Shown here: one piece after another, positions 1 to 64,000 of the stretch | Layout of the letters: the number at the start of each line of letters is the position of its first letter | How positions within the stretch are numbered: the first letter of the stretch is position 1 | NCBI GenBank assembly: GCA_014193115.1 | Contig: BJHQ01000005.1 | Coordinates: forward strand, 50,982-114,981 | Origin: Planctomycetota bacterium | GTDB taxonomy: Bacteria > Planctomycetota > UBA11346 | DNA length: 64,000 nt | Direction of reading: 5' to 3' | Position numbers and translations under genes: made by a program | Notes under the pieces: generated by a model | Seen by the model: the letters and a program-made list of their open reading frames with translations, nothing else | Told to the model about the DNA's origin: nothing | The model's database searches: none

Positions 1-2
1 AG

Positions 3-452
3 GTCGCCAGCACCAAGCGCAGCTATGGCCAGGTCCGGGATCGCAGCCTGCCCCATCGCGTCGTCGTGCTCGGTCTGTGCCACCACGACGGCCGTTATCT
101 TGTGGCCAAACGTCCTGCCGACCGCCACGCCGGCGGGATGTGGGAACTGCCCGGAGGCAAGCGCGAGGTGGGTGAAGACGATCGCGTCGCATTGGCGAGG
201 GAATTAACTGAGGAACTTGGCGTCGAGCTGCTCGCCGCCCGCCACCTGATGCGCTACAGCTACAATTATCCTGATCGGGCTCTCACCTTTCAGGTCTATC
301 GCTGCCGCCTGTTCGATCCTCAGAACGCCCGGGCGTTGGACGGCCAAACCGACCTGCGCTGGGTCACGCCCCAGGGATTGCTCGCGCTGTCCTTCCCCCC
401 GGCCAATGCTGCGATCCTTGCCAGATTGCGCCGCTATCATCGGATTCTCTGA
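3..452 (+). CDS. NUDIX hydrolase (MutT-like); N-terminus unresolved or outside window
   Basis: Nudix box GGKREVGEDDRVALARELTEELGV (GX5EX7REUXEEXGU). The reading frame is open back to the window edge with no in-frame ATG upstream of VLGLCHHDG. Confidence 0.7.
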   Translation, partial: VASTKRSYGQVRDRSLPHRVVVLGLCHHDGRYLVAKRPADRHAGGMWELPGGKREVGEDDRVALARELTEELGVELLAARHLMRYSYNYPDRALTFQVYRCRLFDPQNARALDGQTDLRWVTPQGLLALSFPPANAAILARLRRYHRIL

Positions 453-469
453 TCCGCACCAATCACGAC

Positions 470-877
470 ATGATCGGAATACCCATGATCCGAAAAACCT
501 TCTCGCTGTACGCGCTGATCCTGATCATCGGCCTTACCGGCTGCATGGCGCGATCCGACGACTTCGTCGCCAGCCGGCTGTACCTTGGCCTCTCGAATAA
601 AGATGGGGAGATTTCCCAGGAGGATATCAGGGTTTTCACCGACCTTGAAGTGACGCCACGGTTCCCCGATGGCCTGACGATCTACCAGACCGAAGGCCGA
701 TGGCGGTCGAAAGATGGCACGATCGGCAAAGAGCGTTCCGTGGTCATCGAGATCATCCACCACGGCACCGCCGAGGATCACGCCCGCATCGAGCAGATCA
801 TCGACCGCTACAAGGCCCGTTTCCGCCAGGAATCCGTGCTGCTGGTGGTGACCCGGCCGACGGTCGAGTTCCGTTGA
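470..877 (+). CDS. DUF3574-family lipoprotein
   Basis: Signal peptide with lipobox LTGC. Conserved DUF3574-like segment YLGLS..GEISQEDIRVFTDLEVTPRFPDGLTIYQTEGRWRS...VVIEIIHHGTAEDHARIEQIIDRYKARFRQESVLLV. Confidence 0.6.
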   Translation: MIGIPMIRKTFSLYALILIIGLTGCMARSDDFVASRLYLGLSNKDGEISQEDIRVFTDLEVTPRFPDGLTIYQTEGRWRSKDGTIGKERSVVIEIIHHGTAEDHARIEQIIDRYKARFRQESVLLVVTRPTVEFR

Positions 878-1410
878 ACGTTCCGCCCGCCACCGGCGAC
901 CGCCGCTTTCAGCCGTATTATTGCGAGGAGAACATCTGGCATCTCGCCGCCGATCCGGCGCTGGGTGAGGGTGAGCGGGCAGCGTTGGTGATCAGTGGAA
1001 CCGGCGGGACCGTCGCGTTCTGGGAGCAACGTGCCGGGCCGGAGAACGGTCCGATCCTGTGGGATTACCACGTCGTGTTGCTGGCCAGCGGTCCGGCGTG
1101 GACCATTTGGGATTTTGATTGCCGCCGTGGCTGTCCGCTGCCTGCGGCGGCTTGGCTGGCAGCCTGTTTTCCATGCCCGGAACGGATCCGGTTGCGGTTT
1201 CAACCCAGATTCGCCTGGTTTTCAGCGGAGGACTGGCGAAACCGATTCAGCAGCGACCGTGCCCACATGCGCGATGCCGCTGGCGGTTGGCTGCAACCAC
1301 CGCCACCCTGGCCGGCAATCCAGGCAGGGGATCTGACACTGGACCTGGCCATCGCAGCAGCCCGCCAAGGATCCGACCTGCGCGGTCTTTCAGAACGCCT
1401 GCGAGTTTGA
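874..1410 (+). CDS. Protein N-terminal glutamine amidohydrolase homolog (Ntaq1/WDYHV1, Nt_Gln_amidase family); probable TTG start
   Basis: YYCEENIWHL matches eukaryotic CYCEENIWKL and GPILWDYHVVLL matches GPVIWDYHVVLL. SDRAHMRDAAGGWLQPPPPWP matches [21 protein letters not shown]. The Cys-His-Asp triad positions are conserved. Confidence 0.7.
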   Translation: MNVPPATGDRRFQPYYCEENIWHLAADPALGEGERAALVISGTGGTVAFWEQRAGPENGPILWDYHVVLLASGPAWTIWDFDCRRGCPLPAAAWLAACFPCPERIRLRFQPRFAWFSAEDWRNRFSSDRAHMRDAAGGWLQPPPPWPAIQAGDLTLDLAIAAARQGSDLRGLSERLRV

Positions 1411-1722
1411 CCAGATAGCGTACAGACGATCCGCGAGATGAAACGGTCATGATGCTCATCCTTGCCTGTCCAGGCTGGGCTTGAGCAAAGATACATCGCT
1501 TTCGCGTGGGCGGCAAATGTTCCATGATCGGTTGTGGCTCGCCACTGCTCACGTTCGATCCGTTTTGGCAAGGGACATGGCGTTCCTGGCCCAGGCATTT
1601 CGCCACAGCGCAAGCCGCTGATTTCCCTCGGCCAGGCCAGCATGACCACGAACCGGAGCGGAACCGGATCAACCGCCGGTTCTGCGCGATAGCCATTTCC
1701 CAAAGGTGGGTATGACCCATCC

Positions 1723-3524
1723 GTGCTTGCCGAGCCGCTTCCTGGGTTGAAGAACAGCGTCGCCCGCCCGAGTCGGCTCCGGATCGTGGATCTGCTGATG
1801 ATTCTGGGGATCATCGGTGTGGTGGTCGTTGCCATGTCCAGTCCTGGACATCCGGGCGGTGGTCCGGTCCAGCGCCAGGTCGCCATCGATCTGTCCTTCG
1901 CGGCGCTGCCCGGATACACCCTGGCATCGCTCCTGCGCGGCATGGCCGCCTATGCCATTTCGCTGGTTTTCACCTTGCTGGTCGGCTATTGGGCGGCGAA
2001 GCACGTAGCGTCCTCGCGGGTGCTGCTGCCGCTGCTCGACCTGTTGCAGAGCATCCCGGTGCTCGGATTCATGCCGGTGCTGGTGATCGGGTTGATCACG
2101 CTTTTCCCAGGATCGGACACCGGTCTCGAACTGGCGGCGATCCTGATGATCTTCACCGGGCAGGTGTGGAACATGACGTTCAGCTTCCACCAGAGCCTGA
2201 CTGCATTGCCCAGGGATCAGGTCGAAGCGGCGGAAGCCTTCCGCTTCGGCTGGTGGCGGAAGCTGCGTTGCCTGGAGCTGCCCTTCGCCACCACTGGCCT
2301 GGTCTGGAACAGCATGATGAGCATGGCCGGCGGCTGGTTCTTCCTGATGATCAGCGAATCATTTCGGCTCGGCGATCAGGACTTCAGGCTGCCTGGCATC
2401 GGGTCCTACATGAGCGTTGCCATGGAACGCGGTGATTGGACGGCGATGGTCGCCGGAGCGGCTGCCATGATCGTGATGATCGTGGTGCTCGACCAGCTGC
2501 TGTGGCGGCCGCTGGTGGTGTGGGCGGAACGGTTCCGGAGCGAGGAGTCATCGAGCGTCGTGGCGCAGCGATCGTGGGTCCTCGATCTGCTTCGGCGCTC
2601 GCGTCTCATCACCAGCATCCGCCATCTGCTGGCTCCGCGGAATCCGCAGGTTCCTGAGCGCAGCGGCCGGCCCGCTCTGCCGGTTCAGCCCACTGCGGCA
2701 CCCCAGCCTCGCTTCGGCCTGGCGGCCGTTCCGCCCGGACTAGCTGAGCGCATCGGCCAGTGGTTGGCCTGGGCCGGACTGGTGGTGCTGGTCGCCGCTC
2801 TGGTCTGGGGTTCTTGGGGTCTGATTGGACTGCTGGTGCAGGTCCCATGGAGCGATCCCGGCGAACGGCCAGAGGTCACTGGCTGGTCGGAGATCCTCGG
2901 CGGGACCGGCCTGACCGCACTGCGTGTCCTCGGCACCGTCGTCTTGGGCACGCTCTGGGCCCTGCCGGCCTGGCCATCGGCCGGTCGCCGCGCTGGTCGC
3001 AGTTCCTGCAGCCGGTGGTGCAGGTCGCCGCGTCTTTCCCCGCGCCGATGTTGTTCCCGCTCTGCCTGCTCGCATTCAGGGCCATCGGCCTGCCCCTCGG
3101 GGTCGGGTCGATGCTGCTCATGCTGATGGGCACCCAGTGGTACATCCTGTTCAATGTCATTGCCGGATCCCAGGGCATCCCATCGGATCTGCGGGAATCG
3201 GCCGCATCCTTCCGGTTCAGCCGGTGGCGGCGCTTCTGGACCTTGGAGGTCCCCGCGGTGTTCCCGAACCTGGTTACCGGCTGGGTCACCGCCGCCGGCG
3301 GTGCGTGGAACGCCTCGATCGTCGCTGAATACCTGACCTGGCACGGCGTGGTCACGTCGACGGTGGGCATCGGATCGACCATCAGCCAGGCGACCGCGCA
3401 TGGCGACCATCCCGGGCTGGCTGCCGCAGTGACCTGCATGGCGGTGGTGGTGGTTGCCATCAACAACACCTTGTGGCATCGCCTGTCCGCCCTCGCCAGC
3501 AACAGCTTTTCCCTGAGCAAATGA
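1723..3524 (+). CDS. Fused tandem ABC permease (NitT/TauT family, two BPD_transp_1 domains), interrupted by an apparent -1 frameshift near 2960-2970
   Basis: Two EAA loops: EAAEAFRFGWWRKLRCLELPFA and LRESAASFRFSRWRRFWTLEVPAVFP. Frame 1 reads ...VLGTLWALPA and frame 0 continues GLAIGRSPRWSQFLQPVVQVAASFPAPMLFPL, a typical permease segment. One missing base in ccggcc joins them. Confidence 0.7.
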
Positions 3525-3525
3525 G

Positions 3526-5319
3526 GTGACCGTGGCGATTCCCGATTCGGGCCAGAACCTGTGCGAGGTGGTCGGCGTCTCCCACGAGTTCCGGCAACCC
3601 AATGGCAGCCCGCTCACGGTGCTGCGCGACATCACCCTCGGGATTCGTCCGCGCGAGGTCATCGCCCTGCTCGGCCCGTCGGGCTGCGGCAAATCGACCC
3701 TGCTGCGGATCCTCGCCGGGCTGATCCAGCCGACCCAGGGAACCGTGCTCTATCGCGGAGCTCCCTTTCCCGGGATCAACCCCGGGATGGCGCTAGTCTT
3801 CCAGAGTTTCGCGTTGTTCCCGTGGTTGACGGTGGCTGAGAACATCCGCACGGTCCTGGAGGCTGCCGGCCTGACGCCGGGCGACTGCGCGGAACGGGCG
3901 GCCCATGCGATCAAGCAGGTCGGTCTGATCGGGTTTTCCGGCGCCTATCCCCGGGAACTTTCCGGCGGGATGAAGCAACGGGTGGGCGTCGCCCGGGCCA
4001 TCGCCCTGGATCCGGAAATCCTGTTCCTGGACGAGCCGTTCTGCCATGTCGACGCCCTGACCGCTGAAGGGCTGCGGGCCGAGGTCCTCGATCTGTGGGC
4101 GGCGCCCGGCGGCAATCCGTCTTCGATCCTGGTGGTCAGCCACGACATCGCCGAGGTCGTGCAGATGGCCGACCGCATCGTGCTGCTTGGGGCCAATCCT
4201 GGCCAGGTCCGGCAGATCGTGGCCAATCCCCTGCCCAGGCCACGGGATCTGCGCTCGGCTGCCGCTCAGCAGCTGATCGATCGCATGCATGACCTGATCA
4301 CCGGTCATGAACTGCCCGACCAGCAGCCCGACCAGACCGTGCTGGCGGCGAAGCCTGACCGCTTGGCGTCCCTGCCCTCTGTCCGCGCCAACCAGGTGAT
4401 GGGTCTGCTGGAGATGCTCGACTCGCGGGGTGGTACCGAGGATCTGTTCCGCTTGATCAAGGACACCGGCCACGAGTTCGGATCCTTGATCCAGGTGGTG
4501 AAGGCGGCGGAGCTGCTCGGCTGCGTCACCACTCCGAAGCGCCAGGTGGTGCTGAACGATGACGGCCGGAACCTGGTCCGCGCCGACCTGCCGCATCGGC
4601 CTGCGTTGTGGCGTGCCTGCCTCGAAAAGGTGGCCATCATCAACCAGATGGTCGAATTGGTGCGGCAACGCGGAGCAGTAGGCCTGAGCCGAGAGGTGCT
4701 GGTCGAAGCGCTGATCCTGGCCCTGCCGGGCGAGGACTATGACCAGCAGTTCGCCACCTTGATCGCCTGGTGCCGGATCGGCGAGCTGCTGAATTATGAG
4801 AGGAAAAACGGTGTCGTCTCGATCGCCACACCGACACGCCACATGCAGATTCCCCGGATCGACCTCGCCCCGTACCTGGATCCGCGGCGGATCCTGCTGA
4901 TGGAAGGCCAGCCAGCCAAGGCCGATGTGCTCGTTCGCCTGGCCGGTCTGTTCGCCACTTCGCCGGCGGTCGGCGATGGGCCAGCCTTCTCTGCCGCAGT
5001 CATGTCCCGCGAGGCCCTGGCCAATACCGGTGCCGGCCACCGCGTGGCGCTGCCCCACGCCCAGCTCGATTCGATCAGCGAGGTCGTGGCCGCCATCGCG
5101 GTGATCCGCGCCGGATGCGATTTCGCTGCAGCCGACGGCCAGACCGTGCAGGTCGTGGCAATGATCGCCGCACCGACCCGGGATCGGCCACGCTATTTGA
5201 AATTGCTGTCGGCGATCGCTGCCAGGCTCAGCCAGGAGGAGGTGCGTGAGCGGATCGTGCAGGCCAAGCATCCGGATCAGGTGATCGCGGCGATGGTTGA
5301 TCACGCAGTCCCTGGGTGA
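3526..5319 (+). CDS. ABC transporter ATP-binding protein (NitT/TauT-type) with a C-terminal AAA-associated-like middle domain and a PTS EIIA-2 (IIA-Ntr-like) domain
   Basis: GTG start with GAGG RBS. Walker A GPSGCGKST, signature LSGGMKQRV, Walker B ILFLDEP. C-terminal GHRVALPHAQLDS...VQVVAMIAAPTRDRPRYLKLLSAIAARL resembles PTS_EIIA_2 and retains the PH histidine. Confidence 0.75.
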   Translation: MTVAIPDSGQNLCEVVGVSHEFRQPNGSPLTVLRDITLGIRPREVIALLGPSGCGKSTLLRILAGLIQPTQGTVLYRGAPFPGINPGMALVFQSFALFPWLTVAENIRTVLEAAGLTPGDCAERAAHAIKQVGLIGFSGAYPRELSGGMKQRVGVARAIALDPEILFLDEPFCHVDALTAEGLRAEVLDLWAAPGGNPSSILVVSHDIAEVVQMADRIVLLGANPGQVRQIVANPLPRPRDLRSAAAQQLIDRMHDLITGHELPDQQPDQTVLAAKPDRLASLPSVRANQVMGLLEMLDSRGGTEDLFRLIKDTGHEFGSLIQVVKAAELLGCVTTPKRQVVLNDDGRNLVRADLPHRPALWRACLEKVAIINQMVELVRQRGAVGLSREVLVEALILALPGEDYDQQFATLIAWCRIGELLNYERKNGVVSIATPTRHMQIPRIDLAPYLDPRRILLMEGQPAKADVLVRLAGLFATSPAVGDGPAFSAAVMSREALANTGAGHRVALPHAQLDSISEVVAAIAVIRAGCDFAAADGQTVQVVAMIAAPTRDRPRYLKLLSAIAARLSQEEVRERIVQAKHPDQVIAAMVDHAVPG

Positions 5320-5420
5320 GCGGCCTCCCTGCAAATAATCTTGAAAAAGAGTTGGCGGTGGGACGCAGGCCTTGATCGGTCCAGAACCTTGGGGAACTAG
5401 CGCTTGCCCGGGTCCGCGCA

Positions 5421-6800
5421 TTGCCTATCGCCAACGCCGTGGACCAGAACACGCCGATTCCTTGCGGGCCGCCAGGTCTCGACCAGCTGCTGGCGCGGCT
5501 GGGATCGCAGCCGCAGGAGCAGGACTGGGCCGAACTCGTCCGGTGCATGGCCAAGCCGGTGCACACGGTGGCCTTTCGGATCTGCGGCGATGCGAGCTTG
5601 GCGGAGGATGTCTCCCAGGAGACCTTCCTGGCGGTGGCCCGGGCCCTGCCCCGCTACCGCAGCCAGGGCGATCTCCAGGCCAGAGCCTGGATCATGCGCA
5701 TCGCCGCCAATCGGGCGATCTCCATCACCGGGCGGCAGCCGCGGCATCGGCGCATCTTCACTGACGATCTCGCAGCGGCCGGTCCTGACGCGCCGTCAGG
5801 GGAGCTGCTCGACGCGGTGCGCAGCGAGATCTGCGACCTGCCAGACCGGTACCGGCTGCCTATCGTCCTGCGTTTCCTCGACGGCAGGAATTACGGAGAG
5901 ATCGCCAGCGTCCTGACCTGGACCGAGGCGCGGGCGCGAAAAGCCGTGGAACGCGGCTTGGACCTGTTGCGCAGCCGGCTGGCGCGCCGGGGCGTCCCGG
6001 CGTCACTGGCGCTGTGCGCGGCGTGGTGCAGCCAAGCAGGCGCGAGCGAGCCTCCGACGCCCCTGGCTTTGACCGGCGCCCTCGCCCGCCGGCCGGAGGT
6101 CACCGCCTGGCCGTTGACCAGCTCAGTCTTTGGCGCAGTCATCGGCTCGGCCATCGTCGCCGTCCTGGCGACGACGGTGGCGATCATCACGACCAGCAAT
6201 CCCAGCGCGGCGCCAAGCTCCACCACGGTAGGCACCCCGGCCCTCGAACGCTTTATCGCGGCGTTCCGGGCTGATCATCCTGCGACGCGGCGGCGCGACA
6301 CCCTGGAGCGGTTTGAGGCTGGAACTTGGCAGATGGAGGGTCCATGGCGAACGCTTGGCGATGGGACAGCCGCCATCGATCTGCCCGCGAGCAAGGATTG
6401 GACCGAGGCTCGGCTGGTCCTCGACCTCCCGCTCGACCTGGAACACGGCAACGCTCAATTGCTGGCGATCCGATGCGACCAAGCGGTTGAGGATGGTCGA
6501 TTCGCCATTGGGCTAGCCGGATTCGTCGCAAACAAGCAGGTGTTCGACTACCAGGTGGGCCGGGGCGATCGCCAAGCCGCCGAGTCGTTCTCTCGTGTTG
6601 CCGGAAAACTGGCGATGGCGATCCGGATCGACCGGCAAGGAGCGAGGCTCCTGGTGGATGAACGGAGCGATCTGCCCACCCGCAGTCTCGCCGAGCTTGG
6701 GGTATCTGCCGATCGCATCCGCCTGGGCGTGGTGGTTGCCGCCCGTGGCGCCGCCGTCGCCGGGCACATTCAGGTGGTGCAGATCCTGACCGCGCCGTAA
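5421..6800 (+). CDS. ECF (sigma-70 family) sigma factor fused to a C-terminal transmembrane helix and a ~230-aa extracytoplasmic domain
   Basis: Sigma region 2 (ETFLAVARALPRYRSQGDLQARAWIMRIAANRAIS) and region 4 HTH (YGEIASVLTWTEARARKAVERGLDLL). A TM helix VFGAVIGSAIVAVLATTVAIITT follows. The ORF runs a further ~230 aa with no stop. Confidence 0.65.
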   Translation: MPIANAVDQNTPIPCGPPGLDQLLARLGSQPQEQDWAELVRCMAKPVHTVAFRICGDASLAEDVSQETFLAVARALPRYRSQGDLQARAWIMRIAANRAISITGRQPRHRRIFTDDLAAAGPDAPSGELLDAVRSEICDLPDRYRLPIVLRFLDGRNYGEIASVLTWTEARARKAVERGLDLLRSRLARRGVPASLALCAAWCSQAGASEPPTPLALTGALARRPEVTAWPLTSSVFGAVIGSAIVAVLATTVAIITTSNPSAAPSSTTVGTPALERFIAAFRADHPATRRRDTLERFEAGTWQMEGPWRTLGDGTAAIDLPASKDWTEARLVLDLPLDLEHGNAQLLAIRCDQAVEDGRFAIGLAGFVANKQVFDYQVGRGDRQAAESFSRVAGKLAMAIRIDRQGARLLVDERSDLPTRSLAELGVSADRIRLGVVVAARGAAVAGHIQVVQILTAP

Positions 6801-7055
6801 GTCGATTTGGATGACGCAGTTGGAGAACTGCCAAGGCGCCAAACGTCACACGGAAGAAGGCTGAAGGCAGCGCCATCCGCACCTGGTCAGTCCTCCAGCC
6901 AGCGGAGCCTTTCCCAGGTTTTTCCTGATGTCTTGGCGTCTTGGCGGTTCATCTGCTGGCTCGCGGCGTAACCTGTTTAGTGTTTGAGACACCCGGTTGC
7001 GATGCCTGGGCTTGGCCGTCACGCCGACCCGGCCTCCAGGGATTGAGCATCCTGA

Positions 7056-10000
7056 ATGGAGCTCCCCATGCGACTGAGCCGTTTTCCGGTTTGGATCTAC
7101 CTCGTATTTGCCCTGGCCCTGATGGCGGCGATCCCTGCGGTGGAGACCGTCCCCTTTGGTACGGGCCGACTGATCGGCGACGTCGGAGTCGACGGCGTCC
7201 GCCTCGACTGGAACCTCGCGGCGGAAGGGGGCTATCTGGTCGAACGGCGCTCGGATGGCCGGTTCGTGGAGGTTGCTCGGCTTCCCGCCGGTGCCACCGG
7301 AATGACCGATCCGGTTCGCTTCGGGCAGTTCCGCTGGCGGGTCACAGCACTCGATCGCCGTGGTCGGCCAGAGTCGCGATCGGCCGAGCTGGTGCTGGCT
7401 GTGGAGGTGGTGCAGCGGGATGCAGGCGGAACCGTGCTGCGCTACGGCGATACGCCCAGATCAGATCTGGTTGGCGCCACTGCGTCGCCGCTGGCCGCTG
7501 CGGGGCTCACCGACCCGGCCGTTGCTCAAGCCAATGCCGTCACTTTGAGCGGCGATTACCGCATCGACGCCCTGCTCGGCGATGCCCTGCAACCTGGATT
7601 TACGCCGGTGTCCGATCTGAAATTCGCCTTCTCCACCGCCCCCGGCACCGTCCCCAGCGAAGGGATCAAGGCGAATTACCGCCTGATCTTCGCACGGTTG
7701 GCCCAGATCATCCCAGTCACTTGCACCGAGGTCGCCACCGGCGGCAACATCCTCATCAAACTCGCCCCGGTCGGCTATGGGATGGCAGGCCCCGGCCTGG
7801 TCATGCTCAACGCGAGCTACGACCGCACCGGCGACACCAATGGCTTTCGCAATCCGCCAGGATCCCACGGCTTCCAGGCCCTGGTCCATGAACTCGGGCA
7901 CGCCCTTGGGCTCAAGCATCCCTTCGACGGCAACATCCACCTTCCTCCGGCCGAGGATACCCAGGCGCACACGGTGATGACCTACAATTTCTCCGCCAAT
8001 GAACCCGGGACGTTCATGCCCTACGATATCCTGGCGCTGCAATACCTGTACGGGAGGCCGACCGCCGGGACCGGGGGCACCTATGCCTTCTCGACCCCGT
8101 GGACCTATCAGCGCAACGGGCAGACCTGGTTCGCAACGACCTGGACCACCCGCCAATGCCTCTGGGGGACCGGGGCAGACGTGCTCGATTTTTCTGGACT
8201 GGCGGCAGGGTCCTACCGGTTCGATCTCAATCCCGGAGGCCGCCTGGGAACCACCGGTGCGGTATCGGCAAGCACCTTCACCAACGGCACGGTTCTGGCC
8301 TACGGTTCATCGTTTCCGGCCATCGTCACCTCCATCGGCAATGACGAGGTGACGCTGAGCAGCCCAGCCAATCTGATCAGGGGCTATGTCGCCGGACGCA
8401 CGTGCGGGGCCGACCGCATGCTCAGCGGTCGTCCGGACGATCGCCTCGACCTGTCGGCCTTTCCCCGCAGTGCGGTGCAACGGACTCGTCAGGGCGACGA
8501 CCTGCGCCTCGACCTGCCGAGCGGGATCGGTTCGATCACCATACCCGGGTTCTATGCCGCGGGCTGGATCCAGGTGGTCTATGCCGACAGCCATCCGCCG
8601 GTGGCCTCCAGCCAGGATTTGCAGGCGATCGAGAACCTGGCGCTGCCGATCACCCTGGCCGCCAGCGATGCGGATGGAGACGCACTGGCTTGGACGGTGC
8701 AGGCGCCAGCACGGGGCCGCCTGCTCGGGACGGCGCCTTCGCTGATCTATCTGCCGCCGGCCAATTGGACTGGAACCGACACGGTCGCGTTTTTCGTGAA
8801 CGATGGCAAGGAAACGTCGAACACTGCCCAGGTGTCGATTGCCGTCCGTGCACCTGGCGTTACCCCGACCGTGGAAGCCGGACCCGACCGCTCCACCAAC
8901 CGCTTCACGCCCATCACCCTGTCCGGCACCGCCACCGACGCATCGGGTCAGGCGCTGTCGCTGACCTGGTCCCAGGACTCCGGCCCTGAAAAGACGGTGT
9001 TCACCAGCCCGGTTGGCGGGTCGGTGACCGCCGCTTTCACCGCGGTCGGCACCTACCAGCTGCGCCTGAGCGCCACCAATGGCACCGCTACTGCCAGCGA
9101 CACCACCACCGTCACCGTGGTTCCCAGCCAAAATCCCGGGGTCGTTTCGTTCACCGCCGCGACCGTTGCGGTGCGCGAAGCCTCCGGACGGGTCACGGTC
9201 ACCGTCCAACGCACTGGTGGGGATCACGGCCAAGCGTCGATCTCATGGAGGACGGTGGCGATCACGGCCACCGAAGAAGATTACATGCGCGGCGTTGGTG
9301 GCATCGTCAGCTGGAATGACCAGGATGACGAGACCCAACAGATTGACCTCTCCATCTACGACAACCTTCTCGTCGATGGTCCGCGTACCTTCCGGTTTGA
9401 ACTCTATCGGCCCACCGGCGGGGTCGTGCTCGGATCACCGGCAACCCTGCTGGCGACCATCGTCGATGATGACGGGGTCAACCGGCCGCCGACCGCCACG
9501 TCGGCGAGCGGGAGCGTGGTTCAAGACGGCTCCCTGCCCTTGGTGCTGACCGCATCCGATCCGGACAACGACCCGTTGAGCTGGACGGTTCAAGCTCCGG
9601 CCCACGGCGTCCTTGCGGGCACTGCGCCGCATCTGACGTACACCCCGGACAGTGGCTACCGCGGCACGGATGCCGTGGTCTTCAGAGTTTCCGATACCCG
9701 GGCCCAATCGCCCAGCGCGACCGTGGCCATCACCGTGCAGGCGGTGAACCGTCCGCCCAGGCCAAGCGCCGGTCCCGACCGGAAGCTGGTCCTGCCCGCC
9801 TCCATCGTCCTGGCCGGAGGCGGCTCTGATCCGGATGGGGATTCGCTGGCGTGGTCGTGGACCAAGGTCAGCGGGCCAAGCGCGCTCACCATTGCCAGCC
9901 CGACCGATCCGCAGTCGTCGGCCACATTCGCCGGCGCCGGTACCTACCGGCTCCGCCTGGCCGCCTCCGACGGCACCGCCACCGTCGCCGACGAGGTCGT

Positions 10001-13000
10001 CTTCATCACCAGGACGAACACTGCTCCAGTCGCCAATGCAGGTCCTGATCGGGTGCTGTCGAGCCCAGGAGCAGTGACAATCAACGGGGAAGGACCTGAT
10101 GCTGATGGCGATCCCGTGCAGGCGCTGTGGACCCAGGTTTCTGGTCCGGCTGCCGCGGTGATCGACCAGCCGCGTCAACTGACAACGTCCATCCGCTTTC
10201 CAGTGACCGGGATCTACCGGCTGGTGTTGACGGTGGCCGACGGCCTGGCAACGACCAGTGACGAGGTGGTGGTCTCGGTGGGGAATCCTGGCGTGGCCCT
10301 GGATACTATTGAGTCGAAGGGCAATACCTCGTTGCTGAAGCATCCCATTGACAAGAAATACTTCGCCCGACCAGGAACGGGGACGCCGGTCCAGATCAGC
10401 AATCTGGGTCAGCAGATTTACGAAGGCATATATTCCGGCTGGACCCTGCTCGCGGCAGAAAATCTCAACAGCGAAAATCGTGCGCTCTGGCGCAACGAAT
10501 CAGGCCATTACCTGCACATCTGGCATCTGAATGCAAATTGGCAATGGACTTCCTCAGAAGGGCAGTGGAACTTCGGGACGGCCGAGGCGAACGCCCTCGA
10601 GGTCGCATTCCAAATTGATGCTGACGGGAATGGGACGATCGGCGGACCAGTGAATCAAGCCCCGACGTTCACCACCCATCCGCCGAACGCCGTGGTGACC
10701 GCAGGTCAGACCGCGACGTTCACCGTCGTCGCCAGCGGTACCCCGGCGCCGACGTACCAGTGGCAATCCGCACCGGCCACGGGCGCGTTCACCAACATCA
10801 GCGGCGCGACCGCAGCGAGCTACACCACGTCGGCGACGACGCTGGCGCAGAGCGGTACCCGCTTCCAGGTCATCGCGACCAACAGCGTGAGTGCGGTGAC
10901 TTCGGCCGTGGCGACGTTGACGGTCAATCCCGCCCCGGTCGGCCCGACGTTCACCACCCATCCGGGGAACGCCGTGGTGACCGCAGGTCACACCGCGACA
11001 TTCGCCGTCGTCGCCAGTGGCACCCCGACGCCGACGTACCAGTGGCAATCCGCACCGGCCTCGGGCGCGTTCGCCAACATTAGCGGCGCGACCGCGGCGA
11101 GCTACACCACGCCGGCGACGACGCTGGCGCAGAGCGGTACCCGCTTTCAGGTCATCGCGACCAACAGCGTGAGCGCGGTAACTTCGTCGGTGGCGACGTT
11201 GACGGTCAATCCCGCCCCGGTCGGCCCGACGTTTACCACCCAACCGGTGAACGCCGCGGTGACCGCAGGTCAAACCGCGACGTTCACCGTCGTCGCCAGC
11301 GGCACCCCGGCGCCGACGTACCAGTGGCAATCCGCACCGGCCTCGGGCGCGTTCGCCAACATTAGCGGCGCGACCGCGGCGAGCTACACCACGCCGGCGA
11401 CGACCTTGGCGCAGAATGGTACCCGCTTCCAGGTCATCGCGACCAACAGCGTGAGTGCGGTGACTTCGTCGGTGGCGACGTTGACGGTCAACCCCGCCCC
11501 GGTCGGCCCGAGGTTTACCACCCAACCGGTGAACGCCGCGGTGACCGCAGGTCAGACCGCGACGTTCACCGTCGTCGCCAGCGGCACCCCGGCGCCGACG
11601 TACCAGTGGCAATCCGCACCGGCCACGGGCGCGTTCACCAACATCAGTGGCGCGACCGCGGCAAGCTACACCACGCCGGCGACGACCTTGGCGCAGAACG
11701 GTACCCGCTTCCAGGTCATCGCGACCAACAGCGTGAGCGCGGCAACTTCGTCGGTGGCGACGCTGACGGTCAATGTGACCGCGGGCGCCAATCTGGTGCT
11801 GAACTGGACCTTGGACGAGTCCAGCGGTACGGGCGCTGCCGATGCTTCCGGCCGCGGCAATACGGGTGCGGTGGGCGGCGGCGCGACCTGGGTCGCCGGC
11901 AAGGTCGGCGGGGGGCTCCAGTTCGATGGGAACAGCGGGGCCGTGGTCGCCACAAACGTAGGCGGCCTGCCAAGCGGCAATCAGCCGCACACCCTGGCGG
12001 CCTGGGTGAAAGTGACGGCCCTGCCAGCGAAACGAGCCTGGATCGCCCTGCTGGGGGACGTGGGCAGTGGTGCGCACCATTGGCTGATCAACAGCAATGG
12101 TGTTACCCAGTTCGGGGTGTGGAACGAGAACCAGGTGGCTCCGGTGCTCGGCGTCGGGACCTGGAAACACCTCGCCGTCACCTTCGATGGCGCGACCCAG
12201 ACCGGCTACGTCGATGGGGTGGCGATTGGCAGCACGGCAGCGACCTACAACCTCAAAGGCGTCTCCCTGAAGGTGGCCAGGGCGGTGGATTGGGAGAACG
12301 CATTTAACGGCCTGGTGGATGACGTCCGCGTCTACACCAGAGCCTTGACCGCCAGCGAAGTCTCGGCGCTGGCAGGCGCGACCCTCAACACCGGTCTAGT
12401 GCTCAACTGGAGACTGGACGAGACCAGCGGTGGCGTCGCAGCCGATTCTTCTGGCCGCAGCAATTCAGGGGTGGTAGGCGGAGGCGTGACCTGGACGGCC
12501 GGCAAGCTCGGTGGGGCGCTCCAGTTCGATGGAGTGAACGGCGCAGTGGCCACGACCAGCCTGGGAGGGCTGCCGACCGGCAACCAGGCGCACACCTTGG
12601 CGGCGTGGGTGAAGGTCACTGCCCTACCGGCGAACCGCGCCTGGATCGCCCTGCTCGGCGATGCGGGGGTCGGAGCGCACCACTGGTTGATCTACCGCTC
12701 CGGAGCCACGCAGTTCGGAGCGTGGAGCTCCGGCCAGGTCACGCCTGCGCTTGGCGTCGGCACCTGGAAGCACCTCGCCGTTACCTTCGATGGCACCACG
12801 TTGACCGGATACATGAATGGAGTGGCGATCGGAACCACCGCGGCGACCTTCAGTCTCAAGGGCGTATCGCTAAGCCTGGCCCGAGCCCAGGAGGGTGAAA
12901 ACGCCTTCAAAGGCCAGGTGGATGACGTCCGCGTCTACGCTCGGGCCTTGACTGCCAGCGAGATTTCCGCCCTTGCCGGAACGACTGCGCAAGCGGCCGC

Positions 13001-13145
13001 CCTCGCCTTCACCGAGCCGGTGAACGAAACGGAAACTTCCACCGGCATCGGTGGAGGCAGCAGCGGCTGCGGGCTTGGCAGTGGATTGGCCCTGATCGGC
13101 CTTGCATTCGGGATCGCCCTGGGAGGACGAAGGAGGTGGAGCTGA
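7056..13145 (+). CDS. Secreted multidomain metzincin (M10/serralysin-like) protein with cadherin/PKD/Calx-beta/Ig/LamG domains and a MYXO-CTERM-like tail
   Basis: Signal peptide. VHELGHALGLKHPFDG (HEXXHXXGXXH), Met-turn VMTYNF and YDILALQYLYG. PKD-like and Big/cadherin-like domains, a Calx-beta domain, four near-identical ~94-aa Ig repeats and two LamG-like domains. C-terminus SSGCGLGSGLALIGLAFGIALGGRRRWS. Confidence 0.8.
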   Translation: MELPMRLSRFPVWIYLVFALALMAAIPAVETVPFGTGRLIGDVGVDGVRLDWNLAAEGGYLVERRSDGRFVEVARLPAGATGMTDPVRFGQFRWRVTALDRRGRPESRSAELVLAVEVVQRDAGGTVLRYGDTPRSDLVGATASPLAAAGLTDPAVAQANAVTLSGDYRIDALLGDALQPGFTPVSDLKFAFSTAPGTVPSEGIKANYRLIFARLAQIIPVTCTEVATGGNILIKLAPVGYGMAGPGLVMLNASYDRTGDTNGFRNPPGSHGFQALVHELGHALGLKHPFDGNIHLPPAEDTQAHTVMTYNFSANEPGTFMPYDILALQYLYGRPTAGTGGTYAFSTPWTYQRNGQTWFATTWTTRQCLWGTGADVLDFSGLAAGSYRFDLNPGGRLGTTGAVSASTFTNGTVLAYGSSFPAIVTSIGNDEVTLSSPANLIRGYVAGRTCGADRMLSGRPDDRLDLSAFPRSAVQRTRQGDDLRLDLPSGIGSITIPGFYAAGWIQVVYADSHPPVASSQDLQAIENLALPITLAASDADGDALAWTVQAPARGRLLGTAPSLIYLPPANWTGTDTVAFFVNDGKETSNTAQVSIAVRAPGVTPTVEAGPDRSTNRFTPITLSGTATDASGQALSLTWSQDSGPEKTVFTSPVGGSVTAAFTAVGTYQLRLSATNGTATASDTTTVTVVPSQNPGVVSFTAATVAVREASGRVTVTVQRTGGDHGQASISWRTVAITATEEDYMRGVGGIVSWNDQDDETQQIDLSIYDNLLVDGPRTFRFELYRPTGGVVLGSPATLLATIVDDDGVNRPPTATSASGSVVQDGSLPLVLTASDPDNDPLSWTVQAPAHGVLAGTAPHLTYTPDSGYRGTDAVVFRVSDTRAQSPSATVAITVQAVNRPPRPSAGPDRKLVLPASIVLAGGGSDPDGDSLAWSWTKVSGPSALTIASPTDPQSSATFAGAGTYRLRLAASDGTATVADEVVFITRTNTAPVANAGPDRVLSSPGAVTINGEGPDADGDPVQALWTQVSGPAAAVIDQPRQLTTSIRFPVTGIYRLVLTVADGLATTSDEVVVSVGNPGVALDTIESKGNTSLLKHPIDKKYFARPGTGTPVQISNLGQQIYEGIYSGWTLLAAENLNSENRALWRNESGHYLHIWHLNANWQWTSSEGQWNFGTAEANALEVAFQIDADGNGTIGGPVNQAPTFTTHPPNAVVTAGQTATFTVVASGTPAPTYQWQSAPATGAFTNISGATAASYTTSATTLAQSGTRFQVIATNSVSAVTSAVATLTVNPAPVGPTFTTHPGNAVVTAGHTATFAVVASGTPTPTYQWQSAPASGAFANISGATAASYTTPATTLAQSGTRFQVIATNSVSAVTSSVATLTVNPAPVGPTFTTQPVNAAVTAGQTATFTVVASGTPAPTYQWQSAPASGAFANISGATAASYTTPATTLAQNGTRFQVIATNSVSAVTSSVATLTVNPAPVGPRFTTQPVNAAVTAGQTATFTVVASGTPAPTYQWQSAPATGAFTNISGATAASYTTPATTLAQNGTRFQVIATNSVSAATSSVATLTVNVTAGANLVLNWTLDESSGTGAADASGRGNTGAVGGGATWVAGKVGGGLQFDGNSGAVVATNVGGLPSGNQPHTLAAWVKVTALPAKRAWIALLGDVGSGAHHWLINSNGVTQFGVWNENQVAPVLGVGTWKHLAVTFDGATQTGYVDGVAIGSTAATYNLKGVSLKVARAVDWENAFNGLVDDVRVYTRALTASEVSALAGATLNTGLVLNWRLDETSGGVAADSSGRSNSGVVGGGVTWTAGKLGGALQFDGVNGAVATTSLGGLPTGNQAHTLAAWVKVTALPANRAWIALLGDAGVGAHHWLIYRSGATQFGAWSSGQVTPALGVGTWKHLAVTFDGTTLTGYMNGVAIGTTAATFSLKGVSLSLARAQEGENAFKGQVDDVRVYARALTASEISALAGTTAQAAALAFTEPVNETETSTGIGGGSSGCGLGSGLALIGLAFGIALGGRRRWS
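10650..11780 (+). repeat. Intragenic tandem repeat, ~282 bp x4, >90% DNA identity, encoding Ig-like domains
   Basis: PTFTT(H/Q)P.NA.VTAGQTATFTVVASGTP.PTYQWQSAPA.GAF.NISGATAASYTTPATTLAQ.GTRFQVIATNSVSAVTS.VATLTVNPAPVG is repeated four times. Unit starts are near 10662, 10941, 11226 and 11508. Confidence 0.85.
11780..12975 (+). repeat. Intragenic duplication of a ~590-bp LamG-like (Laminin_G_3) domain, two diverged copies
   Basis: LVLNW.LDE.SG...AAD.SGR.N.G.VGGG.TW.AGK.GG.LQFDG..GAV.T...GGLP.GNQ.HTLAAWVKVTALPA.RAWIALLGD.G.GAHHWLI appears twice. Confidence 0.8.
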
Positions 13146-13280
13146 ACCTCGAACTGGAGCCAGATCTGGCCAGGTCGGGTAGGGTTCTGACCGCTGCTAA
13201 ATGGGTGTTTGAGACACCCGGTCGTTGAGCAAGAGCTTGGCCGTCACGCCGACCCGGCCTCCTGGGATTGAGCATCCTGA

Positions 13281-16200
13281 ATGGAGCTCCCCATGCGACT
13301 GAGCCGTTTTCCGGATTGGATCTACCTCGTATTTGCCCTGGCCCTGATGGCGGTGATCCCTGCGGTGGAGACCGTCCCCTTCGGTACGGGCCGATTGATC
13401 GGTGACGTCGGAACCGACGGCGTCCGCCTCGACTGGAACTTCGCGTCGGAAGGGGGCTCCCTGGTCGAGCGGCGCTCGGATGGCCGGTTCGTCGAGGTCG
13501 CTCGGCTTCCGGCCGGTGCCACTGGAATGACCGATCCGGTTCGCTTCGGGCAGTTCCGCTGGCGGGTCACCGCCCTCGATCGCAGTGGTCGACAGATGGT
13601 GCGTTCGGCCGAACTGGTGCTGGCGGTGGAGGTGGTGCAGCAGGATGCTGGCGGAACTGTGCTGCGCTACGGAGATACGCCCCGACCAGGCCAGTTTGGT
13701 GCCGCTGCGTCGCCGCTGGCCGCTGCAGGACTCACTTCCCCGGCCGCGGCCCAAACGGATACCGTCACCATGAGCGGCGATTACCGCATCGATGCCCTGC
13801 TTGGTGATGCCCTTCAGGCCGGATTCATCCCGATCCGGACCTGGACCTACTCCTTCGCCACCGCTTCCGGCAGCGTCCCCAGTGATGCGATCAAGGCCAG
13901 TTATCGTCTGATCTTTGCAAACATGCCCCAGATCATCCCTGCCACCTTCACCGAGGTCGCCATCGGCGGCAACATTGGCATCGGACTCGGCCCAGCCGAC
14001 TATGCGATGGGCGGCGGCGGTTCGATCATCCTCAACCCAAGTTATGACCGCACCGGGGACACCAACGGCTTCCGTAATCCACCAGGTTCGCACGGCTTCC
14101 AGGCCCTGGTCCACGAACTCGGGCATGTCCTCGGACTCAAGCATCCCCATGACGGCAATATCCACCTGCCGCCTGCGGAAAATTCCCAGGCCTACACGGT
14201 GATGACCTACAATTTTTCGGCCAATGAACCGGCGACCTTCATGCCCTACGATGTCATGGCCTTGCAGTACCTGTACGGCAAGCCGGCGGTCGGCGCCGCG
14301 AGCACCTATGTCTTCTCGACCCCATGGACCTTCAGGCGCAACGGGCTGACCTGGTTCGCAACGACCCTGACCACCCGCCAGTGCATCTGGGGGACCGCTG
14401 CCGACGTGCTCGATTTTTCGGCTCTGGCGGCTGGATCCTACCGCTACGACCTCAATCCCGGAGGCCGCCTGGGAACCACCAGTGCGGTGTCGGGAACGAC
14501 CTTTTCCAGCGGCACCGTCCTGGCCCAAGATTCATCCTTCGCTTCCATCATTACCTCCATCGGCAATGACGAGGTGACGTTGAGCAGCCCAGCCAACCTG
14601 ATCAGCGGTTTTGTCTCCGGACGTTCGTGCGGAGCAGACCGCCTGCTTGGCGGCCGTCCGGACGATCGCCTCGACCTGTCGGTGTTCTCGCGCAGCGCGG
14701 TGCTGCGGACCCGTCAGGGCGACGATCTGCGCCTCGACCTGCCAGGCGGGATCGGGTCGATCACCATCGCCGGATTTTATGCCGCGGGGTGGGTCCAGGT
14801 GATTTATGCCGACAGCCATCCACCGGTGGCCTCCAGTCTGAATCTGCAGGCGGTCGAGAACCAGGCCCTGCCGATCACCCTGGTTGCCAGCGATGCGGAT
14901 GGCAATCCCTTGAGCTGGACGGTGCAGGCACCGGGACGGGGCCGCCTGATCGGGGCCGCGCCGTCGCTGATCTACCTGCCGCCAGCCAATTGGACTGGCA
15001 CCGATACTTTCACGTTTTCGGTGAATGATGGCCTGGATTCCTCCAATACTGCCCAAGTATCGATCACCGTCCTTCCGCCTGGCTCCATCCCGTCGGTGGA
15101 GGCCGGACCCGATCGCACCACCAATCGCTTCTTACCCATCGCCCTGTCCGGCACCGCCACGAACGCGTCCGGTCAGGTCCTGGCTCTGTCCTGGTCGCAG
15201 GACTCCGGCCCCGCCCAGACCGTTTTCAGCAGCCCGGCGGGCGGGTCGGCGACTGCTGCCTTCGCGGCCGTTGGCACGTACCACCTGCGCCTGACCGCCA
15301 CCAACGGCTCCGCCACCGCTAGCGACACCACCACCGTGACCGTGGTTCCCAGCTCAAATCCTGGCGTCGCCTCTTTCACCGCCGCGACCGCTGCGGTGAG
15401 CGAATCGTCCGGGCGAGTTACCGTTACCATCCAACGCACCGATGGGGATCACGGTCAGGCCTCGATCTCATGGAGAACGGTGGCGATCACCGCCACCGAA
15501 GACGATTATATCCACGGCATTGGCGGCACCGTCACATGGAATGACCAGGATGACGAGGCCCAGCAGTTCGACCTCTCCATTTACGACAACGACCTCGTCG
15601 ATGGTCCGCGTACGTTCCGGTTTGAACTCTATCGACCCACCGGCGGGGTCGTGCTCGGATCGCCGGCGATTCAGGTGGTGACCATAGTCGATGATGATGG
15701 CGTCAACCGGCCGCCGACTGCCACGTCGGCGAATGCGAGCGTACTCCAGGATGGCGTTCTATCCTTGGTGCTGACCGCCTCCGATCCAGATCATGACCCG
15801 TTGATCTGGACCGTGCGGCCGCCTGCTCATGGCGTCCTGACCGGCACCCCACCCAACCTGAGCTATGCACCTGCCCACGGATATCGCGGCACGGACGCCG
15901 TGGTCTTCTCGGTCTCCGATACCCGGGTCCAGTCGCCCAACGCGACCGTGGCCATCACCGTGCAGGCAGTGAACCATCCGCCTGTGGCGAGCGCTGGTCC
16001 CGACCGGAATCTGGTCCTGCCCGCTGCCATCGCCTTGGCTGGAGGCGGTTCAGATCCGGATGGCGATTCGCTGACCTGGTCGTGGACCAAGGTCAGCGGG
16101 CCAAGCGCGCTCACCATTGCCAATCCGACCGATCCGCGTTCCTCGGCCACGTTCGCCGCCGTCGGCACCTACCGGCTCCGCCTGACCGCCTCAGACGGCT

Positions 16201-16679
16201 CTGCCACCGCCGCCGACGAGGTCGTCATCGCCATCAGGGCCAACACCACCCCGGTCGCGAATGCGGGTCCCGATCTGGTTCTGTTGGGTCCAGGATCAGC
16301 CACGATCGGCGGGCAGGCCCCTGATGCTGATGGCGATCCGGTGCAGACTTTATGGACTCAGGTCTCCGGCCCAGTTGTCGCGGTGATCGACCAGCCGCGC
16401 CAACTGGCGACTTCCATCCGCTTCCCGGTCACCGGAATCTATCGGCTGTTGTTGACCGTGACCGACGGCCTGGCTTCGACCAGCGATGAGGTGGTCGTAT
16501 CGGTTGCCGTCCGGCGCATGATCGAGATTCGCCTGGTCCCCAATGGGGTGGATGCCGCCATCCAACTGGACGGCCGAAATCCGGATCAGGTCAGGCCTGA
16601 CGGCACTGCCCAGTTCACCACCTCGGCTTCATCCAACCACGTGGCATCCTTCCTGACGCCTCCGAGAGGAAAGAACTGA
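13281..16679 (+). CDS. Truncated paralog of the upstream metzincin protein: protease, cadherin-like, PKD and Calx-beta domains only, with no Ig/LamG region and no C-terminal tag
   Basis: About 85% aa identity to residues 1-1075 of the 7056..13145 product, including HELGHVLGLKHPHDG. Homology ends near 16497 and a unique ~60-aa tail follows. The ~75 bp upstream of the ATG are almost identical between the two genes. Confidence 0.75.
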   Translation: MELPMRLSRFPDWIYLVFALALMAVIPAVETVPFGTGRLIGDVGTDGVRLDWNFASEGGSLVERRSDGRFVEVARLPAGATGMTDPVRFGQFRWRVTALDRSGRQMVRSAELVLAVEVVQQDAGGTVLRYGDTPRPGQFGAAASPLAAAGLTSPAAAQTDTVTMSGDYRIDALLGDALQAGFIPIRTWTYSFATASGSVPSDAIKASYRLIFANMPQIIPATFTEVAIGGNIGIGLGPADYAMGGGGSIILNPSYDRTGDTNGFRNPPGSHGFQALVHELGHVLGLKHPHDGNIHLPPAENSQAYTVMTYNFSANEPATFMPYDVMALQYLYGKPAVGAASTYVFSTPWTFRRNGLTWFATTLTTRQCIWGTAADVLDFSALAAGSYRYDLNPGGRLGTTSAVSGTTFSSGTVLAQDSSFASIITSIGNDEVTLSSPANLISGFVSGRSCGADRLLGGRPDDRLDLSVFSRSAVLRTRQGDDLRLDLPGGIGSITIAGFYAAGWVQVIYADSHPPVASSLNLQAVENQALPITLVASDADGNPLSWTVQAPGRGRLIGAAPSLIYLPPANWTGTDTFTFSVNDGLDSSNTAQVSITVLPPGSIPSVEAGPDRTTNRFLPIALSGTATNASGQVLALSWSQDSGPAQTVFSSPAGGSATAAFAAVGTYHLRLTATNGSATASDTTTVTVVPSSNPGVASFTAATAAVSESSGRVTVTIQRTDGDHGQASISWRTVAITATEDDYIHGIGGTVTWNDQDDEAQQFDLSIYDNDLVDGPRTFRFELYRPTGGVVLGSPAIQVVTIVDDDGVNRPPTATSANASVLQDGVLSLVLTASDPDHDPLIWTVRPPAHGVLTGTPPNLSYAPAHGYRGTDAVVFSVSDTRVQSPNATVAITVQAVNHPPVASAGPDRNLVLPAAIALAGGGSDPDGDSLTWSWTKVSGPSALTIANPTDPRSSATFAAVGTYRLRLTASDGSATAADEVVIAIRANTTPVANAGPDLVLLGPGSATIGGQAPDADGDPVQTLWTQVSGPVVAVIDQPRQLATSIRFPVTGIYRLLLTVTDGLASTSDEVVVSVAVRRMIEIRLVPNGVDAAIQLDGRNPDQVRPDGTAQFTTSASSNHVASFLTPPRGKN

Positions 16680-16737
16680 GATCTCGGAAAAATGCAAGGA
16701 ATCGACGACACTCGTCGACGGATTCGACGCTCCAGCG

Positions 16738-17943
16738 TCACACCGCCAGACCGGCAGCGTGCCCCGAAGCCCAGGCCCAATGGAAGTTGTAGCCACCCAG
16801 CCAGCCGGTGACGTCGACGACTTCGCCGATGCAGAACAGGCCGGGGACATTCCTGGCTTCCATGGTTTGCGAGGACAGTCCGTGGGTGTCGATCCCGCCG
16901 CGAGTGACTTCGGCTTTGCGGTAGCCCTCGGTTCCGGTCGGGCTTAGGGTCCAAGCATGGAATGCGGTTTCGAGAGCCGCGAGATCCCGTCGCTCCAGGC
17001 GCGCTGCCGGCCGGTCGCCGAAATCCGCCAGCCGCGCCTGCACCAGGCGCTTGGGCAGCAGTTCAGCCAGATGGGTTGAAACCAGGGCCTGGGAGCCGGC
17101 GTCCTGGGCTTTCACCAGAAGTTCAGCAGCGCTGGCGCCAGGCAGCAGATCCACCGTGATCTCGTCGCCGGGATTCCAGTACGACGATATTTGGAGCACG
17201 GCCGGTCCGCTGATGCCGCCATGGGTGAACAGCAGGTTTTCGCGGAATTCAGCCGAACCGCAGGTGATCCGGGCGTCGACCGCGATGCCCGACAGGGCCG
17301 ACAACCCGAGGCCGGGATCAAGCGTGAATGGAACTAGGGCAGGTGCGGTCGGGCGGACGGCCAAGCCGAACTGCCGGGCAAGACGATGACCGAAGTCCGT
17401 GGCGCCGATGGTGGGGAGCGACAATCCGCCCGTGGCCAGCACCAGGCGTTGGGCGACCACCGGTCCGGCAGAGGTCGCCAGGTGGAATCCATCGGCATTT
17501 CTTTCGACCGATCCGACTCTGCAGCCGGGATGGACCGTGGCGCCGGCGCTGGCGCACTCGGCGAGCAACAGGGCGACGATCTCCTTGGCTGAGCCAGTGC
17601 AGAACAGCTGGCCATGGTCGCGTTCGTGATAGACGATGCCGTGGCGCTCGACCAGGGCGATGAAGTCCTCTGGGGTATAGCGGGCTAGCGCCGACCGGCA
17701 GAAATGCGGGTTGCCCGACAAGTAATTGTCGGCGCTGACCTGGCGGTTGGTGAAATTGCAGCGCCCGCCGCCCGAGATCAGAATCTTCCGCCCGATCTTG
17801 TCGCTGTGGTCGAGCACCAGCACGGACCGGCCACGGCGCCCGGCGGTGGCGGCGCAGAACAGGCCGGCAGCGCCGCCGCCGATCACCACGACATCCCAGC
17901 TCGGCACGGCGGGGGGACCTTCTGGCCGGATGGGCCGGTGCAA
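16738..17943 (-). CDS. HI0933/YhiN/BaiN-family FAD-dependent oxidoreductase; the true start may be a downstream GTG
   Basis: WDVVVIGGGAAGLFCAATAGRRGRSVLVLDHSDKIGRKILISGGGRCNFTN is typical of the family. The family-level protein length fits. Confidence 0.75.
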   Translation of the reverse strand: MHRPIRPEGPPAVPSWDVVVIGGGAAGLFCAATAGRRGRSVLVLDHSDKIGRKILISGGGRCNFTNRQVSADNYLSGNPHFCRSALARYTPEDFIALVERHGIVYHERDHGQLFCTGSAKEIVALLLAECASAGATVHPGCRVGSVERNADGFHLATSAGPVVAQRLVLATGGLSLPTIGATDFGHRLARQFGLAVRPTAPALVPFTLDPGLGLSALSGIAVDARITCGSAEFRENLLFTHGGISGPAVLQISSYWNPGDEITVDLLPGASAAELLVKAQDAGSQALVSTHLAELLPKRLVQARLADFGDRPAARLERRDLAALETAFHAWTLSPTGTEGYRKAEVTRGGIDTHGLSSQTMEARNVPGLFCIGEVVDVTGWLGGYNFHWAWASGHAAGLAV

Positions 17944-17970
17944 GCCGGCGGGTGCGGTCCGGGATCACGG

Positions 17971-18090
17971 CCAGCCGGCTTGAACCAGCCAGTCGGCTTG
18001 GTTCAGGGCCATCCGGCTTGGTTCAGGGCCATCCGCCGTGGATCAGGGCCATCCGCCGTGGATCAGGGCCATCCGCCGTGGATCAGGGCC
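17971..18090. repeat. Tandem repeat of a 20-bp unit, about 6 copies, with the 3 distal copies identical
   Basis: atccgccgtggatcagggcc occurs three times, preceded by atccggcttggttcagggcc, agtcggcttggttcagggcc and ccagccggcttgaaccagcc. The array abuts the stop codon of the 18083..19096 gene and lies upstream of the flavoprotein gene. Confidence 0.85.
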
Positions 18091-19096
18091 AGCCGGCCAG
18101 GACCAGCTTGCCAGTGACGCCACCGGCTTTGATCTGGTCGTGGGCCTTCATCACGTTGGCGGCGGTGATCTGACCGAGGTTCGCGGTCATGGTCGAACGC
18201 AGCACGCCGGCATCGACCAGCGCGGAAACTTCGTCCAGCAGATGGCCCTGGGCAGCCAGGTCGTCGGTCGCGAACTGCGACCGGGTGAACATGAATTCCC
18301 AGTGCAATGAGCCGCTTTTTCGCTTCAGCAGCCGGGCATCAATGGATTGGGGGTCGTCGATCAGGGCGAGGTGCCCCTGGGGCGTCAGGGCCTCGACCAA
18401 CGCTGGGAAATGCTGCTGGCTGCCGGCGCAGGCCACGATCAGGTCGACCGTTGGGAAGCCCAAGGCCGTGAGCTGGGCGACCAGCGGCTGGGTGTGGTCG
18501 ATGACGTGATGGGCACCATGGGCCAGGACCCACTCCCGACCGGCCGGACGCGACGTCGTGGCGATGACGATGAGGGACGTCAGCCGCCGGGCGAGCTGGG
18601 TGAGGATCGATCCGACCCCGCCGGCGGCTCCGAGCACCAGCAGCGAGCGCTGCCGGCCCGATTTGCCCGGCGCCACGCCGAGCCGCTCGAAAAGCAGTTC
18701 CCAGGCGGTGATGGAGGTCAGCGGCAAGGCAGCGGCCGCGGCGAAATCCAAGGATTTCGGCTTGTGCCCGACCAGCCGCTCATCCACCGCGTGCAATTGG
18801 CTGTTCGCCCCGGGGCGATTCAAGGCACCGGCGTAGAAGACCTCGTCGCCGACTGAAAAACGCCGCACCGCTGCGCCGACCTTGACCACCATGCCGGCCG
18901 CATCCCAGCCGAGGATTTTGGTCTCCCCGGCCGGCGGCACGAACGATGGGCTGGGTCGGACCTTGGTGTCCACCGGATTGACCGAGATGGCGCGGACCTC
19001 GACCAGCAGATCGCGCTCGCCGGGAACCGGGTCGGGCACATCGGTGTCCACCAGGGCGGGGGCAGGAAGATCGCGATGGAATCCGACGGCGCGCAT
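18083..19096 (-). CDS. Zinc-type alcohol dehydrogenase / quinone oxidoreductase-like protein (MDR superfamily)
   Basis: LLVEVRAISVNPVDTKVR, LGWDAAGMVVKVG and the GAAGGVGS Rossmann motif, with YhdH/Qor-like length and layout. Confidence 0.75.
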   Translation of the reverse strand: MRAVGFHRDLPAPALVDTDVPDPVPGERDLLVEVRAISVNPVDTKVRPSPSFVPPAGETKILGWDAAGMVVKVGAAVRRFSVGDEVFYAGALNRPGANSQLHAVDERLVGHKPKSLDFAAAAALPLTSITAWELLFERLGVAPGKSGRQRSLLVLGAAGGVGSILTQLARRLTSLIVIATTSRPAGREWVLAHGAHHVIDHTQPLVAQLTALGFPTVDLIVACAGSQQHFPALVEALTPQGHLALIDDPQSIDARLLKRKSGSLHWEFMFTRSQFATDDLAAQGHLLDEVSALVDAGVLRSTMTANLGQITAANVMKAHDQIKAGGVTGKLVLAGWP

Positions 19097-19203
19097 AGGG
19101 TGCTCCTGGTACGATCGTTGTGGCCGTGATCGTGGTTGGAGGCGTCGTATGCAGCTTTCTTGGCCGGGATAGGGTGGGCTTGGTAGTGGCCGGCAGCGGT
19201 CGG

Positions 19204-19932
19204 TCAGGGTCGCAGGATCGGCAACACCTGGCTGGTCAGCCGGTTGAGCCAGACCTTCACCCGTTGGCGGTCGAGCAGCCCGAGGGTTGCCGGGTCCTTA
19301 TCGCTGCGATGGATCGCGGCCCAGAAACTGGTGCTGTGCTGGTCGATCAGGTGCATCGTCGACGGGTACAGTTTCGGCATGGTGATCCAGGTGGCGCCGA
19401 GCCGATCAGCTTCAATGCCGGCGGCAGAGGTCCGCACCCCGGCGAAATCATTGCCGCGACCTTCATTGAGAACCACCACCCAGGTGACCGCCGCTCCGAA
19501 TTGCTTGAGCGCCAGATCGAGGGTGAGGACCGCGTCATGGGAGTCGTCCATGACATGCCACAGCACGATCCGGTGGCCGCTGGCTGCCAGGACCTCGGCC
19601 AAGCCCGAGGCGGCGAACCACGTCTGGAGGGGGGCGAGGGTCTGCGCCGCCAGATCGACGATCACCTGGCGCGGTGGATCTTCGAGCAGCGGAGCGATCA
19701 CGTTGTCGAGGCTCTCGAACCGGTCGATCACCACCGGAGCCGCGAAATCGCTGTAGAATCGGCGGAAGCTTCCGTGGGACCGGTCGCTGTCGAAGCCGAG
19801 GAACGGAATCTGCTGGTCGATGCAGGTCTGGGCCACGACCCGGGCCAGGACCGACTTGCCGACGCCGCCTTTTTCCCCGCCGATGAAGTGGATAGACGCC
19901 ATGGAGCCTCCCGGAGTTGGTGCGGGTGGCAT
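19204..19932 (-). CDS. ParA/MinD-superfamily P-loop ATPase, TraL/MobD-like; alternative start at MASIHF (19902)
   Basis: Deviant Walker A SIHFIGGEKGGVGKS followed by an FDSD motif. About 240 aa, similar to conjugative TraL-type proteins. No other transfer genes are nearby. Confidence 0.5.
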   Translation of the reverse strand: MPPAPTPGGSMASIHFIGGEKGGVGKSVLARVVAQTCIDQQIPFLGFDSDRSHGSFRRFYSDFAAPVVIDRFESLDNVIAPLLEDPPRQVIVDLAAQTLAPLQTWFAASGLAEVLAASGHRIVLWHVMDDSHDAVLTLDLALKQFGAAVTWVVVLNEGRGNDFAGVRTSAAGIEADRLGATWITMPKLYPSTMHLIDQHSTSFWAAIHRSDKDPATLGLLDRQRVKVWLNRLTSQVLPILRP

Positions 19933-20008
19933 GGTTCAGGCACCGGGCCAAGCGCTATGCTGCACGACCCGGCAATGCGCCCTGGTTGTCCCCTCGTCTG
20001 GCCTCGGG

Positions 20009-20521
20009 TCAGCCATCGACCAGTCGGGGATCGGCCTGGCTGCGCAGCCAGCCGGCGACATCGCTGCTGGGCTGGAGCAGGGAAAAATCTGCGAAATCGA
20101 ACCCCGGAGCGACCGTGCAGCCGACCAGGGCGTGGTCGCCGACCGGCCGGGCTGCCTGCCAGGTTCCGGCTGGGACCACGGCTTGCGGAGTCCGGCCTGC
20201 ATCATCGACCGGGCCTAACCGGTGCACCTGGACCGGCTGGCCCGGCCCTGGGCAGCGCAGCAGTTCCAGATCGCCGCCTTCGTACCAGTTCCAGATTTCA
20301 TCCGAACGTACCAAGTGCCATCTGCTGCACTGACCAGCGGTGAGCAGATACCAGATGGCGGTCACCGCGGCGCGGGTTCCGCCATGGGCTGGAAGGGCAT
20401 GGGGTGAGCGGAACAGCTCTGCGTAATGCCCGCCTTCGGGGTGGGGTCTCAGGCCCAACTGGGCGATCAGCCCGGCTGCCCGCGACCCAGGAACCACGAT
20501 CTGGCTGGCGGCGCTGGTCAT
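20009..20521 (-). CDS. Cupin-fold protein, DUF985/Cupin_5 family
   Basis: GLIAQLGLRPHPEGGHYAELFRS...AIWYLLTAGQCSRWHLVRSDEIWNWYEGGDLELL. Start chosen at MTSAAS, just after the upstream gene's stop; the longer ORF extension is low-complexity. Confidence 0.65.
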   Translation of the reverse strand: MTSAASQIVVPGSRAAGLIAQLGLRPHPEGGHYAELFRSPHALPAHGGTRAAVTAIWYLLTAGQCSRWHLVRSDEIWNWYEGGDLELLRCPGPGQPVQVHRLGPVDDAGRTPQAVVPAGTWQAARPVGDHALVGCTVAPGFDFADFSLLQPSSDVAGWLRSQADPRLVDG

Positions 20522-20555
20522 GTCCCGAGTGTCGCCGGCCGCCGCGACCGATCCA

Positions 20556-21293
20556 TCACGCACGGGGGCCGTCGCGGTGCTCGACCCAGCGATCGTCAGC
20601 GTAGCGTTGCCCGAAGATCCGCTCGGCGGCGGCGGTCTCTGCTGGTGTCGGCCGATCCTCGACCAAGTGCATGGCGAAGGCTTCGGAGATGCCCTCCACC
20701 ACAGCGGCGGCCGCCGCTTCTGGGTCAAGCCCGCAACCAGCGGCGGAGGCCCCATCCCAGGGATTGCTCGCCAGCTTCAGACTGCCATGGACCAGGACCC
20801 TGGCGCCGCGGCGGCGGGCGGCCGAGCCGAGGACCTTCCCGCCATCCACCGCCAGCAGGTCGTCGGTCGCAGGCGACGCGAAACAACGCGGCTCGTCGCG
20901 GTAGCGGCGGTCGCCAACGCTGGTCGGCTGTCGGCGGAGCCTGCCTCCACGACCCTCGACTGATGCTTGGATCGCCTGATGCAGGCGATGATACAGCTCG
21001 GCCGGCCGCTCCGGAACCACGCCGATATCGGCGGCCAGGGCATAGGTGACCTCCTGTTCATGCCAGATGGCTCCTCCGCCGGTGATCCTCCGCACCAGAT
21101 CGATGCCGGCTGGTAATTGCCTACGGATCGGGGCCGCCTCCTGAAAATACCCCAAGGACACGGCCGGAGGTTCCCATCGATACAACCGCAGCACCGCACC
21201 GGTGGATGCCTCCAGCAGGGCCTCATCCCAGGCCATCTGGACCGCTCCCGCGGTCGCGGTGGTCGGCAGCAGCCGACATCTGATCCGTGACAT
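20556..21293 (-). CDS. Lipoate-protein ligase / octanoyltransferase family protein (BPL_LplA_LipB domain)
   Basis: N-terminal AVQMAWDEALLE, then LYRWEPPAVSLGYFQ and ...RRITGGGAIWHEQEVTYAL, consistent with the LplA/LipB catalytic domain. Confidence 0.65.
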   Translation of the reverse strand: MSRIRCRLLPTTATAGAVQMAWDEALLEASTGAVLRLYRWEPPAVSLGYFQEAAPIRRQLPAGIDLVRRITGGGAIWHEQEVTYALAADIGVVPERPAELYHRLHQAIQASVEGRGGRLRRQPTSVGDRRYRDEPRCFASPATDDLLAVDGGKVLGSAARRRGARVLVHGSLKLASNPWDGASAAGCGLDPEAAAAAVVEGISEAFAMHLVEDRPTPAETAAAERIFGQRYADDRWVEHRDGPRA

Positions 21294-21367
21294 CAGGTCC
21301 GGTTGTCACGGCCGATCCGGTACCTACAAGACCCGGACGCGGCCGGCAAACCGCAGGAGTTCAGCCC

Positions 21368-22957
21368 ATGTCCAAGGACGTGATCATCTCTGGCATCGTC
21401 GTGGTGCTGTGCATGGGATTGGTGGTCATCGCCTTCACCGTGGGGTCGCCACCGAACCGCAGCCCATCGCCCGGACCGCTGGCCCAGAACGATGATTTCG
21501 GAGTGCCTCCGCCAGGCCCGAATCCCGGAACCAGTCCTGGATTCAGCATCGATCGGACGCCGCCTCCGTTGGATCCGCTTGGCAGACCCGGGCCGCCGAG
21601 TGCGCCGGCGCCGCTGCCGCAGAACGATTTCGGCTCATTCCCGCCAGCTCCTGCCCCGGGCACCGCGCCAGGCGGATTCCAGAGCTTCCCGCTCGACCCG
21701 ATCCCGACGGTCGCACCGGCTCCGATCGCAGCACCGGCTCCGATCGCAGCACAGGAGTCGGCGTTCGGAGTGCCGCAGGTTGCGCCAACCGCAGTGGTTC
21801 CTGCCTCTGCGCCGACGGCGGCCACCACCCATACCATCGCCAAAGGTGAGACCCTCGGCGACATCAGCACACATTACTACAAGACCAGCAAGCAGTGGAA
21901 GAAGATCGCCGACGCGAACCCGTCCATCGATCCATCCAGGTTGAAGGTCGGAACCGTTCTGAACATTCCTGGCGCCGAGAGCGGGGGCGCGGATGAACGC
22001 GCGCCGAGCGTGGCGCAAGGCACCACCTACAAGGTTCAAAAGGGCGATTCGTATTATTCCATCGCTGGTCGCCAGCTTGGCGATAAGGGCCGCTGGAAGG
22101 AACTTGAACAGCTCAACAAGATTCCCGCCGAAGAATTGCTGCCGGGCATGACGATCAAACTTCCGTCGAAGGATCATGGCAAGGTCGCCGGCGCCGATGT
22201 GTGGGTGGTCCGCGCTGGCGACACGCTGGGCGAGATCAGCCAGCAGCACTACGGCACGACCCAGCAGTGGCAGGCCATTGCCGAGGCCAATCCGGGGATC
22301 AATCCGGAAGATCTCAAGGTCGGTCAGCGTCTGCACCTGCCCAAGGTCGAGGTGTCGAATGTCCATGTCGTCGCCAAGGGCGATACTTTGGGCGAGATCA
22401 GCCAGCAGCACTACGGCACGTCGAAAAAGTGGCAGGACATCGTCAAGGCCAATCCCGGCCTTGATCCCGAAGGCTTGAAAGTCGGACAGAAGCTGATCAT
22501 CCCCGGAAAGACCAAAGTCGCCGCTGAGCACGCCCATTCCGCCGCCGCACACGCGGCTGGCGACTACGTCGTCGAGAAGGGCGACACCTTCGGCACGATC
22601 GCGGCTAAGCTGCTCGGTTCGGCCCAGCGCGCCAAGGAGATCGCCGAGGCCAATCCGGGCGCCGACAGCAGCCAGCTGCGCATTGGCCAACGGTTGGTGA
22701 TCCCTGGTCGGTCCACGGCTGCCCTCGGCGGCTCGTCGACACAAGGCACTCCTGGCGGCGCTCCTGCGCTCGGCGGCGCTCCGGTGCTCGGCGGTGCTCA
22801 GCCGCAGGGCGGCGGTCCGGGCACTCCGGTGGTTCCACCCAGGCCGGAGATCGTTGTACCCCCGGAGGACCTGTTCGAGCCGATCCCGGTGGTTGCTCCG
22901 CGCCCTGCGCCTGGAGCAGTCTCGGCGCCGTCCCCAGCAGGATTCAGCCTGCAATAA
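21368..22957 (+). CDS. Membrane-anchored, Pro-rich protein with five LysM domains; alternative upstream start at 21287
   Basis: TM helix ISGIVVVLCMGLVVIAF. Five copies of the LysM pattern (e.g. HTIAKGETLGDISTHYYKTSKQWKKIADANP...LKVGTVLNIPG). Pro/Ala-rich linkers. Confidence 0.75.
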   Translation: MSKDVIISGIVVVLCMGLVVIAFTVGSPPNRSPSPGPLAQNDDFGVPPPGPNPGTSPGFSIDRTPPPLDPLGRPGPPSAPAPLPQNDFGSFPPAPAPGTAPGGFQSFPLDPIPTVAPAPIAAPAPIAAQESAFGVPQVAPTAVVPASAPTAATTHTIAKGETLGDISTHYYKTSKQWKKIADANPSIDPSRLKVGTVLNIPGAESGGADERAPSVAQGTTYKVQKGDSYYSIAGRQLGDKGRWKELEQLNKIPAEELLPGMTIKLPSKDHGKVAGADVWVVRAGDTLGEISQQHYGTTQQWQAIAEANPGINPEDLKVGQRLHLPKVEVSNVHVVAKGDTLGEISQQHYGTSKKWQDIVKANPGLDPEGLKVGQKLIIPGKTKVAAEHAHSAAAHAAGDYVVEKGDTFGTIAAKLLGSAQRAKEIAEANPGADSSQLRIGQRLVIPGRSTAALGGSSTQGTPGGAPALGGAPVLGGAQPQGGGPGTPVVPPRPEIVVPPEDLFEPIPVVAPRPAPGAVSAPSPAGFSLQ

Positions 22958-23229
22958 GGCTTCATTGTTCTGCGCGCCAGCCAGGCACGGTGCGCTCTGA
23001 GCAGTCGCAGGCTGTGCGAGGGAACCGCAGGCTGGTTGAAGGAGCGGTTCAATCCCAACGCAGACAACTCGAACGGGCTGGCGTCAGTTGGACTGCGTTT
23101 CCATGCGAAGCAGAGGAAACGAGAGCGTTCTGCTGCGTCTCGACGAAGAACTGGGACTCACGGTCTAACGCCGCCAGACGCCGCCTCAGCGCAGTGTAAT
23201 GATACGAAAATAACGCTAAACCTGGTCGG

Positions 23230-25206
23230 TTACGGCGCGCCGGCCGCCCAGGGCCAGCACCGTCCGCCGGCCACCAGGCCCTGTCGGGTGGCCACTGGCG
23301 GCTCGTGCTGGTTCAGCAAGTCCGCCGGCAAGGCCACCGGCCGCATCCCGGGCCAGACAGCCGCGGTACCATCTGTGAACGCGATGACCGCCTCGCGACC
23401 CAGGCCCGCCACCCATCGCGCTGGACGAGGCAGCGCAGCGCTCGTCTCGCCCGTAGGCGACAGGACCTCGATCCGGGTACCGACACCGAGCGGTCCGACC
23501 TGGACCAGGGCGGGGAGGCTGGTCAGCACCGCCACCTGGCTGGCGATCAGGGTCAGCTGGCTCGGGCGAAGGTCGGCGAGGCAGACACCGCTGCCGGCGT
23601 CGAGGACCAGCGCTCGGCCCTCGCCCTCGCTGACCACCACCGCTTGACCGCGGATCTCGATCCCGACCACCGGCGCCGCCAGGAAACCGCCAGCATCCCA
23701 GGACGAACGCCAGCGGCCCGGAGCGTCGATCACGATCTGGTCGCGGCCGCGACGCAGCACCAGCCCCAACGGTTCTTGGCTCCACGGCTCGGACACGGAG
23801 CGGACCGGACCGCTGCCAGCGGTCTGTGGAACGTCTCCTGAATGCTGATTCAGGCGCCAGCCGCGGGAGGTCAGGCGATGACGCCAGGCGGAGGAATCCC
23901 GCCACAAGGCATCGGCCGGATCCAGGCTGATCTCCCAGTCGCTTTCGCCCAAGGCGGATAGCTGCGCTGGATCGATCCGCCGCTGTCCGGCAACCACCGG
24001 CGCGCGGGCGGCCGCGAGCAGGGCGCGGTCGCGGGGCGTCCGTGCAAGCCGGTCGAGGGCCGGATCGTTGGCCTGGGACATGCCCAGAGCCGCCCGCAGC
24101 CCGAGTCCTCCAGCGCTGGAAACCGCTGCGAAATGCCGCGCCGACAGGTTGGTGCGATCACGTTCGGTTTCCTCGGCCAAAGAATCCGCGAGGGACGGGA
24201 CCCGCCACCACGAGGTCCCATCACCCAGGCTGATGCCGCTGCGATCCTCCGTGAGCCGCCAACCACCATCCACGGGCAGACCGTGATCGACGATGCCTGC
24301 TACAGCTGCGCCGACGCTGCGGGCCATGGTGGTCCGTCCCAGCCACCACGCGTGCAGACCGTGGATCAGCGGTGCGGCCAGCGGCGGTTCGGGCAGGACC
24401 AGGCGGAGTACTTCGCCCGTGTCCAGATCCGATCTCCAAGCGACCGGGCTTCCCTGGAGGTTGAACCAGACGCCGCCACCGCCCACCGCCACCGGCAGGA
24501 TGGCCTGGGACATGGCGGGTAGGGGCGGCAATCGGCGGAGCGATCCGTCGGCATCGACGATCCGGGCCGAGCGCTCCCCAGCCAAGACAGCGGCGCCGGC
24601 GCCGGTCAGCACCCGCTCGCCCGGGGCGCGGCGGATCTGCCAGGCGATGCGGCCATCGGCGCCAAGCCGGAGCAGCCAGTGGGCAGTGATCCGCCAGCCG
24701 GCTGCGTCTCGGCTGAGAACAGGTGGACGGGATGCGGCCAACGGAAGGCCCGGCTCAGGCAGTTCGCCGGCACCGCTCCAGCCGGCCAGCGCCAAGGCCA
24801 CCGCCCGCCGCGGGTCGCTCGCGCCAGACCACAGCTGATCGAGGAAATCCTCGAAACGTCCGCGGTCGAAGGCGCGGTCAGCGGCGCGTTGGGGGACGCA
24901 ACCAGCCAGGGCCTGCTCGACGGCAGCCAGGGCCGGCGGATGCCGTTCCGCCGCCGCCGGCAGCAGCCTGGCCCATTGCCGATACAGGTCGGGTTGGAGC
25001 GGATCGGGCAGCGCTGCGCCGCCGACCAGGGTCTCGGGCGGAAGCGCGAGCAGCGGAGCTGGATCGCCTCGGCGCAGCGCTTGCAGCACCGCCACCGCCG
25101 CCGCCGCCTGGGGACCAGCGACTGGCAGTACGGCCACCTCGCTGGCGCCGGCTTGAAGGAGCACCGAGGCTGCGGCGAGCCAGGTCCACAAGGTCGCCCG
25201 GTCCAT
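23230..25206 (-). CDS. Hypothetical secreted protein, 658 aa, Ala/Arg/Leu-rich, co-directional with and downstream of an ECF sigma gene
   Basis: Long ORF with N-terminal signal-like helix TLWTWLAAASVLLQAGASE. No recognisable domain and no cytoplasmic anti-sigma domain. Confidence 0.5.
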   Translation of the reverse strand: MDRATLWTWLAAASVLLQAGASEVAVLPVAGPQAAAAVAVLQALRRGDPAPLLALPPETLVGGAALPDPLQPDLYRQWARLLPAAAERHPPALAAVEQALAGCVPQRAADRAFDRGRFEDFLDQLWSGASDPRRAVALALAGWSGAGELPEPGLPLAASRPPVLSRDAAGWRITAHWLLRLGADGRIAWQIRRAPGERVLTGAGAAVLAGERSARIVDADGSLRRLPPLPAMSQAILPVAVGGGGVWFNLQGSPVAWRSDLDTGEVLRLVLPEPPLAAPLIHGLHAWWLGRTTMARSVGAAVAGIVDHGLPVDGGWRLTEDRSGISLGDGTSWWRVPSLADSLAEETERDRTNLSARHFAAVSSAGGLGLRAALGMSQANDPALDRLARTPRDRALLAAARAPVVAGQRRIDPAQLSALGESDWEISLDPADALWRDSSAWRHRLTSRGWRLNQHSGDVPQTAGSGPVRSVSEPWSQEPLGLVLRRGRDQIVIDAPGRWRSSWDAGGFLAAPVVGIEIRGQAVVVSEGEGRALVLDAGSGVCLADLRPSQLTLIASQVAVLTSLPALVQVGPLGVGTRIEVLSPTGETSAALPRPARWVAGLGREAVIAFTDGTAAVWPGMRPVALPADLLNQHEPPVATRQGLVAGGRCWPWAAGAP

Positions 25207-25328
25207 GGGTCAATCCTGCGGTCCAGGACCGGCCAAGGCCAGCCCAGGGAATCGGCTGCGGGATCTGGTCATGCGCAGGCGAGCGGCAGACAGCGCCAGC
25301 CAGCGGCAACCTCCGCGCAGCCAGCTGC

Positions 25329-25865
25329 TCACGACTCCCAATTCGGGTCCCGTTCCAGTCGTTCCTGGAGCGCAGCCCGGGCCCGTTGCAGCCGCTTCTC
25401 AGCCGTGCCCGAGCTCAGTCCGAGGGTCGCGGCGATGCCGTCGACGTCGAGACCGGCCTCGTATTTCAAGGCCAGGATCGCCCGTTGGTCGGGGTCGAGC
25501 TTGGTCAGGTGGACCCTCACCAGGTCGAGGCGCGGATCTTCGATCTCGTCGATCGGCGCCACCACCTGCGAGACCGATTCCTGGGAGGGCCGGTCGCGCT
25601 GCATCCGGCGCATCGTGACCAGGGCCTCGTTGCGGACGATCGAGGACAACCACGGGGCGTAGCGTCCCGGCTCGGACAATTCGCCCAGACGATCATAAGC
25701 CTTCAAAAAAGCTTCTTGGACCGCGTCGTCGGCGAGGGGATCCCGGCCGATGATCGCATGGGCGATCGCCCTGGCCCGTCGCAGGTGGCGCGCCACCAGG
25801 GCTTCATAGGCGGAGCGTTCCCCATTCAGGGTGCGTTCCACCAGGGCGGCGTCGATCTCATCCAT
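25329..25865 (-). CDS. ECF-type RNA polymerase sigma factor
   Basis: Region 2 (DAVQEAFLKAYDRLGELSEPGRYAPWLSSIVRNEAL) and region 4 (RAILALKYEAGLDVDGIAATLGLSSGTAEKRLQRARAAL). Confidence 0.8.
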   Translation of the reverse strand: MDEIDAALVERTLNGERSAYEALVARHLRRARAIAHAIIGRDPLADDAVQEAFLKAYDRLGELSEPGRYAPWLSSIVRNEALVTMRRMQRDRPSQESVSQVVAPIDEIEDPRLDLVRVHLTKLDPDQRAILALKYEAGLDVDGIAATLGLSSGTAEKRLQRARAALQERLERDPNWES

Positions 25866-26030
25866 GGGCGGCGATGGAGCCTATCCTGGACTTGGGCTTA
25901 CAAGCCTTGGCAGGTTCCGCCACGGCGGTCCCTGGCTGACATGGGAACGAAATTTGTGTACCCATCGAGTGAGTCACCCGGTGTGACACCCGCCATGCAA
26001 CGACTGGAACGCCCTCAGGTGCCAGATACC

Positions 26031-27398
26031 ATGTCACAAACCATGTCCTCCTCCGTTTTGCGCTCGCCGGGCGACCCTTACCAGGTCGTCGACAATTTCA
26101 CGGTGCTCAAGCAGCTCGGGGCAGGCGCCATGGGCGAGGTCTTCCTCGCCCGTGAATCGTTGACCAATCGCACGGTGGCGCTGAAGCTGATGGCCGCGAA
26201 GTATTCGAAGGATGAGCAATACCGCAAGCGCTTCGAGCGAGAGATCCACGTCGTCGCCCAGCTCGAACACCCCAATGTCGCAGGCTATGCCGGACACGGC
26301 GAGTGGAACGGCCGGCCCTATCTGGCGGTCGAATACATCCCCGGGGCAACCTTGTCGGACTTCATCCGCGGCGGTAAGCGCCTGGAGGAAGACCTGGCCC
26401 TGGCCATCGCCATCCAGATCGCCCAGGGATTGAACTATGCCCACCAGCGCTGCGACCTGATCCATCGCGACATCAAACCAGGAAATCTGCTCGCTGATTT
26501 GCATGGCGCCAAGCAGTTCACTGACGAAGCGACGATCAAGATCATCGATTTCGGTCTGGCCCGGGCCCGGGCCGCCCATGACAGCCTGAATTATGACTTG
26601 GGCAGCGGCGGCACCGAGGTCGGCATCGAGGATGCCGGGGAACGGTTCCAGACCATCGACCAGCAGGAATTGGCAGCCCTGGGCCAGCAGGCCAACGGCG
26701 GACTGACCTTGGCCGGTCAGGTCATGGGAACCCCGAATTACATGTCGCCGGAACAGTGCCGCGGAGAAAACGAGCTGACGTTCAGCTCGGATCTCTATGC
26801 CCTTGGCGCGACCTTGTTCCATCTGATCACCGGCCGGGCGCCATTCATCGCCCGTACGCCAGGCATGGTCATCGTCGCCCATATCACAGAACCTGCGCCA
26901 GATCCCGGAGCGATCATCCGGACCCTGCGCCCGGCGACCCGTGAGCTGATCATCCGCGCCATGGGCAAGCAACCCAAGGATCGACATCGCAGCTACGAAT
27001 TATTCATCGCTGCCGCGGTCGGTGCGCGCAAGCTGCTCCACATGGGCCAGGCCCAGCGAGCGGCTCCGCCGGCGCCGGCCCAGCGCCGGATGTCGGGGGA
27101 GGACTTCCAGGGCATGATCGAGGAAGTCGCAAGTGATCTCCCACAAGGCCGACAGCTGAGCGGCGCTGACGCGCTGCGCGAGATCAGCACCCGGATGATC
27201 CGGCGCAACCAGCCGACGTCCGGCCTCCATCGCCGGTCCCAGGAACCGCCCGATCAGCAGGCCGCGCAGCCGCCGACGCCGCGCTTCGCCATACCGCGGC
27301 CGGAAGAGCAGCCCGCGAAGCCAGACCAGGCTCCGGTCAAGCCTGCAAACAAAACGTCATCCTTTTTCAGGAAATTGCTCAAACCACCGGGAGGATGA
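26031..27398 (+). CDS. Hanks-type Ser/Thr protein kinase, cytoplasmic, with a Pro/Gln-rich C-terminus; alternative start at 25941
   Basis: Gly-rich loop LGAGAMGEV with VALK, catalytic loop HRDIKPGNLL, DFG, and activation-loop end GTPNYMSPE. No TM segment. Confidence 0.8.
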   Translation: MSQTMSSSVLRSPGDPYQVVDNFTVLKQLGAGAMGEVFLARESLTNRTVALKLMAAKYSKDEQYRKRFEREIHVVAQLEHPNVAGYAGHGEWNGRPYLAVEYIPGATLSDFIRGGKRLEEDLALAIAIQIAQGLNYAHQRCDLIHRDIKPGNLLADLHGAKQFTDEATIKIIDFGLARARAAHDSLNYDLGSGGTEVGIEDAGERFQTIDQQELAALGQQANGGLTLAGQVMGTPNYMSPEQCRGENELTFSSDLYALGATLFHLITGRAPFIARTPGMVIVAHITEPAPDPGAIIRTLRPATRELIIRAMGKQPKDRHRSYELFIAAAVGARKLLHMGQAQRAAPPAPAQRRMSGEDFQGMIEEVASDLPQGRQLSGADALREISTRMIRRNQPTSGLHRRSQEPPDQQAAQPPTPRFAIPRPEEQPAKPDQAPVKPANKTSSFFRKLLKPPGG

Positions 27399-27424
27399 CG
27401 GCACCACCAAGCCAACGCCAGAGC

Positions 27425-28486
27425 TCACCCAGCAGCGAATTGACGTAGACAACGCAGGTCGGCGCCGTTGAAAACCCGGATATCAGTGATGCCGTGGCGG
27501 ATCATGGTCAGGCGTTCCAGCCCAAGGCCGAAGGCGAAGCCGCGCTGACGTTCCGGATCCAGGCCGCCCGCAGCCAGCACAGTTGGATGGATCATCCCGC
27601 AGCCAAGCAATTCCATCCAGCGATGGTAGCGCACGGACGGACCGGCGCCGGTGCAGCGCACATCGACATCGAAACCGGGCTCAACGAACGGGTAATAGGC
27701 CGGACGCAGGCGCACTTCGACATCGTCGCGGCGCAGTACCGCGCCGAGCAGAGCGCGGATGGTGCCCACCAGGTGGGCGACGGTGATGTCGCGATCGACC
27801 ACGAAGCCTTCGACCTGGGTGAAGGTGTGGTCATGGGTGGCATCGGTGGCCTCGTAACGGAAGACCTTGCCCACCACCACCCGGCGGAAAGGTTCGTCGC
27901 GAGCGATGCGGCCTTCCTTCGCCCAGCGTCCGAAGCGCTCATAGACCCTGCTTTGCACTGAGCTGGTGTGGGTACGCAGGAGCTTCTGCTGCCCATTCCA
28001 CGCCGGACAGGTCAGCCAGAAGGTGTCCTGGGCATCGCGGGCGGGATGGTCGGCGGGAATATTGAGCCGGGTGAAATTGTAGTCGTCGAACTCGACGTGG
28101 GGGCCGTCCTCCAAGGTAAAACCCAGACCGTGGAAGACCTGCTCGATTTCGGCACCGACCTGGCTGAGGGGATGGATCGACCCGGGACGGTGGCGGGTGG
28201 TCGGCAGGGTCAGATCGATCGGCGGATCGGATGAGGTCGCCGCCACCCGCGCCGCAGCCTGGTGCCAGGCTGATTCGATCGCCGACTTCACTGCGTTCAG
28301 CACCGGACCGAGCCGCCGCTTGTCTTCAGGAGCAGCTGCACGGAAGGCGTCCTGAATGTCCTTCAGCCGACCCTGCCGGCCGAGCACCGCCACCCGAGCG
28401 GCCTCGACGGCAACGCCATCGGCTGCCGCGGCGAACGCCGCAGCGGCCTCAGAACGCAGGGATTCAAGATCGTGATCCAGCGCCAT
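27425..28486 (-). CDS. pheS: Phenylalanine--tRNA ligase alpha subunit
   Basis: Class II aaRS motifs FRYEATDATHDHTFTQVEGFVVD and AYYPFVEPGFDVDVRC. GGAGGAA Shine-Dalgarno sequence upstream of the ATG at 28486. Confidence 0.85.
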   Translation of the reverse strand: MALDHDLESLRSEAAAAFAAAADGVAVEAARVAVLGRQGRLKDIQDAFRAAAPEDKRRLGPVLNAVKSAIESAWHQAAARVAATSSDPPIDLTLPTTRHRPGSIHPLSQVGAEIEQVFHGLGFTLEDGPHVEFDDYNFTRLNIPADHPARDAQDTFWLTCPAWNGQQKLLRTHTSSVQSRVYERFGRWAKEGRIARDEPFRRVVVGKVFRYEATDATHDHTFTQVEGFVVDRDITVAHLVGTIRALLGAVLRRDDVEVRLRPAYYPFVEPGFDVDVRCTGAGPSVRYHRWMELLGCGMIHPTVLAAGGLDPERQRGFAFGLGLERLTMIRHGITDIRVFNGADLRCLRQFAAG

Positions 28487-28590
28487 GGCGGTTCCTCCAA
28501 CCGGTCTCGTCGAGGGGGCGGACGCTACGGCCACCGCCGAAACCCACAACGCTGGCGTTGCGCGCCGGTGCTGCACGACAGTCTGCAGCC

Positions 28591-29247
28591 GTGCGCCACC
28601 TGCTGGTCATCACGCTGCCATGGATGCTGGCTGCGGCAGATCCGCCGCCCGATCCGCCGCATCTCATCCTGGCCCGCTCGCTGGTGGCGACCATTGCCGA
28701 TGCCGACAACACCTATGTCGGCGGCCCAGCCCGCATCACCTGGCCCGAGCCGGGCAGACGTGCGTCGAACGCCAGCGTCTGCTCGTCATTCCTGGTGGCG
28801 ACCCTGCAGCGTGCCTATGCCCTGCCCGATGGCCTGATCCGCGAACGCTTTGGCGAACGCTGGCCCGAAGCCGACGAATGCTGCGCCGCCATCCGCGGCG
28901 GTCGCGGATTCCGCCAGCGGCAACGCCTCGACCAGGTCCGGCCAGGCGATGTCATCGCGATTGACTATCAGAGCGCCAAGCGCATCCCGACCGGTCATGT
29001 CCTGTTCGTCGATGCCCTGCCCGAACGCCGTGCGGATGGCACGTTCACGGTGAACATCATCGATTCCACTGGTTCTCCCCATGGCCCAGAAGATCAACGC
29101 GGGTCCGATGGCGGAGCGGGCCGCGGCGCCATCCGACTGCGCTGCGACACGACGGGCCAAATCAACGCCTACGCCTGGAGCCCATCCTCGAACCATTGGC
29201 ATAGCGTGACAGAACGCCCGGTCCTGCTGGCGGTGGTGACACCCTGA
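28591..29247 (+). CDS. Hypothetical secreted protein with a possible CHAP/NlpC-P60-like Cys...His signature; GTG start
   Basis: Signal peptide VRHLLVITLPWMLAAA. Cys in ASVCSSFLVATL and a downstream PGDVIAIDY....TGHVLFVD, resembling the papain-fold amidase Cys/His arrangement. Confidence 0.4.
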   Translation: MRHLLVITLPWMLAAADPPPDPPHLILARSLVATIADADNTYVGGPARITWPEPGRRASNASVCSSFLVATLQRAYALPDGLIRERFGERWPEADECCAAIRGGRGFRQRQRLDQVRPGDVIAIDYQSAKRIPTGHVLFVDALPERRADGTFTVNIIDSTGSPHGPEDQRGSDGGAGRGAIRLRCDTTGQINAYAWSPSSNHWHSVTERPVLLAVVTP

Positions 29248-29408
29248 GCCGATCCGCCCACGATTTCCGCAGGAAATCGAGCGCCGGCCAAGGCCGGGGG
29301 GCGGAGCAGGCGCCGCCGCAGGCGGCAGCAGGCCAAAGGCCTGCGACCTGCACAGCGCGGAGCGAAGCGGAGCTGGACGGCCCAACGGGCCGTGGGGGCG
29401 AAGTCCCC
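29248..29408. repeat. Copy A of a ~160-bp direct repeat containing the hairpin/palindrome ATTTCCGCAGGAAAT
   Basis: gccgatccgcccacgatttccgcaggaaatcgagcgcc...ggcggagcaggcgccgccgcaggcggcagcaggccaaaggcctgcgacctgc...gagctggacggcccaacgggccgtgggggcgaagtcccc. About 95% identical to copy B. Confidence 0.85.
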
Positions 29409-29484
29409 AGAAGGAAGGGGTCCCCGGAGCGAAGCGAGAGGGGAATGGCCGTAGGCGGAGCGGTGGGCGGATAGAATCGGCGGA

Positions 29485-29645
29485 GCCGATCCGCCCACGA
29501 TTTCCGCAGGAAATCGAGCGCCGACAAAGGCCGGGGGGCGGAGCAGGCGCCGCCGCAGGCGGCAGCAGGCCAAAGGCCTGCGACCTGCGCAGCGGAGCGA
29601 AGCGGAGCTGGACGGCCCAACGGGCCGTGGGGGCCGAAGCCCCCA
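29485..29645. repeat. Copy B of the ~160-bp direct repeat, ending 8 bp from the 3' end of tRNA-Leu
   Basis: Near-identical to 29248..29408. Ends in the GGGGGCCGAAGCCCCC hairpin. Confidence 0.85.
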
Positions 29646-29652
29646 AGAAAAC

Positions 29653-29737
29653 TGCCGGGAGCGGGAATCGAACCCGCACGACCATTACGGTCGGGGGATT
29701 TTAAGTCCCCTGCGTCTGCCTGTTCCGCCATCCCGGC
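29653..29737 (-). tRNA. tRNA-Leu (anticodon UAA), type II with a long variable arm; CCA not encoded
   Basis: The minus-strand sequence GCCGGGATGGCGGAACAGGCAGACGCAGGGGACTTAAAATCCCCCGACCGTAATGGTCGTGCGGGTTCGATTCCCGCTCCCGGCA folds as a cloverleaf. The anticodon loop is CTTAAAA and the T-arm is GGTTCGATTCC. Confidence 0.85.
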
Positions 29738-30005
29738 ATCGTTGCCTGCCGCCTGCTCCCGGCGCGGCTGCCTGGCCGCCCATGCGGCGTGCGATTCTGC
29801 GGAAATCAGATCAGGAGGCAATCGCGACGGCTGGTTTTCACATGGGTTCACTCCAGGCAGGCATGCCCGGATGAAATTCGGATCAATTGATGGAAACACG
29901 ATGGATGGAAATGGTGCAGAGGAAATGAGCATGCATTGGTCGTGACCCTATGCGGCCATTGCCCTGGCTGACGGCCACCGCACGTTCAAACCTTCGGAGT
30001 TCAGT

Positions 30006-31454
30006 ATGCCGACGTTGTCGACTGTGGACCATTCCCGACTGCTCGATGCGGTGATCCGGTCGCTGCGGCACCTTTTCAAGATCGGTTCAGGCCGAGGGTA
30101 CCACGGGCTGTTCCCGTCGCTGGTTGATCTCGACAAACCGGCGATGCTCTATGGCATTCCGCCCTGCGTTGGCGGGCAGCGCAGCACTGAGCGCAGTCCG
30201 TTCGGGGTCAATCTGATCCATGATCAGACCACCTTGCGGCTGGCCTATGAGCTGGGACAGCTCTGCGACCAGCCCGATCTCATCCGAGGTGCCGATGCGT
30301 ACCTCAGTTATTTCGCTCGGTATTGCACCAATACGCCGACGGGGCTGTTCCCGTGGGGCGAGCACGCCTTCTGGGATCTGGTCCACCGCAGGCCGGGCGC
30401 GAGCCATTGGCATGTGCCGTGGCTCCAGGACCGTTTCGTGGTCTATGACCATCAGTGCCAGGTCCCAGGCTGGCTGTGGGACAAGCTCTGGCAATTCAAT
30501 CCGGAATGCGTGATCCGTCACGCCGAGGGTCTCGACTGGCATTGGCAGGTGCTGCCCGGACCTGATGGCAAGCGGACCTTCTGCCGGCATGCCTTCGTCG
30601 TCGAGCGGCAGGTCTATGGACCCAATGGCGGCGACGACACCAACATCGGCTACGATTTTCCGCGGCACGCTGGATTTTTTCTCGTCGATCTTGCCCACGT
30701 CTATCGTCACACCCGGCGCGACGACATGCGGGCCAGGTTCGTCGAATGGGCGGAGTACCATTGGCAGCGCCGCGACCGCAACGGTCTGCTGTGGATGCTC
30801 GGTCACCTCGACCCGTGTTGCACTTTGTCGCTCGGTGTCTCGCTGCTCGATGCCACGGAGCTTATCAAGGAGGCTGATCCGGCATTGGCGGCGCTTTGGC
30901 GGGAACGGGCGGAGCGCTACCTGGATGCCTTCCTGACTGGTTCCCACGATCCGGCTGCGGGCCGGGTCACCTGTGATTTCTCTGATGATCCGACCAAGAT
31001 GGAGGCCAGTCGTCTGCCCGTGCTGGTGCCGCGCTGGACCGGCAACGCTTTTGGACCAGCGGCGACCATCGGACTGCTCTGCTTCGCCGCCTGGCGTCAC
31101 ACCGGACGCGCAGATCTCCGCCGATTCGCGCTGGATCTCGCCCAGCACTATGCCGGCCTGGACCTGCCGGAGGCCAATTCCCTGCCCGCCCGGGACGTGG
31201 CCCAGGCTCTGCTGCTTTTCGCGGATGCTTTTGAGCTGACCGGAGAGGAACGCTGGCGCCAGGTCGCCGATCGCTGGCTGGTGCAGGTTGAGAAACGATT
31301 CTTCGATCGGCCGCTGGTCAGGGCTTGGACCGGCCTGGATTATTACGAGTCGCATCAATCTCCTGGATTGCTGCTGATTGCCGTGGCGCGGCTGGTCTCC
31401 CTGCTCGGCCCGGGATTCTCGCGCCCGGTTTCGCCTGACTACACGCGCCGCTGA
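30006..31454 (+). CDS. Hypothetical protein, 482 aa, Trp/His-rich, no confident family
   Basis: Long ORF with coding-like composition, immediately upstream of a sigma-54 activator gene. Confidence 0.55.
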   Translation: MPTLSTVDHSRLLDAVIRSLRHLFKIGSGRGYHGLFPSLVDLDKPAMLYGIPPCVGGQRSTERSPFGVNLIHDQTTLRLAYELGQLCDQPDLIRGADAYLSYFARYCTNTPTGLFPWGEHAFWDLVHRRPGASHWHVPWLQDRFVVYDHQCQVPGWLWDKLWQFNPECVIRHAEGLDWHWQVLPGPDGKRTFCRHAFVVERQVYGPNGGDDTNIGYDFPRHAGFFLVDLAHVYRHTRRDDMRARFVEWAEYHWQRRDRNGLLWMLGHLDPCCTLSLGVSLLDATELIKEADPALAALWRERAERYLDAFLTGSHDPAAGRVTCDFSDDPTKMEASRLPVLVPRWTGNAFGPAATIGLLCFAAWRHTGRADLRRFALDLAQHYAGLDLPEANSLPARDVAQALLLFADAFELTGEERWRQVADRWLVQVEKRFFDRPLVRAWTGLDYYESHQSPGLLLIAVARLVSLLGPGFSRPVSPDYTRR

Positions 31455-31625
31455 TCTGGGCTGAGCGGGACTTGAACGGTCGATTCTCTGCCCGGTGGTC
31501 GTCTGGGAGTGCGGCGAATCGTTCGGGCCGGCCCGGGCGTTGGGCGTCGCTGGTAGACTGGCCCCACGGAGTGCGGCGGTCCGGGCTCGACTGGTGTTGT
31601 TGAGCGTGCGAACGGAATCCCGGTC

Positions 31626-33173
31626 TTGCGCCGCTCGGACATCCAGTGGATCCTGCGCCCCGCTATGGAGACCGCACTGCTGGACCTGCTCGACGCCCTG
31701 ACCGAGGCGCGGGTGACTAACCCGCACCTGCGGCCATCGGTGCTGGCGGCGCTGCGCTTGGCGACCGGTGCGGCGATCTGCAAAGCCGGACGCCTGTTGG
31801 TGTTGCGTCACGATGGCGCCCTGCGCGAGATCATTGCCCACGGTGAGCCGGCTCAGGATGAAGCTGCCGACCTGGTGCTGCTTGAGCGTGCCCGCGAGGC
31901 CCGGTTGCCGGTGGAGGCCCAGCTCGGCGACCTGCCGATCACCGCCTGGCCTTTGGGCAAAGGTAAGCGGGTCCACGCCGTGCTGATCCTCGAACGTCCG
32001 GCCCCGGGCAGCGGTCAATTACTTGGCGATGTGCTGTTGCAGTGGTGCGCCATGGCCGAGGTGGCGACTTTGGAAAAAGCCGAACTGATCGATGAGAATC
32101 ACCAGTTGCGTGAGGAATTGCGGGCGCAGTTCTCGGAGCGCAACGTGGTCGCGGTGTCGGGCTCGATGCGCCGGGTGCTGGACAGCGCCGCGCGGGTCGC
32201 GGCCTCGACCGCCACCGTGCTGATCCAGGGCGAGACCGGAACCGGCAAGGAGATGATCGCCCGGCTGATTCACGAGCATTCGCCGCGGGTCAACAAGGCG
32301 TTCATTGCGGTGAACTGCGGGGCGTTGTCGGAATCGCTGCTCGAATCTGAGCTGTTCGGCCACGTCAAAGGCGCGTTCACCGGCGCCGTCGCCGACCGCA
32401 AAGGCCGGTTCGAGGCCGCCGATGGCGGCACGGTGTTCCTCGACGAAATCGGGGAGGTTTCCCAGGGCATGCAGGTCCGCCTGCTCCGCGTGCTGCAGGA
32501 AATGGAAGTGCAGCGGGTCGGCGACACCGTGACCCGCAAGCTCGACGTGCGGGTGGTGGCGGCGACCAATCGGAACCTTGAGGTCGAAGTGCAACGCGGA
32601 TCCTTCCGCGCCGATTTGTTCTATCGCCTGAACGTGGTCCACCTGCAAGTACCGCCGCTGCGCCAGCGGCCCGAGGACATCCCCCATCTGTTCGAGCATT
32701 TCCTCAGCCGTTTCTGCCAGCAGAACGTGAAATACATCGAGTCGGTGCATCCCGAGGTGCTCGCCACCATGGCCCGCTATCCATGGCCGGGGAACATCCG
32801 CGAGCTGGAAAACTGCGTGGAAAAGATGGTGGTGATGGCTCCCGGCCGGGAGATCACTCCGGATTTGCTGCCGATGCCGCTGGTCGCTTTCGATCCGCAC
32901 GCCGAGGGCGACCGCCAGCATGGTCTGGCCAGCTTCGAGGACCGGATCAAGTCGTGGATGCAGTCTTCGGTGCATAACCACCTGGAACGTGGCGGCACCG
33001 CTCTCTACGACGAAGTCCGGGCCAAATGGGAGCGCTACCTGTTCGAGGCCGTGCTCGCCGCCACCCAGGACAACAAGAGCAAAGCAGCCCAGGTGCTGGG
33101 CATCACCCGCAACACGTTGGCGGCGCGGCTCAAGGAGCTGTGCGACGTGAAGCGCGAGTGGACCGTCGCCTGA
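31626..33173 (+). CDS. Sigma-54-dependent transcriptional activator (N-terminal sensory/GAF-like domain, AAA+ domain, Fis-type HTH)
   Basis: Walker A GETGTGKE, GAFTGA motif in ELFGHVKGAFTGA, arginine-finger region RADLFYRLNV, and a C-terminal HTH AAQVLGITRNTLAARLKEL. Confidence 0.85.
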   Translation: MRRSDIQWILRPAMETALLDLLDALTEARVTNPHLRPSVLAALRLATGAAICKAGRLLVLRHDGALREIIAHGEPAQDEAADLVLLERAREARLPVEAQLGDLPITAWPLGKGKRVHAVLILERPAPGSGQLLGDVLLQWCAMAEVATLEKAELIDENHQLREELRAQFSERNVVAVSGSMRRVLDSAARVAASTATVLIQGETGTGKEMIARLIHEHSPRVNKAFIAVNCGALSESLLESELFGHVKGAFTGAVADRKGRFEAADGGTVFLDEIGEVSQGMQVRLLRVLQEMEVQRVGDTVTRKLDVRVVAATNRNLEVEVQRGSFRADLFYRLNVVHLQVPPLRQRPEDIPHLFEHFLSRFCQQNVKYIESVHPEVLATMARYPWPGNIRELENCVEKMVVMAPGREITPDLLPMPLVAFDPHAEGDRQHGLASFEDRIKSWMQSSVHNHLERGGTALYDEVRAKWERYLFEAVLAATQDNKSKAAQVLGITRNTLAARLKELCDVKREWTVA

Positions 33174-33184
33174 GCGATGGGATG

Positions 33185-33382
33185 GCGATGCCGGATGAAT
33201 CCCGTGTGCTGATCACGTGGCTGACCGCGGACGGCGAAGAGCACGAGGAGCGTTGGCCTTCGGTGGAGCGATTCCGCGCCTGGGCCCTGGCCGAACGGCT
33301 CGACGGTTCCTTCACGGCTTCAGTCGAAGACGAAGACGGAGACTACCAATTCATCGAGCGTGGGCGGATCTCACCGAGCTGA
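33185..33382 (+). CDS. Possible small acidic protein, 65 aa
   Basis: ATG ORF MAMPDESRVLITWLTADGEEHEERWPSVERF... directly after the activator gene. A GC-rich hairpin GGCGATGCCCCCATCGCC lies downstream. No homology was recognised. Confidence 0.3.
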   Translation, partial: AMPDESRVLITWLTADGEEHEERWPSVERFRAWALAERLDGSFTASVEDEDGDYQFIERGRISPS

Positions 33383-33594
33383 CGCTGGTGGAGGCAGGTA
33401 TGGCCTACTTCAGATCTTGCACGGATCCGGTGCGGCGATGCCCCCATCGCCGGGAATGCTCAGAGTCGCGGAACCATTCCCATATCCAAACCAGCCACCA
33501 TCTGACCAAACTGCCGTCAGAACCGGCGTCGCGCCGGAGATGAGGGCATCGCCGCTCCGAAACCCGTACCATGGTGCTGCGTACGTATCACAAA

Positions 33595-34401
33595 TCATTT
33601 TGCCGGCGGTGCTGGTGCAGGAGCGGGCGCTAACGCAGGGCCTTGGGCCTGAGCTGGTGCGGGCGCAGGCGCAGGTCCAGGCCCAGGAGCTGGTCCAGGT
33701 GCAGGTGCAGGCGCTGGACCAGGTGCTGGCGCAGCGGCCGGCACATTCCGCGATGACAGCGCGACCCAGACGGATCCGTTGGCGTTGAGCTGATCGATGT
33801 TGCGCAGACGCCAACCTGACAAGGCGTCAGCTTGCACCTGATTGACCGTCAGTTCGTCAAAAGTCCCGCCGACGAAAGAAATGGCGGCAATGCGGTGTTC
33901 CACGGTGTTCTGGGCATTCGACGACTTGGAACCGATCACGGCTGACAAACCGGGCTTGCCATCGGCTGGCGGAGCGATCACGGCGAAGCCCATGGCCCGC
34001 TGGCCGTCGGCCGCCAACTTGTCGAGCTTGGCCTTGCCTTCGGCAGTGGGCAAGCCGTCGGCCTGCAAAGTGACGGTGATGAGACTGATGGTGGTGGTGA
34101 CCGGCGGAACCTTGGGCGGCGCTGAGCGGATGTTGTGGACCAGCACCCGGGCCGGCCATTCGCCGCGTGGGGAGACCAGGCGGAGCGATTCCGGGCGCCA
34201 GCCGGCATCGCCAAGTTTCGCCAGAAATGCAGCGCTTTCCGGCGCGACTGAGCCGTCAGCGGAAATGTCGACGGTCCCCACCCAGGACGCGAACTTGCTC
34301 TCGGGCAGGCTGAGAGTCATCGGCTTGGGCTCGCCCGCGACGGCGGAGCTGGCCAGGAGCAAGGAGGCGAGGCAGAGGACGGAGCGACGAAGCATGGACA
34401 T
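33595..34401 (-). CDS. Hypothetical secreted protein with a C-terminal Pro-Ala-Gly low-complexity tail
   Basis: Signal peptide MSMLRRSVLCLASLLLASSAVA. C-terminal PAPAPGPAPAPAPGPAPGPGPAPAPAPA. Confidence 0.55.
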   Translation of the reverse strand: MSMLRRSVLCLASLLLASSAVAGEPKPMTLSLPESKFASWVGTVDISADGSVAPESAAFLAKLGDAGWRPESLRLVSPRGEWPARVLVHNIRSAPPKVPPVTTTISLITVTLQADGLPTAEGKAKLDKLAADGQRAMGFAVIAPPADGKPGLSAVIGSKSSNAQNTVEHRIAAISFVGGTFDELTVNQVQADALSGWRLRNIDQLNANGSVWVALSSRNVPAAAPAPGPAPAPAPGPAPGPGPAPAPAPAQAQGPALAPAPAPAPPAK

Positions 34402-34595
34402 GGAGGACGTGCATGACGGCAGAACCTGTCCTTCGCAACCGCCAAGTGGTCGTCGCCTGGCCCGGTGTCATGGAAGGCGGCAGTCATGACACCAACCAGG
34501 AGCCGGGCGGTTGCCATAGCCAGGTTCCAGCCGCCGCCGCAGCCCGGCAGGCGGGTTCCCCCTGGCGTCCCGATCGCCATAATCACTCCTTGCCG

Positions 34596-36347
34596 ATGCT
34601 GAATCCCGCCCGCCCGTGGAAGGAGCGCGTTCCACCACCCGAACTGGTCCGCGAGCTTGAACACGATTTACGCCTGGCACCGCTCACTGCCCGGTTGCTC
34701 GCCCTGCGCGGGATCCACGGATCGACTGACGCCCGCAGCTGGCTGGCCCGCCGGCTTGGCGATTTGCTGCCCCCCGAGGGCATGGCCGATCTGCCGGTGG
34801 CAGCCCAGCTGCTGGCCGACGCCATCAACCAGCGCAAGCGGATCCTGATCCACGGCGACTACGACGTTGATGGATCAACCTCGGCCAGTTTGTTGGCGTT
34901 GTTCGTGCGCGCGTGCAGCCACCACGCCACGGTCTTCATCCCCCACCGCCGGATCGACGGTTATGGCCTGGGCGAGGCCAGTCTGGCGGCAGCAGTCGAG
35001 CATCAGGCAGAACTGCTCATCACCGTCGATTGCGGGATCGCTGACCATGGCTGGGCGGCGCGGATCGAGGCCGAGAGCGGCTGCCGGGTGGTCATCACCG
35101 ACCACCATTTGCCCCAGGGCGAGCTGCCCCGGTGCAGCGCCGTGGTCAATCCCAACCGCGGCAATTGTCCGTATCCGGACAAGCATCTCGCTGGAGTCGG
35201 CGTCGCCTGGAAGCTGGCTTGGGCCACGGCGAAAATCCTCTCCGGTTCAGTCGAGACCGACGGCAAGGTCACCACCCACCTGCGCTCTGCGCTTCTCGAC
35301 GCCCTGGCCCTGGTGGCGGTCGGCACCGTCGCGGATTGCGCGCAACTGATGGGCGAAAACCGCATCCTGGTCCACCATGGGCTGGCGGCATTGGCGCGGA
35401 CATCGAACCATGGATTGCGCGCCCTGCTCAACCGCACCGGCCTGGGCGAGGCGATCGCCGCCGGCGACGTCGGCTGGAAGCTCGGTCCGCTGCTCAACGC
35501 CAGCGGCCGGGTGGGCAGCGCCATGGCCAACATCCGCCTGCTCACCGCCACCGACCAGGCCACTGCCGAAACCGAACTCGATGCGATCGTCGAAGAAAAC
35601 GAGGAGCGCAAGCGGATCACCGGCATCCTGACCAGCGAACTGCTGGCCGAGGCCGCTACGCCGGCCCAGCAGGCCCGGATCACCCTGGTCTTCGCCGGCG
35701 AGGGCTGGCATCCCGGCGTGGTCGGCATCGTCGCCTCGCGGCTGACCGAACAGTTCGCCAAGGCCGCCTGCGTGATCGCCATCACCGACGGTGTCGGCAA
35801 AGGCAGCCTGCGCACGGTTCCGGGCATCCACCTCGGCGAGGCGATCGACGCCTGCCGCAGCCATCTGCTGCGGGGCGGCGGGCATGCCATGGCCGCCGGC
35901 ATCACCATCGCTCCAGAAAACGTCGCTGGCTTCCGCGCGGCCTTCGAGGCCCACGCCGTCGGCAGGCTCGGAGGAGTCGTCGCCCAGCCGGTCACCGATC
36001 ATGACGGCCCGGCGGCGATGGCTGAACTTGATGGAGAATTCTTCGCCCAGCTCGACGCCATGGCGCCGTTCGGCACCGGCAACCCCGAGCCGGTGCTTCG
36101 CCTGTCCGACATCGGTTTTCTCGGGCGGCCGCGCTTGTTCGGAGTCAATGGCGATCATCTGAAAGGCCCGGTCACTGATCCGGGCGGCGGCATGCGTGAA
36201 CTGGTGGTGTGGAAGGCCAAGGCCATCGCTGTGCCCCTGTCGGCGCCGGGTGGGCGGTTCGACCTGCTGGTCAGACCGCAGGCCAGCCGCTGGCGCGGTG
36301 AAATCCAGCCGCGCCTGGTCTATGTCGACGGCCGCAGCCGGAGCTAG
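34596..36347 (+). CDS. recJ: Single-stranded-DNA-specific exonuclease RecJ
   Basis: DHH family motifs ILIHGDYDVDGSTS, TVDCGI and ITDHHLP, followed by a DHHA1 region GGGHAMAAG. Start chosen at MLNPARP, since the ORF extension upstream is not RecJ-like. Confidence 0.85.
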   Translation: MLNPARPWKERVPPPELVRELEHDLRLAPLTARLLALRGIHGSTDARSWLARRLGDLLPPEGMADLPVAAQLLADAINQRKRILIHGDYDVDGSTSASLLALFVRACSHHATVFIPHRRIDGYGLGEASLAAAVEHQAELLITVDCGIADHGWAARIEAESGCRVVITDHHLPQGELPRCSAVVNPNRGNCPYPDKHLAGVGVAWKLAWATAKILSGSVETDGKVTTHLRSALLDALALVAVGTVADCAQLMGENRILVHHGLAALARTSNHGLRALLNRTGLGEAIAAGDVGWKLGPLLNASGRVGSAMANIRLLTATDQATAETELDAIVEENEERKRITGILTSELLAEAATPAQQARITLVFAGEGWHPGVVGIVASRLTEQFAKAACVIAITDGVGKGSLRTVPGIHLGEAIDACRSHLLRGGGHAMAAGITIAPENVAGFRAAFEAHAVGRLGGVVAQPVTDHDGPAAMAELDGEFFAQLDAMAPFGTGNPEPVLRLSDIGFLGRPRLFGVNGDHLKGPVTDPGGGMRELVVWKAKAIAVPLSAPGGRFDLLVRPQASRWRGEIQPRLVYVDGRSRS

Positions 36348-36350
36348 CTC

Positions 36351-37244
36351 ATGAGTCGCGACCCGTTGGCGGGCTGGCCTCGGCTGCGCCGCACCGCGTG
36401 GCGGGCGATGCGCGGCGTGGCCAGGTCGCTGCCGCTCGATGGCGGCCGGCTGCTGGCCTCGGTAGTCGGTCGGCTGGTCTGGGCCTGCGACGCCCGTGGC
36501 CGCAAGGTGGTCGCCGGCAATCTGGCTCCGTTGCAACCGGCGGCCTGCCGGGACGCCGCCAACCGGGCGGTCCAGCGCAGCTACATCGCTGCCGGGCTGG
36601 CGGTCGCCGAGGGCCTGCGCCTCGACCGGCTGCCCGCCCGGCAATTCGAAGCCGACCGGTTTTCACTGGATGATCCCTGGCAGGTTTTCGCCAACCGGCC
36701 GCTGGCCGGACCGGCCATCCTCGTCGGCATCCATGCCAATCAGGAGATGCTGTTGGCTGCCCTCCACCACCTTGGCTTGGTCCGGGGCATCGAGACGGCG
36801 GCACTCGACGAGGTCGATCCGTGGCTGACCGCCGAGCGCACCCGCCTGCGCGCAGCAGTCGGTTGCCGTGCGGTCACTCTCGATCGCGCCCCGCTCGCCG
36901 CGTTGCGGGCACTGCGCGAACGCCGGGTGCTGGCGCTTGCTGCTGATCGGGATTATTCGGGTCGCGGACTGGTAACCGCTGTGCGCGGACGTGCGATGCG
37001 TCTGCCGCCGGGCCCGGCAGCCCTCGCCGCCCAGACCGGAGCGATGATCGTGCCGTTGCTGCTAGCCCGACGGGGTTGGCGGAAGTTCCGACTGGTGGTC
37101 GGACGACCCTTGCGGCCTCAGCCAGGCGCCGACCCGGTCGACGAGGTGACGCGTCTGACCGCTGGACTGGCAGACGCGATCGGGCGCTTCCTGGTAGCCG
37201 TGCCAGCGCAATGGGTCGCCTTCCACCCGGTGTGGGCACGTTGA
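36351..37244 (+). CDS. Lipid A biosynthesis / lysophospholipid acyltransferase (LpxL/HtrB family)
   Basis: HANQEM motif in ILVGIHANQEMLLAALHHLG, and a C-terminal AADRDYSGRGLVTAVRGRAMRLPPGPAALA. Confidence 0.65.
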   Translation: MSRDPLAGWPRLRRTAWRAMRGVARSLPLDGGRLLASVVGRLVWACDARGRKVVAGNLAPLQPAACRDAANRAVQRSYIAAGLAVAEGLRLDRLPARQFEADRFSLDDPWQVFANRPLAGPAILVGIHANQEMLLAALHHLGLVRGIETAALDEVDPWLTAERTRLRAAVGCRAVTLDRAPLAALRALRERRVLALAADRDYSGRGLVTAVRGRAMRLPPGPAALAAQTGAMIVPLLLARRGWRKFRLVVGRPLRPQPGADPVDEVTRLTAGLADAIGRFLVAVPAQWVAFHPVWAR

Positions 37245-37290
37245 ACCGGTGGGTGGTGACTCGTGATGGAGTCGAACACGCTCGGACCGG

Positions 37291-38007
37291 TCAATTCCTG
37301 ACGAACCGCATTACGGTTGCCGGCGGCAGATTCAGCCACACCCGCCGTGAAGGCCCGGCTGAGAAGCCTGGCATCGCAAAGCGTTTCCAGGCTCGCGGCG
37401 CGTACGTGAATTGTACATATGACCGGCCAGGTGGCAGCACGGCGGCGATCGCGGCCAGTATGCGCTGGGGCAGGTCTCCGGGCAGGGACAGCAGCGGAAG
37501 GCCGCTGACAACGACACCAACGTCGCTGGGTGCAAGGTGATGGGCGGCCAGGTGATCGACGAGGATCGACGCGCATCCCTGGACCACTGGCACGGTCGGC
37601 AGATCGGCGCGCAATCGTGAGACGAACTCCGGATTGGCTTCGACCGCGACCAAGCGGTGTCCTGGATAGCGGCGCAGGATGGCCTTAGTGAAGACGCCGG
37701 TTCCAGGTCCAAGTTCGACGATGGCAGTCTGGTTGGGCAGGGGGCCGATGGCGTCGATCATGGCCTTCGCGAGTCCCTGACCTGACGGCAGCACGGCACC
37801 GGTCTGGCGACCATGGCGGATGAGCTGGCCGAGGAACAAGATGCTTCCAGGAAGGCGCAAACGGCCCAGGAACCTTTCTGGTCCGCGGTGCGCTGGTTCG
37901 CGGACTTTGGAAGGCGCCTCGGCCCCGAAGGCTGCCTCGCTCAGCGGGCGGCCTCCCTCATCCCCGGACTCGCCGTCCTGCCCTTCCCTATGCATCCTGG
38001 AGCTCAC
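37291..38007 (-). CDS. Class I SAM-dependent methyltransferase (RrnaAD/PmtA-like, COG3963-type); start uncertain
   Basis: FLGRLRLPGSILFLGQLIRHGRQTGAVLPSGQGLAKAMIDAI followed by the SAM motif VELGPGTGVFT. Confidence 0.65.
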   Translation of the reverse strand: MSSRMHREGQDGESGDEGGRPLSEAAFGAEAPSKVREPAHRGPERFLGRLRLPGSILFLGQLIRHGRQTGAVLPSGQGLAKAMIDAIGPLPNQTAIVELGPGTGVFTKAILRRYPGHRLVAVEANPEFVSRLRADLPTVPVVQGCASILVDHLAAHHLAPSDVGVVVSGLPLLSLPGDLPQRILAAIAAVLPPGRSYVQFTYAPRAWKRFAMPGFSAGPSRRVWLNLPPATVMRFVRN

Positions 38008-38190
38008 GCCTCGGGTCCGTCAGCGTGCAGGGGTGCCTGGTCGAGACCCGAAACGGCTAAGCGTGCATCCATTGGCAAAGGTTGCGAAGCAGGACTTCGA
38101 TGCACAAGAGGGCCTCGCGTCGCTCGGCGATCGGTGTCTCCGCATCACCCGAATATCACGACATGAGTACTGCCGCCAGACCAGTGTAAG

Positions 38191-38236
38191 TCATTATCGG
38201 ATAATGAGATAATAATTATTAATGATATCGCATATG
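38191..38236 (+). promoter_or_regulatory. AT-rich palindromic operator-like element of GATAAT/ATTATC hexamers (Fur-box-like) upstream of the 2668-aa gene
   Basis: TCATTATCgGATAATGA is an 8-1-8 inverted repeat and TAATAATTATTA is a 12-bp palindrome. The block is about 85% AT in a ~67% GC genome, 140 bp upstream of the ATG at 38376. Confidence 0.5.
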
Positions 38237-38375
38237 CCGATCTGGTGTGCCACTCGCGACTGGCCGGTCTGAAATTGCCGCGCTACCGCGGTCGCCATCC
38301 TGGTTAGAACCGCCCAAGCGCAGAGGGCGTTCCGCTCTCGTGCCTCCCGCTGCCGACCGTTCAGGAACCGCCGCC

Positions 38376-41300
38376 ATGGCAATCAACCTTTCACGCATTG
38401 CTCTTCCCGCACTGCTGGCCATTGCGGCCTCGGTACCGGCTATGGCAGGGGATGCAGACATTCCGATCTCGGAGCTGGATGGATCGAGCAAGATGGATTG
38501 GTCGACTTTCAAGCTGCCTGGGGCGGTCTATCCAAAAGAAGGGTTCGGCCCGGGCGGTTGGTACAAAGGCCCGGTCAACAAGAAGCTGTATGATCGGCAG
38601 CATCCCAAGCCGAACGGAGTTGGGATTCGCGCTGGTGGGTATAACGGCGCTTTGGCAGGCGGCGCCCGCGGCCGCTACGAACTGCTCTACATCCGCACCC
38701 GCTTTCCTGATGATATGCGCGAGCAGATCACCGAAATCGGTGCGAACAACCTGATGGAGATCGTCAATCGCTGGTTCGTCGACGCGAGCTACAATACGTT
38801 TTCGATCACCACCACGGTCACGCCCGTGCTGACCATGCCGTATCCGATGCGGTACTATGATACGTATAATCCGGTGCACGATGCCGCTGTTCCGATGTCA
38901 GGTCTGGATGCGTTCACCGCCGATGCCGACACGGCTGCAGCAGTCGCCGGGTATAGTGGAGGATTCGACCTGCGCAGCATTCGTCTGAGTGGTTTGACCA
39001 CCTGGCCTTTTGGCGGTCTGGGCGGCGGTGGTCGTACCTGGTACAAGACCGACGGAATCGGCCTGTATGTGCACGAGCTCGGCCACGCCATCGGTCTGCC
39101 CCACGCAAACTTCTGGGATACTGCCGGTCGCAGTATTTTCGGCGCAACCGACGCGATTTTCCAAAACTATCGGTACTGCATCGAAAACATCGAATACGGC
39201 GATCCCTGGGATGTCATGGGGAGCGGCCTTAACCGACCAGGCCACTTCAATGTTCTTTTCAAGAACAGCCTGGGCTGGCTGACCGAAGACCATGTGCTCG
39301 ACATCACCGAGAGCACCACATTCCGCATGCATGCATTCGATGTGGACCGTTTGGATTCCGGAAAGATCTATGCGGCCCGGATGTCGAAGCATCCCGGCGA
39401 GTTCACCGATCCGCAGTTCTGGTTTGGCTATCGCAACCGCAAGATCAATCCGACCGGGAACAATGCTCCCTTCCCGCAGTACGCGAATGTCGATTTCATG
39501 CCCCACAGCCTGCAAGTGCACATCAATGCGGCTGATTTCTACACCCAGAAGAACGGAAATGACAATTCTCGCGCTCCCAATGAAGTACTGTTGGATGTGA
39601 CCCCGGGAACGCCTCCGGGACAGAACGATGGCGGTGTCGCTGTTGGGCGCACGTTCAGTGATCCCGCTGGCAATTTCCATGTGACGGTGGTCGATGAGGT
39701 GAACAGCGAACCGAATGCCCTGGATGTGGTGGTCAAGCGCGGAGACTTCACAAGCAATCGTCCGCCGATGGTCAGCATCGAGCCGGTCGGCGCCACCTGG
39801 ACTCCCGGCAAGCCGTTGCTGGTGACGTATCCTTATAGCGCCACCACACAGATCGCCGCTGATTTCTCTGACCTCGTGAAGTTCAAGGCCACAGCCAGCG
39901 ATCCGGACGGCGACGCCCTGGCCTATTACTGGGAATTCGGCGACTGGAAATTCGCCTCGAAGAATTCAGACCAGATCAGCTACGCCTATCCGAAGTCCAG
40001 CGTACCGTTGATCACTCCCGGAAATGGCAACGTCCTGATCTATGACCCTGCGCAGAAAGGCCCGCGCGGCCAGTTGTTCACCGTGCGCTGCACCGTGACC
40101 GACATGAAGGGTGGGATCGCCATCGCGGAATTCCCGGTCAACGTCGGCATGAAGGAGTTCCCAGCGTTCGATGCTGCCGATACCGGTGGCCGCTTCCGTA
40201 CCAACATCCGCGGTCGGATCCTGGACCAGGCCGGCAAGCCGGTGGTCGGAGTGCGGGTGACCGCCCAGGGGCCGATTACTGTCTACGCCTACTCGGACTC
40301 GGATGGATATTACCTGTTGTCCGGCCTGATTCCGAACCAAGGCTACGTGTTCAGCCCAGTCAAAGAAGGCTTCAACTTCAATGGCAAGGATAACGCCCAG
40401 GCATTGACCGATAGCGTGGCATCGTCCAGTCCTATCACGGTCCCCGCTGGACGGGATCTGAACGATTTCAATTTAATCGCCCGCAAACGGCATGAAGTTT
40501 ATATTGATACTTTGGCGGCAACATGGAACGACGCGAATCTCAATGGCCAGGTGGATGGGGGTGAGGTCACCCCAATCCTGACCGATGGTAAGGTAACCAT
40601 CATCGACCAGATCGCAGAACCGGCGACCGGGAAGGTTCCGGTGATTTTCCGGGTCCGCCGCGAAGGTCCGGCAAAGCATGTGAAGAGCTATGATCGGGAT
40701 TATGAGATCACCGAAGACTTCAAGGATAATTGGCTCTGCGTTCGTTTGTACACCGGTGGCGGGACTGCGACTAAGGATGACGTCGATTACGACCTGTGGA
40801 CCACGTTTCTCGACATGCCCTTCCGGCTTTCCCAGCCGACCTTTATTGGCGGTGTTAGACAGCCGACGAATCACTCCGAATTCAAGACTTATTCCGGTCG
40901 TCCACCATTGCTGAATGATACCAATCCCAATGTGGAATCAGGAACCGTGACGGTGGTGAATCCTGAGAAGCCCACAGCCATTCGTACGCACGATTCTTTT
41001 CCAGCTAGAGGAGCTCCGCCTGACTACGCCACCGGGAATCAAGCGGACCGCTACGTAGTCATCCGCGGTACGATCAACTTGCCCGGCATTGGCATCAGCA
41101 GCAGGCCGGATGGAAGTTTTGTCTATCCGGAAACGAACGGTCTTGGCGAGACCTACACCGACATCGTGGCCGTGGTCAATGCCGACTCGGTGGCTGAAAA
41201 CCCCGAGACCATCTCGATCATGATCCCGCACAGCCCGGATTATTTTGCTGCGAAATGCGTTGCGAGCGTCAAGGTGATCAGCCACCCGAGCAACGGGCTG

Positions 41301-44300
41301 GTGCCCACGCCAACCGTCTCTGCTGCAGGCGGATCAGCCTATGAATCGGGAAGCTCCAACGGCCAGTTCGTTTTCTATCGCAGTGCTGCCGGTGATATCA
41401 CCCAAAGTTTGACGGTACATTTCGCGCTCTCGGGCACAGCGGTCTATGGCAAGGATTATTCGATCCCCCTGACGCCACCAGTGACCTTTGACAGCGTCAA
41501 TTCACGATACACCGGTTCGATTGTCATTCCTGCCGGTATCGCATCGGTAAAACTGCCTGTGTACGCCATTCCCGACAACGTCCGCGATCCCAATGAGGTC
41601 GTCTCTCTGACCATTTTGGATGGTACTGGATACGTTGCCGGCAGCGGGGCGCAGATAGTGATCGTCGAAGACGACCTGCCCCAAGTTTGGGTGGTCAACA
41701 CCGGCGGCATTGCCCGCGAAAGCGTACTGGCAAATGCGAGTGGAACTCCAGGCGCGCCGGCCAACGGCCAGTTCAGTATCATCCGATTCGGATCCCTCGA
41801 CGAGGATCTTCCGGTGAAGGTCAAGTTCAGTGGATCTGCCACCTATCTCGATGATTACACCCCGCAGGTGACCGAGGTGTCGAACCTGAAATCGACCACC
41901 CGCACGTTGACGGAAACTAATGATTTCGTGACCATTGCCGCCGGCGACACCACGGTGGTCGTCACGATCAAGCCGGTGAACGACGCCACTGCGGCTGAGG
42001 GTGACGAATTTGTCAACGTCACCATCGAGAAATCCTCAACGTATAATACGGTCAATCCGGCCTTGGCCGACCTGGTCATCCAGGACTCGTCGCTGCCCGA
42101 TGTCACCCTGTCGATCACCCCGGGTTTCGGCACGAATCTGAATGAAAATCAGCAGACCAAACTGCGTTTCCAACGGTATCGCGGCAACATCAACAATTCC
42201 CTGCTGATCCGTTACCTGGTTAGCGGTAGTGCTGACAATGGCTATGACTACACCATTGACACCGGCAGCGTCGGATTCGGCGAAGCACTGATTCCCGATG
42301 GCCAGACCATAACCGACATCTCCTTCAATGTTGCTGAGGACATCATCCGCGAAGACCCGGAATTGATCAGCATTATTCTGATTCCGCAATCGACCTATAA
42401 CGTCGATCTGGCCAGCGACGATGCCCAGCTCGCGATTGTCGCGAATGACTTCAATGGCCAGAAAAATCACTCGTTCAAATTCGACAAACAGACGATCAAA
42501 GTAGTGGAATCCAATGGTACGGCGGACTTCTTCGTCGATGTGGTGCTGAGCTCATCGCCAGCAGGCAATAATGTTTATGCGCCTTTGGACGGAACGCGCA
42601 GCCAGAACAACAAAAATCAGCAGATCTGGGTCGGTTGGGAGGTCATCCAGAACCCGACGTCCGATGTCAATGATGCGACCGGAACCACCGACTTCGTCCT
42701 CGCCAACGGCGTGATGATCTTCGCACCGCAAGAAGACATGCAGAACGGGAATCCGTCGTGGGACCGCAATTCGCCGCCGGACAGTCCAACCCTGTCTGAT
42801 GGAAGTCCGTATAACGTCTATGGCTTTCATGGTCTGAATCCCCGCCCGCCGATCGACTACATCCGGCGCAGCCTGTGGTTCCATGTGGTCGGTGATACCG
42901 ACCCGGAACGGGACGATTCAATTGCTAAAACCGGCGATGAGACGTTCCTCATCCGGCTCAGCGAACGCGCTACGGGTCAGCCCTTGGTCAGCGGCTTGCC
43001 GGTGGCTGGCGATATTTGGGGAGTGGCTCCGACTCCGGCAGTCAGCAATGCGGAACCGCTGACCGAGTGCCGGGTGACGATCATCAATGACGACTCAAGT
43101 GTGATCTCCCTGTCGTCGGATTCGACGACTCTGCCGGAAGGGAACCAGGCCCACCTGACCTTGACCCGGACGGGCAATACGCAAGGCGATGCCACGGTGA
43201 CCTTCGAAATTTCCGGTTCAGCTTCGCCATTCGGTGATTACACGATCACCGGTGCAACCAGGGTCCTCCGCAAGGAAGCGGAAAACAGCCTGTTGTATAC
43301 GGTGACTTTCGTCGGCGACCGGATTGATCCGGTAACGTCGGCTTTGATTCCTGGCGAAACCAGCAAAACCGTAACGCTTGACGTCGCCCTGGACCAGACC
43401 GTGGAACGGGCCGAGACCATTGCGGTCCGGCTCTTGAATGGTCTGTACAATCTTCCCGGTCGTAGTGCCGGTGCTGGCGGAATCGGTCCGGACGATACCG
43501 GCATCTCGCATCCAGTGATCTATCCGGATGTGGACGGCCTGAGCTGGAACCCGCTGGTGCAAAAAGAAACACTGACCACTGGTGCGAAGATCAATCCATC
43601 CGCGTCCTTCGTATCATTGGATATTACCGACTCCAATTTGACCGATCCGGCCGAGCAGGGGACGCTGCCAATCGTCAGCGTTACCGTTGAGGATGGCGTG
43701 GGTTCCGAACCCGATCGCGGCCTTGGGAACATCATCTTCAAGCTCAGCCGCACCGGGGACACCACCAGTTCGTTGACCGTTCCGATCCAGATCAGCAAAA
43801 TGTCCACGGCGACGGTCACAGGGACGAAAGACGGCGACATCGATTTCGAGCGTCCGCCTGTGTCGTTGACGTTCGCTCCGGGAACATCGGATGTCACCGT
43901 CATGGTCCGGGTGGTGGATGACACCAAGCTGGAAGACACCGAGACGGTGATTTTAGGCATTGTGCCGACCGAACAGTTCCGGGCCGGCGATCCGGCCGGA
44001 GCGATTGCCTATATCATCGACGATGAAAGCCCGCCAGCAGTGATCACCATCAAGGCAGTGAAGGATAGTACGAGCGAGACCAGCACCGATCAGCTCGTCT
44101 ATGAGGTCCGACGCAGCCGGGACTTCGTGGCACCGCTGGACGTGATCATCCAGATCACCGGCACAGCGTCGGCTGGGGTCGACTACCTGGTCTCGACGGT
44201 CCCAACGTTGTCACCAGTGACCTTGCCAGGAGTGACTGGGACGTTCTCACTGACCATCCCCGCGGCTCAGGAGACGACGTTGATCACTGCCAATCCGGTC

Positions 44301-46253
44301 GAGGATGTCACGGCAGAAGGTGACGAATCGGTCACAATCGCATTGTTGCCTGACATAAACACGACCAATCCGAATTATGTCGTCGGCCCGATCAACCAGT
44401 CGAGTGCGGTCGGAGTCATCATTGATGATGACGCCCCAAGTGTCTATGTGAGCCGGACGGCCGATGCCAATGAAGAAGGTCAAGTACCTGGATACTTTGC
44501 TGTCAAACGAAGCCTCATCACCAACACTGGCTTGGCGGTAAACCTGACGTGGAGCGGGACTGCCGCATCAGGGGACTATGTGTCGGTTCCCAGTGTGGTC
44601 ACCATCCCGGCAGACCAGAGCGAGGTGACGGTCGGGATCATTCCAGTGAATGATGCGGAAATGGAGATTGATGAGACCGTGATCGTAACTATTGCCACCG
44701 GTAGCGGCTACACGGTTGGCGGTGTGGATGGCAGTGAGACCGCGACCCTGTTGATCCTAGATAATGATCGGCCGCGACTCAGCGTCGGCATCAACCGACC
44801 GATCGGTTACGAAGTACTTGACGGGTCTTCCCCGCCAACGGTGGGCATCGCTGAATTTGTCATCAGCCGGACGGCGAGCTCCGAAGGCCTGGCCTTGGCG
44901 ACGGAAGTGAAGTTCTCCTTGTCGGGAACTGCGGTGGATGGCGCAGACTATGTGCGGATCGTTCCGACCAATTCGGTGATTGGGACGGTGACCTTCTCGG
45001 CCAGCGCTGCGGATGTGTATGTGCCTATCACGCCGATCGACGATGAACTGGTCGAGAACGATGAAACCGTGATCTTAACCCTGGCGGAAGATGTCAATTC
45101 GTACAATCTGACGACCGACCCGAAGAAACGGACTGCCGAGGTGGTTATCAAGAGCGACGACTTGGTGCGCGTTTCAGTGGCGGCGGTACCGAAGTACCTG
45201 GTGAAGACCGGGTGCAATGTGCCAGCGACCTTCGTCTTCACCCGCACCGGCAGCACGGATGGGCGTCTGCGGGTTGAGTTCGTGGTTGACGACTTGGCCG
45301 GTCCACCGTCCACGCTGCCGATCAGCCAATTGGCGCAAAAATTGATCGATTACCGCTTCAAAGTGCCTGGCGGAGTGACGTCGACAGTGGACTTCAATGA
45401 CGGAAGCGACACCGCCACGGTCGAGGTCGAGGCCATTTCGGACCTGACCGAGAAGCAGATCTGGTTGAAGGTCAAGGATCGCGCGGATGGCAGCTATCTG
45501 CCGAAAGTCGGGAAGGAGAAGACCTTTATCACCTTGCTGCCAGCGGGCACGCCGTACGTCACGATCAGCGCGGCGTCAGACAATACCACCGCCGAAGGCA
45601 TCGATACCGGCAAGTTCGTGATCTCCCGTACTGGAAGCTTCAACAACCCGATCACGGTGAATCTGGGTTGGTCGGGCACCGGCAAGATTGATGACGACTA
45701 CACGGTGAGCCTCGGCGGCACAGTCCAGGTCGGTCTGCCGCCCTTTGTGACCATCCCGGCTTCGTTCGGGTTCGTCGATGTGGTGGTCACCGCTGTGACT
45801 GACCAAATTGTCGAAGGTGACGAAACGATCATCTGCACCCTGCTTGACTCCACCGCAAATGATCCGGTGACCGGTAAGCCATTGTATTACCAGGCCTGCT
45901 CGGTGAAGGACACGGTCACCATTACCGATGTGCCGCCGCCGCGCCCACGCATCGTCAGCGAGCCGGTGATCTTCGTTCAACAGGGCTCGGCGCTGAGCTA
46001 CCAAGTGCAAACGGTGGTGGCAGGTGGTCTGCCTGGATTGCCCGCACCAAAATACTATCTGGAGCCGAGCCAGATCGATCTGCCGATCCCCTTGGGCATG
46101 ACGATCGATAGCGGGACGGGACTGCTGAGCTGGTCAGCGGTCACCGGCACCGGCCATCTGCGGGTGAGGGTCCGTACTGAAAATGTGCCCAATAATTCTG
46201 ATTCACAAGACTTGTTGATCTTCATCGTTCCTCCCCCGACCAGCCCGAACTGA
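38376..46253 (+). CDS. Giant secreted protein (~2625 aa) with an N-terminal metzincin-like HEXXHXXGXXH domain, a PKD-like domain, a carboxypeptidase-regulatory-like domain, at least 10 Calx-beta domains and a C-terminal putative Ig domain
   Basis: Signal peptide MAINLSRIALPALLAIAASVPAMAG. YVHELGHAIGLPHANF with DVMGSG. Repeated Calx-beta pattern (F/V)xLSGTA..G.DY...........V.IPAG........PV.D...E.DE.V..T. An AGGAA RBS precedes the start. Confidence 0.8.
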   Translation: MAINLSRIALPALLAIAASVPAMAGDADIPISELDGSSKMDWSTFKLPGAVYPKEGFGPGGWYKGPVNKKLYDRQHPKPNGVGIRAGGYNGALAGGARGRYELLYIRTRFPDDMREQITEIGANNLMEIVNRWFVDASYNTFSITTTVTPVLTMPYPMRYYDTYNPVHDAAVPMSGLDAFTADADTAAAVAGYSGGFDLRSIRLSGLTTWPFGGLGGGGRTWYKTDGIGLYVHELGHAIGLPHANFWDTAGRSIFGATDAIFQNYRYCIENIEYGDPWDVMGSGLNRPGHFNVLFKNSLGWLTEDHVLDITESTTFRMHAFDVDRLDSGKIYAARMSKHPGEFTDPQFWFGYRNRKINPTGNNAPFPQYANVDFMPHSLQVHINAADFYTQKNGNDNSRAPNEVLLDVTPGTPPGQNDGGVAVGRTFSDPAGNFHVTVVDEVNSEPNALDVVVKRGDFTSNRPPMVSIEPVGATWTPGKPLLVTYPYSATTQIAADFSDLVKFKATASDPDGDALAYYWEFGDWKFASKNSDQISYAYPKSSVPLITPGNGNVLIYDPAQKGPRGQLFTVRCTVTDMKGGIAIAEFPVNVGMKEFPAFDAADTGGRFRTNIRGRILDQAGKPVVGVRVTAQGPITVYAYSDSDGYYLLSGLIPNQGYVFSPVKEGFNFNGKDNAQALTDSVASSSPITVPAGRDLNDFNLIARKRHEVYIDTLAATWNDANLNGQVDGGEVTPILTDGKVTIIDQIAEPATGKVPVIFRVRREGPAKHVKSYDRDYEITEDFKDNWLCVRLYTGGGTATKDDVDYDLWTTFLDMPFRLSQPTFIGGVRQPTNHSEFKTYSGRPPLLNDTNPNVESGTVTVVNPEKPTAIRTHDSFPARGAPPDYATGNQADRYVVIRGTINLPGIGISSRPDGSFVYPETNGLGETYTDIVAVVNADSVAENPETISIMIPHSPDYFAAKCVASVKVISHPSNGLVPTPTVSAAGGSAYESGSSNGQFVFYRSAAGDITQSLTVHFALSGTAVYGKDYSIPLTPPVTFDSVNSRYTGSIVIPAGIASVKLPVYAIPDNVRDPNEVVSLTILDGTGYVAGSGAQIVIVEDDLPQVWVVNTGGIARESVLANASGTPGAPANGQFSIIRFGSLDEDLPVKVKFSGSATYLDDYTPQVTEVSNLKSTTRTLTETNDFVTIAAGDTTVVVTIKPVNDATAAEGDEFVNVTIEKSSTYNTVNPALADLVIQDSSLPDVTLSITPGFGTNLNENQQTKLRFQRYRGNINNSLLIRYLVSGSADNGYDYTIDTGSVGFGEALIPDGQTITDISFNVAEDIIREDPELISIILIPQSTYNVDLASDDAQLAIVANDFNGQKNHSFKFDKQTIKVVESNGTADFFVDVVLSSSPAGNNVYAPLDGTRSQNNKNQQIWVGWEVIQNPTSDVNDATGTTDFVLANGVMIFAPQEDMQNGNPSWDRNSPPDSPTLSDGSPYNVYGFHGLNPRPPIDYIRRSLWFHVVGDTDPERDDSIAKTGDETFLIRLSERATGQPLVSGLPVAGDIWGVAPTPAVSNAEPLTECRVTIINDDSSVISLSSDSTTLPEGNQAHLTLTRTGNTQGDATVTFEISGSASPFGDYTITGATRVLRKEAENSLLYTVTFVGDRIDPVTSALIPGETSKTVTLDVALDQTVERAETIAVRLLNGLYNLPGRSAGAGGIGPDDTGISHPVIYPDVDGLSWNPLVQKETLTTGAKINPSASFVSLDITDSNLTDPAEQGTLPIVSVTVEDGVGSEPDRGLGNIIFKLSRTGDTTSSLTVPIQISKMSTATVTGTKDGDIDFERPPVSLTFAPGTSDVTVMVRVVDDTKLEDTETVILGIVPTEQFRAGDPAGAIAYIIDDESPPAVITIKAVKDSTSETSTDQLVYEVRRSRDFVAPLDVIIQITGTASAGVDYLVSTVPTLSPVTLPGVTGTFSLTIPAAQETTLITANPVEDVTAEGDESVTIALLPDINTTNPNYVVGPINQSSAVGVIIDDDAPSVYVSRTADANEEGQVPGYFAVKRSLITNTGLAVNLTWSGTAASGDYVSVPSVVTIPADQSEVTVGIIPVNDAEMEIDETVIVTIATGSGYTVGGVDGSETATLLILDNDRPRLSVGINRPIGYEVLDGSSPPTVGIAEFVISRTASSEGLALATEVKFSLSGTAVDGADYVRIVPTNSVIGTVTFSASAADVYVPITPIDDELVENDETVILTLAEDVNSYNLTTDPKKRTAEVVIKSDDLVRVSVAAVPKYLVKTGCNVPATFVFTRTGSTDGRLRVEFVVDDLAGPPSTLPISQLAQKLIDYRFKVPGGVTSTVDFNDGSDTATVEVEAISDLTEKQIWLKVKDRADGSYLPKVGKEKTFITLLPAGTPYVTISAASDNTTAEGIDTGKFVISRTGSFNNPITVNLGWSGTGKIDDDYTVSLGGTVQVGLPPFVTIPASFGFVDVVVTAVTDQIVEGDETIICTLLDSTANDPVTGKPLYYQACSVKDTVTITDVPPPRPRIVSEPVIFVQQGSALSYQVQTVVAGGLPGLPAPKYYLEPSQIDLPIPLGMTIDSGTGLLSWSAVTGTGHLRVRVRTENVPNNSDSQDLLIFIVPPPTSPN

Positions 46254-46286
46254 ACCCGCATCACCACCGATCGGAAAGTCCACACT

Positions 46287-47279
46287 ATGATCACATCACG
46301 CGATCTGCTTCGATTGGGATGCCTGGCGCTTGTCGCTGGCGTCCTGGTGACCGGATGCAAAGGCGGCGGGGGCGGAGGCGGAAGTGGCCCCGGTGATTCG
46401 CCAATCACTCCAGGCGGTGGCGGTGGAGGTGGTGGAGATCCAACACCCCCACCACCACCCCCGCCACCACCGCCGCCACCGCCCAGCAGCGCCTATTTGG
46501 TGCTGAACTTGTTGGATCCGTTGGCTGGGCTGGAGCAGAAAGATTCGACGTTTGATCCAAAGACGGCGACGGACAACCAGCTGGTGTTCATCAAGCTGCC
46601 TTCTGGTTCGGTGACGACCGGGTCGCCGGTGACGGAACTCGGTCACGATGCGGATGAGATCCAGTCGCCGGGGCTGGTACGTGAATTCTATTTGAGCACA
46701 TTCGAACTGAAGCAGATTCAATGGCGTTATCTGACGGACGCGTTCAATGAACCGTGGAAATCGGTCCAGCCCCGCGCGGTCGTCGGTACGGAGACATCGG
46801 TGTTCGCTGACCGTATGCCGGCGTTCGGCATCAGTTGGCAGGCGCTGAACTCGGCGGTCGATGCCCGTAACTTGGTGTTCCTGACCAATGGAGCCACCCA
46901 CCGCATCGGCATTCCGACTTCTGCCGAGTGGCAATATGCGGCTCGTTACAAATCGGTTGACAAGACCACACCGTACAGCTGGGGCACCGATGAGAGTGTC
47001 GTGGTGGTGTCCGAGTTCGCTGTGGTTCGGGAAACCGCAGGCACGGTGCGCGGACCTCGTCTGGTCGGTGGTCGCAAAGCCAACCCAGCTGGTTTGTTCG
47101 ACATGCACGGCAATGTCTGGGAATGGACGAAGACCCCGGATAGCGCCAATCTGACCTATATCCTGCAAGGTGGTTCATGGAATGATAATCTGCTCTCGGC
47201 CCGTGTCGCCAACGTGCAGCACCAATTGCCCGATGTCGGCTACGCGACCGCTGGAGTCCGACTGACCTTGATCCCGTAA
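46287..47279 (+). CDS. Lipoprotein with a Gly/Pro-rich linker and an FGE-sulfatase (SUMF1-like) domain
   Basis: Lipobox LVTGC, poly-Gly and poly-Pro linker, then GFRCARS-type family motifs: RVIRGGSW-like GGSWNDN and HGNVWEWTKTP. Confidence 0.75.
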   Translation: MITSRDLLRLGCLALVAGVLVTGCKGGGGGGGSGPGDSPITPGGGGGGGGDPTPPPPPPPPPPPPPSSAYLVLNLLDPLAGLEQKDSTFDPKTATDNQLVFIKLPSGSVTTGSPVTELGHDADEIQSPGLVREFYLSTFELKQIQWRYLTDAFNEPWKSVQPRAVVGTETSVFADRMPAFGISWQALNSAVDARNLVFLTNGATHRIGIPTSAEWQYAARYKSVDKTTPYSWGTDESVVVVSEFAVVRETAGTVRGPRLVGGRKANPAGLFDMHGNVWEWTKTPDSANLTYILQGGSWNDNLLSARVANVQHQLPDVGYATAGVRLTLIP

Positions 47280-47300
47280 GTTCCATCAACGTATCACCGG

Positions 47301-47340
47301 CACCACCCCGCCTTTGGCAAGGCGGGGTGGTGCTTTTTTG
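47301..47340 (+). terminator. Rho-independent terminator
   Basis: 12-bp GC-rich stem CACCACCCCGCC / GGCGGGGTGGTG with loop TTTGGCAA, followed by CTTTTTTG. It lies 22 bp after the stop codon of the FGE-domain gene. Confidence 0.8.
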
Positions 47341-47344
47341 CGAG

Positions 47345-48700
47345 ATGCTCATGCGATTCCTTGTTTTGCTGCTGCTTTCGGCACCGGTTTTCGCCGCCGT
47401 CAGTCCGACGGTGACGATCACTGCGCCGACGTCGAGTGGTGACTATTACGCGAATAACGGGAATCCCATCGTCATTTCAGGCACAGCGGGCCATTCGTCT
47501 GGCATCAGCTCGGTGACGTGGTCGATCACCGGCGGCGCGGTGGTACAGACAGGTACCGCCGCGGGTACGTCTTCGTGGTCCTTCACCTTTACGCCATTTG
47601 CGTATTCGGCAGTTCGTTCCCATACCACGTCACGTTTCTACTCGGTGCAGATCATCGCAACGGCCACTGACGCATCGACCACGGTGGCGACCCTGAATGT
47701 GACCTTGGAGGACATCCTACCCGAACTGGCCATTGAAGTTCCAACGGCTGGTTTGGTGGCGCAGGTCCGATCAGGCGCTCCACTGACCGTATCTGGTCGG
47801 GTGACCGATAATACAGGCATCCAATCGGTGCTCTGGGCCACCACCGGCGCGCTCGTGGCGAACGGGGCGGCGACTGTTTCGACCGGTTTTTCCTTTGACT
47901 TGCCAAGCCTGCCGGCTGGTCAAATCGACCTGGCCGTCACCGCCCGCGACTTGGCCGGGAATGTCACCGTCAAGACCTTGTCGATCCAGGCTGATGGAGC
48001 CGATCCCAGTCTGATCATCACAGCGCCGGCCGCGACCGGTGCGGTGAACGTGGCGACTGCCACGCCGACGGTCAGCGGGACGGCCAATGATAATTTCGGA
48101 CTTTTCCAGGTGACTTGGGCGATGACTGGTGCCTCGACCGGAACGGGTACGGCCTCGGGTCTGTCAGTTTGGTCGTTCACGCCGACCTTGAATTTTGGTA
48201 GCACGATCGTCTCCGTCACCGCCGTGGACATCGTCGGCCGGACCACTGTTCGCCAGGTGACCTTGGTGTATGTGGTTGGAGCACCAGTCTTGAACGTGAG
48301 CAGTCCTGCAACCACCACCGTGTCGGTCACTACCGGAGCGTCTTTGCCAGTGAGCGGGACCGCAAGTGATCCGGACGGACTCGTCTCAGTCCGCTGGCAG
48401 GTGACAGGATCGACAACCGGTTCAGGAACTGCCGCTGGGACCACCAGCTGGTCATTCACCTCGCCCAGCTTCGCTGTCGGAGTGTCGACTGTGAGCGTGA
48501 CCGCGCTGGATGCCACTGGCGCTACGTCCGCTGCGGTGTTCCAGGTCACCGCCACCGATGCTGGTGGCGGAATGGGTGGTGGAGGCAGCAGTGGTGGAGG
48601 TGGAGGTGGCGGAGGCTGTGGAGTCGGCTTGGGCGGCCTGTCGGCGCTGATCGGCCTCGCGTTTTTCCTGGACTCGTTGGCCAAGCGTCGTCGGGGTTGA
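47345..48700 (+). CDS. Secreted Ig-like repeat protein with a MYXO-CTERM-like C-terminal sorting tag
   Basis: Signal peptide MLMRFLVLLLLSAPVFAAV. Repeated ~95-aa Ig-like modules (TA.D..GN.....L.I). C-terminus GGGGCGVGLGGLSALIGLAFFLDSLAKRRRG. Confidence 0.7.
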   Translation: MLMRFLVLLLLSAPVFAAVSPTVTITAPTSSGDYYANNGNPIVISGTAGHSSGISSVTWSITGGAVVQTGTAAGTSSWSFTFTPFAYSAVRSHTTSRFYSVQIIATATDASTTVATLNVTLEDILPELAIEVPTAGLVAQVRSGAPLTVSGRVTDNTGIQSVLWATTGALVANGAATVSTGFSFDLPSLPAGQIDLAVTARDLAGNVTVKTLSIQADGADPSLIITAPAATGAVNVATATPTVSGTANDNFGLFQVTWAMTGASTGTGTASGLSVWSFTPTLNFGSTIVSVTAVDIVGRTTVRQVTLVYVVGAPVLNVSSPATTTVSVTTGASLPVSGTASDPDGLVSVRWQVTGSTTGSGTAAGTTSWSFTSPSFAVGVSTVSVTALDATGATSAAVFQVTATDAGGGMGGGGSSGGGGGGGGCGVGLGGLSALIGLAFFLDSLAKRRRG

Positions 48701-48745
48701 CTCGGGACCATCCACCTGGGTGATTGGCACCTCCCCATCGTTCCG

Positions 48746-49276
48746 GTGGCGGATCGGAGCCCGTCGATGATGTCCCGTTCGCTGCTGGGTGTGTTCGTTG
48801 GGTTCCTGGTTGGTTGTGGAGGCCGCGCCGAGTCCAGTCCTCAGGGGCCTGACCCAGCCCGATCACCAGACGCCACTCAAACTGCAACAGGCGCTGGACA
48901 GGCTACGCAGTCTCCCTCGGCTCCAACATCGCTTGAGGTAAAATCTGAGGTGTCAGGAGATAAAGGATCCGCTGAGTCCGCTCCCACGGCAGCCGAGCCT
49001 GCCGATCAGACAAAGACCGATGCAAGGACGGACGGAGAAACGAAGACCCCAGACGGTGAAACGCTGGTGGTCGAGAGCCCAGAACAGCGCAAGGCGCGAG
49101 AAACCGCCGAGCGGAAAAAGGCAGTCAATCGCCTGCTTGAGGATATGCGTGATGAATTGCGTCAGGACCTCGGGCAGGCCGATCAGGCACCGGCTGGCCA
49201 AGGGAATCCCGACCGGAAGACAACGTCACCGACGGCGGTTCCAGTGCAGGGGGCTCAGCCTGATACGCAGAAATGA
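48746..49276 (+). CDS. Hypothetical lipoprotein, low complexity (Thr/Ala/Glu/Lys-rich)
   Basis: Lipobox LVGCGG. No recognisable domain. Confidence 0.5.
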   Translation: MADRSPSMMSRSLLGVFVGFLVGCGGRAESSPQGPDPARSPDATQTATGAGQATQSPSAPTSLEVKSEVSGDKGSAESAPTAAEPADQTKTDARTDGETKTPDGETLVVESPEQRKARETAERKKAVNRLLEDMRDELRQDLGQADQAPAGQGNPDRKTTSPTAVPVQGAQPDTQK

Positions 49277-49694
49277 CGGCGAGATCCGCCGAATTCCGGT
49301 CGCGGCCATGATGTCCTGAAGTTGCAATAGCCCGACTCAGACAATCGGCTGGGCCGCGCCGGGCGCCATGAGGCTTCTGAAAATCCTGGAAGACGCTTCG
49401 CTTGCTGGAAGTCCCACCGGAGGCGGATGGTGCTTTCCGGAACCTGCCACCGATCGCCGCTGCTAAGCCCGCTCTGTGCTGAGTCCTGAGCGCTGGGCGT
49501 TGAGGCAATTTGGCGGTTTGCCATCAGCGATCAGCGGGATCACGATCCTCCGGCGATTGTGACCAGTGAGCGCGGCTCAAAACGGTGCCTGGATTCACTC
49601 ACTGGATCCTCGGCCCTGCAATGCAGAAGCAGAGGATTGGTCTCTGGACAATCGGTCTATCTAGTGTATTGTGACACTCATACACACGACACCT

Positions 49695-50081
49695 ATGGCC
49701 ACCCTCCTCTTCGCCGTCGATCCCCAGCGCGGCGTCCCGATCTACCGGCAGCTGGTCGATCAGGTCATCCACCTGATTGCTGCCGGCCAATTGGCTCCCG
49801 GATCGCTGCTGCCCTCGGTACGCGAGTTGTCCGCCAGCCTGCGGGTCAACGCCATGACCGTGTCCAAAGCGTGGGCGGAACTGGCCAGGCTCGGCGTGGT
49901 CGAGTCCGAACGCGGCACCGGCATGCGGGTTGCCGCGCCTCGCGAATCGGCTGCGGTCCGGCTGCGCCGGCTCGATCCCCTGCTTGACCAAGTGGCCGAA
50001 ACCGCGCGCAGGCTCGACCTGGCGCCAGCTGCCGTGGCCGATCGGCTGAGGTCCCGATTGGAACGAGGCAGCAGCTCGTGA
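49695..50081 (+). CDS. GntR-family transcriptional regulator (short YtrA-like subfamily)
   Basis: Winged HTH PIYRQLVDQVIHLIAAGQLAPGSLLPSVRELSASLRVNAMTVSKAWAELARLGVVESERGTGMRV with a short C-terminus. Its stop overlaps the start of an ABC ATPase gene. Confidence 0.75.
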   Translation: MATLLFAVDPQRGVPIYRQLVDQVIHLIAAGQLAPGSLLPSVRELSASLRVNAMTVSKAWAELARLGVVESERGTGMRVAAPRESAAVRLRRLDPLLDQVAETARRLDLAPAAVADRLRSRLERGSSS

Positions 50082-50989
50082 TCTCCCTTGCCAGCCAGAT
50101 CTCCCAGGAGCCGATCGTGACCGACCCCATCATCTCCATCCGTGGCGCGACCAAGCGCTTTGGCCGCAAGGCAGCCCTCGACGGCGTCGATGTTGACCTG
50201 CCGGCTGGATCGGTGACCGGTCTGGTGGGCGTGAACGGTTCGGGCAAATCGACCTTGCTTCATGCCCTGGTCGGTCTGATCCGTCTCGACGCTGGCAGTT
50301 GCCGGATCCGCGATGCGGACTCGGCGAACCTGCCGCCTGAGATCAAGGCCGATCTCGGCTGGGCGCCGCAGAAACCTGATCTGCTCGGCCATTTGCGGGT
50401 GCGGGATCTGCTGAGCTTTACTGCAACCTTTTATCGCGGCTGGGACAACAGCCTGGCAGCGGATCTGCTCCACCGCTTCGAGCTCGATCCGCTGGTCCGT
50501 GCGGCTTCGCTGTCGCTCGGCCAGCAACAGCGTCTGGCGCTGGTCCTCGCCTTGGCCCATCGGCCGAGTGTGCTGGTGCTCGACGAACCCGCCGCGTCCC
50601 TCGATCCGCTGGCCAGGCGCGAAGCGTTGGCGGAATTGACCCGCGCCGCCGCCGACGGCGCCACGATCCTGATCAGTACGCATCTGGTGAGCGACCTGGC
50701 CCGGCTCGCGGATCGCCTGGTCATCCTCGACCGCGGCCGGGTGCGCTGGACCGGAGCTGTGGATGACCTCCTGGAAAGCACCAAACGACTGCGGTTGCAT
50801 CGGGCTGAGGGAGTGCCCGTCGACCTGGTGCTGCCCGGTCAACGGCATCGCCAAACGGATGGCGCCCATGCCCAGATCACCGTCCATGGCGATGTCGCGG
50901 CGGCCATGGCCATTGCCCGATCGGCTGGGTGCGATGTGACTGTGGATGACCTCGGGCTTGAGGATGCCGTGCTTGAGGTGGTCAAATGA
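50078..50989 (+). CDS. ABC transporter ATP-binding protein (ABC-2/YtrB-like)
   Basis: Walker A GVNGSGKST, signature LSLGQQQRL, Walker B VLVLDEP. Confidence 0.8.
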   Translation: MISLASQISQEPIVTDPIISIRGATKRFGRKAALDGVDVDLPAGSVTGLVGVNGSGKSTLLHALVGLIRLDAGSCRIRDADSANLPPEIKADLGWAPQKPDLLGHLRVRDLLSFTATFYRGWDNSLAADLLHRFELDPLVRAASLSLGQQQRLALVLALAHRPSVLVLDEPAASLDPLARREALAELTRAAADGATILISTHLVSDLARLADRLVILDRGRVRWTGAVDDLLESTKRLRLHRAEGVPVDLVLPGQRHRQTDGAHAQITVHGDVAAAMAIARSAGCDVTVDDLGLEDAVLEVVK

Positions 50990-52431
50990 AAGCCACGTCG
51001 ATCAAGTTGATCGAGGCGCCCTCCAGGTGGGGAGTGAGCGCCGGCCAAGTCGGCTGTTTGCTGCGGGCAGGGCTGATGCGCTGGTCGACTCTCGGGATCC
51101 TGGCAATCACACTCGTCCTGGTATTGCCCCTTGCCATGGCAATGCTTGGGAAAAAATCACCGGATTCTTTTTCTCGCAACCTATTTCTCAGTCAATTCGC
51201 ACTGTGGGCGGCCATCCTGATCCAGCTCCATATTTTCCTGTTTCTGCAGACTGGTCGTCACCAGCGGGTTCTGCTCATGCCCGCAGGCCCGATGGCGAGT
51301 GCATGGATCTTGACGGTGGGTCTACCGCTTGCCGTCGCCGCAGCCGCGGTTGGCCTGGGTGCTTTCAGCACCTGGTCGTGGAATGCCGTCCTGACCGCGG
51401 CACTCTGTATGCTGGCGATACTTGCGTGGAAGACCCGTCCTGGCAGTTCGTCGGCGGCCCAGGTTGGCGCGGGGCTGTTGCTGATGGTCCTGGGATATCA
51501 AGGAACCTTGCATGAGGTGATTCTGCCGATGCTGGCTCATCCGCCGGTTGAAGCGACCATCGCTGCCGCGGTCGCGGCGGCCTGGCAGCTGATTGCTCTG
51601 CACCTCGCGATCCGCCACCACCCGGTGATAGCAAAGTCAGCCGGGTCGCGGTGGTGGGACCGATCCGGATGGGCGATCCGCTGGAGGACTGCGCCAGCAT
51701 CTGGAACTTCCGTGACCACTGTGGCTGACCTGTTCAGACACACGCTGAACCTGCGTCGAGCCATGTTCGGATCCTGGTGGTGGGTGCCGCTCGGTGGCAT
51801 CACGGTGCTTGCCTTCACGGCCTTGATCGATTGGTTGACCGGGAGCGGAACCGGTGGTCGATCGCTTCCGAAATTTCCCCTGCTCGCAGTATTCGGTATC
51901 ATGGGCGCCGTGGGGTGCCAGGCCATCGCTTCGACGCCGGTTCTGCTTCGCCGCCTTTCCACCTGGCCGCTGTCCCGCGCATCAACTCTGGCCTGCGTCT
52001 GGTCAGCAACGGCGATTTCCAGTGTGTGGACCCTGGGAATCTTCGTTGCGCTCGCCTACCTCACCCACGTTCCCTTCTGGTTAGCGGGAAAAGCGTCCCA
52101 CGAAACCAACCTGCTGATAGCTCTGGCTTTTTCGGTTCCGTGCTGCCTCGTGGCCTGCGCGGGAGTCATCCGCATTCTGGAACTGATGCCGTGGCCGATC
52201 GTGCGAGGGCTATCGGTAGCGACTGTGTTCTTCGGATCGCTTTCTCCCGTGTTTTTCCTGAGGCCCAATTCCGGCATGGTCACAGGGGTTTCGCAGTGGA
52301 TGCTGCTTGCTGGCGGCTACGCCGTGATCGCTGTGATCACGCATGTACTCGCCTGGAAGTGGTGGCTGCGGGCCGATCTCGACGCTGCCAGCCGGGGCGC
52401 CGACGATCTGGTCACTCCGCAGACCGGTTGA
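50986..52431 (+). CDS. Polytopic membrane protein (ABC-2-type permease-like) of the GntR-ABC operon
   Basis: At least 10 predicted hydrophobic helices. Start/stop overlaps link it to the ATPase gene. Confidence 0.6.
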   Translation: MKATSIKLIEAPSRWGVSAGQVGCLLRAGLMRWSTLGILAITLVLVLPLAMAMLGKKSPDSFSRNLFLSQFALWAAILIQLHIFLFLQTGRHQRVLLMPAGPMASAWILTVGLPLAVAAAAVGLGAFSTWSWNAVLTAALCMLAILAWKTRPGSSSAAQVGAGLLLMVLGYQGTLHEVILPMLAHPPVEATIAAAVAAAWQLIALHLAIRHHPVIAKSAGSRWWDRSGWAIRWRTAPASGTSVTTVADLFRHTLNLRRAMFGSWWWVPLGGITVLAFTALIDWLTGSGTGGRSLPKFPLLAVFGIMGAVGCQAIASTPVLLRRLSTWPLSRASTLACVWSATAISSVWTLGIFVALAYLTHVPFWLAGKASHETNLLIALAFSVPCCLVACAGVIRILELMPWPIVRGLSVATVFFGSLSPVFFLRPNSGMVTGVSQWMLLAGGYAVIAVITHVLAWKWWLRADLDAASRGADDLVTPQTG

Positions 52432-52484
52432 TCCATGGTTTGATCGACCGTTTTGCGTCAGCGACCCGGCGGCAAGCTCGTACC

Positions 52485-54131
52485 ATGGTCACCATGACGC
52501 TCCGTTCCCACATCGCCCTCGCCTTGTGCCTGCTGTGCCATCTCGGCGCGTCCGATCTCTTCCAATACCGGCTGACTCTGGCGCCAGAGCCGATTCCAGA
52601 ATCCGTTGGCAGTGCGACCGCTGCCGCAGCTTTGCAGGCAGCGAACGAAAAGACCTACCGTGCCTGGCTGTGGCTGCCCGAAGCCAGTGAGAAAATCCGC
52701 GGGGTGGTCTTGTCATCGTGGATCATGGATCCATGGAACGATGATGGGATCCGTGCTGCTTTGGCCGGTGCCGATCTCGGCATCGTTTGCATCGATCCGC
52801 ATTTCGACACGACCTGGGAAAATGCCGAAGGCGCCAGCAGCAAACGCTTCGAACGCATGATGCGGGATCTCGCCGCCCTTTCCGGCCATCCCGAGCTGGC
52901 CGCTGCACCGGTGCTGCCGGTGGGCCATTCGGTGGGTACGTTGTTCGCCAGTCGTTTCCCCTACGCCCACCCCGAGCGCTGCTTCGGCGCCATCACCTTC
53001 AAAGGCGGCTTCTGCCTGAATGATGACCAGCCAGCCAAGGTGGTCGGCATCCCCTGGCTGCACATCCAAGGCCAGTTCGAGGAGTTCGGCCCCGGACCGA
53101 GCGGCGTGCTGCGCGAAAACGAAGACCGCAGCACCGGCGCCCATACTGCGATGACCTCTCAGCTCGCCCACCGCGCCAAACATCCTGGATTGCTCCTCGG
53201 GCTGCTGGTCGATCCCGGCACCACCCACATGTGCTGGAATCCGCAGACCTATGCCGTGGTCGCCAGGCATATCATCACCGCCGCCAAGCTGCGCATCGCC
53301 GCCGATGGCAGCCTGCGGCCGGTGGCGGTGGCCGAGGGCGCCTTCGGTTCTGGCGATGTCTTCCATCCAGGCACTCCGCTGCTGGCCAAGGATGCTCCTG
53401 AAAAGAATGCCGGTTCATTCTGGTACGGCGACTTGGACATCGCCCAGGAGGTCACCCGGCTGCACCAGCTTACCGGCAAGAAAACTCAGTTCGTCGCTCT
53501 GGCGGACGCCAAGGGCAAGCCGGTGGATGTCGGCCATGACCTGCGGCTCAAGTTCACCCCGGCATTCGATGGCCCGGACACGTTCACCCTCGTCGGCGCA
53601 TTCGTCACCGACAAGATTCCCAAGAAGTTTCCTGCGGAAGCACTGCCCATCGGCCACGCCGACGGGCCGATCCGCTTCCGTACCGGCCGGTCCACCAGCC
53701 GGGCGCTGACCCAGATCGATGCCGATACGTTCCGCCTCGGCTGGGATGGACGTGGCCAAGGCATGATCCTGGCCTGGCATCCGGGTGATGGCACCTATCG
53801 CCCGGCCGAGCAGCCGGCGCGGCTGATGCTGCCGGATCTCAAAGGCGCGACCGCCCAGACCATCGCTTGGGAACCCGCAACCACTATCACCGCAGCGCAA
53901 TTGCCGTTGGTTCTGACCGCGACCGCAAGCAGCGGACTGACTGTGCGCTTCGCTGTCGTCTACGGTCCGGCGGTCATCGATGAGCAGGGTCGCCTGGCCT
54001 TGGCCGAGGTCCCGCGCAACGCACCTTGGCCACTGTCCATCGAGGTTGGCGCCTTCCAGGTCGGCAGCTATGTCGCGCCGCTGGTGGCAAAGGCTGAACC
54101 GGTGGTGAAGACCTTCGTCGTCACGAAATGA
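52485..54131 (+). CDS. Secreted alpha/beta-hydrolase-like protein (GHSxG nucleophile elbow) with a long C-terminal domain
   Basis: Signal peptide MVTMTLRSHIALALCLLCHLGA. Nucleophile-elbow motif VGHSVGT. Confidence 0.5.
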   Translation: MVTMTLRSHIALALCLLCHLGASDLFQYRLTLAPEPIPESVGSATAAAALQAANEKTYRAWLWLPEASEKIRGVVLSSWIMDPWNDDGIRAALAGADLGIVCIDPHFDTTWENAEGASSKRFERMMRDLAALSGHPELAAAPVLPVGHSVGTLFASRFPYAHPERCFGAITFKGGFCLNDDQPAKVVGIPWLHIQGQFEEFGPGPSGVLRENEDRSTGAHTAMTSQLAHRAKHPGLLLGLLVDPGTTHMCWNPQTYAVVARHIITAAKLRIAADGSLRPVAVAEGAFGSGDVFHPGTPLLAKDAPEKNAGSFWYGDLDIAQEVTRLHQLTGKKTQFVALADAKGKPVDVGHDLRLKFTPAFDGPDTFTLVGAFVTDKIPKKFPAEALPIGHADGPIRFRTGRSTSRALTQIDADTFRLGWDGRGQGMILAWHPGDGTYRPAEQPARLMLPDLKGATAQTIAWEPATTITAAQLPLVLTATASSGLTVRFAVVYGPAVIDEQGRLALAEVPRNAPWPLSIEVGAFQVGSYVAPLVAKAEPVVKTFVVTK

Positions 54132-54221
54132 GGCGACCTTCAGCGACTGCCGCGCAGCTTCGTTGCATGTTGGCGGAATCCCGCCGTTTTTTGCAGCGGA
54201 CCGCTGGCGAGTGCCGGTCCA

Positions 54222-54956
54222 TTATCCGATCAGCCGGCGAAGCCGACGTTGGCATTCGCCGTGCGCAAAGGTTTCGGCGAACAGGTCGGCTTCGGCGGTG
54301 CTGTCGATGGAACCATGGCGGTCCAGACGCAGGCTGCGGATCGCCTCGATTCCAGACGCCGGCCAGTCGCGGTGGCGTCGGGCGATGTTCAAGGCGTCAT
54401 CGAGCTCATCGATCACTTCGTTGACCAGGCCGAGTTCCAGCCCCTGGGCCGACGTGATGACCTCGCCGGCCAAGAACAGACGGGTGCTGACGCCCTGATC
54501 CATCCGGCACGCCAGCCGGCGCAGTCCGCCCAGGCACGGCATCAAGGCCAAAGGCAGGCCGGGCAATCCGAACCGGCCGGTGCGGGTGGCGACGATCAGG
54601 TCGCAGCCCAGTGCCAGCTCGAGTCCTGCGCCCAGGCAAAAGCCATCGACCGCGGCGATCGTCACCCCGGGCCAGCGCTCCAGGGCCGCCACTGCCTGAT
54701 GACCGAGCTGGCTGTACACGGTGGCCGACAAGGCGTCGAATCCGGCCAATTCGGGCAGATCACTGCCCACTGAGAAGACGCCGGTGGCGCCTTCGACCAG
54801 CAAAGGCACCGCCGGATGGTCGCGCCGATCCAGCACTTCGATCAGGCAAAGCAGGGTCGCGGTGTCGATGGCGTTCCAGCGGTCCGGCCGGTCCAGAGCC
54901 AGGCGCACCACGCCATCGACGTAATCCAGCGTCAAAGATTCGCCGGCCTCATGCAT
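54222..54956 (-). CDS. Enoyl-CoA hydratase/isomerase (crotonase) family protein
   Basis: VVRLALDRPDRWNAID...GVFSVGSDL...AAVDGFCLGAGLELALGCDLIVA is a crotonase-fold signature. Start chosen at MHEAGE, since the longer ORF extension is low-complexity. Confidence 0.7.
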   Translation of the reverse strand: MHEAGESLTLDYVDGVVRLALDRPDRWNAIDTATLLCLIEVLDRRDHPAVPLLVEGATGVFSVGSDLPELAGFDALSATVYSQLGHQAVAALERWPGVTIAAVDGFCLGAGLELALGCDLIVATRTGRFGLPGLPLALMPCLGGLRRLACRMDQGVSTRLFLAGEVITSAQGLELGLVNEVIDELDDALNIARRHRDWPASGIEAIRSLRLDRHGSIDSTAEADLFAETFAHGECQRRLRRLIG

Positions 54957-55086
54957 CGATCGGGCCTCCGCCTTATTATACGCTGGAAAAAGCTGGCCCG
55001 CCACGTTCGGCGGTGATGCCCGAGCTGCTAAACCCCGAGTGGCCGCCGCAGTTGCAGTGGCCGCACTCGGTCCCACCCTGGTACCG

Positions 55087-56139
55087 ATGGGCCTGTTCGA
55101 CCGTCTCCTGGCGCTGCTCAGCCTCGACCTGGGGATCGACCTGGGCACGGCGAACACCTTGGTGGCGGTGCAGGGCAAAGGCGTGGTGATCAGCGAGCCC
55201 AGCGTGGTCGCGGTGAAAAAAGGCACCAAACAGGTGCTGATGGATGGCAACGCCGTGGGCGATCAGGCCAAGATCATGCTTGGAAAGAATCCAGGCAATA
55301 TCGATGTGGTCAGGCCCCTGAAGGATGGCGTGATCAGCGATCTCGAAATCACCGAGGCGATGCTCTCGTATTTCATCCGGAAGGCGTGCGGACGGCGCAA
55401 GCCGTTCCGCCCGCGGCTGGTGATCGCGGTCCCGTCCGGCCTCAACGAAGTGGAAAAGGGCGCGGTCACCAACAGCGCGATGAACGCCGGCGCCCGCGAG
55501 GTCTTCCTGATCTCCCAGCCGATGGCGGCGGCGATCGGCGCCGGCCTGCCGGTGGCCGATCCGATCGGTTCGATGATCGTCGATATCGGTGGCGGCACGA
55601 CCGAGGTCGCGGTGATCTCGTTGGCCGGCATCGTCGCCAGCGAGTCCCAGCGGGTCGCCGGGGACGAACTGAACCTGTCGATCATCAAGTATTTGAAGGC
55701 CCAGTATTCGGTGGTGGTGGGCGAAAACACCGCCGAGTTGGTCAAGTGCAGCATCGGCTGCGCCGTGCCCCAGGCCGAAGACCAGCGGATGATGATCCGC
55801 GGCCGCGACCTGCGCACTGGCATGCCGCGGCAGATCGAAGTCTCCGCCAACGAAGTGATGGAAGCGATGCGGCCCTCGGTGCAACAGATCGTCACCAGCA
55901 TCCGCATGGTCTTGGAACGCACCCAGCCTGAACTCGCCGCTGACCTGATCGAGCGCGGCATCACCATGGCCGGCGGCACCAGCCAGCTGCGCGGACTCTG
56001 CGACCTGGTAGCCCAGGAAACCGGGTTGCCAGTGCGTCTGGCCAACGATCCGTTGACCTGCGTCGCCCGGGGCTGCGCCGCGTTGCTCGACAATCTCGAC
56101 GCGCTGAAGCAGATTCTCGAAACCGGCACCGAGCGCTGA
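55087..56139 (+). CDS. mreB: Rod shape-determining protein MreB
   Basis: LDLGIDLGTANTLVAV..EPSVVAV, DIGGGTTEVAVIS and MAGGTSQLRGL, which are actin-fold MreB motifs. Confidence 0.85.
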   Translation: MGLFDRLLALLSLDLGIDLGTANTLVAVQGKGVVISEPSVVAVKKGTKQVLMDGNAVGDQAKIMLGKNPGNIDVVRPLKDGVISDLEITEAMLSYFIRKACGRRKPFRPRLVIAVPSGLNEVEKGAVTNSAMNAGAREVFLISQPMAAAIGAGLPVADPIGSMIVDIGGGTTEVAVISLAGIVASESQRVAGDELNLSIIKYLKAQYSVVVGENTAELVKCSIGCAVPQAEDQRMMIRGRDLRTGMPRQIEVSANEVMEAMRPSVQQIVTSIRMVLERTQPELAADLIERGITMAGGTSQLRGLCDLVAQETGLPVRLANDPLTCVARGCAALLDNLDALKQILETGTER

Positions 56140-56201
56140 TCCCGGAAGCTGAGGCGGCGCCGTGCGCTTACCAGGGCGCCGGGTGATGTTCCAATACCGC
56201 C

Positions 56202-58376
<2,175 letters not shown>

Positions 58377-58564
58377 GGATGGTCCCCAGAAATGCACGGG
58401 ATGGTAGCCTGATCAAGGCCGGGTATTTCAGGGGATTTCAATGAAAATTGCAGGAGATCGGCCGCCTCAGAAGGGATTCGGCGCTCCAGGATTGGCAGCA
58501 TAATCTTCATCGGTCCTTCATTGAAGGGGTCCATGACGTGCGCAACACCCGTCCGGAGCACCTC

Positions 58565-59539
58565 ATGCCCTCCCCGACCCTCGCCAAGACTGTCTCCATC
58601 CTCGGTGCAGCACTGGCGTTCTCCGTCTCGACCGCCGCCGAAGGCGTGCAACTGGATCCGAAGCTGACCGCCTACACCCAGGTCAGCGGCATCTCGGGGA
58701 ATCTGAACAGCATCGGCTCGGATACGCTGAACAACCTGATGACGTTCTGGGCCGAAGGGTTCTCGACCATTTACCCCAATGTCAACATTGGCATCGAAGG
58801 CAAAGGCTCGTCCACCGCCCCGCCAGCGCTGATCCAGGGCACCGCCCAGTTCGGCCCGATGAGCCGCGAGATGAGCGCCAGCGAGATCGACCGCTTCGAA
58901 ACCAAGTTCGGCTATAAGCCCACCCAGATCCGGGTCGCCATCGACGCCTTGGCGGTATTCGTCCACAAGGACAACCCGATCACCGGACTCACCCTGCAAC
59001 AGATCGACGGCATCTTCTCCAGCAGCCGCAAGCGCGGCGGCAAGGATGTCTCCCTGTGGTCCGAACTCGGCTTGAAGGAATGGCAGGGCCGCTCGATGTC
59101 CCTCTATGGCCGTAACAGCGCCTCGGGGACGTACGGCTTCTTCAAAGAGATCGCCTTGGCCAAGGGCGATTACAAAGCGACCGTGAAGGAACAGCCGGGT
59201 TCCTCATCGGTGGTCCAGGGCGTCGCCAGCGACCTGAATGGCATCGGCTACTCGGGCATCGGCTATGTCACCGCCTCGGTGAAGGCCCTGCCGCTCGGCG
59301 AAAAGGCCGGTGAATTGGCTGCGCCCACCTATCAGAACTGCCTCGAAGGAACCTATCCGCTGGCCCGGTTCCTGTATGTCTACATCAACCGCAAACCCGG
59401 CCAGCCGATTGAACCCCTGACCCTGGAATTCATCAAGTTCATCCTGTCGAAGAACGGTCAGGAATCGGTCATTAAAGAGGGTTATTACCCCCTGACCGCC
59501 GAGATGGAAGCCGAAGAGCACGCCAAAGTCACCAAGTGA
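58565..59539 (+). CDS. pstS: Phosphate ABC transporter substrate-binding protein PstS
   Basis: Signal peptide, GSSTAP and ASGTYGFF segments. It is followed by pstC, pstA and pstB. Confidence 0.8.
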   Translation: MPSPTLAKTVSILGAALAFSVSTAAEGVQLDPKLTAYTQVSGISGNLNSIGSDTLNNLMTFWAEGFSTIYPNVNIGIEGKGSSTAPPALIQGTAQFGPMSREMSASEIDRFETKFGYKPTQIRVAIDALAVFVHKDNPITGLTLQQIDGIFSSSRKRGGKDVSLWSELGLKEWQGRSMSLYGRNSASGTYGFFKEIALAKGDYKATVKEQPGSSSVVQGVASDLNGIGYSGIGYVTASVKALPLGEKAGELAAPTYQNCLEGTYPLARFLYVYINRKPGQPIEPLTLEFIKFILSKNGQESVIKEGYYPLTAEMEAEEHAKVTK

Positions 59540-59637
59540 GGTGACGGCGTGGATCAGGACGATCTGCGCCCGGCGGAACTCTTCTTACCAACCGCCCCCG
59601 CCGCCCTGCGCGGCGGGGTCTAGCAAAGGCCCTGTCG

Positions 59638-61962
59638 GTGCGAGAGATCCTTCCTCCTGAAAAGCGGTTTGCCACGTCAACCCTGACGTTGCTGACGGAC
59701 CGGTTCATGACCTGGTTTATCATCATCGGCGGACTGTCGATCATCTTTGCCGTCTTCGGCATCCTGATCTTCATTTCGGCCGAAGTCCTGCCATTGTTCC
59801 GTTCTGCTTCGGTCACCGAGGGGAAATCGATCTCCATCCCCGACAAGGAGCATATCCTGCTCGGTGTCGATGAGTGGGGCGATCTGCCGTTCACCTTGGA
59901 TCGCAAGGGCGAGCTCCAGTTCCTCAACTTGGCCAAGGGCCAGCCGGGTGAACGGAAAATCCTCGACCTAGGCGGAACCACCATCTCGTCGAACGAATAC
60001 GACCCGCGCAAACAGCGCATCGCGATCGGCACCGAAGACGGCCGGTTCCTGTTGGCGACCGTCGCCTACACCTCGAATTTGGTCAAGAATGAACGGGGCG
60101 ATGGTCAACGGGAGGTCACTGGCGATGCCAAAATCGATTTGACCTTGCCGGTGGGCGTGGCCGGAAAGCCGATCATTGCCATATCCTACGGCGATTCCGG
60201 CGGCGACCGCCTGGCCGGTGTGATCCAGGAAGTCGACGGCAAACGTCAGGTCAATATCCTTCCCTTGATCAGCAAGAAAAAAGGTTTGGGCAAGGCAGCA
60301 ACCGTGACGGTGGGCGAGGTCTACGATCTCACCGCCGAAATCAAAGGCACGCCCGTTTCGATCAAGGTCGACGAGCGCGGTGAAAGCGCTCTGGTCGTCA
60401 CCAAGGAAGGAGAAGTCGAATACTTCTTCAAAAAGGAAGGCAAGTTCCTTCTCCGCCAACGCTTCAAGCCCTTCGAGGAAGTCGTCGATCCGGCCGGCCA
60501 GTCCATCGCCACCATGGATTTCGTCCTGGGCGATGTCTCACTGATCTTCACCAACCACCGCGGCCTGGTGCGGAAGTACAGCATCTTCCAAACCGGAGAA
60601 ACCGAAGGCGCTGACGCGATCCCGATCCGGAAATATGGAAAGGTGCTCGATTTCGCGGCGATGCCTGGCGACACCAAGGCGTTCGACGCGAGCACCCGGA
60701 ACAAGGTCTTCGTGGTCGCTGGCGACAAGTTCGCGGCCATGCTCCACGCGACTTCAGGAACCGTGCGGTGGCAGCAGCCCGTGCCCTATCAGGTCCAATC
60801 GGCCATCTTCAGCGGAAAGTTCGATAAATTGCTGCTGGCCGACAACGACAACCGGTTGCATAGCTTCGCCATCGACGATCCGCACCCCGAGGGCGGTCTG
60901 AACGCGGTCTTCGGCAAGGTCTGGTACGAAGGGCGCAGCGAACCGTCCTACGAATGGCAGTCATCCGGCGCCACTGATGATTTTGAACCCAAGCTGAGCC
61001 TGATTCCGCTGATTTTCGGTACTTTGAAAGGCACGATCTATGCCATGCTGATCTCGGTTCCTATCGCCCTGCTCGCGGCGATCTATGTCAGCGAGTTCAT
61101 GCACCCCAAGTTCAAGATGATCGTCAAGCCGTCGGTCGAGGTCATGGCCTCGCTGCCCTCGGTCGTGCTCGGATTCCTCGCCGCCCTTTGGATTGCGCCA
61201 CTCGTCGAGGACAAGGTTCCGTCGGTGATCGCGGTGCTGCTCACGCTTCCCATCGGCAGCATGATCATCGGATTCGTCTGGTCGCGGCTGCCTTCCAAAA
61301 CCCGCATCCTGGTGCCGCCTGGCCACGAGTTCCTCGCCTTCTTCCCGGTCCTGCTGGCCTTGCTGGTCTTCTCCTGGGTGGTCGTCGGGCCGATCCTCGA
61401 AAACACCATGTTCACCGTCAAATTGGCCGATGGCACCGTGATCGCGGATTTTCGCCTGTGGTGGTCGGACTGGCTCGGCAACAAGCCTGGATCCTTCGAA
61501 CAGCGCAACTCGCTGGTGGTCGGGGTGATCATGGGATTCGCCGTTATCCCGATCATCTTCACCATCGCCGAGGACAGCTTGTCCAATGTTCCCAAGGCCA
61601 TGCGTTCGGGTTCTCTGGCACTCGGCGCTAGCCGCTGGCAGACCGCCATCCGAGTGGTCCTGCCCACGGCCAGCCCTGGCATCTTCTCGGCGCTGATGAT
61701 CGGTCTCGGCCGGGCGATCGGCGAGACCATGATCGTGGTCATGGCCACCGGGAACACCGCGGTGATGGATTGGAATATCTTCAATGGCATGCGGACGCTC
61801 TCGGCGAACATTGCCGTCGAATTGCCCGAGGCGCCCCAGGCCAGCACTTTGTACCGCACGTTGTTCCTCGGTGCGGTCCTGCTCTTCCTGCTCACCTTCG
61901 TCATCAACACCGCGGCTGAGCTGCTCCGGCAGCACCTCCGCGAAAAGTACAAGACGGTCTGA
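59638..61962 (+). CDS. pstC: Phosphate ABC transporter permease PstC, long form with a ~440-aa N-terminal periplasmic extension
   Basis: The C-terminal ~300 aa form a PstC permease core (EAA-like region SLSNVPKAMRSGSLALGASRWQT). The N-terminal 440 aa after the first TM helix are soluble-like. Confidence 0.8.
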   Translation: MREILPPEKRFATSTLTLLTDRFMTWFIIIGGLSIIFAVFGILIFISAEVLPLFRSASVTEGKSISIPDKEHILLGVDEWGDLPFTLDRKGELQFLNLAKGQPGERKILDLGGTTISSNEYDPRKQRIAIGTEDGRFLLATVAYTSNLVKNERGDGQREVTGDAKIDLTLPVGVAGKPIIAISYGDSGGDRLAGVIQEVDGKRQVNILPLISKKKGLGKAATVTVGEVYDLTAEIKGTPVSIKVDERGESALVVTKEGEVEYFFKKEGKFLLRQRFKPFEEVVDPAGQSIATMDFVLGDVSLIFTNHRGLVRKYSIFQTGETEGADAIPIRKYGKVLDFAAMPGDTKAFDASTRNKVFVVAGDKFAAMLHATSGTVRWQQPVPYQVQSAIFSGKFDKLLLADNDNRLHSFAIDDPHPEGGLNAVFGKVWYEGRSEPSYEWQSSGATDDFEPKLSLIPLIFGTLKGTIYAMLISVPIALLAAIYVSEFMHPKFKMIVKPSVEVMASLPSVVLGFLAALWIAPLVEDKVPSVIAVLLTLPIGSMIIGFVWSRLPSKTRILVPPGHEFLAFFPVLLALLVFSWVVVGPILENTMFTVKLADGTVIADFRLWWSDWLGNKPGSFEQRNSLVVGVIMGFAVIPIIFTIAEDSLSNVPKAMRSGSLALGASRWQTAIRVVLPTASPGIFSALMIGLGRAIGETMIVVMATGNTAVMDWNIFNGMRTLSANIAVELPEAPQASTLYRTLFLGAVLLFLLTFVINTAAELLRQHLREKYKTV

Positions 61963-61965
61963 CCC

Positions 61966-63624
61966 ATGGCGGCATCGCCCGATCCCAAGGCCCTGACCAT
62001 CCCGACCCGCCGGTACGTTGCCGGCGAGCCGATGGTATGGCTCACCGCGATGGGGCTGACTCTCAGCCTCACCCTGGTCTTCTTCCTGCTCTGCGTCGTC
62101 GTCTGGAACGGCCTCGGCGTATTCTGGCCGAGCCGGGTGGTGGAATTCTCCGTCGACCAGGGCGGCAAGCGCGAGGTCTTTCTCGGCATCGAGATCAAGC
62201 GCCAGCTCAAGCGCGCTCCCGGCAAGGCCGGTGTGAACGAAATCCAGATTTTCACGGGCAACAAAGAAAACTATAACGGCCAAGCCTTCCAATACTTCGA
62301 TGTCTCGAGCATCACCACTCGCACGCCTGAGGGGGTTATGCTGGTCGAGCGGATGGAACGTGGACATGCCATCGGACAACCGGTCGAACTTCGGATCAAA
62401 GGTGAAGCGCCTCTGAAGGCCGATGACGCCAAATTCGATTCCCGCCTGGCGCAACTGATCAGCGAAGTCGGCCACCGCCGCGAAGAGATCAAGTCTTTTG
62501 AAAAAGGCGTGATTGGCCGCGGTGCCCAGGAGATGAAGGAGCTTGAAGACGAGAAACGGGCGATGGCCGCGACCAAGCGACTCGACCCGGCCCGTATCAA
62601 GCAGATCGACGAAAAGATCGCCGAGCTCAACAAGGATTTCACCGACAACCTTGATCCCAAGCGCAAAGCCCTGCGCGCCCAGCAGGATGACCATCAGCTG
62701 GTGCTCAAAATTGCCTCGGGCGAAGAAAAGGTCATTTCCCTTGGTGTGGTCATCGATACGGTTTATCCCAACAAACTCAGTGTCATCGGGCAGTTCGGAC
62801 GATTCCTGCGCAATGCCTTCCTGTTTGTCTGGGAGGATCCTCGGGAGGCCAATACCGAAGGTGGCATCTTCCCGGCCATCGTCGGCACGTTCGTGATGAC
62901 CATCCTGATGTCGGTCGCCGTGGTGCCGTTCGGGGTGCTGGCTGCGATCTACCTGCGCGAATACGCCAAGCAGGGTTTGTTCGTCCGCATCGTCCGGATC
63001 TCGGTGAACAACCTGGCTGGTGTGCCCTCAATTGTGTTCGGCGTCTTTGGCCTCGGATTTTTCGTCTACATCGTCGGCGGTTCGATCGACAGCTTCTTCT
63101 ATCCGGGTCGCCCAGATCCGGTGTTCGGTACCGGCGCCGTGCTCTGGGCCTCGCTCACCTTGGCGCTGATGACGGTTCCGGTGGTGATCGTCGCTACTGA
63201 GGAATCCATCGCCTCGGTGCCTCGCGGCATGCGCGAAGGCAGCCTGGCCTGCGGCGCGTCGAAATGGCAGACGATCCAACGTATCGTTCTCCCCGCATCG
63301 ATCCCCGGCATCCTGACCGGATTGATCCTGGCCATGGCCCGCGGTGCCGGCGAAGTCGCACCGCTGATGCTGGTGGGCGTGGTCAAACTGGCTCCGGCCC
63401 TGCCGGTTGGCGGAGATTTCCCCTTCTTGCATCTCGACTACAAGTTCATGCACTTGGGTTTCCATATCTATGATGTCGGATTCCAGTCGCCTGATTCCGA
63501 AGCCGCCAAGCCGATGGTCTTCGCCACCACTCTCGTGCTCATCCTGCTCGTCCTCGCCCTCAACCTGTCCGCCATCATGATCCGTGAACGGTTGCGCCGG
63601 AAGTACGCCACCGGCGCGTTCTGA
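61966..63624 (+). CDS. pstA: Phosphate ABC transporter permease PstA, long form with a ~250-aa insertion after TM1
   Basis: PstA core with EAA region VPRGMREGSLACGASKWQT. The inserted region has coiled-coil character (KELEDEKRAMAATKRLD...). Confidence 0.8.
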   Translation: MAASPDPKALTIPTRRYVAGEPMVWLTAMGLTLSLTLVFFLLCVVVWNGLGVFWPSRVVEFSVDQGGKREVFLGIEIKRQLKRAPGKAGVNEIQIFTGNKENYNGQAFQYFDVSSITTRTPEGVMLVERMERGHAIGQPVELRIKGEAPLKADDAKFDSRLAQLISEVGHRREEIKSFEKGVIGRGAQEMKELEDEKRAMAATKRLDPARIKQIDEKIAELNKDFTDNLDPKRKALRAQQDDHQLVLKIASGEEKVISLGVVIDTVYPNKLSVIGQFGRFLRNAFLFVWEDPREANTEGGIFPAIVGTFVMTILMSVAVVPFGVLAAIYLREYAKQGLFVRIVRISVNNLAGVPSIVFGVFGLGFFVYIVGGSIDSFFYPGRPDPVFGTGAVLWASLTLALMTVPVVIVATEESIASVPRGMREGSLACGASKWQTIQRIVLPASIPGILTGLILAMARGAGEVAPLMLVGVVKLAPALPVGGDFPFLHLDYKFMHLGFHIYDVGFQSPDSEAAKPMVFATTLVLILLVLALNLSAIMIRERLRRKYATGAF

Positions 63625-63647
63625 GATCACCAGGAACTCCACCAGCC

Positions 63648-64000
63648 ATGCCTGCTATGACCGCCAACGACATCAAAACCTCCGCGCCTTCCGTCGTCTC
63701 CCACGCGGCCGGCAGCGGCGCACCGGGCGTACCTGATTATATCTCGTGCCGGAACTACAGTTTCTATTACGGCCCAAACAAGGTCCTGCACGAGATCAGC
63801 CTGGACATCCCTGAGCGCCAGGTGACCGCCTTCATCGGCCCCTCGGGCTGCGGCAAATCGACCCTGCTGCGGAATTTCAACCGGATGAACGACTTGATCG
63901 ATGGCGTCCACCACGATGGCGACATCATCGTCAGCGGCCGGACCATCTACGATCCCCACCTGGAAGTCACCAGCCTGCGCAAGCGCATCGGGATGGTCTT
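63648..64000 (+). CDS. pstB: Phosphate ABC transporter ATP-binding protein PstB (C-terminus outside window)
   Basis: Walker A GPSGCGKST. N-terminal pattern CRNYSFYYGPNKVLHEISLDI is typical of PstB. Confidence 0.8.
   Translation, partial: MPAMTANDIKTSAPSVVSHAAGSGAPGVPDYISCRNYSFYYGPNKVLHEISLDIPERQVTAFIGPSGCGKSTLLRNFNRMNDLIDGVHHDGDIIVSGRTIYDPHLEVTSLRKRIGMV

Follow-up and report, generated by a model that had tools for sequence, protein, structure and literature searches.

A bacterial NTAQ1-family protein encoded in a Planctomycetota chromosome and its candidate role at protein N-termini

NTAQ1 is regarded in the literature as a eukaryotic enzyme of the Arg/N-degron pathway. The gene at positions 874-1410 (plus strand) of the window, by which we mean the whole 64-kb stretch of DNA that was analysed, nevertheless encodes an NTAQ1-like protein in a bacterium, and raises the question of whether its product is a genuine member of this family and which function such an enzyme could have there.

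The gene, its active-site residues and the predicted fold

The coding sequence of the Ntaq1-like N-terminal glutamine amidohydrolase runs from a TTG start at 874 to a TGA stop at 1408-1410 and specifies 178 aa, an assignment based on its translation, the Pfam family PF09764, relatives in the PDB and an AlphaFold2 model. The motifs YYCEENIW (residues 15-22), GPILWDYHVVLL (58-70), IWDFD (78-82) and SDRAHMRDAAGGWLQPPPPWP (127-147) were found in the translated frame. A probable TTG start overlapping the upstream stop had been proposed in the preliminary description, and three observations bear this out: the TTG at 874-876 and the TGA of the upstream DUF3574 gene at 875-877 form an overlapping TTGA, the TTG at 874 is the sole start whose N-terminus agrees with those of the aligned homologs, and a gene prediction made independently on Logan contig L081 (DRR125126), which carries an identical protein, returned the same 178-aa frame and start. 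From 874 to the codon of the catalytic Cys17, no second start codon occurs. With the catalytic Cys already at position 17, a signal peptide would not fit in front of it, and the protein is thus predicted to be cytoplasmic.

The GC content of the gene (0.648) is close to that of the window (0.640), with a GC3 of 0.68 that is somewhat lower than the 0.73-0.85 of the neighbouring genes. Two further frames, an ORF at 700-1410 and an antisense ORF at 808-1203, were considered as genes and rejected as shadows typical of high-GC DNA; the antisense one turns up at 58 loci only as the mirror image of a conserved gene. Neither Rfam elements nor terminator-like sites nor a plus-strand promoter consensus were found around the gene, and the single promoter-like site, which reads from 293 to 265 on the minus strand, is no more than was obtained with shuffled sequence.

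The window protein matched the Pfam family PF09764 (Nt_Gln_amidase) with an E-value of 5.7e-31 and 108 bits, compared to a cutoff of 27, and the match covered profile positions 2-155 of 184. Besides PF09764, nothing was matched by this protein in Pfam or in NCBIfam, the latter being without a model for Nt_Gln_amidase. A sequence search of the PDB returned as sole relatives the chains of human NTAQ1 (3C9Q, 4W79, 6KGJ, 8JJF-8JK2; E about 3e-27), and BLASTP aligned 149 aa of the protein with a mammalian NTAQ1 at 38% identity (E 2e-34).

The catalytic triad of human NTAQ1 consists of Cys28, His81 and Asp97 (PMC4214742). A 2024 study of substrate complexes described how Glu29, Asp79, Tyr80, His148 and Met149 grip the alpha-amino group and the first backbone atoms of the substrate, which fixes the distance to the triad so that a Gln side chain fits (PMC11168063). 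We aligned the window protein to 4w79. The triad corresponded to C17, H66 and D80, and the five gripping residues to E18, D64, Y65, H131 and M132, all of them identical. By this correspondence, the codons at 922-927 (plus strand, as for all sites given here) specify the nucleophile Cys17 and, for recognition of the alpha-amino group, Glu18; those at 1060-1071 specify W63-D64-Y65-H66 (human W78-D79-Y80-H81), with His66 as catalytic base and Asp64 and Tyr65 as ligands of the substrate N-terminal backbone; Asp80, the third triad residue, is encoded at 1111-1113, and His131-Met132, again for alpha-amino recognition, at 1264-1269 (roles after PMC4214742 and PMC11168063).

Conservation of these residues was analysed in a MAFFT alignment of 264 bacterial or metagenomic homologs and 120 vertebrate sequences. 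Among the former, all eight catalytic and N-terminus-binding positions were at least 98% conserved; the Cys was present in 263 of the 264, the Glu in 262, the Asp of the triad in all 264, and the His and the Met of the pair at 131-132 in 263 each. Conservation in the vertebrate set was 93-100% at every position except that of the catalytic Cys, a column with 102 Cys, 10 Ser and 6 gaps among the 120 sequences. The SDRxHM...PPPPWP block that is common to the C-terminal part of NTAQ1 was present as well.

AlphaFold2, supplied with 33 homologs, gave a model with a mean pLDDT of 94.6 and a pTM of 0.90. When the model was compared with the PDB by Foldseek, the best 17 matches were all chains of human NTAQ1, with TMq values of 0.83-0.87 and E-values of about 1e-15; behind them came the Chryseobacterium protein-glutaminase, with a TM of 0.39 only and an E-value of 4e-3. 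The initial reading of the sequence as a bacterial Ntaq1 homolog that has its Cys/His/Asp triad intact and shares the C-terminal block therefore agrees with the family profile, the alignment to the human enzyme and the superposition on it. Judged by sequence and predicted structure, the product of 874-1410 is a bona fide member of the NTAQ1 family that carries the full set of catalytic and N-terminus-recognition residues.

Distribution and genomic surroundings of the bacterial genes

A word-indexed protein search returned 270 proteins at E <= 1e-3. An exhaustive search of 1.84 billion representatives gave 1588 clusters (50% identity) at E <= 1e-3, of which 911 had E <= 1e-10. Relatives with both motif patterns were found in at least 354 of 185,579 species-representative genomes (about 0.2%). 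The lineages were broken down for the best 80 loci of these at least 354 genomes: 21 or more belonged to Myxococcota, 16 to Planctomycetota and 13 to Chromatiaceae, followed by Lentisphaeria and Melainabacteria/Obscuribacterales (four each) and Spirochaetales and Thermoanaerobaculia (two each), with Bdellovibrio, Oligoflexales, Bradymonadaceae and others making up the remainder. Cultured organisms are among the carriers, including Plesiocystis pacifica SIR-1, Minicystis rosea DSM 24000, Polyangium fumosum, Lamprocystis purpurea, three Halochromatium species, Lamprobacter modestohalophilus and Thiohalocapsa sp. ML1. In the plasmid and phage collections searched, no Ntaq copy was present.

In a neighbour-joining tree, which is rough, unrooted and without support values and in which vertebrates are the only eukaryotes, the sequences of Chromatiaceae, Lentisphaeria, Spirochaetes and most Melainabacteria formed lineage-coherent clades, those of Myxococcota and Planctomycetota were intermixed, and the vertebrates branched deep and not beside any shallow bacterial clade. 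This topology, indicative only, suggests that bacteria did not take up their copies from animals in recent times. Because the family occurs widely and its clades largely follow taxonomy, it appears broad and old in bacteria, which argues for a maintained cellular function. Some sources already annotate bacterial copies as 'protein N-terminal glutamine amidohydrolase', so that bacterial members of PF09764 are known to databases; our literature search found no paper on a bacterial NTAQ1 homolog.

Upstream of the gene, the window begins with the 3' end of a mutY-type adenine glycosylase gene (3-452, plus strand), recognised by its NUDIX_4 C-terminal domain (PF14815, E 6.3e-23), the frame of which is open to the left edge of the window; the complete gene on contig L081 encodes 359 aa with HhH-GPD and NUDIX_4 domains. 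It is followed by a DUF3574 lipoprotein gene at 470-877 on the same strand (PF12098, E 6.6e-30), with the lipobox LTGC in its sequence. Given the TTGA stop/start overlap, the DUF3574 gene and the Ntaq gene are probably co-transcribed. Downstream, an ABC transporter is encoded across a gap of 312 bp (1411-1722). A NUDIX hydrolase and a DUF3574 lipoprotein had been named in the preliminary description as flanking genes: the lipoprotein stands, the supposed stand-alone NUDIX hydrolase is the C-terminal domain of MutY, and both lie upstream.

We also compared the neighbourhoods of the bacterial copies. By tblastn over 82 loci, DUF3574 was seen solely in the window and in L081. A functional module of DUF3574 and Ntaq was consequently rejected: DUF3574 stood beside none of the 80 other copies, and the pairing is confined to close relatives. 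All-against-all clustering of the ORFs of 80 genome loci and the window revealed no neighbour common to several lineages. The ORFs that recurred near Ntaq copies were the antisense shadow, generic kinases, ABC ATPases and lineage-specific housekeeping genes. In Nannocystales the lineage-specific neighbour was an alpha/beta hydrolase, Chromatiaceae had an aminotransferase, homoserine dehydrogenase and PEP carboxylase, and an enoyl-CoA hydratase recurred as well.

The closest relative of the window protein is a cluster (P0001) with 84% identity to the query, which includes GDY12708.1 (178 aa, LBMAG53_15860, 'hypothetical protein') from Planctomycetota. GDY12708.1 is encoded on the same contig as GDY12730.1, with which the RecJ protein of the window shares a 90% cluster. 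Since the relatives of RecJ and of Ntaq lie together on one 328-kb LBMAG53 contig, the window is chromosomal DNA of a closely related Planctomycetota bacterium. It also encodes pheS, recJ, mreB, glgB, a lipid A acyltransferase, a Pst-like phosphate transporter, ECF sigma factors, a sigma-54 activator, a Ser/Thr kinase and three giant surface proteins, a gene content that fits an ordinary chromosome. No PADLOC defence model was matched by the window protein, the DUF3574 protein, P0003 or P0191, the last being one of the fusion proteins dealt with below. With no plasmid, phage or PADLOC match, a mobile-element or defence role was rejected.

Proposed reaction and physiological role

We consider it likely that the window protein is a small cytoplasmic cysteine amidohydrolase of the papain/transglutaminase fold, with NTAQ1 chemistry as the most plausible activity. 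By analogy with the human enzyme, it would with good confidence deamidate N-terminal Gln to Glu in proteins or peptides. In such a reaction E18, D64, Y65, H131 and M132 would hold the free alpha-amino group and the first backbone atoms of the protein or peptide, and the side chain of its N-terminal Gln would thereby be set against Cys17. Together with His66 and Asp80, Cys17 would give rise to a thioacyl intermediate, with release of ammonia and an N-terminal Glu left on the substrate.

The fate of this Glu may be sought in the bacterial Leu/N-degron route. Bpt, a bacterial L-transferase related to ATE1, attaches Leu in front of an N-terminal Asp or Glu and so produces a substrate of ClpS/ClpAP (PMC9351520), and Bpt genes have been reported outside Proteobacteria too, for example in Leptospira (PMC12493166). 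As Bpt leucylates N-terminal Glu in some bacteria, an amidase that converts Gln to Glu has a logical downstream step. N-terminal Gln would then be made a 'tertiary' destabilising residue: the Glu formed from it would receive Leu from a Bpt-type L-transferase, after which ClpS would hand the Leu-Glu protein to ClpAP. That feeding the Bpt/ClpS route is the physiological purpose of Ntaq is a tentative proposal, made by analogy, to which we give low weight because no genomic linkage was seen in the window and the 80 loci. A bacterial copy had been called functionally unexplained at the outset, on the grounds that bacteria use a different N-degron logic; Bpt softens this verdict by offering a possible downstream step.

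The searches for linkage covered the 64-kb window and about 8 kb on either side of 80 other copies. By tblastn with ClpS, ClpA and Aat of E. coli, which concerns linkage only, neither the window nor any of the loci L001-L082 yielded a homolog, just two weak AAA+ fragments being returned. Using as Bpt probe a sequence confirmed by Pfam to contain ATE_N and ATE_C, we found no Bpt/ATE-type gene in the 64-kb window or the 80 related loci. Genomic context lends no support to the N-degron link, as no neighbour is conserved across lineages.

Domain fusions give a further view of the substrate. A low-molecular-weight phosphatase (LMWPc) domain lies N-terminal to the Ntaq domain in three representatives of 50%-identity clusters (P0190, P0191 and P0196) and in a Myxococcota MAG (L074), the protein of which has the CX5R P-loop 'CSGNLCRS' intact; a DUF309-Ntaq fusion (P0170) and a UDPGP-Ntaq fusion (P0202) were found once each. 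The phosphatase fusions weakly favour a protein-directed enzyme. Long 'fusion' ORFs of up to 746 aa at Sandaracinaceae and Nannocystaceae loci were rejected as Arg-rich read-through of high-GC DNA.

N-terminal Gln cyclises spontaneously to pyroglutamate, which blocks aminopeptidases. The same conversion of N-terminal Gln to Glu could accordingly serve housekeeping in peptide or protein turnover and not the creation of degrons, in that deamidation would avert pyroglutamate blockage of aminopeptidases or salvage the amide nitrogen. We regard this explanation, the main rival, as rather unlikely, even though the conserved residues that bind the N-terminal backbone would suit any substrate with a free N-terminus, short peptides included, no ClpS, Aat or Bpt is linked to the gene in the window and 80 loci, and the neighbours (MutY, ABC transporter, aminotransferase, homoserine dehydrogenase, PEP carboxylase) are varied housekeeping and metabolic genes. 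The patchiness of the family, whose motif patterns were matched in about 0.2% of species genomes, would be odd for a general need, and protein substrates are suggested by the fusions that join Ntaq to a protein phosphatase domain.

The substrate may also have shifted, to free glutamine or gamma-glutamyl compounds, to internal Gln of proteins, as in a reaction of protein-glutaminase or transglutaminase type, or to another small amide. What makes this improbable is that the residues fixing the alpha-amino group and the Gln-length distance are kept almost without exception, and that Pfam and NCBIfam give no match outside PF09764. The papain/transglutaminase fold does support many chemistries (PMC10318531) and identity with the animal enzyme is just 38%, but the distant structural match to the Chryseobacterium protein-glutaminase, which could be cited in favour of a shift, is itself weak. 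[quoted passage not shown]

Returning to the proposal that N-terminal Gln is deamidated ahead of Bpt, it is possible, if doubtful, that the carriers run a eukaryote-like N-degron hierarchy of three tiers, in which Ntaq would convert N-terminal Gln to Glu, Bpt would turn this into Leu-Glu, and ClpS-ClpAP would take over the product; the papers searched describe a tertiary tier for no prokaryote. If this is true, the eukaryotic NTAQ1-ATE1 module would have a bacterial antecedent in Ntaq-Bpt, possibly derived from Myxococcota- or Planctomycetota-like lineages. The gene itself is an ordinary PF09764 member that databases recognise, and it is a lead and not a new kind of system. Its product is well conserved and belongs to a widespread branch of the known family that is functionally uncharacterised in bacteria: this sizeable branch keeps, besides the triad, all the residues to which human NTAQ1 owes its specificity for a free N-terminus. 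Whether bacteria have tertiary destabilising residues is now a directly testable question; cultured carriers exist.

Comparison with known systems

Yeast NTA1 and mammalian NTAN1 act at the same pathway step as NTAQ1, deamidating N-terminal Asn or Gln. They belong to unrelated folds and families, NTA1 being nitrilase-like and NTAN1 13% identical to NTAQ1 (PMC4214742), and no match of the window protein to either family was obtained in Pfam or the PDB. The protein-glutaminase of Chryseobacterium proteolyticum (2KSV) and the transglutaminase-like/BTLCP cysteine proteases have, as the window protein, a Cys-His-Asp core of papain/transglutaminase type. Protein-glutaminase also deamidates Gln, but its resemblance is limited to the weak structural match (TM 0.39, E 4e-3), with no match at the level of sequence families, and all of these are secreted enzymes whose targets are internal Gln or peptide bonds.

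The eukaryotic enzyme, known as NTAQ1, WDYHV1 or, in Drosophila, tungus, is like the window protein in its alpha-beta roll/papain-like fold, triad, backbone-binding residues and the SDRxHM...PPPPWP block. [quoted passage not shown] The window protein and human NTAQ1 are both single-domain proteins, of 178 aa and 205 aa, the bacterial one being shorter by about 11 residues at the N-terminus and about 25 at the C-terminus and sharing 38% identity with its mammalian counterpart. To our knowledge, bacteria do not have an Arg/N-degron pathway with its ubiquitin/UBR/ATE1 machinery, and the fate of the N-terminal Glu must therefore differ from that in eukaryotes.

In the literature searched, neither an N-terminal amidase nor a tertiary destabilising residue was reported for bacteria. 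The sole known bacterial route in which N-terminal Glu is destabilising is the Leu/N-degron pathway, with ClpS-ClpAP, the L/F-transferase Aat and Bpt of Vibrio vulnificus. Bpt in this route is a relative of ATE1, the enzyme that acts next after NTAQ1 in eukaryotes (PMC9351520).

Genes downstream of the Ntaq gene

Downstream of the gene for the Ntaq protein, the predicted N-terminal glutamine amidohydrolase, lies an ABC permease region (window 1723-3524, + strand) that encodes two BPD_transp_1 domains in different reading frames. The first domain is located at residues 85-258 of the ORF at 1723-3126 (+), whose tail resembles out-of-frame junk, and the second at residues 68-234 of the ORF at 2760-3524 (+). 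Together with an overlap of 367 nt between the two ORFs, this arrangement suggests that the reading frame shifts near 2900-3000; a pseudogene, an assembly error or recoding could account for it. The same split was found on an independent Logan contig (L081, from DRR125126, with gene calls of 467 and 137 amino acids), which carries an identical Ntaq protein.

The adjacent ABC ATPase (3526-5319, +) has an unusual architecture, in the order ABC_tran, AAA_assoc_C and a C-terminal PTS EIIA-2 domain. This arrangement suggests that the transporter is under nitrogen or sugar PTS regulation.

The window also encodes three giant predicted surface proteins, all on the + strand, of 2029 (7056-13145), 1132 (13281-16679) and 2668 amino acids (38247-46253), the largest of which gave a weak Peptidase_M66 match. 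Domains among the three include Laminin_G_3, PKD, Calx-beta, cadherin-like, Ig and W_rich_C.

An antisense ORF of 131 amino acids within the Ntaq gene (808-1203, - strand) had apparent 'homologs' in 58 loci; it was rejected as a gene, being a mirror-image shadow of the conserved Ntaq gene in high-GC DNA.

Neighbours of other Ntaq copies

Ser/Thr kinases were present near Ntaq homologs in 12 of 80 loci (ORF clustering, cluster 4), at a distance of 1.5 kb or less in four of those, and a His_Phos_1 phosphatase and a Metallophos phosphoesterase were also close to Ntaq homologs (phospho-signalling genes at L002:5629-7086, L002:8685-9437 and L004:8951-9682). This recurrence may reflect the mere abundance of kinases in Myxococcota and Planctomycetota.

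On a 158-kb contig (JGI 3300059473; genes between 282 and 4492 of the stretch reported), the gene for P0003, a 63% identical Ntaq relative, comes after genes encoding one protein with PLDc_2/ResIII/Helicase_C/DUF3427 domains and another with HNH_2. These surroundings look like a defence island; the P0003 Ntaq protein itself had no PADLOC match, and this helicase and HNH_2 context is absent from the window.

Fusions of the Ntaq domain

The Ntaq domain is fused to a UTP-glucose-1-phosphate uridylyltransferase (UDPGP) in P0202 (658 amino acids) and to DUF309 in P0170 (277 amino acids). In Myxococcota-type sequences (P0190, P0191, P0196 and L074, a locus of a Myxococcota MAG), it is naturally fused to LMWPc, a low-molecular-weight phosphatase domain. 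The fusion gene of L074 (4818-5999, +) retains an intact CX5R P-loop, CSGNLCRS. The fused LMWPc may be a pTyr or a pArg phosphatase; in the latter case, both domains would be tied to the editing of degradation tags.

Follow-up and report, generated by a model that had tools for sequence, protein, structure and literature searches.

The locus analysed here raises two connected questions: Why does an ABC ATPase end in an EIIA domain of the PTS, and is the double permease encoded just before it, which is read in two different frames, still a working gene? The locus occupies positions 1723-5319 of the window, by which we mean the whole 64-kb stretch of DNA under study, and consists of two adjoining genes on the plus strand, a tandem double permease followed by the EIIA-tailed ATPase (table 1). 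The answer that we favor, with a probability of roughly 0.6, is that these genes represent a two-gene orphan ABC module with an EIIA switch in cis, the window copy of which has been recently pseudogenised by a 4-nt deletion.

Table 1. Features of the permease-ATPase locus, in window coordinates.
Feature	Position	Strand	Basis
Permease whole, tandem double BPD_transp_1	1723-3524	+	two frames, 1 then 3
Permease part A, frame 1	1723..2970	+	Pfam BPD_transp_1, E 4.7e-13
First EAA-type loop, VEAAEAFRF	2221-2247	+	translation
Frame-break site (~2967-2970)	2965..2972	+	DNA and protein comparison with 7 orthologs
Permease part B, frame 3	2967..3524	+	Pfam BPD_transp_1, E 2.5e-20
Out-of-frame tail of frame 1, 52 Cys/Arg-rich residues, stop at 3126	2971..3126	+	translation
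Second EAA-type loop, LRESAASFRF	3189-3218	+	translation
ABC ATPase, 597 aa, GTG start 1 nt past permease frame-3 stop	3526..5319	+	ORF
Nucleotide-binding domain (NBD)	3622..4041	+	Pfam ABC_tran, E 1.3e-32
Tandem winged-helix module	4387..4824	+	Pfam AAA_assoc_C at 4453-4797
PtsN-type EIIA (PTS_EIIA_2)	4876..5292	+	Pfam, E 3.6e-22
Active-site stretch R495-E-x4-T-G-x-G-x-x-V-A-L-P-H511	5008..5058	+	aligned to PtsN phospho-His motif

The initial annotation had described these genes as an ABC system of NitT/TauT type devoid of a substrate-binding protein, and this description is upheld by HMMs, PDB matches, and orthologs alike. The best NCBIfam matches of the ATPase are TauB (1.9e-51) and ntrCD (1.2e-50), both of which remain under the equivalog cut-offs (172 vs 291.8). 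The permease has, as previously claimed, two BPD_transp_1 domains, each recognised by Pfam and each provided with an EAA loop. Part A of its gene comprises an N-terminal extension, the first BPD_transp_1 domain, a linker of ~100 aa, TM1', and most of TM2', showing 81-86% identity to the intact orthologs at loci L004 and L005, while part B supplies the remainder of TM2' and then TM3'-TM6' together with the second EAA loop. Those window ORFs that were scanned include no binding protein of NitT/TauT type (NMT1/SsuA/NrtA), adjacent to the module or otherwise, the sole binding protein being PstS-like (58448-59539). Equally, no binding protein was found within 8-10 kb of the orthologous genes at L006, L008, L090, L092, and L093, or in the available flank of the short contigs L004 and L005; an orphan binding protein may be encoded elsewhere in the genome.

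The second BPD_transp_1 domain of the window permease is interrupted by the frame break, which falls in transmembrane helix 2 of the second permease half. Its orthologs have instead one intact ORF of 570-601 aa (L004, L005, L006/7, L008, L090/91, L092, and L093), the protein of which reads LP[V/A]G[L/I][A/V]IG at the break in 7/7 cases, where the window is 4 nt short. At DNA level, the site is CTGCCGGCCTGGCC in the window and CTGCCGG(T/C)NGGNCTGGC in the orthologs, a net loss of 4 nt, with the missing unit corresponding to one GGCC/CCGG (compare CCGGCCGGCCTGGCG in L093); judging from the sequence, a (GGCC)2 repeat has probably lost one of its units. The net -1 change reported by the initial annotation thus stands, whereas its explanation by one missing G does not, given the 4 nt lacking with respect to seven orthologs. 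The readings WALPA and GLAIG, previously assigned to the two frames, overlap by two nucleotides.

How did the break arise? The same annotation had offered three explanations, namely an error, a recent pseudogenising mutation, or slippage, of which only the second agrees with the assemblies, the orthologs, and the absence of a slippery site. An error of sequencing or assembly, the permease being intact in the organism, might be suspected at a site that is GC-rich and locally repetitive (CCGGCC), since MAG consensus sequences sometimes contain indels. It is nevertheless very unlikely, for three assemblies made separately from three different samples (L001-L003) agree at 100% identity over the 3.6-kb region 1723-5319, the Lake Biwa MAG data are of Illumina MiSeq type (2x300), and the deficit with respect to all seven orthologs amounts to 4 nt and not to one homopolymer base. 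Programmed -1 frameshifting or other recoding, by which a full-length permease would still be made, with one residue less than in the orthologs, is also very unlikely. The downstream frame is perfectly kept (part B has 95.7% identity to L005, with dN/dS 0.07 at dS 0.28) and the start of the ATPase adjoins the frame-3 stop, as recoding would have it; a very recent mutation, however, would leave the frame just as well kept, and the shift is absent from 7/7 orthologous permease genes, all of which are single ORFs. Moreover, the frame-1 codons at the site are TGG GCC CTG CCG GCC TGG, forming no in-frame X XXY YYZ slippery heptamer, so that tRNAs could not re-pair in the -1 frame. It is also highly improbable that the gene has become functionally split into a 467-aa protein and a separately initiated C-terminal fragment, the two assembling in the membrane. 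Frame 3 is indeed open from 2760, with a GTG at 2760 and an ATG at 2848, and a 137-aa ORF beginning at 3111 is among the gene-caller predictions, but the upstream starts would add an Arg-rich out-of-frame leader, the start at 3111 would leave out TM2' and TM3', the break falls within a transmembrane helix, and none of the orthologs examined is split.

Because it is the same in three independent assemblies, while all orthologs are intact and a slippery site is missing, the permease lesion is, on comparative grounds, a genuine, recent, and lineage-specific pseudogenising deletion. The loss of 4 nt in the GGCC repeat, within TM2 of the second half of this Lake Biwa planctomycete permease, cuts the product short, so that it lacks four helices and also the second EAA coupling loop; with its permease so truncated, the window copy is a recent pseudogene. 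Since the permease is knocked out by this 4-base deletion, the window copy of the transporter is probably dead. The ATPase, starting just past a permease stop that would now go untranslated, is probably poorly expressed or idle, a polar effect of the deletion that we infer as probable. An intact minority allele may exist alongside the deletion allele. Metagenome contigs scanned for the deletion junction, allowing for 0-4 extra nt, gave no match.

The ATPase has a 100% identical counterpart among database proteins (P0001/P0121 = GDY12711.1, from LBMAG53, labelled Planctomycetota). Its NBD retains all motifs of a type I ABC importer intact, that is Walker A (3673-3699), the Q-loop, the LSGGM signature (3958-3972), the DE of Walker B, and the H-loop, and the columns of these motifs are invariant in the alignment of relatives. 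A structural model of the full-length protein, whose inter-domain geometry is uncertain (pTM 0.50), returned from Foldseek only matches to the NBD, with NrtD and CmpD at the top, and for this reason a separate model was made of the winged-helix module and used for its own search. The presence of an AAA_assoc_C domain in the middle of the protein, inferred earlier from the sequence alone, was borne out by the HMM scan (PF09821, residues 310-424, E 4.5e-14). The separate model and structure search indicate that PF09821 spans two winged helices, not one; this tandem, with a disordered linker (residues 262-276) ahead of it, resembles DNA-recognition modules such as those of FokI and MarR.

Similarly substantiated, by HMM scan, PDB matches, and orthologs, is the earlier claim that the ATPase terminates with a PTS_EIIA_2 domain retaining the phosphorylatable His. 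PF00359 covers residues 451-589 with 79.3 bits against a cut-off of 27, and the PtsN entries 2a0j, 3urr, 4gqx, and 1a6j of the PDB match the domain with E values from 1e-10 to 8e-8. The VALPHAQ motif is present, with His511 encoded at 5056-5058, and the EIIA motif [LIVM]-A-[LIVM]-P-H-[GAC] fits as V-A-L-P-H511-A, R495 being the upstream Arg. From what we take to be the longer PROSITE pattern, the window departs at one position, having A for [LIVMF]. Across 14 fused clusters, residues R, E, T, G, P, and H do not vary, and the same six match in the pairwise alignment with P0138, which is 46% identical; because of this invariance of R-E...T-G...P-H, the EIIA domain is, as far as sequence conservation can tell, under selection as a phospho-acceptor. 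Where EIIA(Mtl/Ntr) has its second His, most members have a Tyr.

With the catalytic Arg and His invariant in all relatives examined, control of transport by PTS phosphorylation, as proposed in the initial annotation, appears plausible. In the intact orthologs, the complex would have the composition (TMD-TMD)1(NBD-wH2-EIIA)2, without an operon-encoded binding protein, and the fused EIIA would most likely constitute a built-in regulatory switch. The HPr/NPr of a regulatory, transporter-less PTS would phosphorylate His511, and the phosphorylation state would then allow or block NBD closure and ATP hydrolysis. This would reproduce in cis the control of ABC systems that is exerted in trans by EIIA(Ntr) in Rhizobium and by EIIA(Glc) on MalK. 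Phosphorylation, its effect on transport, and the substrate are all matters of inference. Planctomycetes have a regulatory EI while PTS permeases are absent (PMC2405797), and in Rhizobium PTS(Ntr) inactivates ABC transport post-translationally (PMC3665714).

Could the domain work without being phosphorylated? It might be a structural or a ligand- or protein-binding module like the cytoplasmic domain of Band-3, and the whole module might signal via its winged helices rather than transport. In favor of such a reading, and against the switch proposed above, genes for EI, HPr/NPr, or stand-alone PtsN are absent from the 64-kb window and from the flanking sequence available at the fused loci (at most 10 kb, with several short contigs); it gains further from the Tyr replacing the second catalytic His and from the similarity of the winged helices to the DNA-recognition modules mentioned above; a role in transport has also been doubted by Li et al. 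(2012; PMC3688454), who themselves questioned whether the base system transports. We nonetheless judge it unlikely: the strict invariance of phospho-His and Arg down to 46% identity is hard to explain without phosphotransfer, and the NBD catalytic motifs are kept together with both EAA loops, as in working importers.

Turning back to the preferred reading of an EIIA switch in cis, its distribution deserves consideration. Homologs of the ATPase having ~430 aa and no EIIA number in the thousands, and the two non-fused loci examined, e.g. in Corallococcus, likewise present the two-gene layout. EIIA-fused ATPases are very rare, forming only two clusters at 50% identity among 1.84 billion representatives, and in a tree of the NBD plus winged-helix region they constitute a single clade. 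Using the C-terminal 334 aa as protein query, metagenome contigs gave no match and the protein homolog search, its word index being swamped, gave one weak match; a contig search with the EIIA-region alignment returned, among the matches listed, only generic PtsN genes with identity of 45% or less. Our literature search found no report of an EIIA fused to an ABC ATPase. The base system, combining tandem TMDs with a PF09821 ATPase and no binding protein, is of an already known, uncharacterised type. As to the gene neighborhood, kdpDE-kdpFABC adjoins the module at L008, and this is probably a coincidence, since no other locus has such a neighbor. A DUF3574 gene lies upstream of the module in the Lake Biwa genome only, and for this reason is not considered part of it.

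In functional terms, the NBD-wH2-EIIA fusion could be taken as a "Rosetta stone", indicating that the tandem-TMD/PF09821 family comprises working, binding-protein-free ABC machines gated directly by the regulatory PTS; we advance this idea tentatively, as possible rather than probable. If it were true, the cis-fused form would offer a tractable system for studying how EIIA(Ntr) turns ABC transporters off. In Rhizobium, the shutdown of ABC transport by PTS(Ntr) is established by genetics, and we know of no study that has defined the physical contact between PTS(Ntr) and an ABC transporter there. A covalent fusion of a PtsN-like domain with an ABC ATPase, in which the phospho-acceptor residues show strict conservation, marks the ATPase subunit as a likely direct target and provides, in one polypeptide, a model for biochemistry and structural study. 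It would also give a first functional clue, regulation by the cellular C/N/K status, for a large orphan ABC family to which neither a substrate nor a role has been assigned since 2012. As for the frameshift, its only importance is as a caution: The window copy being a recent pseudogene, an intact ortholog (e.g. L005, L006, or L008) is the one to be used for experiments.

Among known systems, the closest in architecture is CLIBASIA_02420/02415 of Ca. Liberibacter asiaticus, a "Nrt/Ssu/Tau-like" orphan ABC system that was flagged in 2012 as possibly novel (Li, Cong, Kinch & Grishin 2012; PMC3688454). Both this system, with its COG4986 permease and PF09821 ATPase, and the window module have TMDs in tandem within one polypeptide, an ATPase with the PF09821 winged-helix domain behind its NBD, and no binding protein; the window differs in its frameshifted permease and in the extra C-terminal EIIA, known only from the two clusters mentioned above. 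The closest solved NBDs are those of cyanobacterial NrtBCD and CmpBCD (PDB 8wm7, 8w9m, and 9ua1; Foldseek E ~1e-23, 35% identity), in which NrtC/CmpC likewise possesses a C-terminal regulatory domain and the NrtBCD complex binds the nitrogen-status protein PII (8wm7). These transporters, however, use a periplasmic binding protein, NrtA/CmpA, their permease is formed by two separate copies of a single-domain protein instead of a tandem in one polypeptide, and the regulatory domain of NrtC/CmpC is binding-protein-like, whereas that of the window ATPase combines winged helices with EIIA. The latter belongs to the same fold family as EIIA(Ntr)/PtsN (PDB 1a6j, 2a0j, and 3urr) and has the R-E...G-x-A-x-P-H active site in common with it. 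As a free protein of ~160 aa, PtsN acts in trans on many targets, in Rhizobium controlling ATP-dependent transporters of Kdp and ABC type (PMC3665714), while the EIIA of the window is the C-terminal domain of a 597-aa protein and thereby covalently joined to one ABC ATPase. Cation/proton antiporters of the Na_H_Exchanger type (P0146, P0150, and P0249) also have PtsN-like cytoplasmic domains fused to a transport protein; they are secondary transporters with two tandem C-terminal PTS_EIIA_2 domains, unlike the ABC ATPase considered here. Finally, inducer exclusion was reportedly captured by Chen and colleagues in 2013 (PDB 4JBW), with EIIA(Glc) bound to MalK of MalFGK2. Depending on its phosphorylation state, EIIA(Glc) clamps the NBDs and regulatory domains of MalK and blocks ATP hydrolysis, yet it acts in trans, has an unrelated fold (PTS_EIIA_1), and meets a regulatory domain in MalK that is TOBE-like, so that what it shares with the window system is the principle only.

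Judging from the translation, the two open frames of the permease gene jointly encode a single protein. BPD_transp_1 is matched twice by Pfam (E 4.7e-13 in the frame-1 part and 2.5e-20 in the frame-3 part). The anatomy proposed in the initial annotation, namely a double permease followed by an ATPase carrying an EIIA-like domain, is borne out by translation and Pfam matches far beyond chance; the scan also found both of the accessory domains expected in the ATPase, AAA_assoc_C and PTS_EIIA_2 (see table).

Features of the ABC module, its junction and neighboring genes (window positions unless a residue range or another locus is named)
Feature	Position	Detail
Permease, frame 1	1723-3126	open frame (ORF listing and translation)
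Permease, frame 3	2760-3524	open frame (ORF listing and translation)
First EAA-type coupling loop	2221-2247	VEAAEAFRF
Second EAA-type coupling loop	3189-3218	LRESAASFRF
ABC ATPase, 597 aa	3526-5319	GTG start 1 nt past permease frame-3 stop
ABC_tran	residues 33-172	Pfam E 1.3e-32
AAA_assoc_C	residues 310-424	Pfam E 4.5e-14
PTS_EIIA_2	residues 451-589	Pfam E 3.6e-22
Junction DNA, ortholog L004		CTGCCGGTGGGCCTGGCG
Junction DNA, ortholog L093		GTGCCGGCCGGCCTGGCG
Junction DNA, window		CTGCCGGCCTGGCC
Small DUF3574 protein	470-877 (+)	lipoprotein-like signal (…LTGC)
N-terminal glutamine amidase ORF	700-1410 (+)	strong domain match, PF09764, E 1.3e-30; WDYHV motif
ECF-type sigma factor	5421-6800 (+)	regions 2 and 4; C-terminal extension of ~270 aa with hydrophobic segment
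Giant secreted/surface proteins	7056-13145 and 13281-16679 (+)	2029 and 1132 aa; Big_9, PKD, Calx-beta, LamG
Low-GC segment	38000-48000	GC 57-58% vs ~65% elsewhere
2668-aa ORF	38247-46253	nearly fills the low-GC segment
FGE-sulfatase-domain lipoprotein	46287-47279	follows the 2668-aa ORF
Separate ABC system	58448-63624 (+)	PstS-like binding protein (PBP_like_2, 3.4e-31), then two BPD_transp_1 permeases of unusual length (774 and 552 aa)
kdpE-kdpD-kdpCBA(F)	L008, 11771-19611	convergent with adjoining ATPase-EIIA gene
PF07077 (BPSS1818) membrane protein and TatA gene	L006, 6896-7570; L090, 11806-12486	recur beside the module

How did the permease come to be split? In the seven ortholog loci that were retrieved via the ATPase and compared for the permease (L004, L005, L006/7, L008, L090/91, L092 from Corallococcus, and L093), the gene is always a single ORF of 570-601 aa with the junction motif (T/S)LWA(L/V)P(V/A)G(L/I)(A/V)IG. 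At the DNA level the window junction is 4 nt shorter, hence the net -1 frame change. The lesion is therefore these 4 nt, and not the one missing G initially proposed, because the WALPA and GLAIG readings overlap by two nucleotides. The simplest origin would be an L093-like ancestor with (GGCC)2 that lost one unit by replication slippage. Since the break lies within TM2 of the second half, four helices and the second coupling loop are missing from the frame-1 product; past the junction this product runs into 52 Cys/Arg-rich residues before the stop at 3126.

Of the three causes initially considered, sequencing error is made very unlikely by the 100% identity of 1723-5319 across three contigs assembled separately from samples SAMD00112395, SAMD00112396, and SAMD00112397 for the Lake Biwa MAG LBMAG53, labeled Planctomycetota, and by the nature of the data: LBMAG reads are Illumina MiSeq 2x300, and a recurrent 4-nt deletion is not a known Illumina error mode. 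Programmed frameshifting is unsupported, as there is no in-frame slippery heptamer at the break and the shift is absent from all seven orthologs. The segment after the break is free of decay so far, with 95.7% identity to L005 (vs 85.6% before the break) and dN/dS of 0.07 at dS 0.28. Taken together, this evidence identifies the break, at the level of the assembled sequences, as a very recent, lineage-specific inactivating deletion, an ordinary recent pseudogenization, which is the initial option best supported.

Around the module, the DUF3574 gene occurs in the Lake Biwa genome alone; as the ortholog loci lack it, it does not belong to the module. Between it and the permease sits the N-terminal glutamine amidase ORF, where ENA has no gene call on the identical contig; its real start is probably downstream of 877. 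The sigma factor gene lies directly 5' of the 2029-aa surface protein gene; the first ~40 residues of the two giant proteins are nearly identical, which suggests that they arose by a recent duplication or have a targeting leader in common. The low-GC segment may be acquired DNA. The fused-clade loci L006 and L090 share their PF07077 and TatA neighbors in different gene order. The kdp adjacency, seen in L008 only, is notable because KdpD is regulated by PtsN in proteobacteria.

Thousands of ATPases of ~430 aa combine ABC_tran with AAA_assoc_C (7,965 matches at E<=1e-10), and in both non-fused loci examined the ATPase is paired with a tandem permease and no nearby binding protein. Li et al. 2012 (PMC3688454) already called this base system "a possible novel ABC system", with no characterization found after 2012. 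Fusion to an EIIA domain is much less common: a match spanning both the winged-helix and EIIA parts is seen in only two of 1.84 billion 50%-identity representatives, P0005 and P0138, and the window's clade comprises 14 fused clusters at 90% identity. In a NJ tree of the NBD and winged-helix parts only, these 14 form one clade with non-fused proteins as sister group, which suggests that the fusion arose once in this clade. The EIIA matches ranking next come from Na+/H+ exchangers that each carry a fused pair of EIIA_2 domains at the C terminus (P0146, P0150, P0237, and P0249), so that joining PtsN-like domains to transporters is a recurring theme. As far as could be found, no description of the EIIA-tagged ATPase exists, and it is a rare, apparently undescribed variant.

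The EIIA-like fold and phosphorylatable His recognized initially are sustained by matches to PtsN structures 2a0j, 3urr, 4gqx, and 1a6j (E 1e-10 to 8e-8), in which GQGVAIPHG aligns with GHRVALPHA of the window. No substitution of R495, E496, T, G, P, or H511 occurs in any of the 14 fused clusters or in the 46%-identical P0138. EIIA(Glc) clamps MalK, a structural precedent. In Rhizobium leguminosarum, ABC transporters are inactivated post-translationally by PTS(Ntr), presumably via non-phosphorylated EIIA(Ntr) (PMC3665714), and for Planctomycetes a regulatory EI and an absence of PTS permeases have been reported (PMC2405797). Given these precedents and the strictly conserved active site, the best-supported reading is that the EIIA domain would switch the ATPase in cis, with phosphorylation of His511 by a regulatory PTS as the readout. 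Genes for EI, HPr, or free PtsN were absent from the 64-kb window and the available fused-locus flanks, with queries for EI and HPr that recovered such genes in control loci. Alternatively, the module may have a signaling role exerted via its winged helices, with which their presence in the ATPase is compatible. For the window's own organism the question of PTS control is moot, since the permease is broken. The EIIA-tagged ATPase provides a testable hypothesis, namely that the PTS directly controls an orphan ABC family.

Every catalytic motif of the NBD is invariant in the alignment. The full-length AF2 model is confident inside domains (pLDDT 89) and not between them (pTM 0.50), with a disordered linker at residues 262-276. 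The single winged helix predicted for this ATPase type (Li et al. 2012, PMC3688454) is confirmed, and widened to two winged helices. The closest NCBIfam models are of TauB and NrtC/D type, with scores under equivalog cut-offs, and among solved structures the closest come from the cyanobacterial transporters NrtBCD and CmpBCD (subunits NrtD and CmpD), including the NrtBCD-PII complex.

Follow-up and report, generated by a model that had tools for sequence, protein, structure and literature searches.

A predicted transmembrane ECF sigma factor gene and tandem serralysin-like proteases with a conserved leader in an uncultured Planctomycetota bacterium

Introduction

In an uncultured freshwater Planctomycetota bacterium, two consecutive genes for large, multidomain metalloproteases lie directly downstream of a gene for an ECF-type sigma factor, and nearly the same short leader precedes each of the two protease genes. 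Is this sigma factor a regulator of its neighbors, do the leaders contain the control element through which it would act, and does the locus represent a new kind of system? We examined the locus within a stretch of 64,000 nucleotides, referred to here as the window, and compared it with related loci from genomes and metagenomes. Its features are collected in Table 1.

Table 1. Features of the sigma factor-protease locus, in window positions
Feature	Position	Strand	Remarks
ECF-type sigma factor gene	5439..6800	+	453 aa, start GTG 5439
Sigma2/sigma4 core	~aa 30-190 of sigma	+	followed by a short conserved linker
Sigma TM helix	aa 224-252, nt ~6108-6194	+	the single TM helix in a hydropathy scan
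Sigma orphan beta-rich C-terminal domain	aa ~255-453, nt ~6201-6797	+	200 aa
Leader 1	6980..7067	+	88 nt
Leader 1, block A	6980-6997	+	GTGTTTGAGACACCCGGT
Leader 1, proposed -35	6990-6999	+	CACCCGGTTG
Leader 1, variable 12-nt patch	6998-7009	+	within proposed spacer
Leader 1, block B	from 7010	+	proposed -10 CCGTCAC at 7017-7023
Leader 1, conserved block	7039-7050	+	GGGATTGAGCAT
Leader 1, SD	7059-7062	+	GGAG
Copy 1, multidomain M10B metalloprotease	7068..13145	+	2025 aa, predicted anchor
Copy 1, signal peptide	7068-7139	+
Copy 1, N-terminal beta-rich domain	7140-7460	+
Copy 1, catalytic domain	~7536-8072	+	zinc motif 7887-7919, Met-turn 7974-7985
Copy 1, serralysin-like beta-roll domain	8073-8585	+
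Copy 1, Big_9/cadherin-like	8592-8846	+
Copy 1, PKD	8859-9119	+
Copy 1, Calx-beta	9129-9473	+
Copy 1, second Big_9	9480-9734	+
Copy 1, two PKD	9768-10280	+
Copy 1, W_rich_C	10350-10643	+
Copy 1, four Ig repeats	10661-11774	+	4 x 282 nt, 94% alike
Copy 1, two LamG (Laminin_G_3)	~11802-13010	+
Copy 1, Cys/TM/Arg tail	13050-13142	+	C-terminal end GGGSSGCGLGSGLALIGLAFGIALGGRRRWS
Leader 2	13205..13292	+	differs from leader 1 in 12-nt patch 13223-13234 and one further base
Copy 2, paralog without anchor	13293..16679	+	1128 aa, zinc motif 14112-14144
Copy 2, unique tail	16506-16676	+	57 residues, no hydrophobic segment

Two paralogous proteases with a serralysin-like domain

A first-pass annotation, made from the DNA sequence by itself, had assigned both proteins a serralysin/M10-like domain with the motifs HELGHxLGLKHPxDG and VMTYNF. 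Serralysins carry a Pro after the third His of HExxHxxGxxH and a Met-turn of the form S-x-M-S-Y. The zinc motif stretches read HELGHALGLKHPFDG in copy 1 and HELGHVLGLKHPHDG in copy 2, and both include HExxHxxGxxHP (HELGHALGLKHP, aa 278-289 counted from 7056, and HELGHVLGLKHP); TVMTYNF is present as well. Across a 41-sequence alignment, the H, E, H, G and H of the zinc motif are invariant, as are the M and Y of the Met-turn TVMTY, which aligns with SVMSY of the Pseudomonas aeruginosa alkaline protease AprA. AprA was also reached by phmmer (3e-9) over the catalytic domain and the beginning of the beta-roll domain. An AF2 model of the protease had pLDDT values above 90 for residues 160-505, and its top 25 Foldseek matches in the PDB were all serralysins, aligned over both domains (~420-490 columns, E ~1e-15). 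Profile searches agreed in part: the NCBIfam model Zn_serralysin (NF035945) matched with an E-value of 4.5e-8, but at 32.7 and 32 bits against a cut-off of 500, and Pfam Peptidase_M10 (PF00413) stayed under its cut-off of 24 bits in both copies (17.0 and 20.2). The first-pass annotation had held that a lack of HMM support would undo the protease assignment, an outcome only narrowly escaped given the Peptidase_M10 scores. Together, motifs, profiles and model support a serralysin-like (M10B) catalytic domain with the fold of two-domain serralysins, and both copies would be expected to be proteolytically active.

The likeness to serralysins (MEROPS M10B: Serratia serralysin, P. aeruginosa AprA, Erwinia/Dickeya PrtC) thus extends to HExxHxxGxxHP, a Met-turn followed by Tyr (VMTY versus SVMSY), the succession of catalytic and parallel beta-roll domains, and the conserved DxLDFSG entry to the second domain. 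Unlike serralysins, which have a C-terminal type I secretion signal, the two proteins carry an N-terminal Sec signal peptide; they also have an additional N-terminal beta-rich domain and 600-1500 residues of adhesin-like modules after the protease, and they score far under the family cut-offs. Neither protease has a match to HemolysinCabind/RTX repeats, and no T1SS genes are adjacent, the neighboring ABC genes being of importer type (BPD_transp_1 and an ABC_tran-EIIA fusion). Taken alone, neither the N-terminal domain nor the beta-roll domain is matched by any Pfam family, even at E<=10.

Cadherin-like, PKD and Calx-beta modules follow the protease unit in both copies, as had been proposed, and Pfam confirmed them. 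The four Ig repeats, two LamG domains and GC/TM/RRR tail described for copy 1 were all recovered, together with a W_rich_C domain that had been missed. Copy 2 has the modules of copy 1 through the last PKD, and homology stops at ~16505; as anticipated, it ends after about 1075 homologous residues without an anchor, and its unique tail has neither a Pfam match even at E<=10 nor a relative elsewhere in the window. Only copy 1 has the C-terminal TM/Arg tail, in keeping with the proposed pairing of an anchored and a free paralog. The paralogy itself was upheld, although the identity is lower than the roughly 85% first given: 862 of 1075 residues (80%) agree in a gapless alignment of the open reading frames at 7056-13145 and 13281-16679. 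At the DNA level, the duplicated unit spans 6980-~10285 and 13205-~16510, an offset of 6225. Each frame offers two ATG codons, and translation likely starts at the second (7068 and 13293 rather than 7056 and 13281), which has GGAG 5 nt upstream and agrees with public gene calls of 2025 and 1128 aa.

An ECF sigma factor fused to a TM helix and an orphan domain

Planctomycetes commonly encode ECF sigma factors with fused extensions. The gene preceding the proteases had been read as an ECF sigma factor joined to a TM helix and an extracytoplasmic domain, and this description held up. Its product passes the ECF model TIGR02937 (49.2 bits versus a cut-off of 42.9); Pfam assigns it sigma2 and sigma4 domains only (Sigma70_r2, PF04542, 49.5 bits; r4_2, PF08281, 27.7 bits), and a single hydrophobic helix leads into the 200-aa C-terminal domain, which is predicted to be extracytoplasmic. 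This domain had no match in Pfam, NCBIfam or a PDB profile search. It is present in only two sequences. The sole full-length ortholog of the sigma factor is P0122 (66% identity), where both TM helix and outer domain are kept; an AF2 model built from these two sequences was unusable (pLDDT 42). The sigma factor's closest relatives in the databases are further ECFs that carry long extensions, WD40 among them. A second ECF gene lies in the window at 25332-25880.

No separate anti-sigma gene was found at the locus; instead, the sigma factor itself carries the fused TM helix and 200-aa domain. The fusion resembles FecI/FecR and sigmaE/RseA pairs in combining a presumed extracytoplasmic sensor, one TM helix and an ECF that would drive neighboring genes, and differs from them in that sigma factor and sensor form one polypeptide. 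The stretch between sigma4 and the TM helix, at only ~35 residues, could not accommodate a class I anti-sigma domain. ECF classification 2.0 includes 19 groups with fused C-terminal extensions, among them ECF41/42 and the multi-TM ECF263 (PMC7826278). With these, the sigma factor shares an ECF core, a long C-terminal extension and the lack of an adjacent anti-sigma gene, but its extension consists of one TM helix and an orphan extracytoplasmic domain.

Sigma factor-protease adjacency at related loci

Comparison of related loci, a check proposed at the outset, supported the suggestion that the sigma factor could plausibly be a dedicated regulator. Synteny is conserved: the window and two further loci, L005 and L012, each have a gene for a sigma factor with TM helix and extension directly before the protease gene on the same strand. 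In L005, whose leader is conserved across the species boundary (see below), the sigma factor is 66% identical to that of the window and only 90 nt separate its stop from the protease start, which makes co-transcription possible. L012 is a distant ortholog locus (protease 45% identical, sigma core 31%), and its sigma extension has a weak FecR match (17.5 bits) and no significant similarity to the outer domain of the window sigma factor by hhalign (E 0.14). At a further locus, L014, an ECF gene and a Ser/Thr kinase gene lie upstream of a 39% identical homolog. No adjacent sigma factor gene was found in ~85 other homolog loci (78 genome loci and L006, L008, L013, L098 and L099).

The sigma factor gene and the protease gene of L012 are each preceded by a 56-nt element that contains CCGTCGCG (45 of 56 positions identical, a pair score reached by none of 2000 shuffles). 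By analogy, such an arrangement is the classical one for an ECF that regulates its own gene along with a target. The regions upstream of the sigma factor gene in the window and L005 are unlike the leader (p 0.6, 0.19 and 0.85), and autoregulation is therefore not seen in this lineage. The L012 element has no detectable homology to the window leader by nhmmer and only a marginal similarity by local alignment (p ~0.05).

A conserved leader upstream of both proteases

The near identity of about 75 bp upstream of each ATG, taken in the first-pass annotation as a sign of a shared promoter or 5'UTR control element, was readily reproduced. Over the 76 nt before the first ATG, 67 positions are identical, and eight of the nine differences fall inside the 12-nt patch; outside this patch, the full leaders agree at 75 of 76 positions (63 of 64 within the 76 nt). 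Each conserved block occurs exactly twice in the window, against ~0 expected by chance, and leader 2 is also present, with one SNP, in an independent assembly (L002). Synonymous sites of the paralogs differ at 18-35%, compared with 1 of 76 positions in the leader outside the patch. However, 92-98% identity between the paralogs reaches ~400 nt into the coding region, and dS is 0.21 in the first 135 codons versus ~0.5 elsewhere. This suggests gene conversion at the 5' end, by which leader identity between the paralogs would be inflated.

The comparison between species speaks for a real cis-element: the L005 leader is 76-77% identical to that of the window, whereas in the flanking genes 44-48% of synonymous sites differ (~54% identical), a pattern of divergence that shows constraint on the leader. 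In all three leaders, conserved blocks flank a variable patch of fixed length, as expected of a promoter spacer, and CCGTCAC is kept, with a conserved CACCCGGTYG 17 nt upstream. ECF promoters typically have an AAC-type -35 and a CGT-type -10 spaced ~16-17 nt apart. The promoter assignment inside the leader is a candidate one, and the absence from the proposed -35 of the typical AAC core counts against it.

A leader model run with nhmmer over 1.07 Mb of loci found only its three training sequences; the leader DNA pattern gave three chance matches in unrelated contexts in JGI metagenomes, and peptides of the N-terminal domain revealed no further orthologs in GTDB genomes or JGI metagenomes. There were no sigma-70 promoter-like sites in 5200-17200, no forward-strand terminators in the intergenic gaps, and no conserved uORF among the three aligned leaders on inspection. 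Several candidate identities were rejected. A riboswitch or other structured RNA was not indicated by Rfam, which at gathering thresholds returned tRNA only (a chance DicF match in 6801-7100 had E 0.72). On inspection, an ECF41-type promoter (TGTCACA-N16-CGTC) read from TGAGACA/TGTCTCA would lie too far from CGTC (26-29 nt), and a sigma-54 promoter read from TGGCCGTCACGCC lacks the -12 GC.

Proposed regulation and alternatives

We propose, with moderate confidence, that the fused sigma factor and sensor drives an ECF-type promoter in each leader, with one protease anchored at the surface and one released. The regulator, an ECF core fused through one TM helix to a 200-residue extracytoplasmic domain, would in effect be a one-component sigma/anti-sigma-like sensor. 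A cue received by the outer domain would lead the sigma factor to direct RNA polymerase to a compact promoter within each leader, made up of a -35 CACCCGGTYG, a 17-nt spacer holding the variable patch and a -10 CCGTCAC, and followed by a ~40-nt 5'UTR with the conserved GGGATTGAGCAT block and a GGAG ribosome-binding site. The presumed targets are the two serralysin-like (M10B) zinc proteases, which would be exported by Sec and bear cadherin-like, PKD and Calx-beta modules, the long copy adding W_rich_C, four Ig and two LamG domains. A Cys-containing tripartite C-terminal sorting signal would hold the long copy on the cell surface, and the anchorless short copy would be released. Sigma dependence of the proteases, the topology of the regulator and the signal are deduced here from sequence.

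A single operon, transcribed from upstream of the sigma factor gene through both proteases, would make the leader an RNA element, intercistronic or in a 5'UTR, with an effect on translation or on the processing or stability of the RNA. We regard this as unlikely, if worth keeping in mind. It would account for the L005 leader filling the entire 90-nt gap, for leader 2 starting only 60 nt after the copy 1 stop, for the lack of terminator-like sites and of a canonical ECF -35, and for conservation up to the SD, where, in the predicted MFE folds of both copies, the segment with GGAG is base-paired to GAGC. However, the predicted folds are no better than those of shuffled sequences (z -1.5 and -1.3), and the L005 substitutions, on inspection of the alignment, weaken the SD hairpin without compensation. 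The lack of an Rfam match and of a conserved uORF also speaks against an RNA element; a variable patch between blocks at fixed distance fits DNA recognition better than RNA pairing, and the equivalent L012 element stands upstream of the sigma factor gene itself.

Alternatively, the leader identity could be a passive outcome of tandem duplication and 5' gene conversion, with the sigma factor an incidental neighbor and the proteases controlled elsewhere. The apparent conversion tract at the 5' end favors this, as do the abundance of ECF sigma factors in Planctomycete genomes, which makes chance adjacency not rare, and the second ECF gene of the window. Yet conservation of the leader between species is roughly double that of synonymous sites, the adjacency recurs in L005 and in L012 despite a sigma core identity of only 31% while being absent from the ~85 more distant loci, and L012 has its duplicated element upstream of both genes; we consider this explanation improbable.

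Copy 2 as an independent gene

The possibility that copy 2 is an assembly duplication artefact, raised in the first-pass annotation as a test, was rejected: dS between the copies is 0.47, and the copy 1/copy 2 junction was found again in the independent assembly of another sample (L002). Given the recurring junction, copy 2 is no artefact, nor is it a pseudogene. The dN/dS ratio of 0.24 between the copies, even across domains (0.21-0.27), shows both to be under purifying selection. That copy 2 is a truncated, decaying product of partial duplication with no function of its own is very hard to credit: although 950 C-terminal residues and the anchor are missing from it and it ends in 57 residues without a homolog, its 1128-codon frame is intact, this even constraint persists despite the dS of 0.47, the signal peptide, zinc motif, Met-turn, leader and SD are kept, and the point of truncation coincides exactly with the boundary of a PKD domain.

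Relation to known systems

The locus had initially been called an undescribed system, a claim that does not stand. The protease and post-protease domain has relatives in 3485 cluster representatives (E<=1e-3), of which many span 1000-3000 aa and carry Calx-beta, PKD or cadherin modules, and one relative, L098, combines M10, cadherin and LamG modules. Multidomain M10 family metallopeptidases of cyanobacteria, Acidobacteria and Planctomycetes (Gloeothece verrucosa P0006, P0138, P0194 and the L098 set; P0138 came from an exhaustive search of the cluster representatives) share the protease and post-protease unit at 33-46% identity and likewise carry Calx-beta, PKD, cadherin-like or LamG modules after it. 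ECFs with fused extensions, including transmembrane ones, are equally established (PMC7826278). Since both components are already known, the locus is not a new kind of system; it is a regulator-and-target module built of known parts, which differs from most multidomain M10 relatives in its module order, anchored/free tandem pair, fused upstream sigma factor and conserved leader.

The locus overturns no current knowledge. Its value is as a small candidate pair for testing a membrane-tethered sigma factor, a 453-aa protein and a 90-nt putative promoter in two copies with orthologs available, which could be transferred to a heterologous reporter system. It also illustrates how surface-anchored and released protease/adhesin forms may arise by partial tandem duplication.

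The copy 1 tail, SSGCGLGSG-LALIGLAFGIALGG-RRRWS, consists of a Cys motif and a TM helix, with an Arg cluster at the very C-terminal end, and is the basis of the proposed surface anchoring of copy 1. MYXO-CTERM comprises Cys-containing C-terminal sorting signals, found on myxosortase-dependent M36 metallopeptidases (Haft 2023, doi 10.1101/2023.06.07.544157; PMC11980579). Like these, copy 1 is a predicted secreted metalloprotease with PKD or cadherin repeats and a Cys/TM/Arg tripartite tail, and NF038112 matches its repeat region. It differs in that the catalytic family is M10, the host belongs to Planctomycetota and the tail lies under the TIGR03901 (MYXO-CTERM) cut-off (10.1 bits versus 20, E 0.8); no other sorting-signal model matched the tail. 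Every MYXO-CTERM match outside Myxococcota was judged a false positive in that study, and a later myxosortase search added only Bradymonadales (doi 10.1101/2023.06.07.544157; PMC11980579). The tail is a hint of a Cys-type sorting signal outside Myxococcota. More speculatively, and in our estimate with little chance of being correct, the sigma factor could be activated by cleavage of its outer domain by its own proteases or by their substrates or products, forming a proteolysis-sensing, self-reinforcing circuit, and the CGLG-TM-RRR tail could be an undescribed Planctomycetota Cys-type sorting signal served by an unrecognised Rce1-like sortase. If true, such a signal would bring a new phylum under the myxosortase paradigm. 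The copy 1 tail is the only one of its kind in the 64-kb window, and it resembles the CGLG-TM-RRRR tail on the homolog P0194.

Organization of the locus

The sequence features claimed for this locus in the first-pass annotation (three open reading frames, protease paralogy, domain modules, duplicated leaders and an ECF sigma gene) were all confirmed. The sigma gene start is called at a GTG. In both protease genes, copy 1 and copy 2, a GGAG is positioned 5 nt ahead of the second ATG, where the public gene calls also begin, and the starts were therefore set at 7068 and 13293. The neighbours are housekeeping or transport genes without relation to the locus. One of them, the ATPase directly 5' of the sigma gene, is an unusual fusion that suggests an importer regulated in PTS style. 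The window, which has a G+C content of ~65%, matches in reverse orientation a portion of the 202-kb ENA metagenome scaffold MEHR18-4_SAMD00112397_METAG-scaffold_11. Beyond a 100%-identical 'Planctomycetota bacterium' protein the next best match of its PheS is 78%, which marks the host as a planctomycete from a sparsely sampled lineage.

Coordinates of features in the window and in comparison loci
Feature	Position	Description
ABC permease		upstream neighbour
ABC-transporter ATPase	3526-5319 (+)	upstream neighbour, C-terminal PTS EIIA-2 domain fused
Sigma gene	5439-6800 (+)	ECF type, 453 aa
Additional intergenic bases	6801-6979	180 bases; 21-codon minus-strand ORF begins inside
15-mer TGGCGGTTCATCTGC	6942-6956; L005 1-15	window, between sigma and protease genes; L005, 5' of sigma gene
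Leaders 1 and 2	6980-7067; 13205-13292	88 nt each
Copy 1	7068-13145	protease, 2025 aa
Copy 1 tail	13050-13142	Gly/Ser-rich stretch, CGLG, TM helix, RRR(R)
Copy 2	13293-16679	protease, 1128 aa
DNA repeat unit	6980 to ~10285; 13205 to ~16510	duplicated DNA
HI0933-like flavoprotein		downstream neighbour, opposite strand
Zinc-type dehydrogenase		downstream neighbour, opposite strand
LysM protein	21287-22957 (+)	556 aa, five LysM repeats
Ser/Thr protein kinase	24723-27398 (+)	adjoins second ECF sigma
Second ECF sigma	25332-25880 (-)	planctomycete PF07638 type
Low-G+C stretch	38000-48000	57-60% G+C
Second giant secreted protein	38247-46253 (+)	~2625-2668 aa
L012 duplicated element	2526-2595; 4703-4772	56-70 nt, contains CCGTCGCG and CGCGGTCTTGCT
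P0194 tail	L013 ~12650-12740	GGSGSNKCGLGGSLSLVVVALLAFRRRRES
L098 module set	6001-12130	M10, cadherin-Big_9 and Laminin_G_3 over three overlapping ORFs (425, 371, 1247 aa)

Two intact paralogous proteases

Pairwise alignment of the two proteins gave 80% identity over 1075 residues without a gap. Pfam domains common to both are Big_9/cadherin-like, PKD and Calx-beta; copy 1 additionally carries W_rich_C, four Ig domains (four 282-nt units, 94% alike) and two Laminin_G_3 domains. Hydrophobic segments were found at the N-terminus of both and at the C-terminus of copy 1 only. The first-pass annotation was thus largely right on the anatomy, with one copy that has Ig and LamG modules plus an anchor segment and one that has neither. 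The N-terminal domain (aa ~29-135) is beta-rich in the AF2 model and matched no family.

The possibility that copy 2 is an assembly artefact, raised in the first-pass annotation, is ruled out by synonymous divergence between the copies (35% of sites differ, dS 0.47) and by L002, an assembly from another sample, in which the same junction was recovered, with the end of copy 1, leader 2 and the beginning of copy 2 in one piece. The sole difference in 500 nt across this junction is a SNP in block A, the 5' part of leader 2, at the equivalent of position 13206 (GTGTTTG to GAGTTTG). That copy 2 is a pseudogene is likewise ruled out by a dN/dS of 0.24 that is even across domains, by an end that coincides exactly with that of the last PKD domain, and by retention of the signal peptide, zinc motif and Met-turn.

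Relationship to serralysins

The Pfam Peptidase_M10 and NCBIfam Zn_serralysin models both gave significant E-values but scores under their curated cut-offs, so the lack of HMM support that would have refuted the metalloprotease assignment was avoided by a narrow margin. A phmmer search of PDB sequences matched P. aeruginosa alkaline protease at 3e-9, in an alignment spanning HEIGHTLGLSHPGD/HELGHALGLKHPFD, SVMSY/TVMTY and the DTLDFSG that leads into the second domain. An AF2 model built from 41 homologs had pLDDT >90 for residues 160-505, and its top 25 Foldseek matches in the PDB were all serralysins, aligned over both domains. Unlike serralysins, the two proteases showed neither RTX repeats nor a type I secretion context at the locus, and both carry Sec-type signal peptides. 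Both are M10B enzymes of the serralysin-like type that have abandoned the T1SS/RTX way of life.

In an exhaustive HMMER search, 3485 homologous cluster representatives passed E<=1e-3, of which 130 also passed E<=1e-30; lengths of 1000-3000 aa were frequent. Long orthologs, such as P0138, surfaced only in this search; a word-indexed search returned no proteins >~900 aa and so missed even copies 1 and 2 themselves. Apart from the L005 fragment discussed below, no relative >46% identical to the window protease was found. The relatives that carry a name are annotated as 'M10 family metallopeptidase', come from cyanobacteria as well as other phyla and frequently contain Calx-beta or PKD. On L098, a planctomycete-like contig, consecutive ORFs encode M10, cadherin and LamG modules. 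Given these relatives, the combination of protease, adhesin and LamG modules is not unique, and its description as 'not a described system' was overstated. The L098 set, on a 266-kb contig and adjoining N_methyl/SBP_bac_10 genes, can be read either as a giant gene broken by frameshifts or as a genuinely split form of the same architecture.

The C-terminal tail of copy 1

Copy 1 ends in GGGSSGCGLGSG, a TM helix and RRRWS, the same tripartite design as the Cys-containing sorting signals described by Haft 2023 (doi 10.1101/2023.06.07.544157), a paper in which Planctomycetes are not mentioned. The tail scored 10.1 bits against MYXO-CTERM (cut-off 20). A 1580-aa homolog, P0194, has the same type of tail, which no NCBIfam sorting-signal model recognises at threshold; no other window protein carries a CGLG-TM-RRR tail. 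Surface anchoring of copy 1 may reasonably be inferred from sequence, but its tail is not firmly assigned to any named sorting system. The two tails may represent a Cys-type sorting signal that has not been described and that occurs beyond Myxococcota.

The sigma factor and its association with the protease

The sigma core passes the ECF model. Sigma4 is followed by ~35 residues, a single TM helix (aa 224-252) and then a domain of 200 residues; this domain has a largely beta prediction and had no match in Pfam, NCBIfam or PDB profile searches. Because Arg-Arg precedes the helix, the topology is probably N-in/C-out. The sole full-length ortholog found was P0122 (66%); other matches cover the core only, among them several ECFs that bear WD40 or another long extension. 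A C-terminal extension is the second commonest regulatory design of ECFs, comprising 19 groups, transmembrane ones included (PMC7826278); the class is already known, whereas the extension of this sigma factor is new.

On the 1966-bp Logan contig L005, the sigma ortholog (66%) is separated by 90 nt from a downstream ortholog of the N-terminal part of the protease (73% identity). The different placement of the 15-mer in L005 indicates that the window's additional intergenic bases may be a rearranged or inserted segment. In the JGI locus L012, an 1180-aa protease, 45% identical with the N-terminal domain included, has immediately 5' on the same strand an ECF of 661 aa, which likewise carries a TM helix plus an extension; the ECF core is 31% identical to that of the window sigma and the extension weakly matches FecR. 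An ECF and a Ser/Thr kinase lie 5' of a 39% protease homolog in L014. In none of the other 78 genome loci does a sigma gene adjoin the protease, and the same holds for L006, L008, L013, L098 and L099. The adjacency follows the closest clade and outlasts strong sequence divergence, which argues for a functional link; the orthologous loci L005 and L012 strengthen the original proposal of a dedicated regulator.

The leaders as candidate promoters

Before the first ATG, 67 of 76 nt are identical between leaders 1 and 2, and eight of the nine differences fall inside one 12-nt patch; each block conserved between the two leaders occurs just twice in 64 kb. The conserved blocks in the window and L005 are GTGTyTsAGwCACCCGGT, TGGyCGTCACGCC, CCCGG, GGGATTGAGCAT and GAATGGAGCTC. 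The patch varies in sequence between the paralogs and in L005, at constant length. CGTC-type -10 elements are typical of ECF promoters. CACCCGGTYG sits 17 nt upstream of CCGTCAC, a candidate -10, so the variable patch would fall in the spacer, as expected of a promoter.

Both the sigma and the protease gene of L012 are preceded by an element of 56 nt (45/56 identical). Its score of 49 was reached by none of 2000 shuffles, which averaged 16; such a duplication is the classical pattern for an ECF that controls itself and a target. The region 5' of the sigma gene in the window and L005 bears no resemblance to the leader. What the L012 element and the window leader have in common is limited to CCGTCRCG and CTCCAGGGRYTGAGC, whose order is preserved (p ~0.05), and nhmmer found no link between the two.

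The first 135 codons of the copies have a lower dS (0.21), suggesting gene conversion at the 5' end, which would exaggerate the identity of the two leaders. However, conversion does not explain constraint across species: between the window and L005 the leader differs by 23-24% and synonymous sites by 44-48%. Action of the leader at the RNA level, put to test with Rfam and by folding, gained little support.

The most likely mechanism, which we favour by a modest margin over doubt, is that the fused ECF sigma/sensor would drive a compact promoter before each of two paralogous genes for Sec-exported serralysin-like proteases, one presumably anchored and one free. Our confidence is much higher for the protein assignments than for this full chain, and moderate for the leader as a promoter.

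Other genes in the window

The LysM protein has no further recognisable domain. The second ECF sigma and its adjoining kinase gene resemble the ECF/kinase pairing upstream of the L014 protease homolog. The second giant secreted protein has the zinc motif HELGHAIGLPH, a CarboxypepD_reg domain and Calx-beta repeats; FGE-sulfatase-like and Big_7 proteins are encoded downstream of it. Its gene lies in the 10-kb low-G+C stretch, which, given its departure from the ~65% found elsewhere, may be a horizontally acquired island.

Follow-up and report, generated by a model that had tools for sequence, protein, structure and literature searches.

A planctomycetal ECF sigma factor with a single membrane helix and a probable lectin-like ectodomain

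Our analysis of a 64,000-nucleotide stretch of planctomycetal DNA (the window) confirms that the gene at 5421..6800 is a real single polypeptide in which one membrane helix connects an alternative sigma factor with a domain that faces outward and is probably lectin-like, and in this respect the observation of the original prediction holds. Translated from TTG 5421 the gene encodes 459 aa, and we find in this one open reading frame, as had been claimed, regions 2 and 4 of an ECF sigma factor, a transmembrane helix and a C-terminal extracytoplasmic domain, with a linker between sigma factor and helix; all features described here lie on the forward (+) strand. The corresponding GenBank record (GDY12712.1), from the Planctomycetota MAG LBMAG53, is annotated as 'hypothetical protein LBMAG53_15900', an annotation that our analysis corrects.

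The sigma factor and the integrity of the fusion

The N-terminus of the protein is a complete group-4 (ECF) sigma factor composed of regions 2 and 4. Region 2 (residues 39-101; 5535..5723) matches Pfam PF04542 (Sigma70_r2) at E 3.6e-13 and 49.5 bits against a cutoff of 24, and the AF2 model places the sigma2 helices at residues 17-105 with a pLDDT of about 90. Region 4 (residues 132-184; 5814..5972) is recognized by both PF08281 (Sigma70_r4_2; 27.7 bits, cutoff 25.7) and PF04545 (r4; 26.8 bits, cutoff 24.1), with sigma4 helices modelled at residues 127-189 (pLDDT 82-94), and a short disordered stretch at residues 109-121 connects the two. At Pfam E<=1 these region 2 and region 4 matches are the only ones, with no regions 1.1 or 3, and the NCBIfam model TIGR02937 (sigma70-ECF) scores 49.2 bits, above its cutoff of 42.9. 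The NCBIfam models for Planctomycetes/Verrucomicrobia sigma subfamilies, TIGR02989 and TIGR02984, score far under their cutoffs. This part of the protein must act in the cytoplasm. As to where translation begins, the GenBank entry uses TTG 5421, but GTG 5439, which would give a product of 453 aa, appears to be the likelier start, with the gene callers and the orthologue in agreement.

A sequencing or assembly frameshift could give such an arrangement if it artificially fused separate sigma and anti-sigma genes, a scenario that the original prediction had itself raised. We regard it as scarcely credible and the fusion as genuine, because the 453-aa product is identical across three separately assembled samples, the 459-aa GenBank MAG entry shares this frame and simply starts at the TTG further upstream, and an orthologue from another sample (66% identity) is collinear over 98% of its length, with the same full-length layout and a continuous frame that has no stop across the sigma/linker junction. 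The ratio dN/dS is moreover close to 0.3 in every segment, being 0.30 for sigma, 0.30 for the linker and 0.33 for the C-terminal beta domain. GC3 (80% overall) is uniformly high, at 0.86 in the first half of the gene and 0.74 in the second, and the fused layout is the rule among at least 111 relatives (see below). No point in favour of an artefact was found. The whole protein is under purifying selection and conserved as one unit. Among the GTDB species-representative genomes there was no orthologue, and the distant matches there (28-33% identity) fell within the sigma domain only.

Linker, membrane helix and outer domain

The cytoplasmic juxtamembrane linker (residues 189-235; 5985..6125), delimited from alignments and modelled by AF2 at low confidence, spans about 44 aa (44-46) between the RRG of sigma4 and the helix. 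It opens with this family-invariant RRG and has a conserved C199-x3-C203 pair and P214..L217; across the clade that we aligned, R189, R190, G191 and L217 do not vary, and the two cysteines, set in CAAWC, are kept in both orthologues, with no counterpart in the wider family alignment. Identity to the orthologue is 77% in this segment. We found no Pfam match in the linker at E<=10, no match to zf-HC2 and no H-x3-C-x2-C motif, the C-x3-C pair being present without a His. In the AF2 model residues 194-235 have a pLDDT of 35-45, with no confident packing or docking onto sigma; we also considered an anti-sigma-like fold-back of the linker, for which a model with pLDDT <50 supports neither presence nor absence.

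The transmembrane helix quoted in the original prediction is located at residues 236-258 (VFGAVIGSAIVAVLATTVAIITT; 6126..6194), the sole 19-residue window of the protein with a Kyte-Doolittle hydropathy above 1.6 (peak 2.35), and the orthologue likewise has one hydrophobic segment above 1.6. The net charge of the flank is +1 on the N-terminal side of the helix (+2 in the orthologue) and 0 on the C-terminal side, and from hydropathy and charge we infer a single-pass, N-in/C-out topology.

What follows the helix amounts to 201 aa by our count, fewer than the roughly 230 residues given earlier. It begins with a Ser/Pro/Thr-rich extracytoplasmic spacer with short helices (residues 259-301; 6195..6323, from the AF2 model and orthologue comparison), which at 47% identity to the orthologue has the lowest conservation of all segments, and continues with an orphan all-beta domain of roughly 155 aa (residues 302-457; 6324..6791) that is 61% identical to its orthologous counterpart at dS 0.88. 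AF2 models this domain as all-beta, in a single beta-sandwich, and Foldseek searches with the model (mean pLDDT 58, built from two sequences) retrieved Emp47p, CBM27, CBM28 and CBM11 at probability 1.0. The C-terminal domain is thus predicted to be a ConA-like lectin/CBM-type beta-sandwich, and is probably a lectin/CBM-like module facing the outside of the cytoplasmic membrane.

None of the sequence methods places it in the lectin clan (LamG, DUF1080, legume lectin, CBM). The C-terminal extension has no Pfam match at E<=10, a PDB profile search with the domain gave nothing better than E 1.4, and a word-indexed sequence search returned zero matches, its own protein included. An exhaustive phmmer search against 1.84 billion representatives found only its own cluster apart from two matches in giant Ig-repeat proteins, which were short and repeated and which we judged spurious. 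Homology of the ectodomain to LamG or another part of the giant protein encoded downstream was also considered and rejected (best BLASTP E 0.28), hhalign against that neighbour's LamG domains giving a probability of 0.2%.

The planctomycetal family and other fused sigma factors

Sigma factors with such a membrane-tethered layout had been called rare in the original prediction, a claim that does not survive comparison with the planctomycetal family. A profile of sigma plus linker, at a threshold of E<=1e-10, retrieved at least 507 proteins, and those named by organism belong to Planctomycetota (Gemmataceae, Paludisphaera, Planctomycetaceae). Among 114 relatives that we examined, 111 have a transmembrane helix, at a median of 65 aa after the RRG (range 27-73), and the tail that follows it has a median of 164 aa. 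The family plan is thus a sigma factor, an 'RRG' linker, one transmembrane helix and a variable C-terminal domain. Published surveys agree, describing planctomycetal ECFs with unrelated C-terminal extensions as abundant, for example at 5.3 ECF57 copies per genome (PMC7826278, PMC7671368), and Pinto and da Fonseca propose that these extensions arise by duplication and fortuitous insertion (PMC7671368).

The protein scores 290 bits with the family profile and its best non-orthologous sigma matches are all of the planctomycetal tethered type (28-37% identity), so that judged from its sequence it is a divergent member of the planctomycetal tethered ECFs, set apart by a shorter linker and by the absence of the cysteines of ECF57. 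Similar to ECF57 (formerly ECF01-Gob) and its neighbours it has the invariant 'RL.RRG' end of sigma4, a homologous start of the linker (P..L) and one transmembrane helix that leads to a variable C-terminal domain; no anti-sigma gene lies alongside, and the host belongs to the Planctomycetota. However, the linker of the relatives is about 65 aa and here 44 aa, and the EGVLKxM...KLK motif that precedes the helix in 52 of the 114 relatives is seen in neither of the two orthologues. ECF57 proper has two conserved cysteines, one each in sigma2 and sigma4 (PMC8999054), whereas in this protein the sigma2 position (GVC) is Ala and the sigma4 position (VLCxLEG) is Arg (VLRFLDG). The extension also differs, being WD40-like in ECF57 and here an orphan beta-sandwich with no WD40 match at Pfam E<=10.

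The original prediction had further described membrane-tethered sigma factors of this sort as mechanistically unresolved, which is fair for the planctomycetal type, for which we found no experimental study of any member in the literature; it is not so for other tethered fusions, in which a mechanism has been shown or proposed (PMC5411451, PMC8999054). The ECF243 sigma/anti-sigma hybrid IutY of Pseudomonas putida is activated by trimming by Prc followed by cleavage by RseP (PMC5411451), and for fusions of this kind no other route of activation has been shown by experiment. Similar to our protein IutY has a cytosolic ECF sigma factor, a single transmembrane helix and a periplasmic C-terminal domain in one polypeptide; however, it carries a FecR-type domain and works in iron signalling with a TonB-dependent receptor partner, both of which, FecR-like domain and receptor gene, are absent here, and the two sigma domains belong to different clades. 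The actinobacterial groups ECF48, ECF52 (SCO4117) and ECF53 also resemble it in having a sigma factor, one or two transmembrane helices and a long extracytoplasmic extension (PMC8999054). SCO4117 combines a transmembrane helix with a Pro-rich region and a domain that binds carbohydrate, and proteolytic activation has been proposed (PMC8999054), a layout that parallels the Ser/Pro/Thr spacer and predicted lectin/CBM-like sandwich described here. These three groups differ from our protein in phylum and sigma clade, and they carry a zinc-finger (ZAS-like) anti-sigma module before the membrane where here there is the 44-aa linker alone.

Two further systems are alike in function and fold only, with no sequence similarity. 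Polysaccharides are sensed in clostridia by RsgI/SigI, in which the sensor RsgI is a separate anti-sigma protein, whereas here the sensor would be fused directly to sigma. The other is the periplasmic sensor domain of RetS, a histidine-kinase-type protein.

Neighbouring genes, candidate targets and a possible route of activation

The absence of a separate anti-sigma gene, as originally proposed, is borne out by the neighbourhood: upstream lies an ABC ATPase-EIIA fusion, downstream a 267-bp spacer is followed by a giant surface protein of 2025 aa, and neither flank has an open reading frame of anti-sigma size. The position directly upstream of paralogous protease/adhesin-like genes was likewise found as described. 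The first giant gene (7068..13145; 2025 aa from ATG 7068), a putative regulon member, encodes a protein whose N-terminus is signal-like and which has, besides an HExxHxxGxxH motif, Big_9, PKD, Calx-beta and W_rich_C domains together with four Ig and two LamG domains. The second (13293..16679; about 1128 aa) encodes an HExxH region (a weak Peptidase_M10 match, E 6e-4) with Big_9, PKD, cadherin and Calx-beta domains. The two are tandem paralogues, the duplicated stretch beginning at 6980 and 13205 respectively; both proteins have the HExxHxxGxxH motif, and LamG is restricted to the first gene. Between them the giants carry Ig, PKD, cadherin and Calx-beta domains. C-terminal sorting-tag models gave no match in either protein.

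Each giant gene is preceded by a copy of an 88-bp leader, at 6980..7067 and 13205..13292. The first copy is conserved in the orthologous contig, and we infer it to be a candidate target promoter. Two blocks can be recognised in the leaders, arranged as CACCCGGT-N19-CGTCACGCC, and the spacer between them is variable; the form CCCGGT-N18-20-CGTC is confined to the two leaders and is not enriched (2 found, 1.5 expected). The orthologous contig also keeps a giant gene next to the sigma gene, the N-terminus encoded downstream being 71% identical, and the suggestion that the giants belong to the regulon draws on this adjacency in two genomes that are fairly close to each other (dS about 0.67). An Rfam scan of the window found one tRNA only, and nothing in the giant-gene leaders.

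Upstream of the sigma gene a block is shared with the orthologue (CCTTGG..AAC.AG.GCTTGCC.....CCGCGCATTGCCTATCGC; 5387..5438), and it probably comprises the promoter and the 5' end of the gene. The GGAAC that had been put forward as a possible ECF -35 element is indeed present, at 5393-5397 inside this block, but such a role is not borne out: GGAAC-N15-18-CGC occurs 26 times against 20.9 expected, a count reached by 16 of 100 shuffles, and the orthologue reads CAAAC at this position. We also looked for an autoregulatory motif common to the sigma upstream region and the giant leaders, and found none beyond chance; the best match, the weak GCCCGGnTCCGnGnATTG, was reached by 6 of 300 shuffles. No sigma-70-type promoters or intrinsic terminators were found within 5200-7200.

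How might such a protein work? The reading that we prefer, for which we judge belief and doubt to be evenly balanced, is that of a one-polypeptide transmembrane signalling sigma factor, in which a ligand is sensed outside, the sigma factor is released by proteolysis and the adjacent giant genes are switched on. Outside the cytoplasmic membrane the ectodomain would bind a glycan or else a protein of the cell surface or periplasm, and as long as it is tethered the sigma factor would be barred from productive use. Upon a signal a site-1 protease would trim the ectodomain and a site-2 (RseP-type) protease would then cut the helix, freeing sigma with a short tail to take RNA polymerase to its regulon, for which the best candidates would be the two tandem giant metalloprotease/adhesin-like genes, via their duplicated 88-bp leaders. 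Several results count against this reading: the linker has no recognisable anti-sigma domain (Pfam E<=10; AF2 pLDDT <50), and among the window's annotated open reading frames we identified no protease gene for the release, nor is a cleavage motif known. To these are added the low mean pLDDT of the ectodomain model and the lack of a sequence match to lectins, the closeness of the two genomes behind the regulon assignment, and the failure to find a motif beyond chance that the sigma upstream region shares with the leaders.

The missing anti-sigma domain and protease gene lend something to the view that the sigma factor is never released and is active while tethered, recruiting RNA polymerase at the membrane like ToxR or CadC and being switched when the ectodomain binds its ligand or oligomerises. 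This would couple transcription of the giant proteins to the membrane, and in keeping with it the presumed targets, encoded alongside, are exported proteins of very large size, and the 44-aa linker is short and predicted to be flexible. We consider it unlikely, however, as we found no report of a sigma factor working while anchored in the membrane, the characterised fused sigma IutY needs proteolytic release (PMC5411451), and a linker strongly conserved across a family with unrelated ectodomains is explained at least equally well by a shared module for processing or inhibition. Between the two orthologues the linker is conserved to the same degree as the sigma domain (77% identity, dN/dS 0.30), and this argues for a linker that folds with its C199-x3-C203 onto sigma2/sigma4 as an intramolecular anti-sigma or a redox/metal switch, the ectodomain acting through the helix without cleavage (compare ECF41, ECF238 and class II anti-sigma domains). 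The CAAWC cysteines in both orthologues and the RRG and L217 invariant in the clade speak for this, as do the C-terminal extensions that touch the sigma core in ECF41, ECF42 and ECF238 (PMC7826278, PMC8999054). Still, transcription would require a released or mobile sigma factor, AF2 gives no confident packing of residues 194-235 (pLDDT 35-45) and the cysteine pair occurs in two sequences only and is missing from the wider family alignment, which makes such a switch quite unlikely in our view.

It might instead be that the fusion is an evolutionary by-product, a duplicated sigma module inserted into the gene of another membrane or secreted protein, whose C-terminal part is non-sensory and merely anchors or silences sigma. 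Duplication with fortuitous insertion is what Pinto and da Fonseca describe in Planctomycetes (PMC7671368), and the domain is an orphan that belongs to no known ligand-binding family. But purifying selection on the beta domain matches that on sigma (dN/dS 0.33, 61% identity at dS 0.88), the domain has been held in frame in both lineages and its model is a compact fold typical of binding modules, and we hold this explanation to be very unlikely.

The protein leaves current views in place: ECF sigma factors fused via one membrane helix to unrelated outer domains are numerous in Planctomycetes, and novelty here is confined to the outer domain, so that only one orphan domain is added to the catalogue of extensions. 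Nothing that we found in the literature shows how a planctomycetal sigma factor tethered in this way is kept inactive or becomes active, and this protein makes a convenient test case because it is short, has no recognisable anti-sigma module and a compact binding-type ectodomain, and adjoins obvious candidate targets with duplicated and conserved leaders. It is an unlikely proposal that the ectodomain directly monitors the cell-surface state or the glycan ligand of the adjacent LamG-bearing giants and switches their transcription by a compact pathway of one transmembrane protein without an anti-sigma domain. If true, inhibition and release via a short RRG linker would differ from all characterised ECF mechanisms, and the protein would be a minimal model for a large, wholly unstudied planctomycetal family.

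Architecture of the tethered sigma factor

The ORF at 5421..6800 (+ strand, 459 aa, TTG start) is exactly as originally predicted and contains complete sigma regions 2 and 4, as a Pfam scan placed Sigma70_r2 at residues 39-101 (E 3.6e-13) and Sigma70_r4_2/r4 at residues 132-184, with r2, r4_2 and r4 all exceeding their gathering scores and no further domain doing so. The protein also passed TIGR02937, the NCBIfam ECF sigma superfamily model (49.2 bits, cutoff 42.9), and scored far under every cutoff of the NCBIfam equivalog and subfamily models, including two specific to Planctomycetes/Verrucomicrobia. The predicted TM helix corresponds to residues 236-258, the sole segment with a 19-residue Kyte-Doolittle mean >1.6 (peak 2.35); the orthologue likewise has only one, and the N-terminus shows no signal-peptide character. 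Two Arg are found in the N-terminal flank of the helix, and the first 15 residues beyond it are uncharged. A sigma domain must work in the cytoplasm, which would place the last 201 residues (not the ~230 first estimated) beyond the cytoplasmic membrane. AlphaFold2 modelled sigma2 and sigma4 confidently (pLDDT about 90) and gave pLDDT <50 for the linker and TM helix, so that the model argues neither for nor against a fold-back inhibitory element.

Could a sequencing error have joined separate genes? The 453-aa product read from GTG 5439 is identical, with the same neighbours, on contigs assembled separately from three samples (one contig spans 202 kb), and GenBank GDY12712.1 (‘hypothetical protein LBMAG53_15900 [Planctomycetota bacterium]’) is the exact 459-aa version. 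In an orthologue of 454 aa (P0002; 66% identity across 98% of its length), which comes from a sequencing run unrelated to these, a single frame spans the sigma, linker, helix and C-terminal segments. In a codon-level comparison of the two, dN/dS was 0.30 in both sigma and linker, 0.33 in the beta domain, 0.41 in the spacer and 0.47 in the helix (dS about 0.5 to 1.1 across segments), and GC3 is high throughout the gene. Together these observations exclude an artefactual fusion to the extent that assembled sequence without reads allows, and the reading as a single gene stands; the C-terminal part is not read-through but a protein domain under selection. An adjacent anti-sigma gene is indeed absent: no flanking ORF could encode such a factor.

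The C-terminal domain and the planctomycetal family

By sequence the C-terminal domain is an orphan. A phmmer search of 1.84 billion cluster representatives returned only its own cluster and two short matches, which we judged spurious (summed over Ig repeats); neither Pfam (E<=10) nor a profile search of the PDB gave any match, and no relationship to the neighbour's LamG domains was detectable. A word-indexed search with the domain alone (E<=10) found nothing and missed even the containing protein, which an exhaustive search recovered at E 9e-126; negatives of the indexed search are therefore untrustworthy for this domain. The AlphaFold2 model of the C-terminal part, built from two orthologues, is of low to moderate confidence (pLDDT 58, pTM 0.60), with residues 302 to 457 clearly all-beta and the preceding Ser/Pro/Thr-rich and helical spacer poorly predicted. 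Foldseek ranked the Emp47p lectin-like domain, CBM27, CBM28 and CBM11 highest (best E 3e-5, TM-scores near 0.4), and we therefore assign, with moderate confidence, a predicted lectin/CBM-like all-beta fold, though not as a proven member of any one lectin or CBM family.

Apart from the orthologue, the best matches share the sigma region only (29-37% identity), and their C-terminal domains differ (WD40, TolB-like, HlyD-like or none known). In the alignment, sigma4 of these relatives ends invariantly in ‘RL.RRG’, the linker starts are homologous (..P..L..) and one hydrophobic helix comes next; such a helix follows RRG in 111/114 RRG-motif relatives (median distance 65 aa, median tail length 164 aa). 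A profile of sigma, linker and helix retrieved at least 507 proteins at E<=1e-10 with just 8000 candidates scored, and those few that carry an organism name are Gemmataceae, Paludisphaera and Planctomycetaceae. These counts match published surveys, in which Planctomycetes possess many ECFs with unrelated C-terminal extensions produced by duplication and insertion (PMC7671368) and a planctomycetal genome has on average 5.3 copies of ECF57 (PMC7826278); contrary to what had been supposed, such fusions are thus not rare. Judged by sequence, our protein is a divergent member of this tethered ECF family: its linker is 44 aa, shorter than the family median, the pre-helix EGVLKxM...KLK motif is missing, and the two hallmark cysteines of ECF57 are replaced by Ala and Arg (PMC8999054). 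It has a conserved C199-x3-C203 pair of its own. We found no experimental study of any member of this kind in the literature.

A second, stand-alone ECF sigma of ~177 aa (25332-25865, - strand; 72 bits with the family profile, 80.5 bits with TIGR02937) is divergent from a Ser/Thr protein kinase gene, a layout resembling kinase-associated planctomycetal ECF groups. The kinase domain occupies only residues 459-620 of ORF 24723-27398 (+), so the long N-terminal part, which overlaps the sigma gene, is probably not real. The 658-aa ORF that follows this sigma (23230-25206, - strand) has no Pfam match and could be its regulator.

Neighbouring genes and their leaders

Upstream on the same strand lie two overlapping ABC permease ORFs (BPD_transp_1) in different frames (1723-3126 and 2760-3524; span 1723-3524, +), which may reflect a frameshift or programmed overlap, and then an ABC ATPase fused to AAA_assoc_C and PTS EIIA(2) (3526-5319, +). 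Downstream, after a 267-bp gap, comes a gene for 2025 aa: the N-terminus of its product is signal-like, an HExxHxxGxxH motif is present, and the domains are Big_9, PKD, Calx-beta, W_rich_C, four Ig and two LamG. A 1128-aa paralogue follows, so the predicted position directly upstream of paralogous protease/adhesin-like genes is correct. These giant genes are a tandem duplication beginning 88 bp ahead of each true ATG (7068, 13293), and the 26-mer immediately before each start is identical in both copies. In L001, the orthologous contig, a giant gene again follows the sigma gene, with its protein N-terminus 71% identical and its leader conserved. Missing from L001 are the 175 bp that lie between the sigma stop codon and the conserved leader (6801-6975); this stretch holds the spacer's sole ORF (54 aa) and may be the scar of a rearrangement or a small element, either mobile or regulatory. 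Within it a 16-mer, TGGCGGTTCATCTGCT (6942-6957), recurs in L001 upstream of the sigma gene (L001 1-16), a match reached by 0/300 shuffles. The C-terminus of the 2025-aa protein (13020-13145) has GGGSSGCGLGSG, a hydrophobic stretch and then GGRRRWS, and looks like a sorting tag of GlyGly-CTERM, MYXO-CTERM or PEP-CTERM style; NCBIfam models gave no match to it, and it is absent from the 1128-aa paralogue and from a third giant protein (38247-46253).

The GGAAC at 5393, proposed as an ECF -35 element, is present, but that role is not supported: GGAAC-N15-18-CGC is not commoner in the window than in shuffles (26 vs 20.9), and CAAAC stands at this position in the orthologue. Upstream of the sigma start the two genomes share a conserved 45-bp block, which probably contains the actual promoter and 5' end; were transcription to begin within it, GTG 5439 would be the likelier start codon. 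The giant-gene leaders, an 88-bp duplicated pair here (6980-7067, 13205-13292) with a conserved counterpart in L001 (1460-1538), share in all three copies two conserved blocks around a spacer of variable sequence and fixed length, CACCCGGT-N19-CGTCACGCC. CGTC is a common ECF -10 core, and we hypothesize that this pattern is a promoter; statistically it is unremarkable in a window this rich in GC, and the sigma gene's own upstream region does not share it. The leaders also contain short palindromes (GGTGTnnnnnACACC; CCCGG..CCGGG), have no Rfam match and may be an operator or 5'-UTR structure.

Elsewhere, a 20-bp unit, GCCATCCGSCKTGGWTCAGG, is repeated about six times head-to-tail (17988-18107), flanked on one side by an HI0933-like flavoprotein gene and on the other by the 3' end of a zinc-dehydrogenase gene. 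The locus at 29246-29643 and 29653-29737 (- strand) has two near-identical copies (97%, 92%) of a ~165-nt repeat, spaced ~236 nt apart, that directly adjoin the window's only tRNA gene. ORF 700-1410 (+) strongly matches Nt_Gln_amidase (PF09764, E 1.3e-30), a family best known from the eukaryotic N-degron pathway and hence unexpected in a bacterial MAG.

Possible mechanisms of sigma activation

The analysis establishes how the protein is built, that each segment is under selection, in which family context it stands and that its gene is linked to the giant genes. Beyond this we infer a mechanism in which tethering would hold the sigma unavailable, the ectodomain would bind an extracytoplasmic ligand, and regulated proteolysis would free the sigma through site-1 trimming and then an RseP-type cut in the helix. 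Support comes by analogy with IutY, the one fused sigma for which activation has been worked out (PMC5411451), and the same route was proposed for ECF52 SCO4117, whose Pro-rich spacer and carbohydrate-binding domain outside the membrane (PMC8999054) resemble the Ser/Pro/Thr-rich spacer and predicted lectin-like domain found here. Rival readings are that the sigma is active while still tethered, or that the conserved linker acts as a conformational or redox switch; a functionless captured tail is disfavoured, as the dN/dS values count against it. This kind of protein is already known and abundant in the phylum; to it our analysis adds a further extension, in the form of an orphan domain that is probably lectin-like, and a linker of reduced length.
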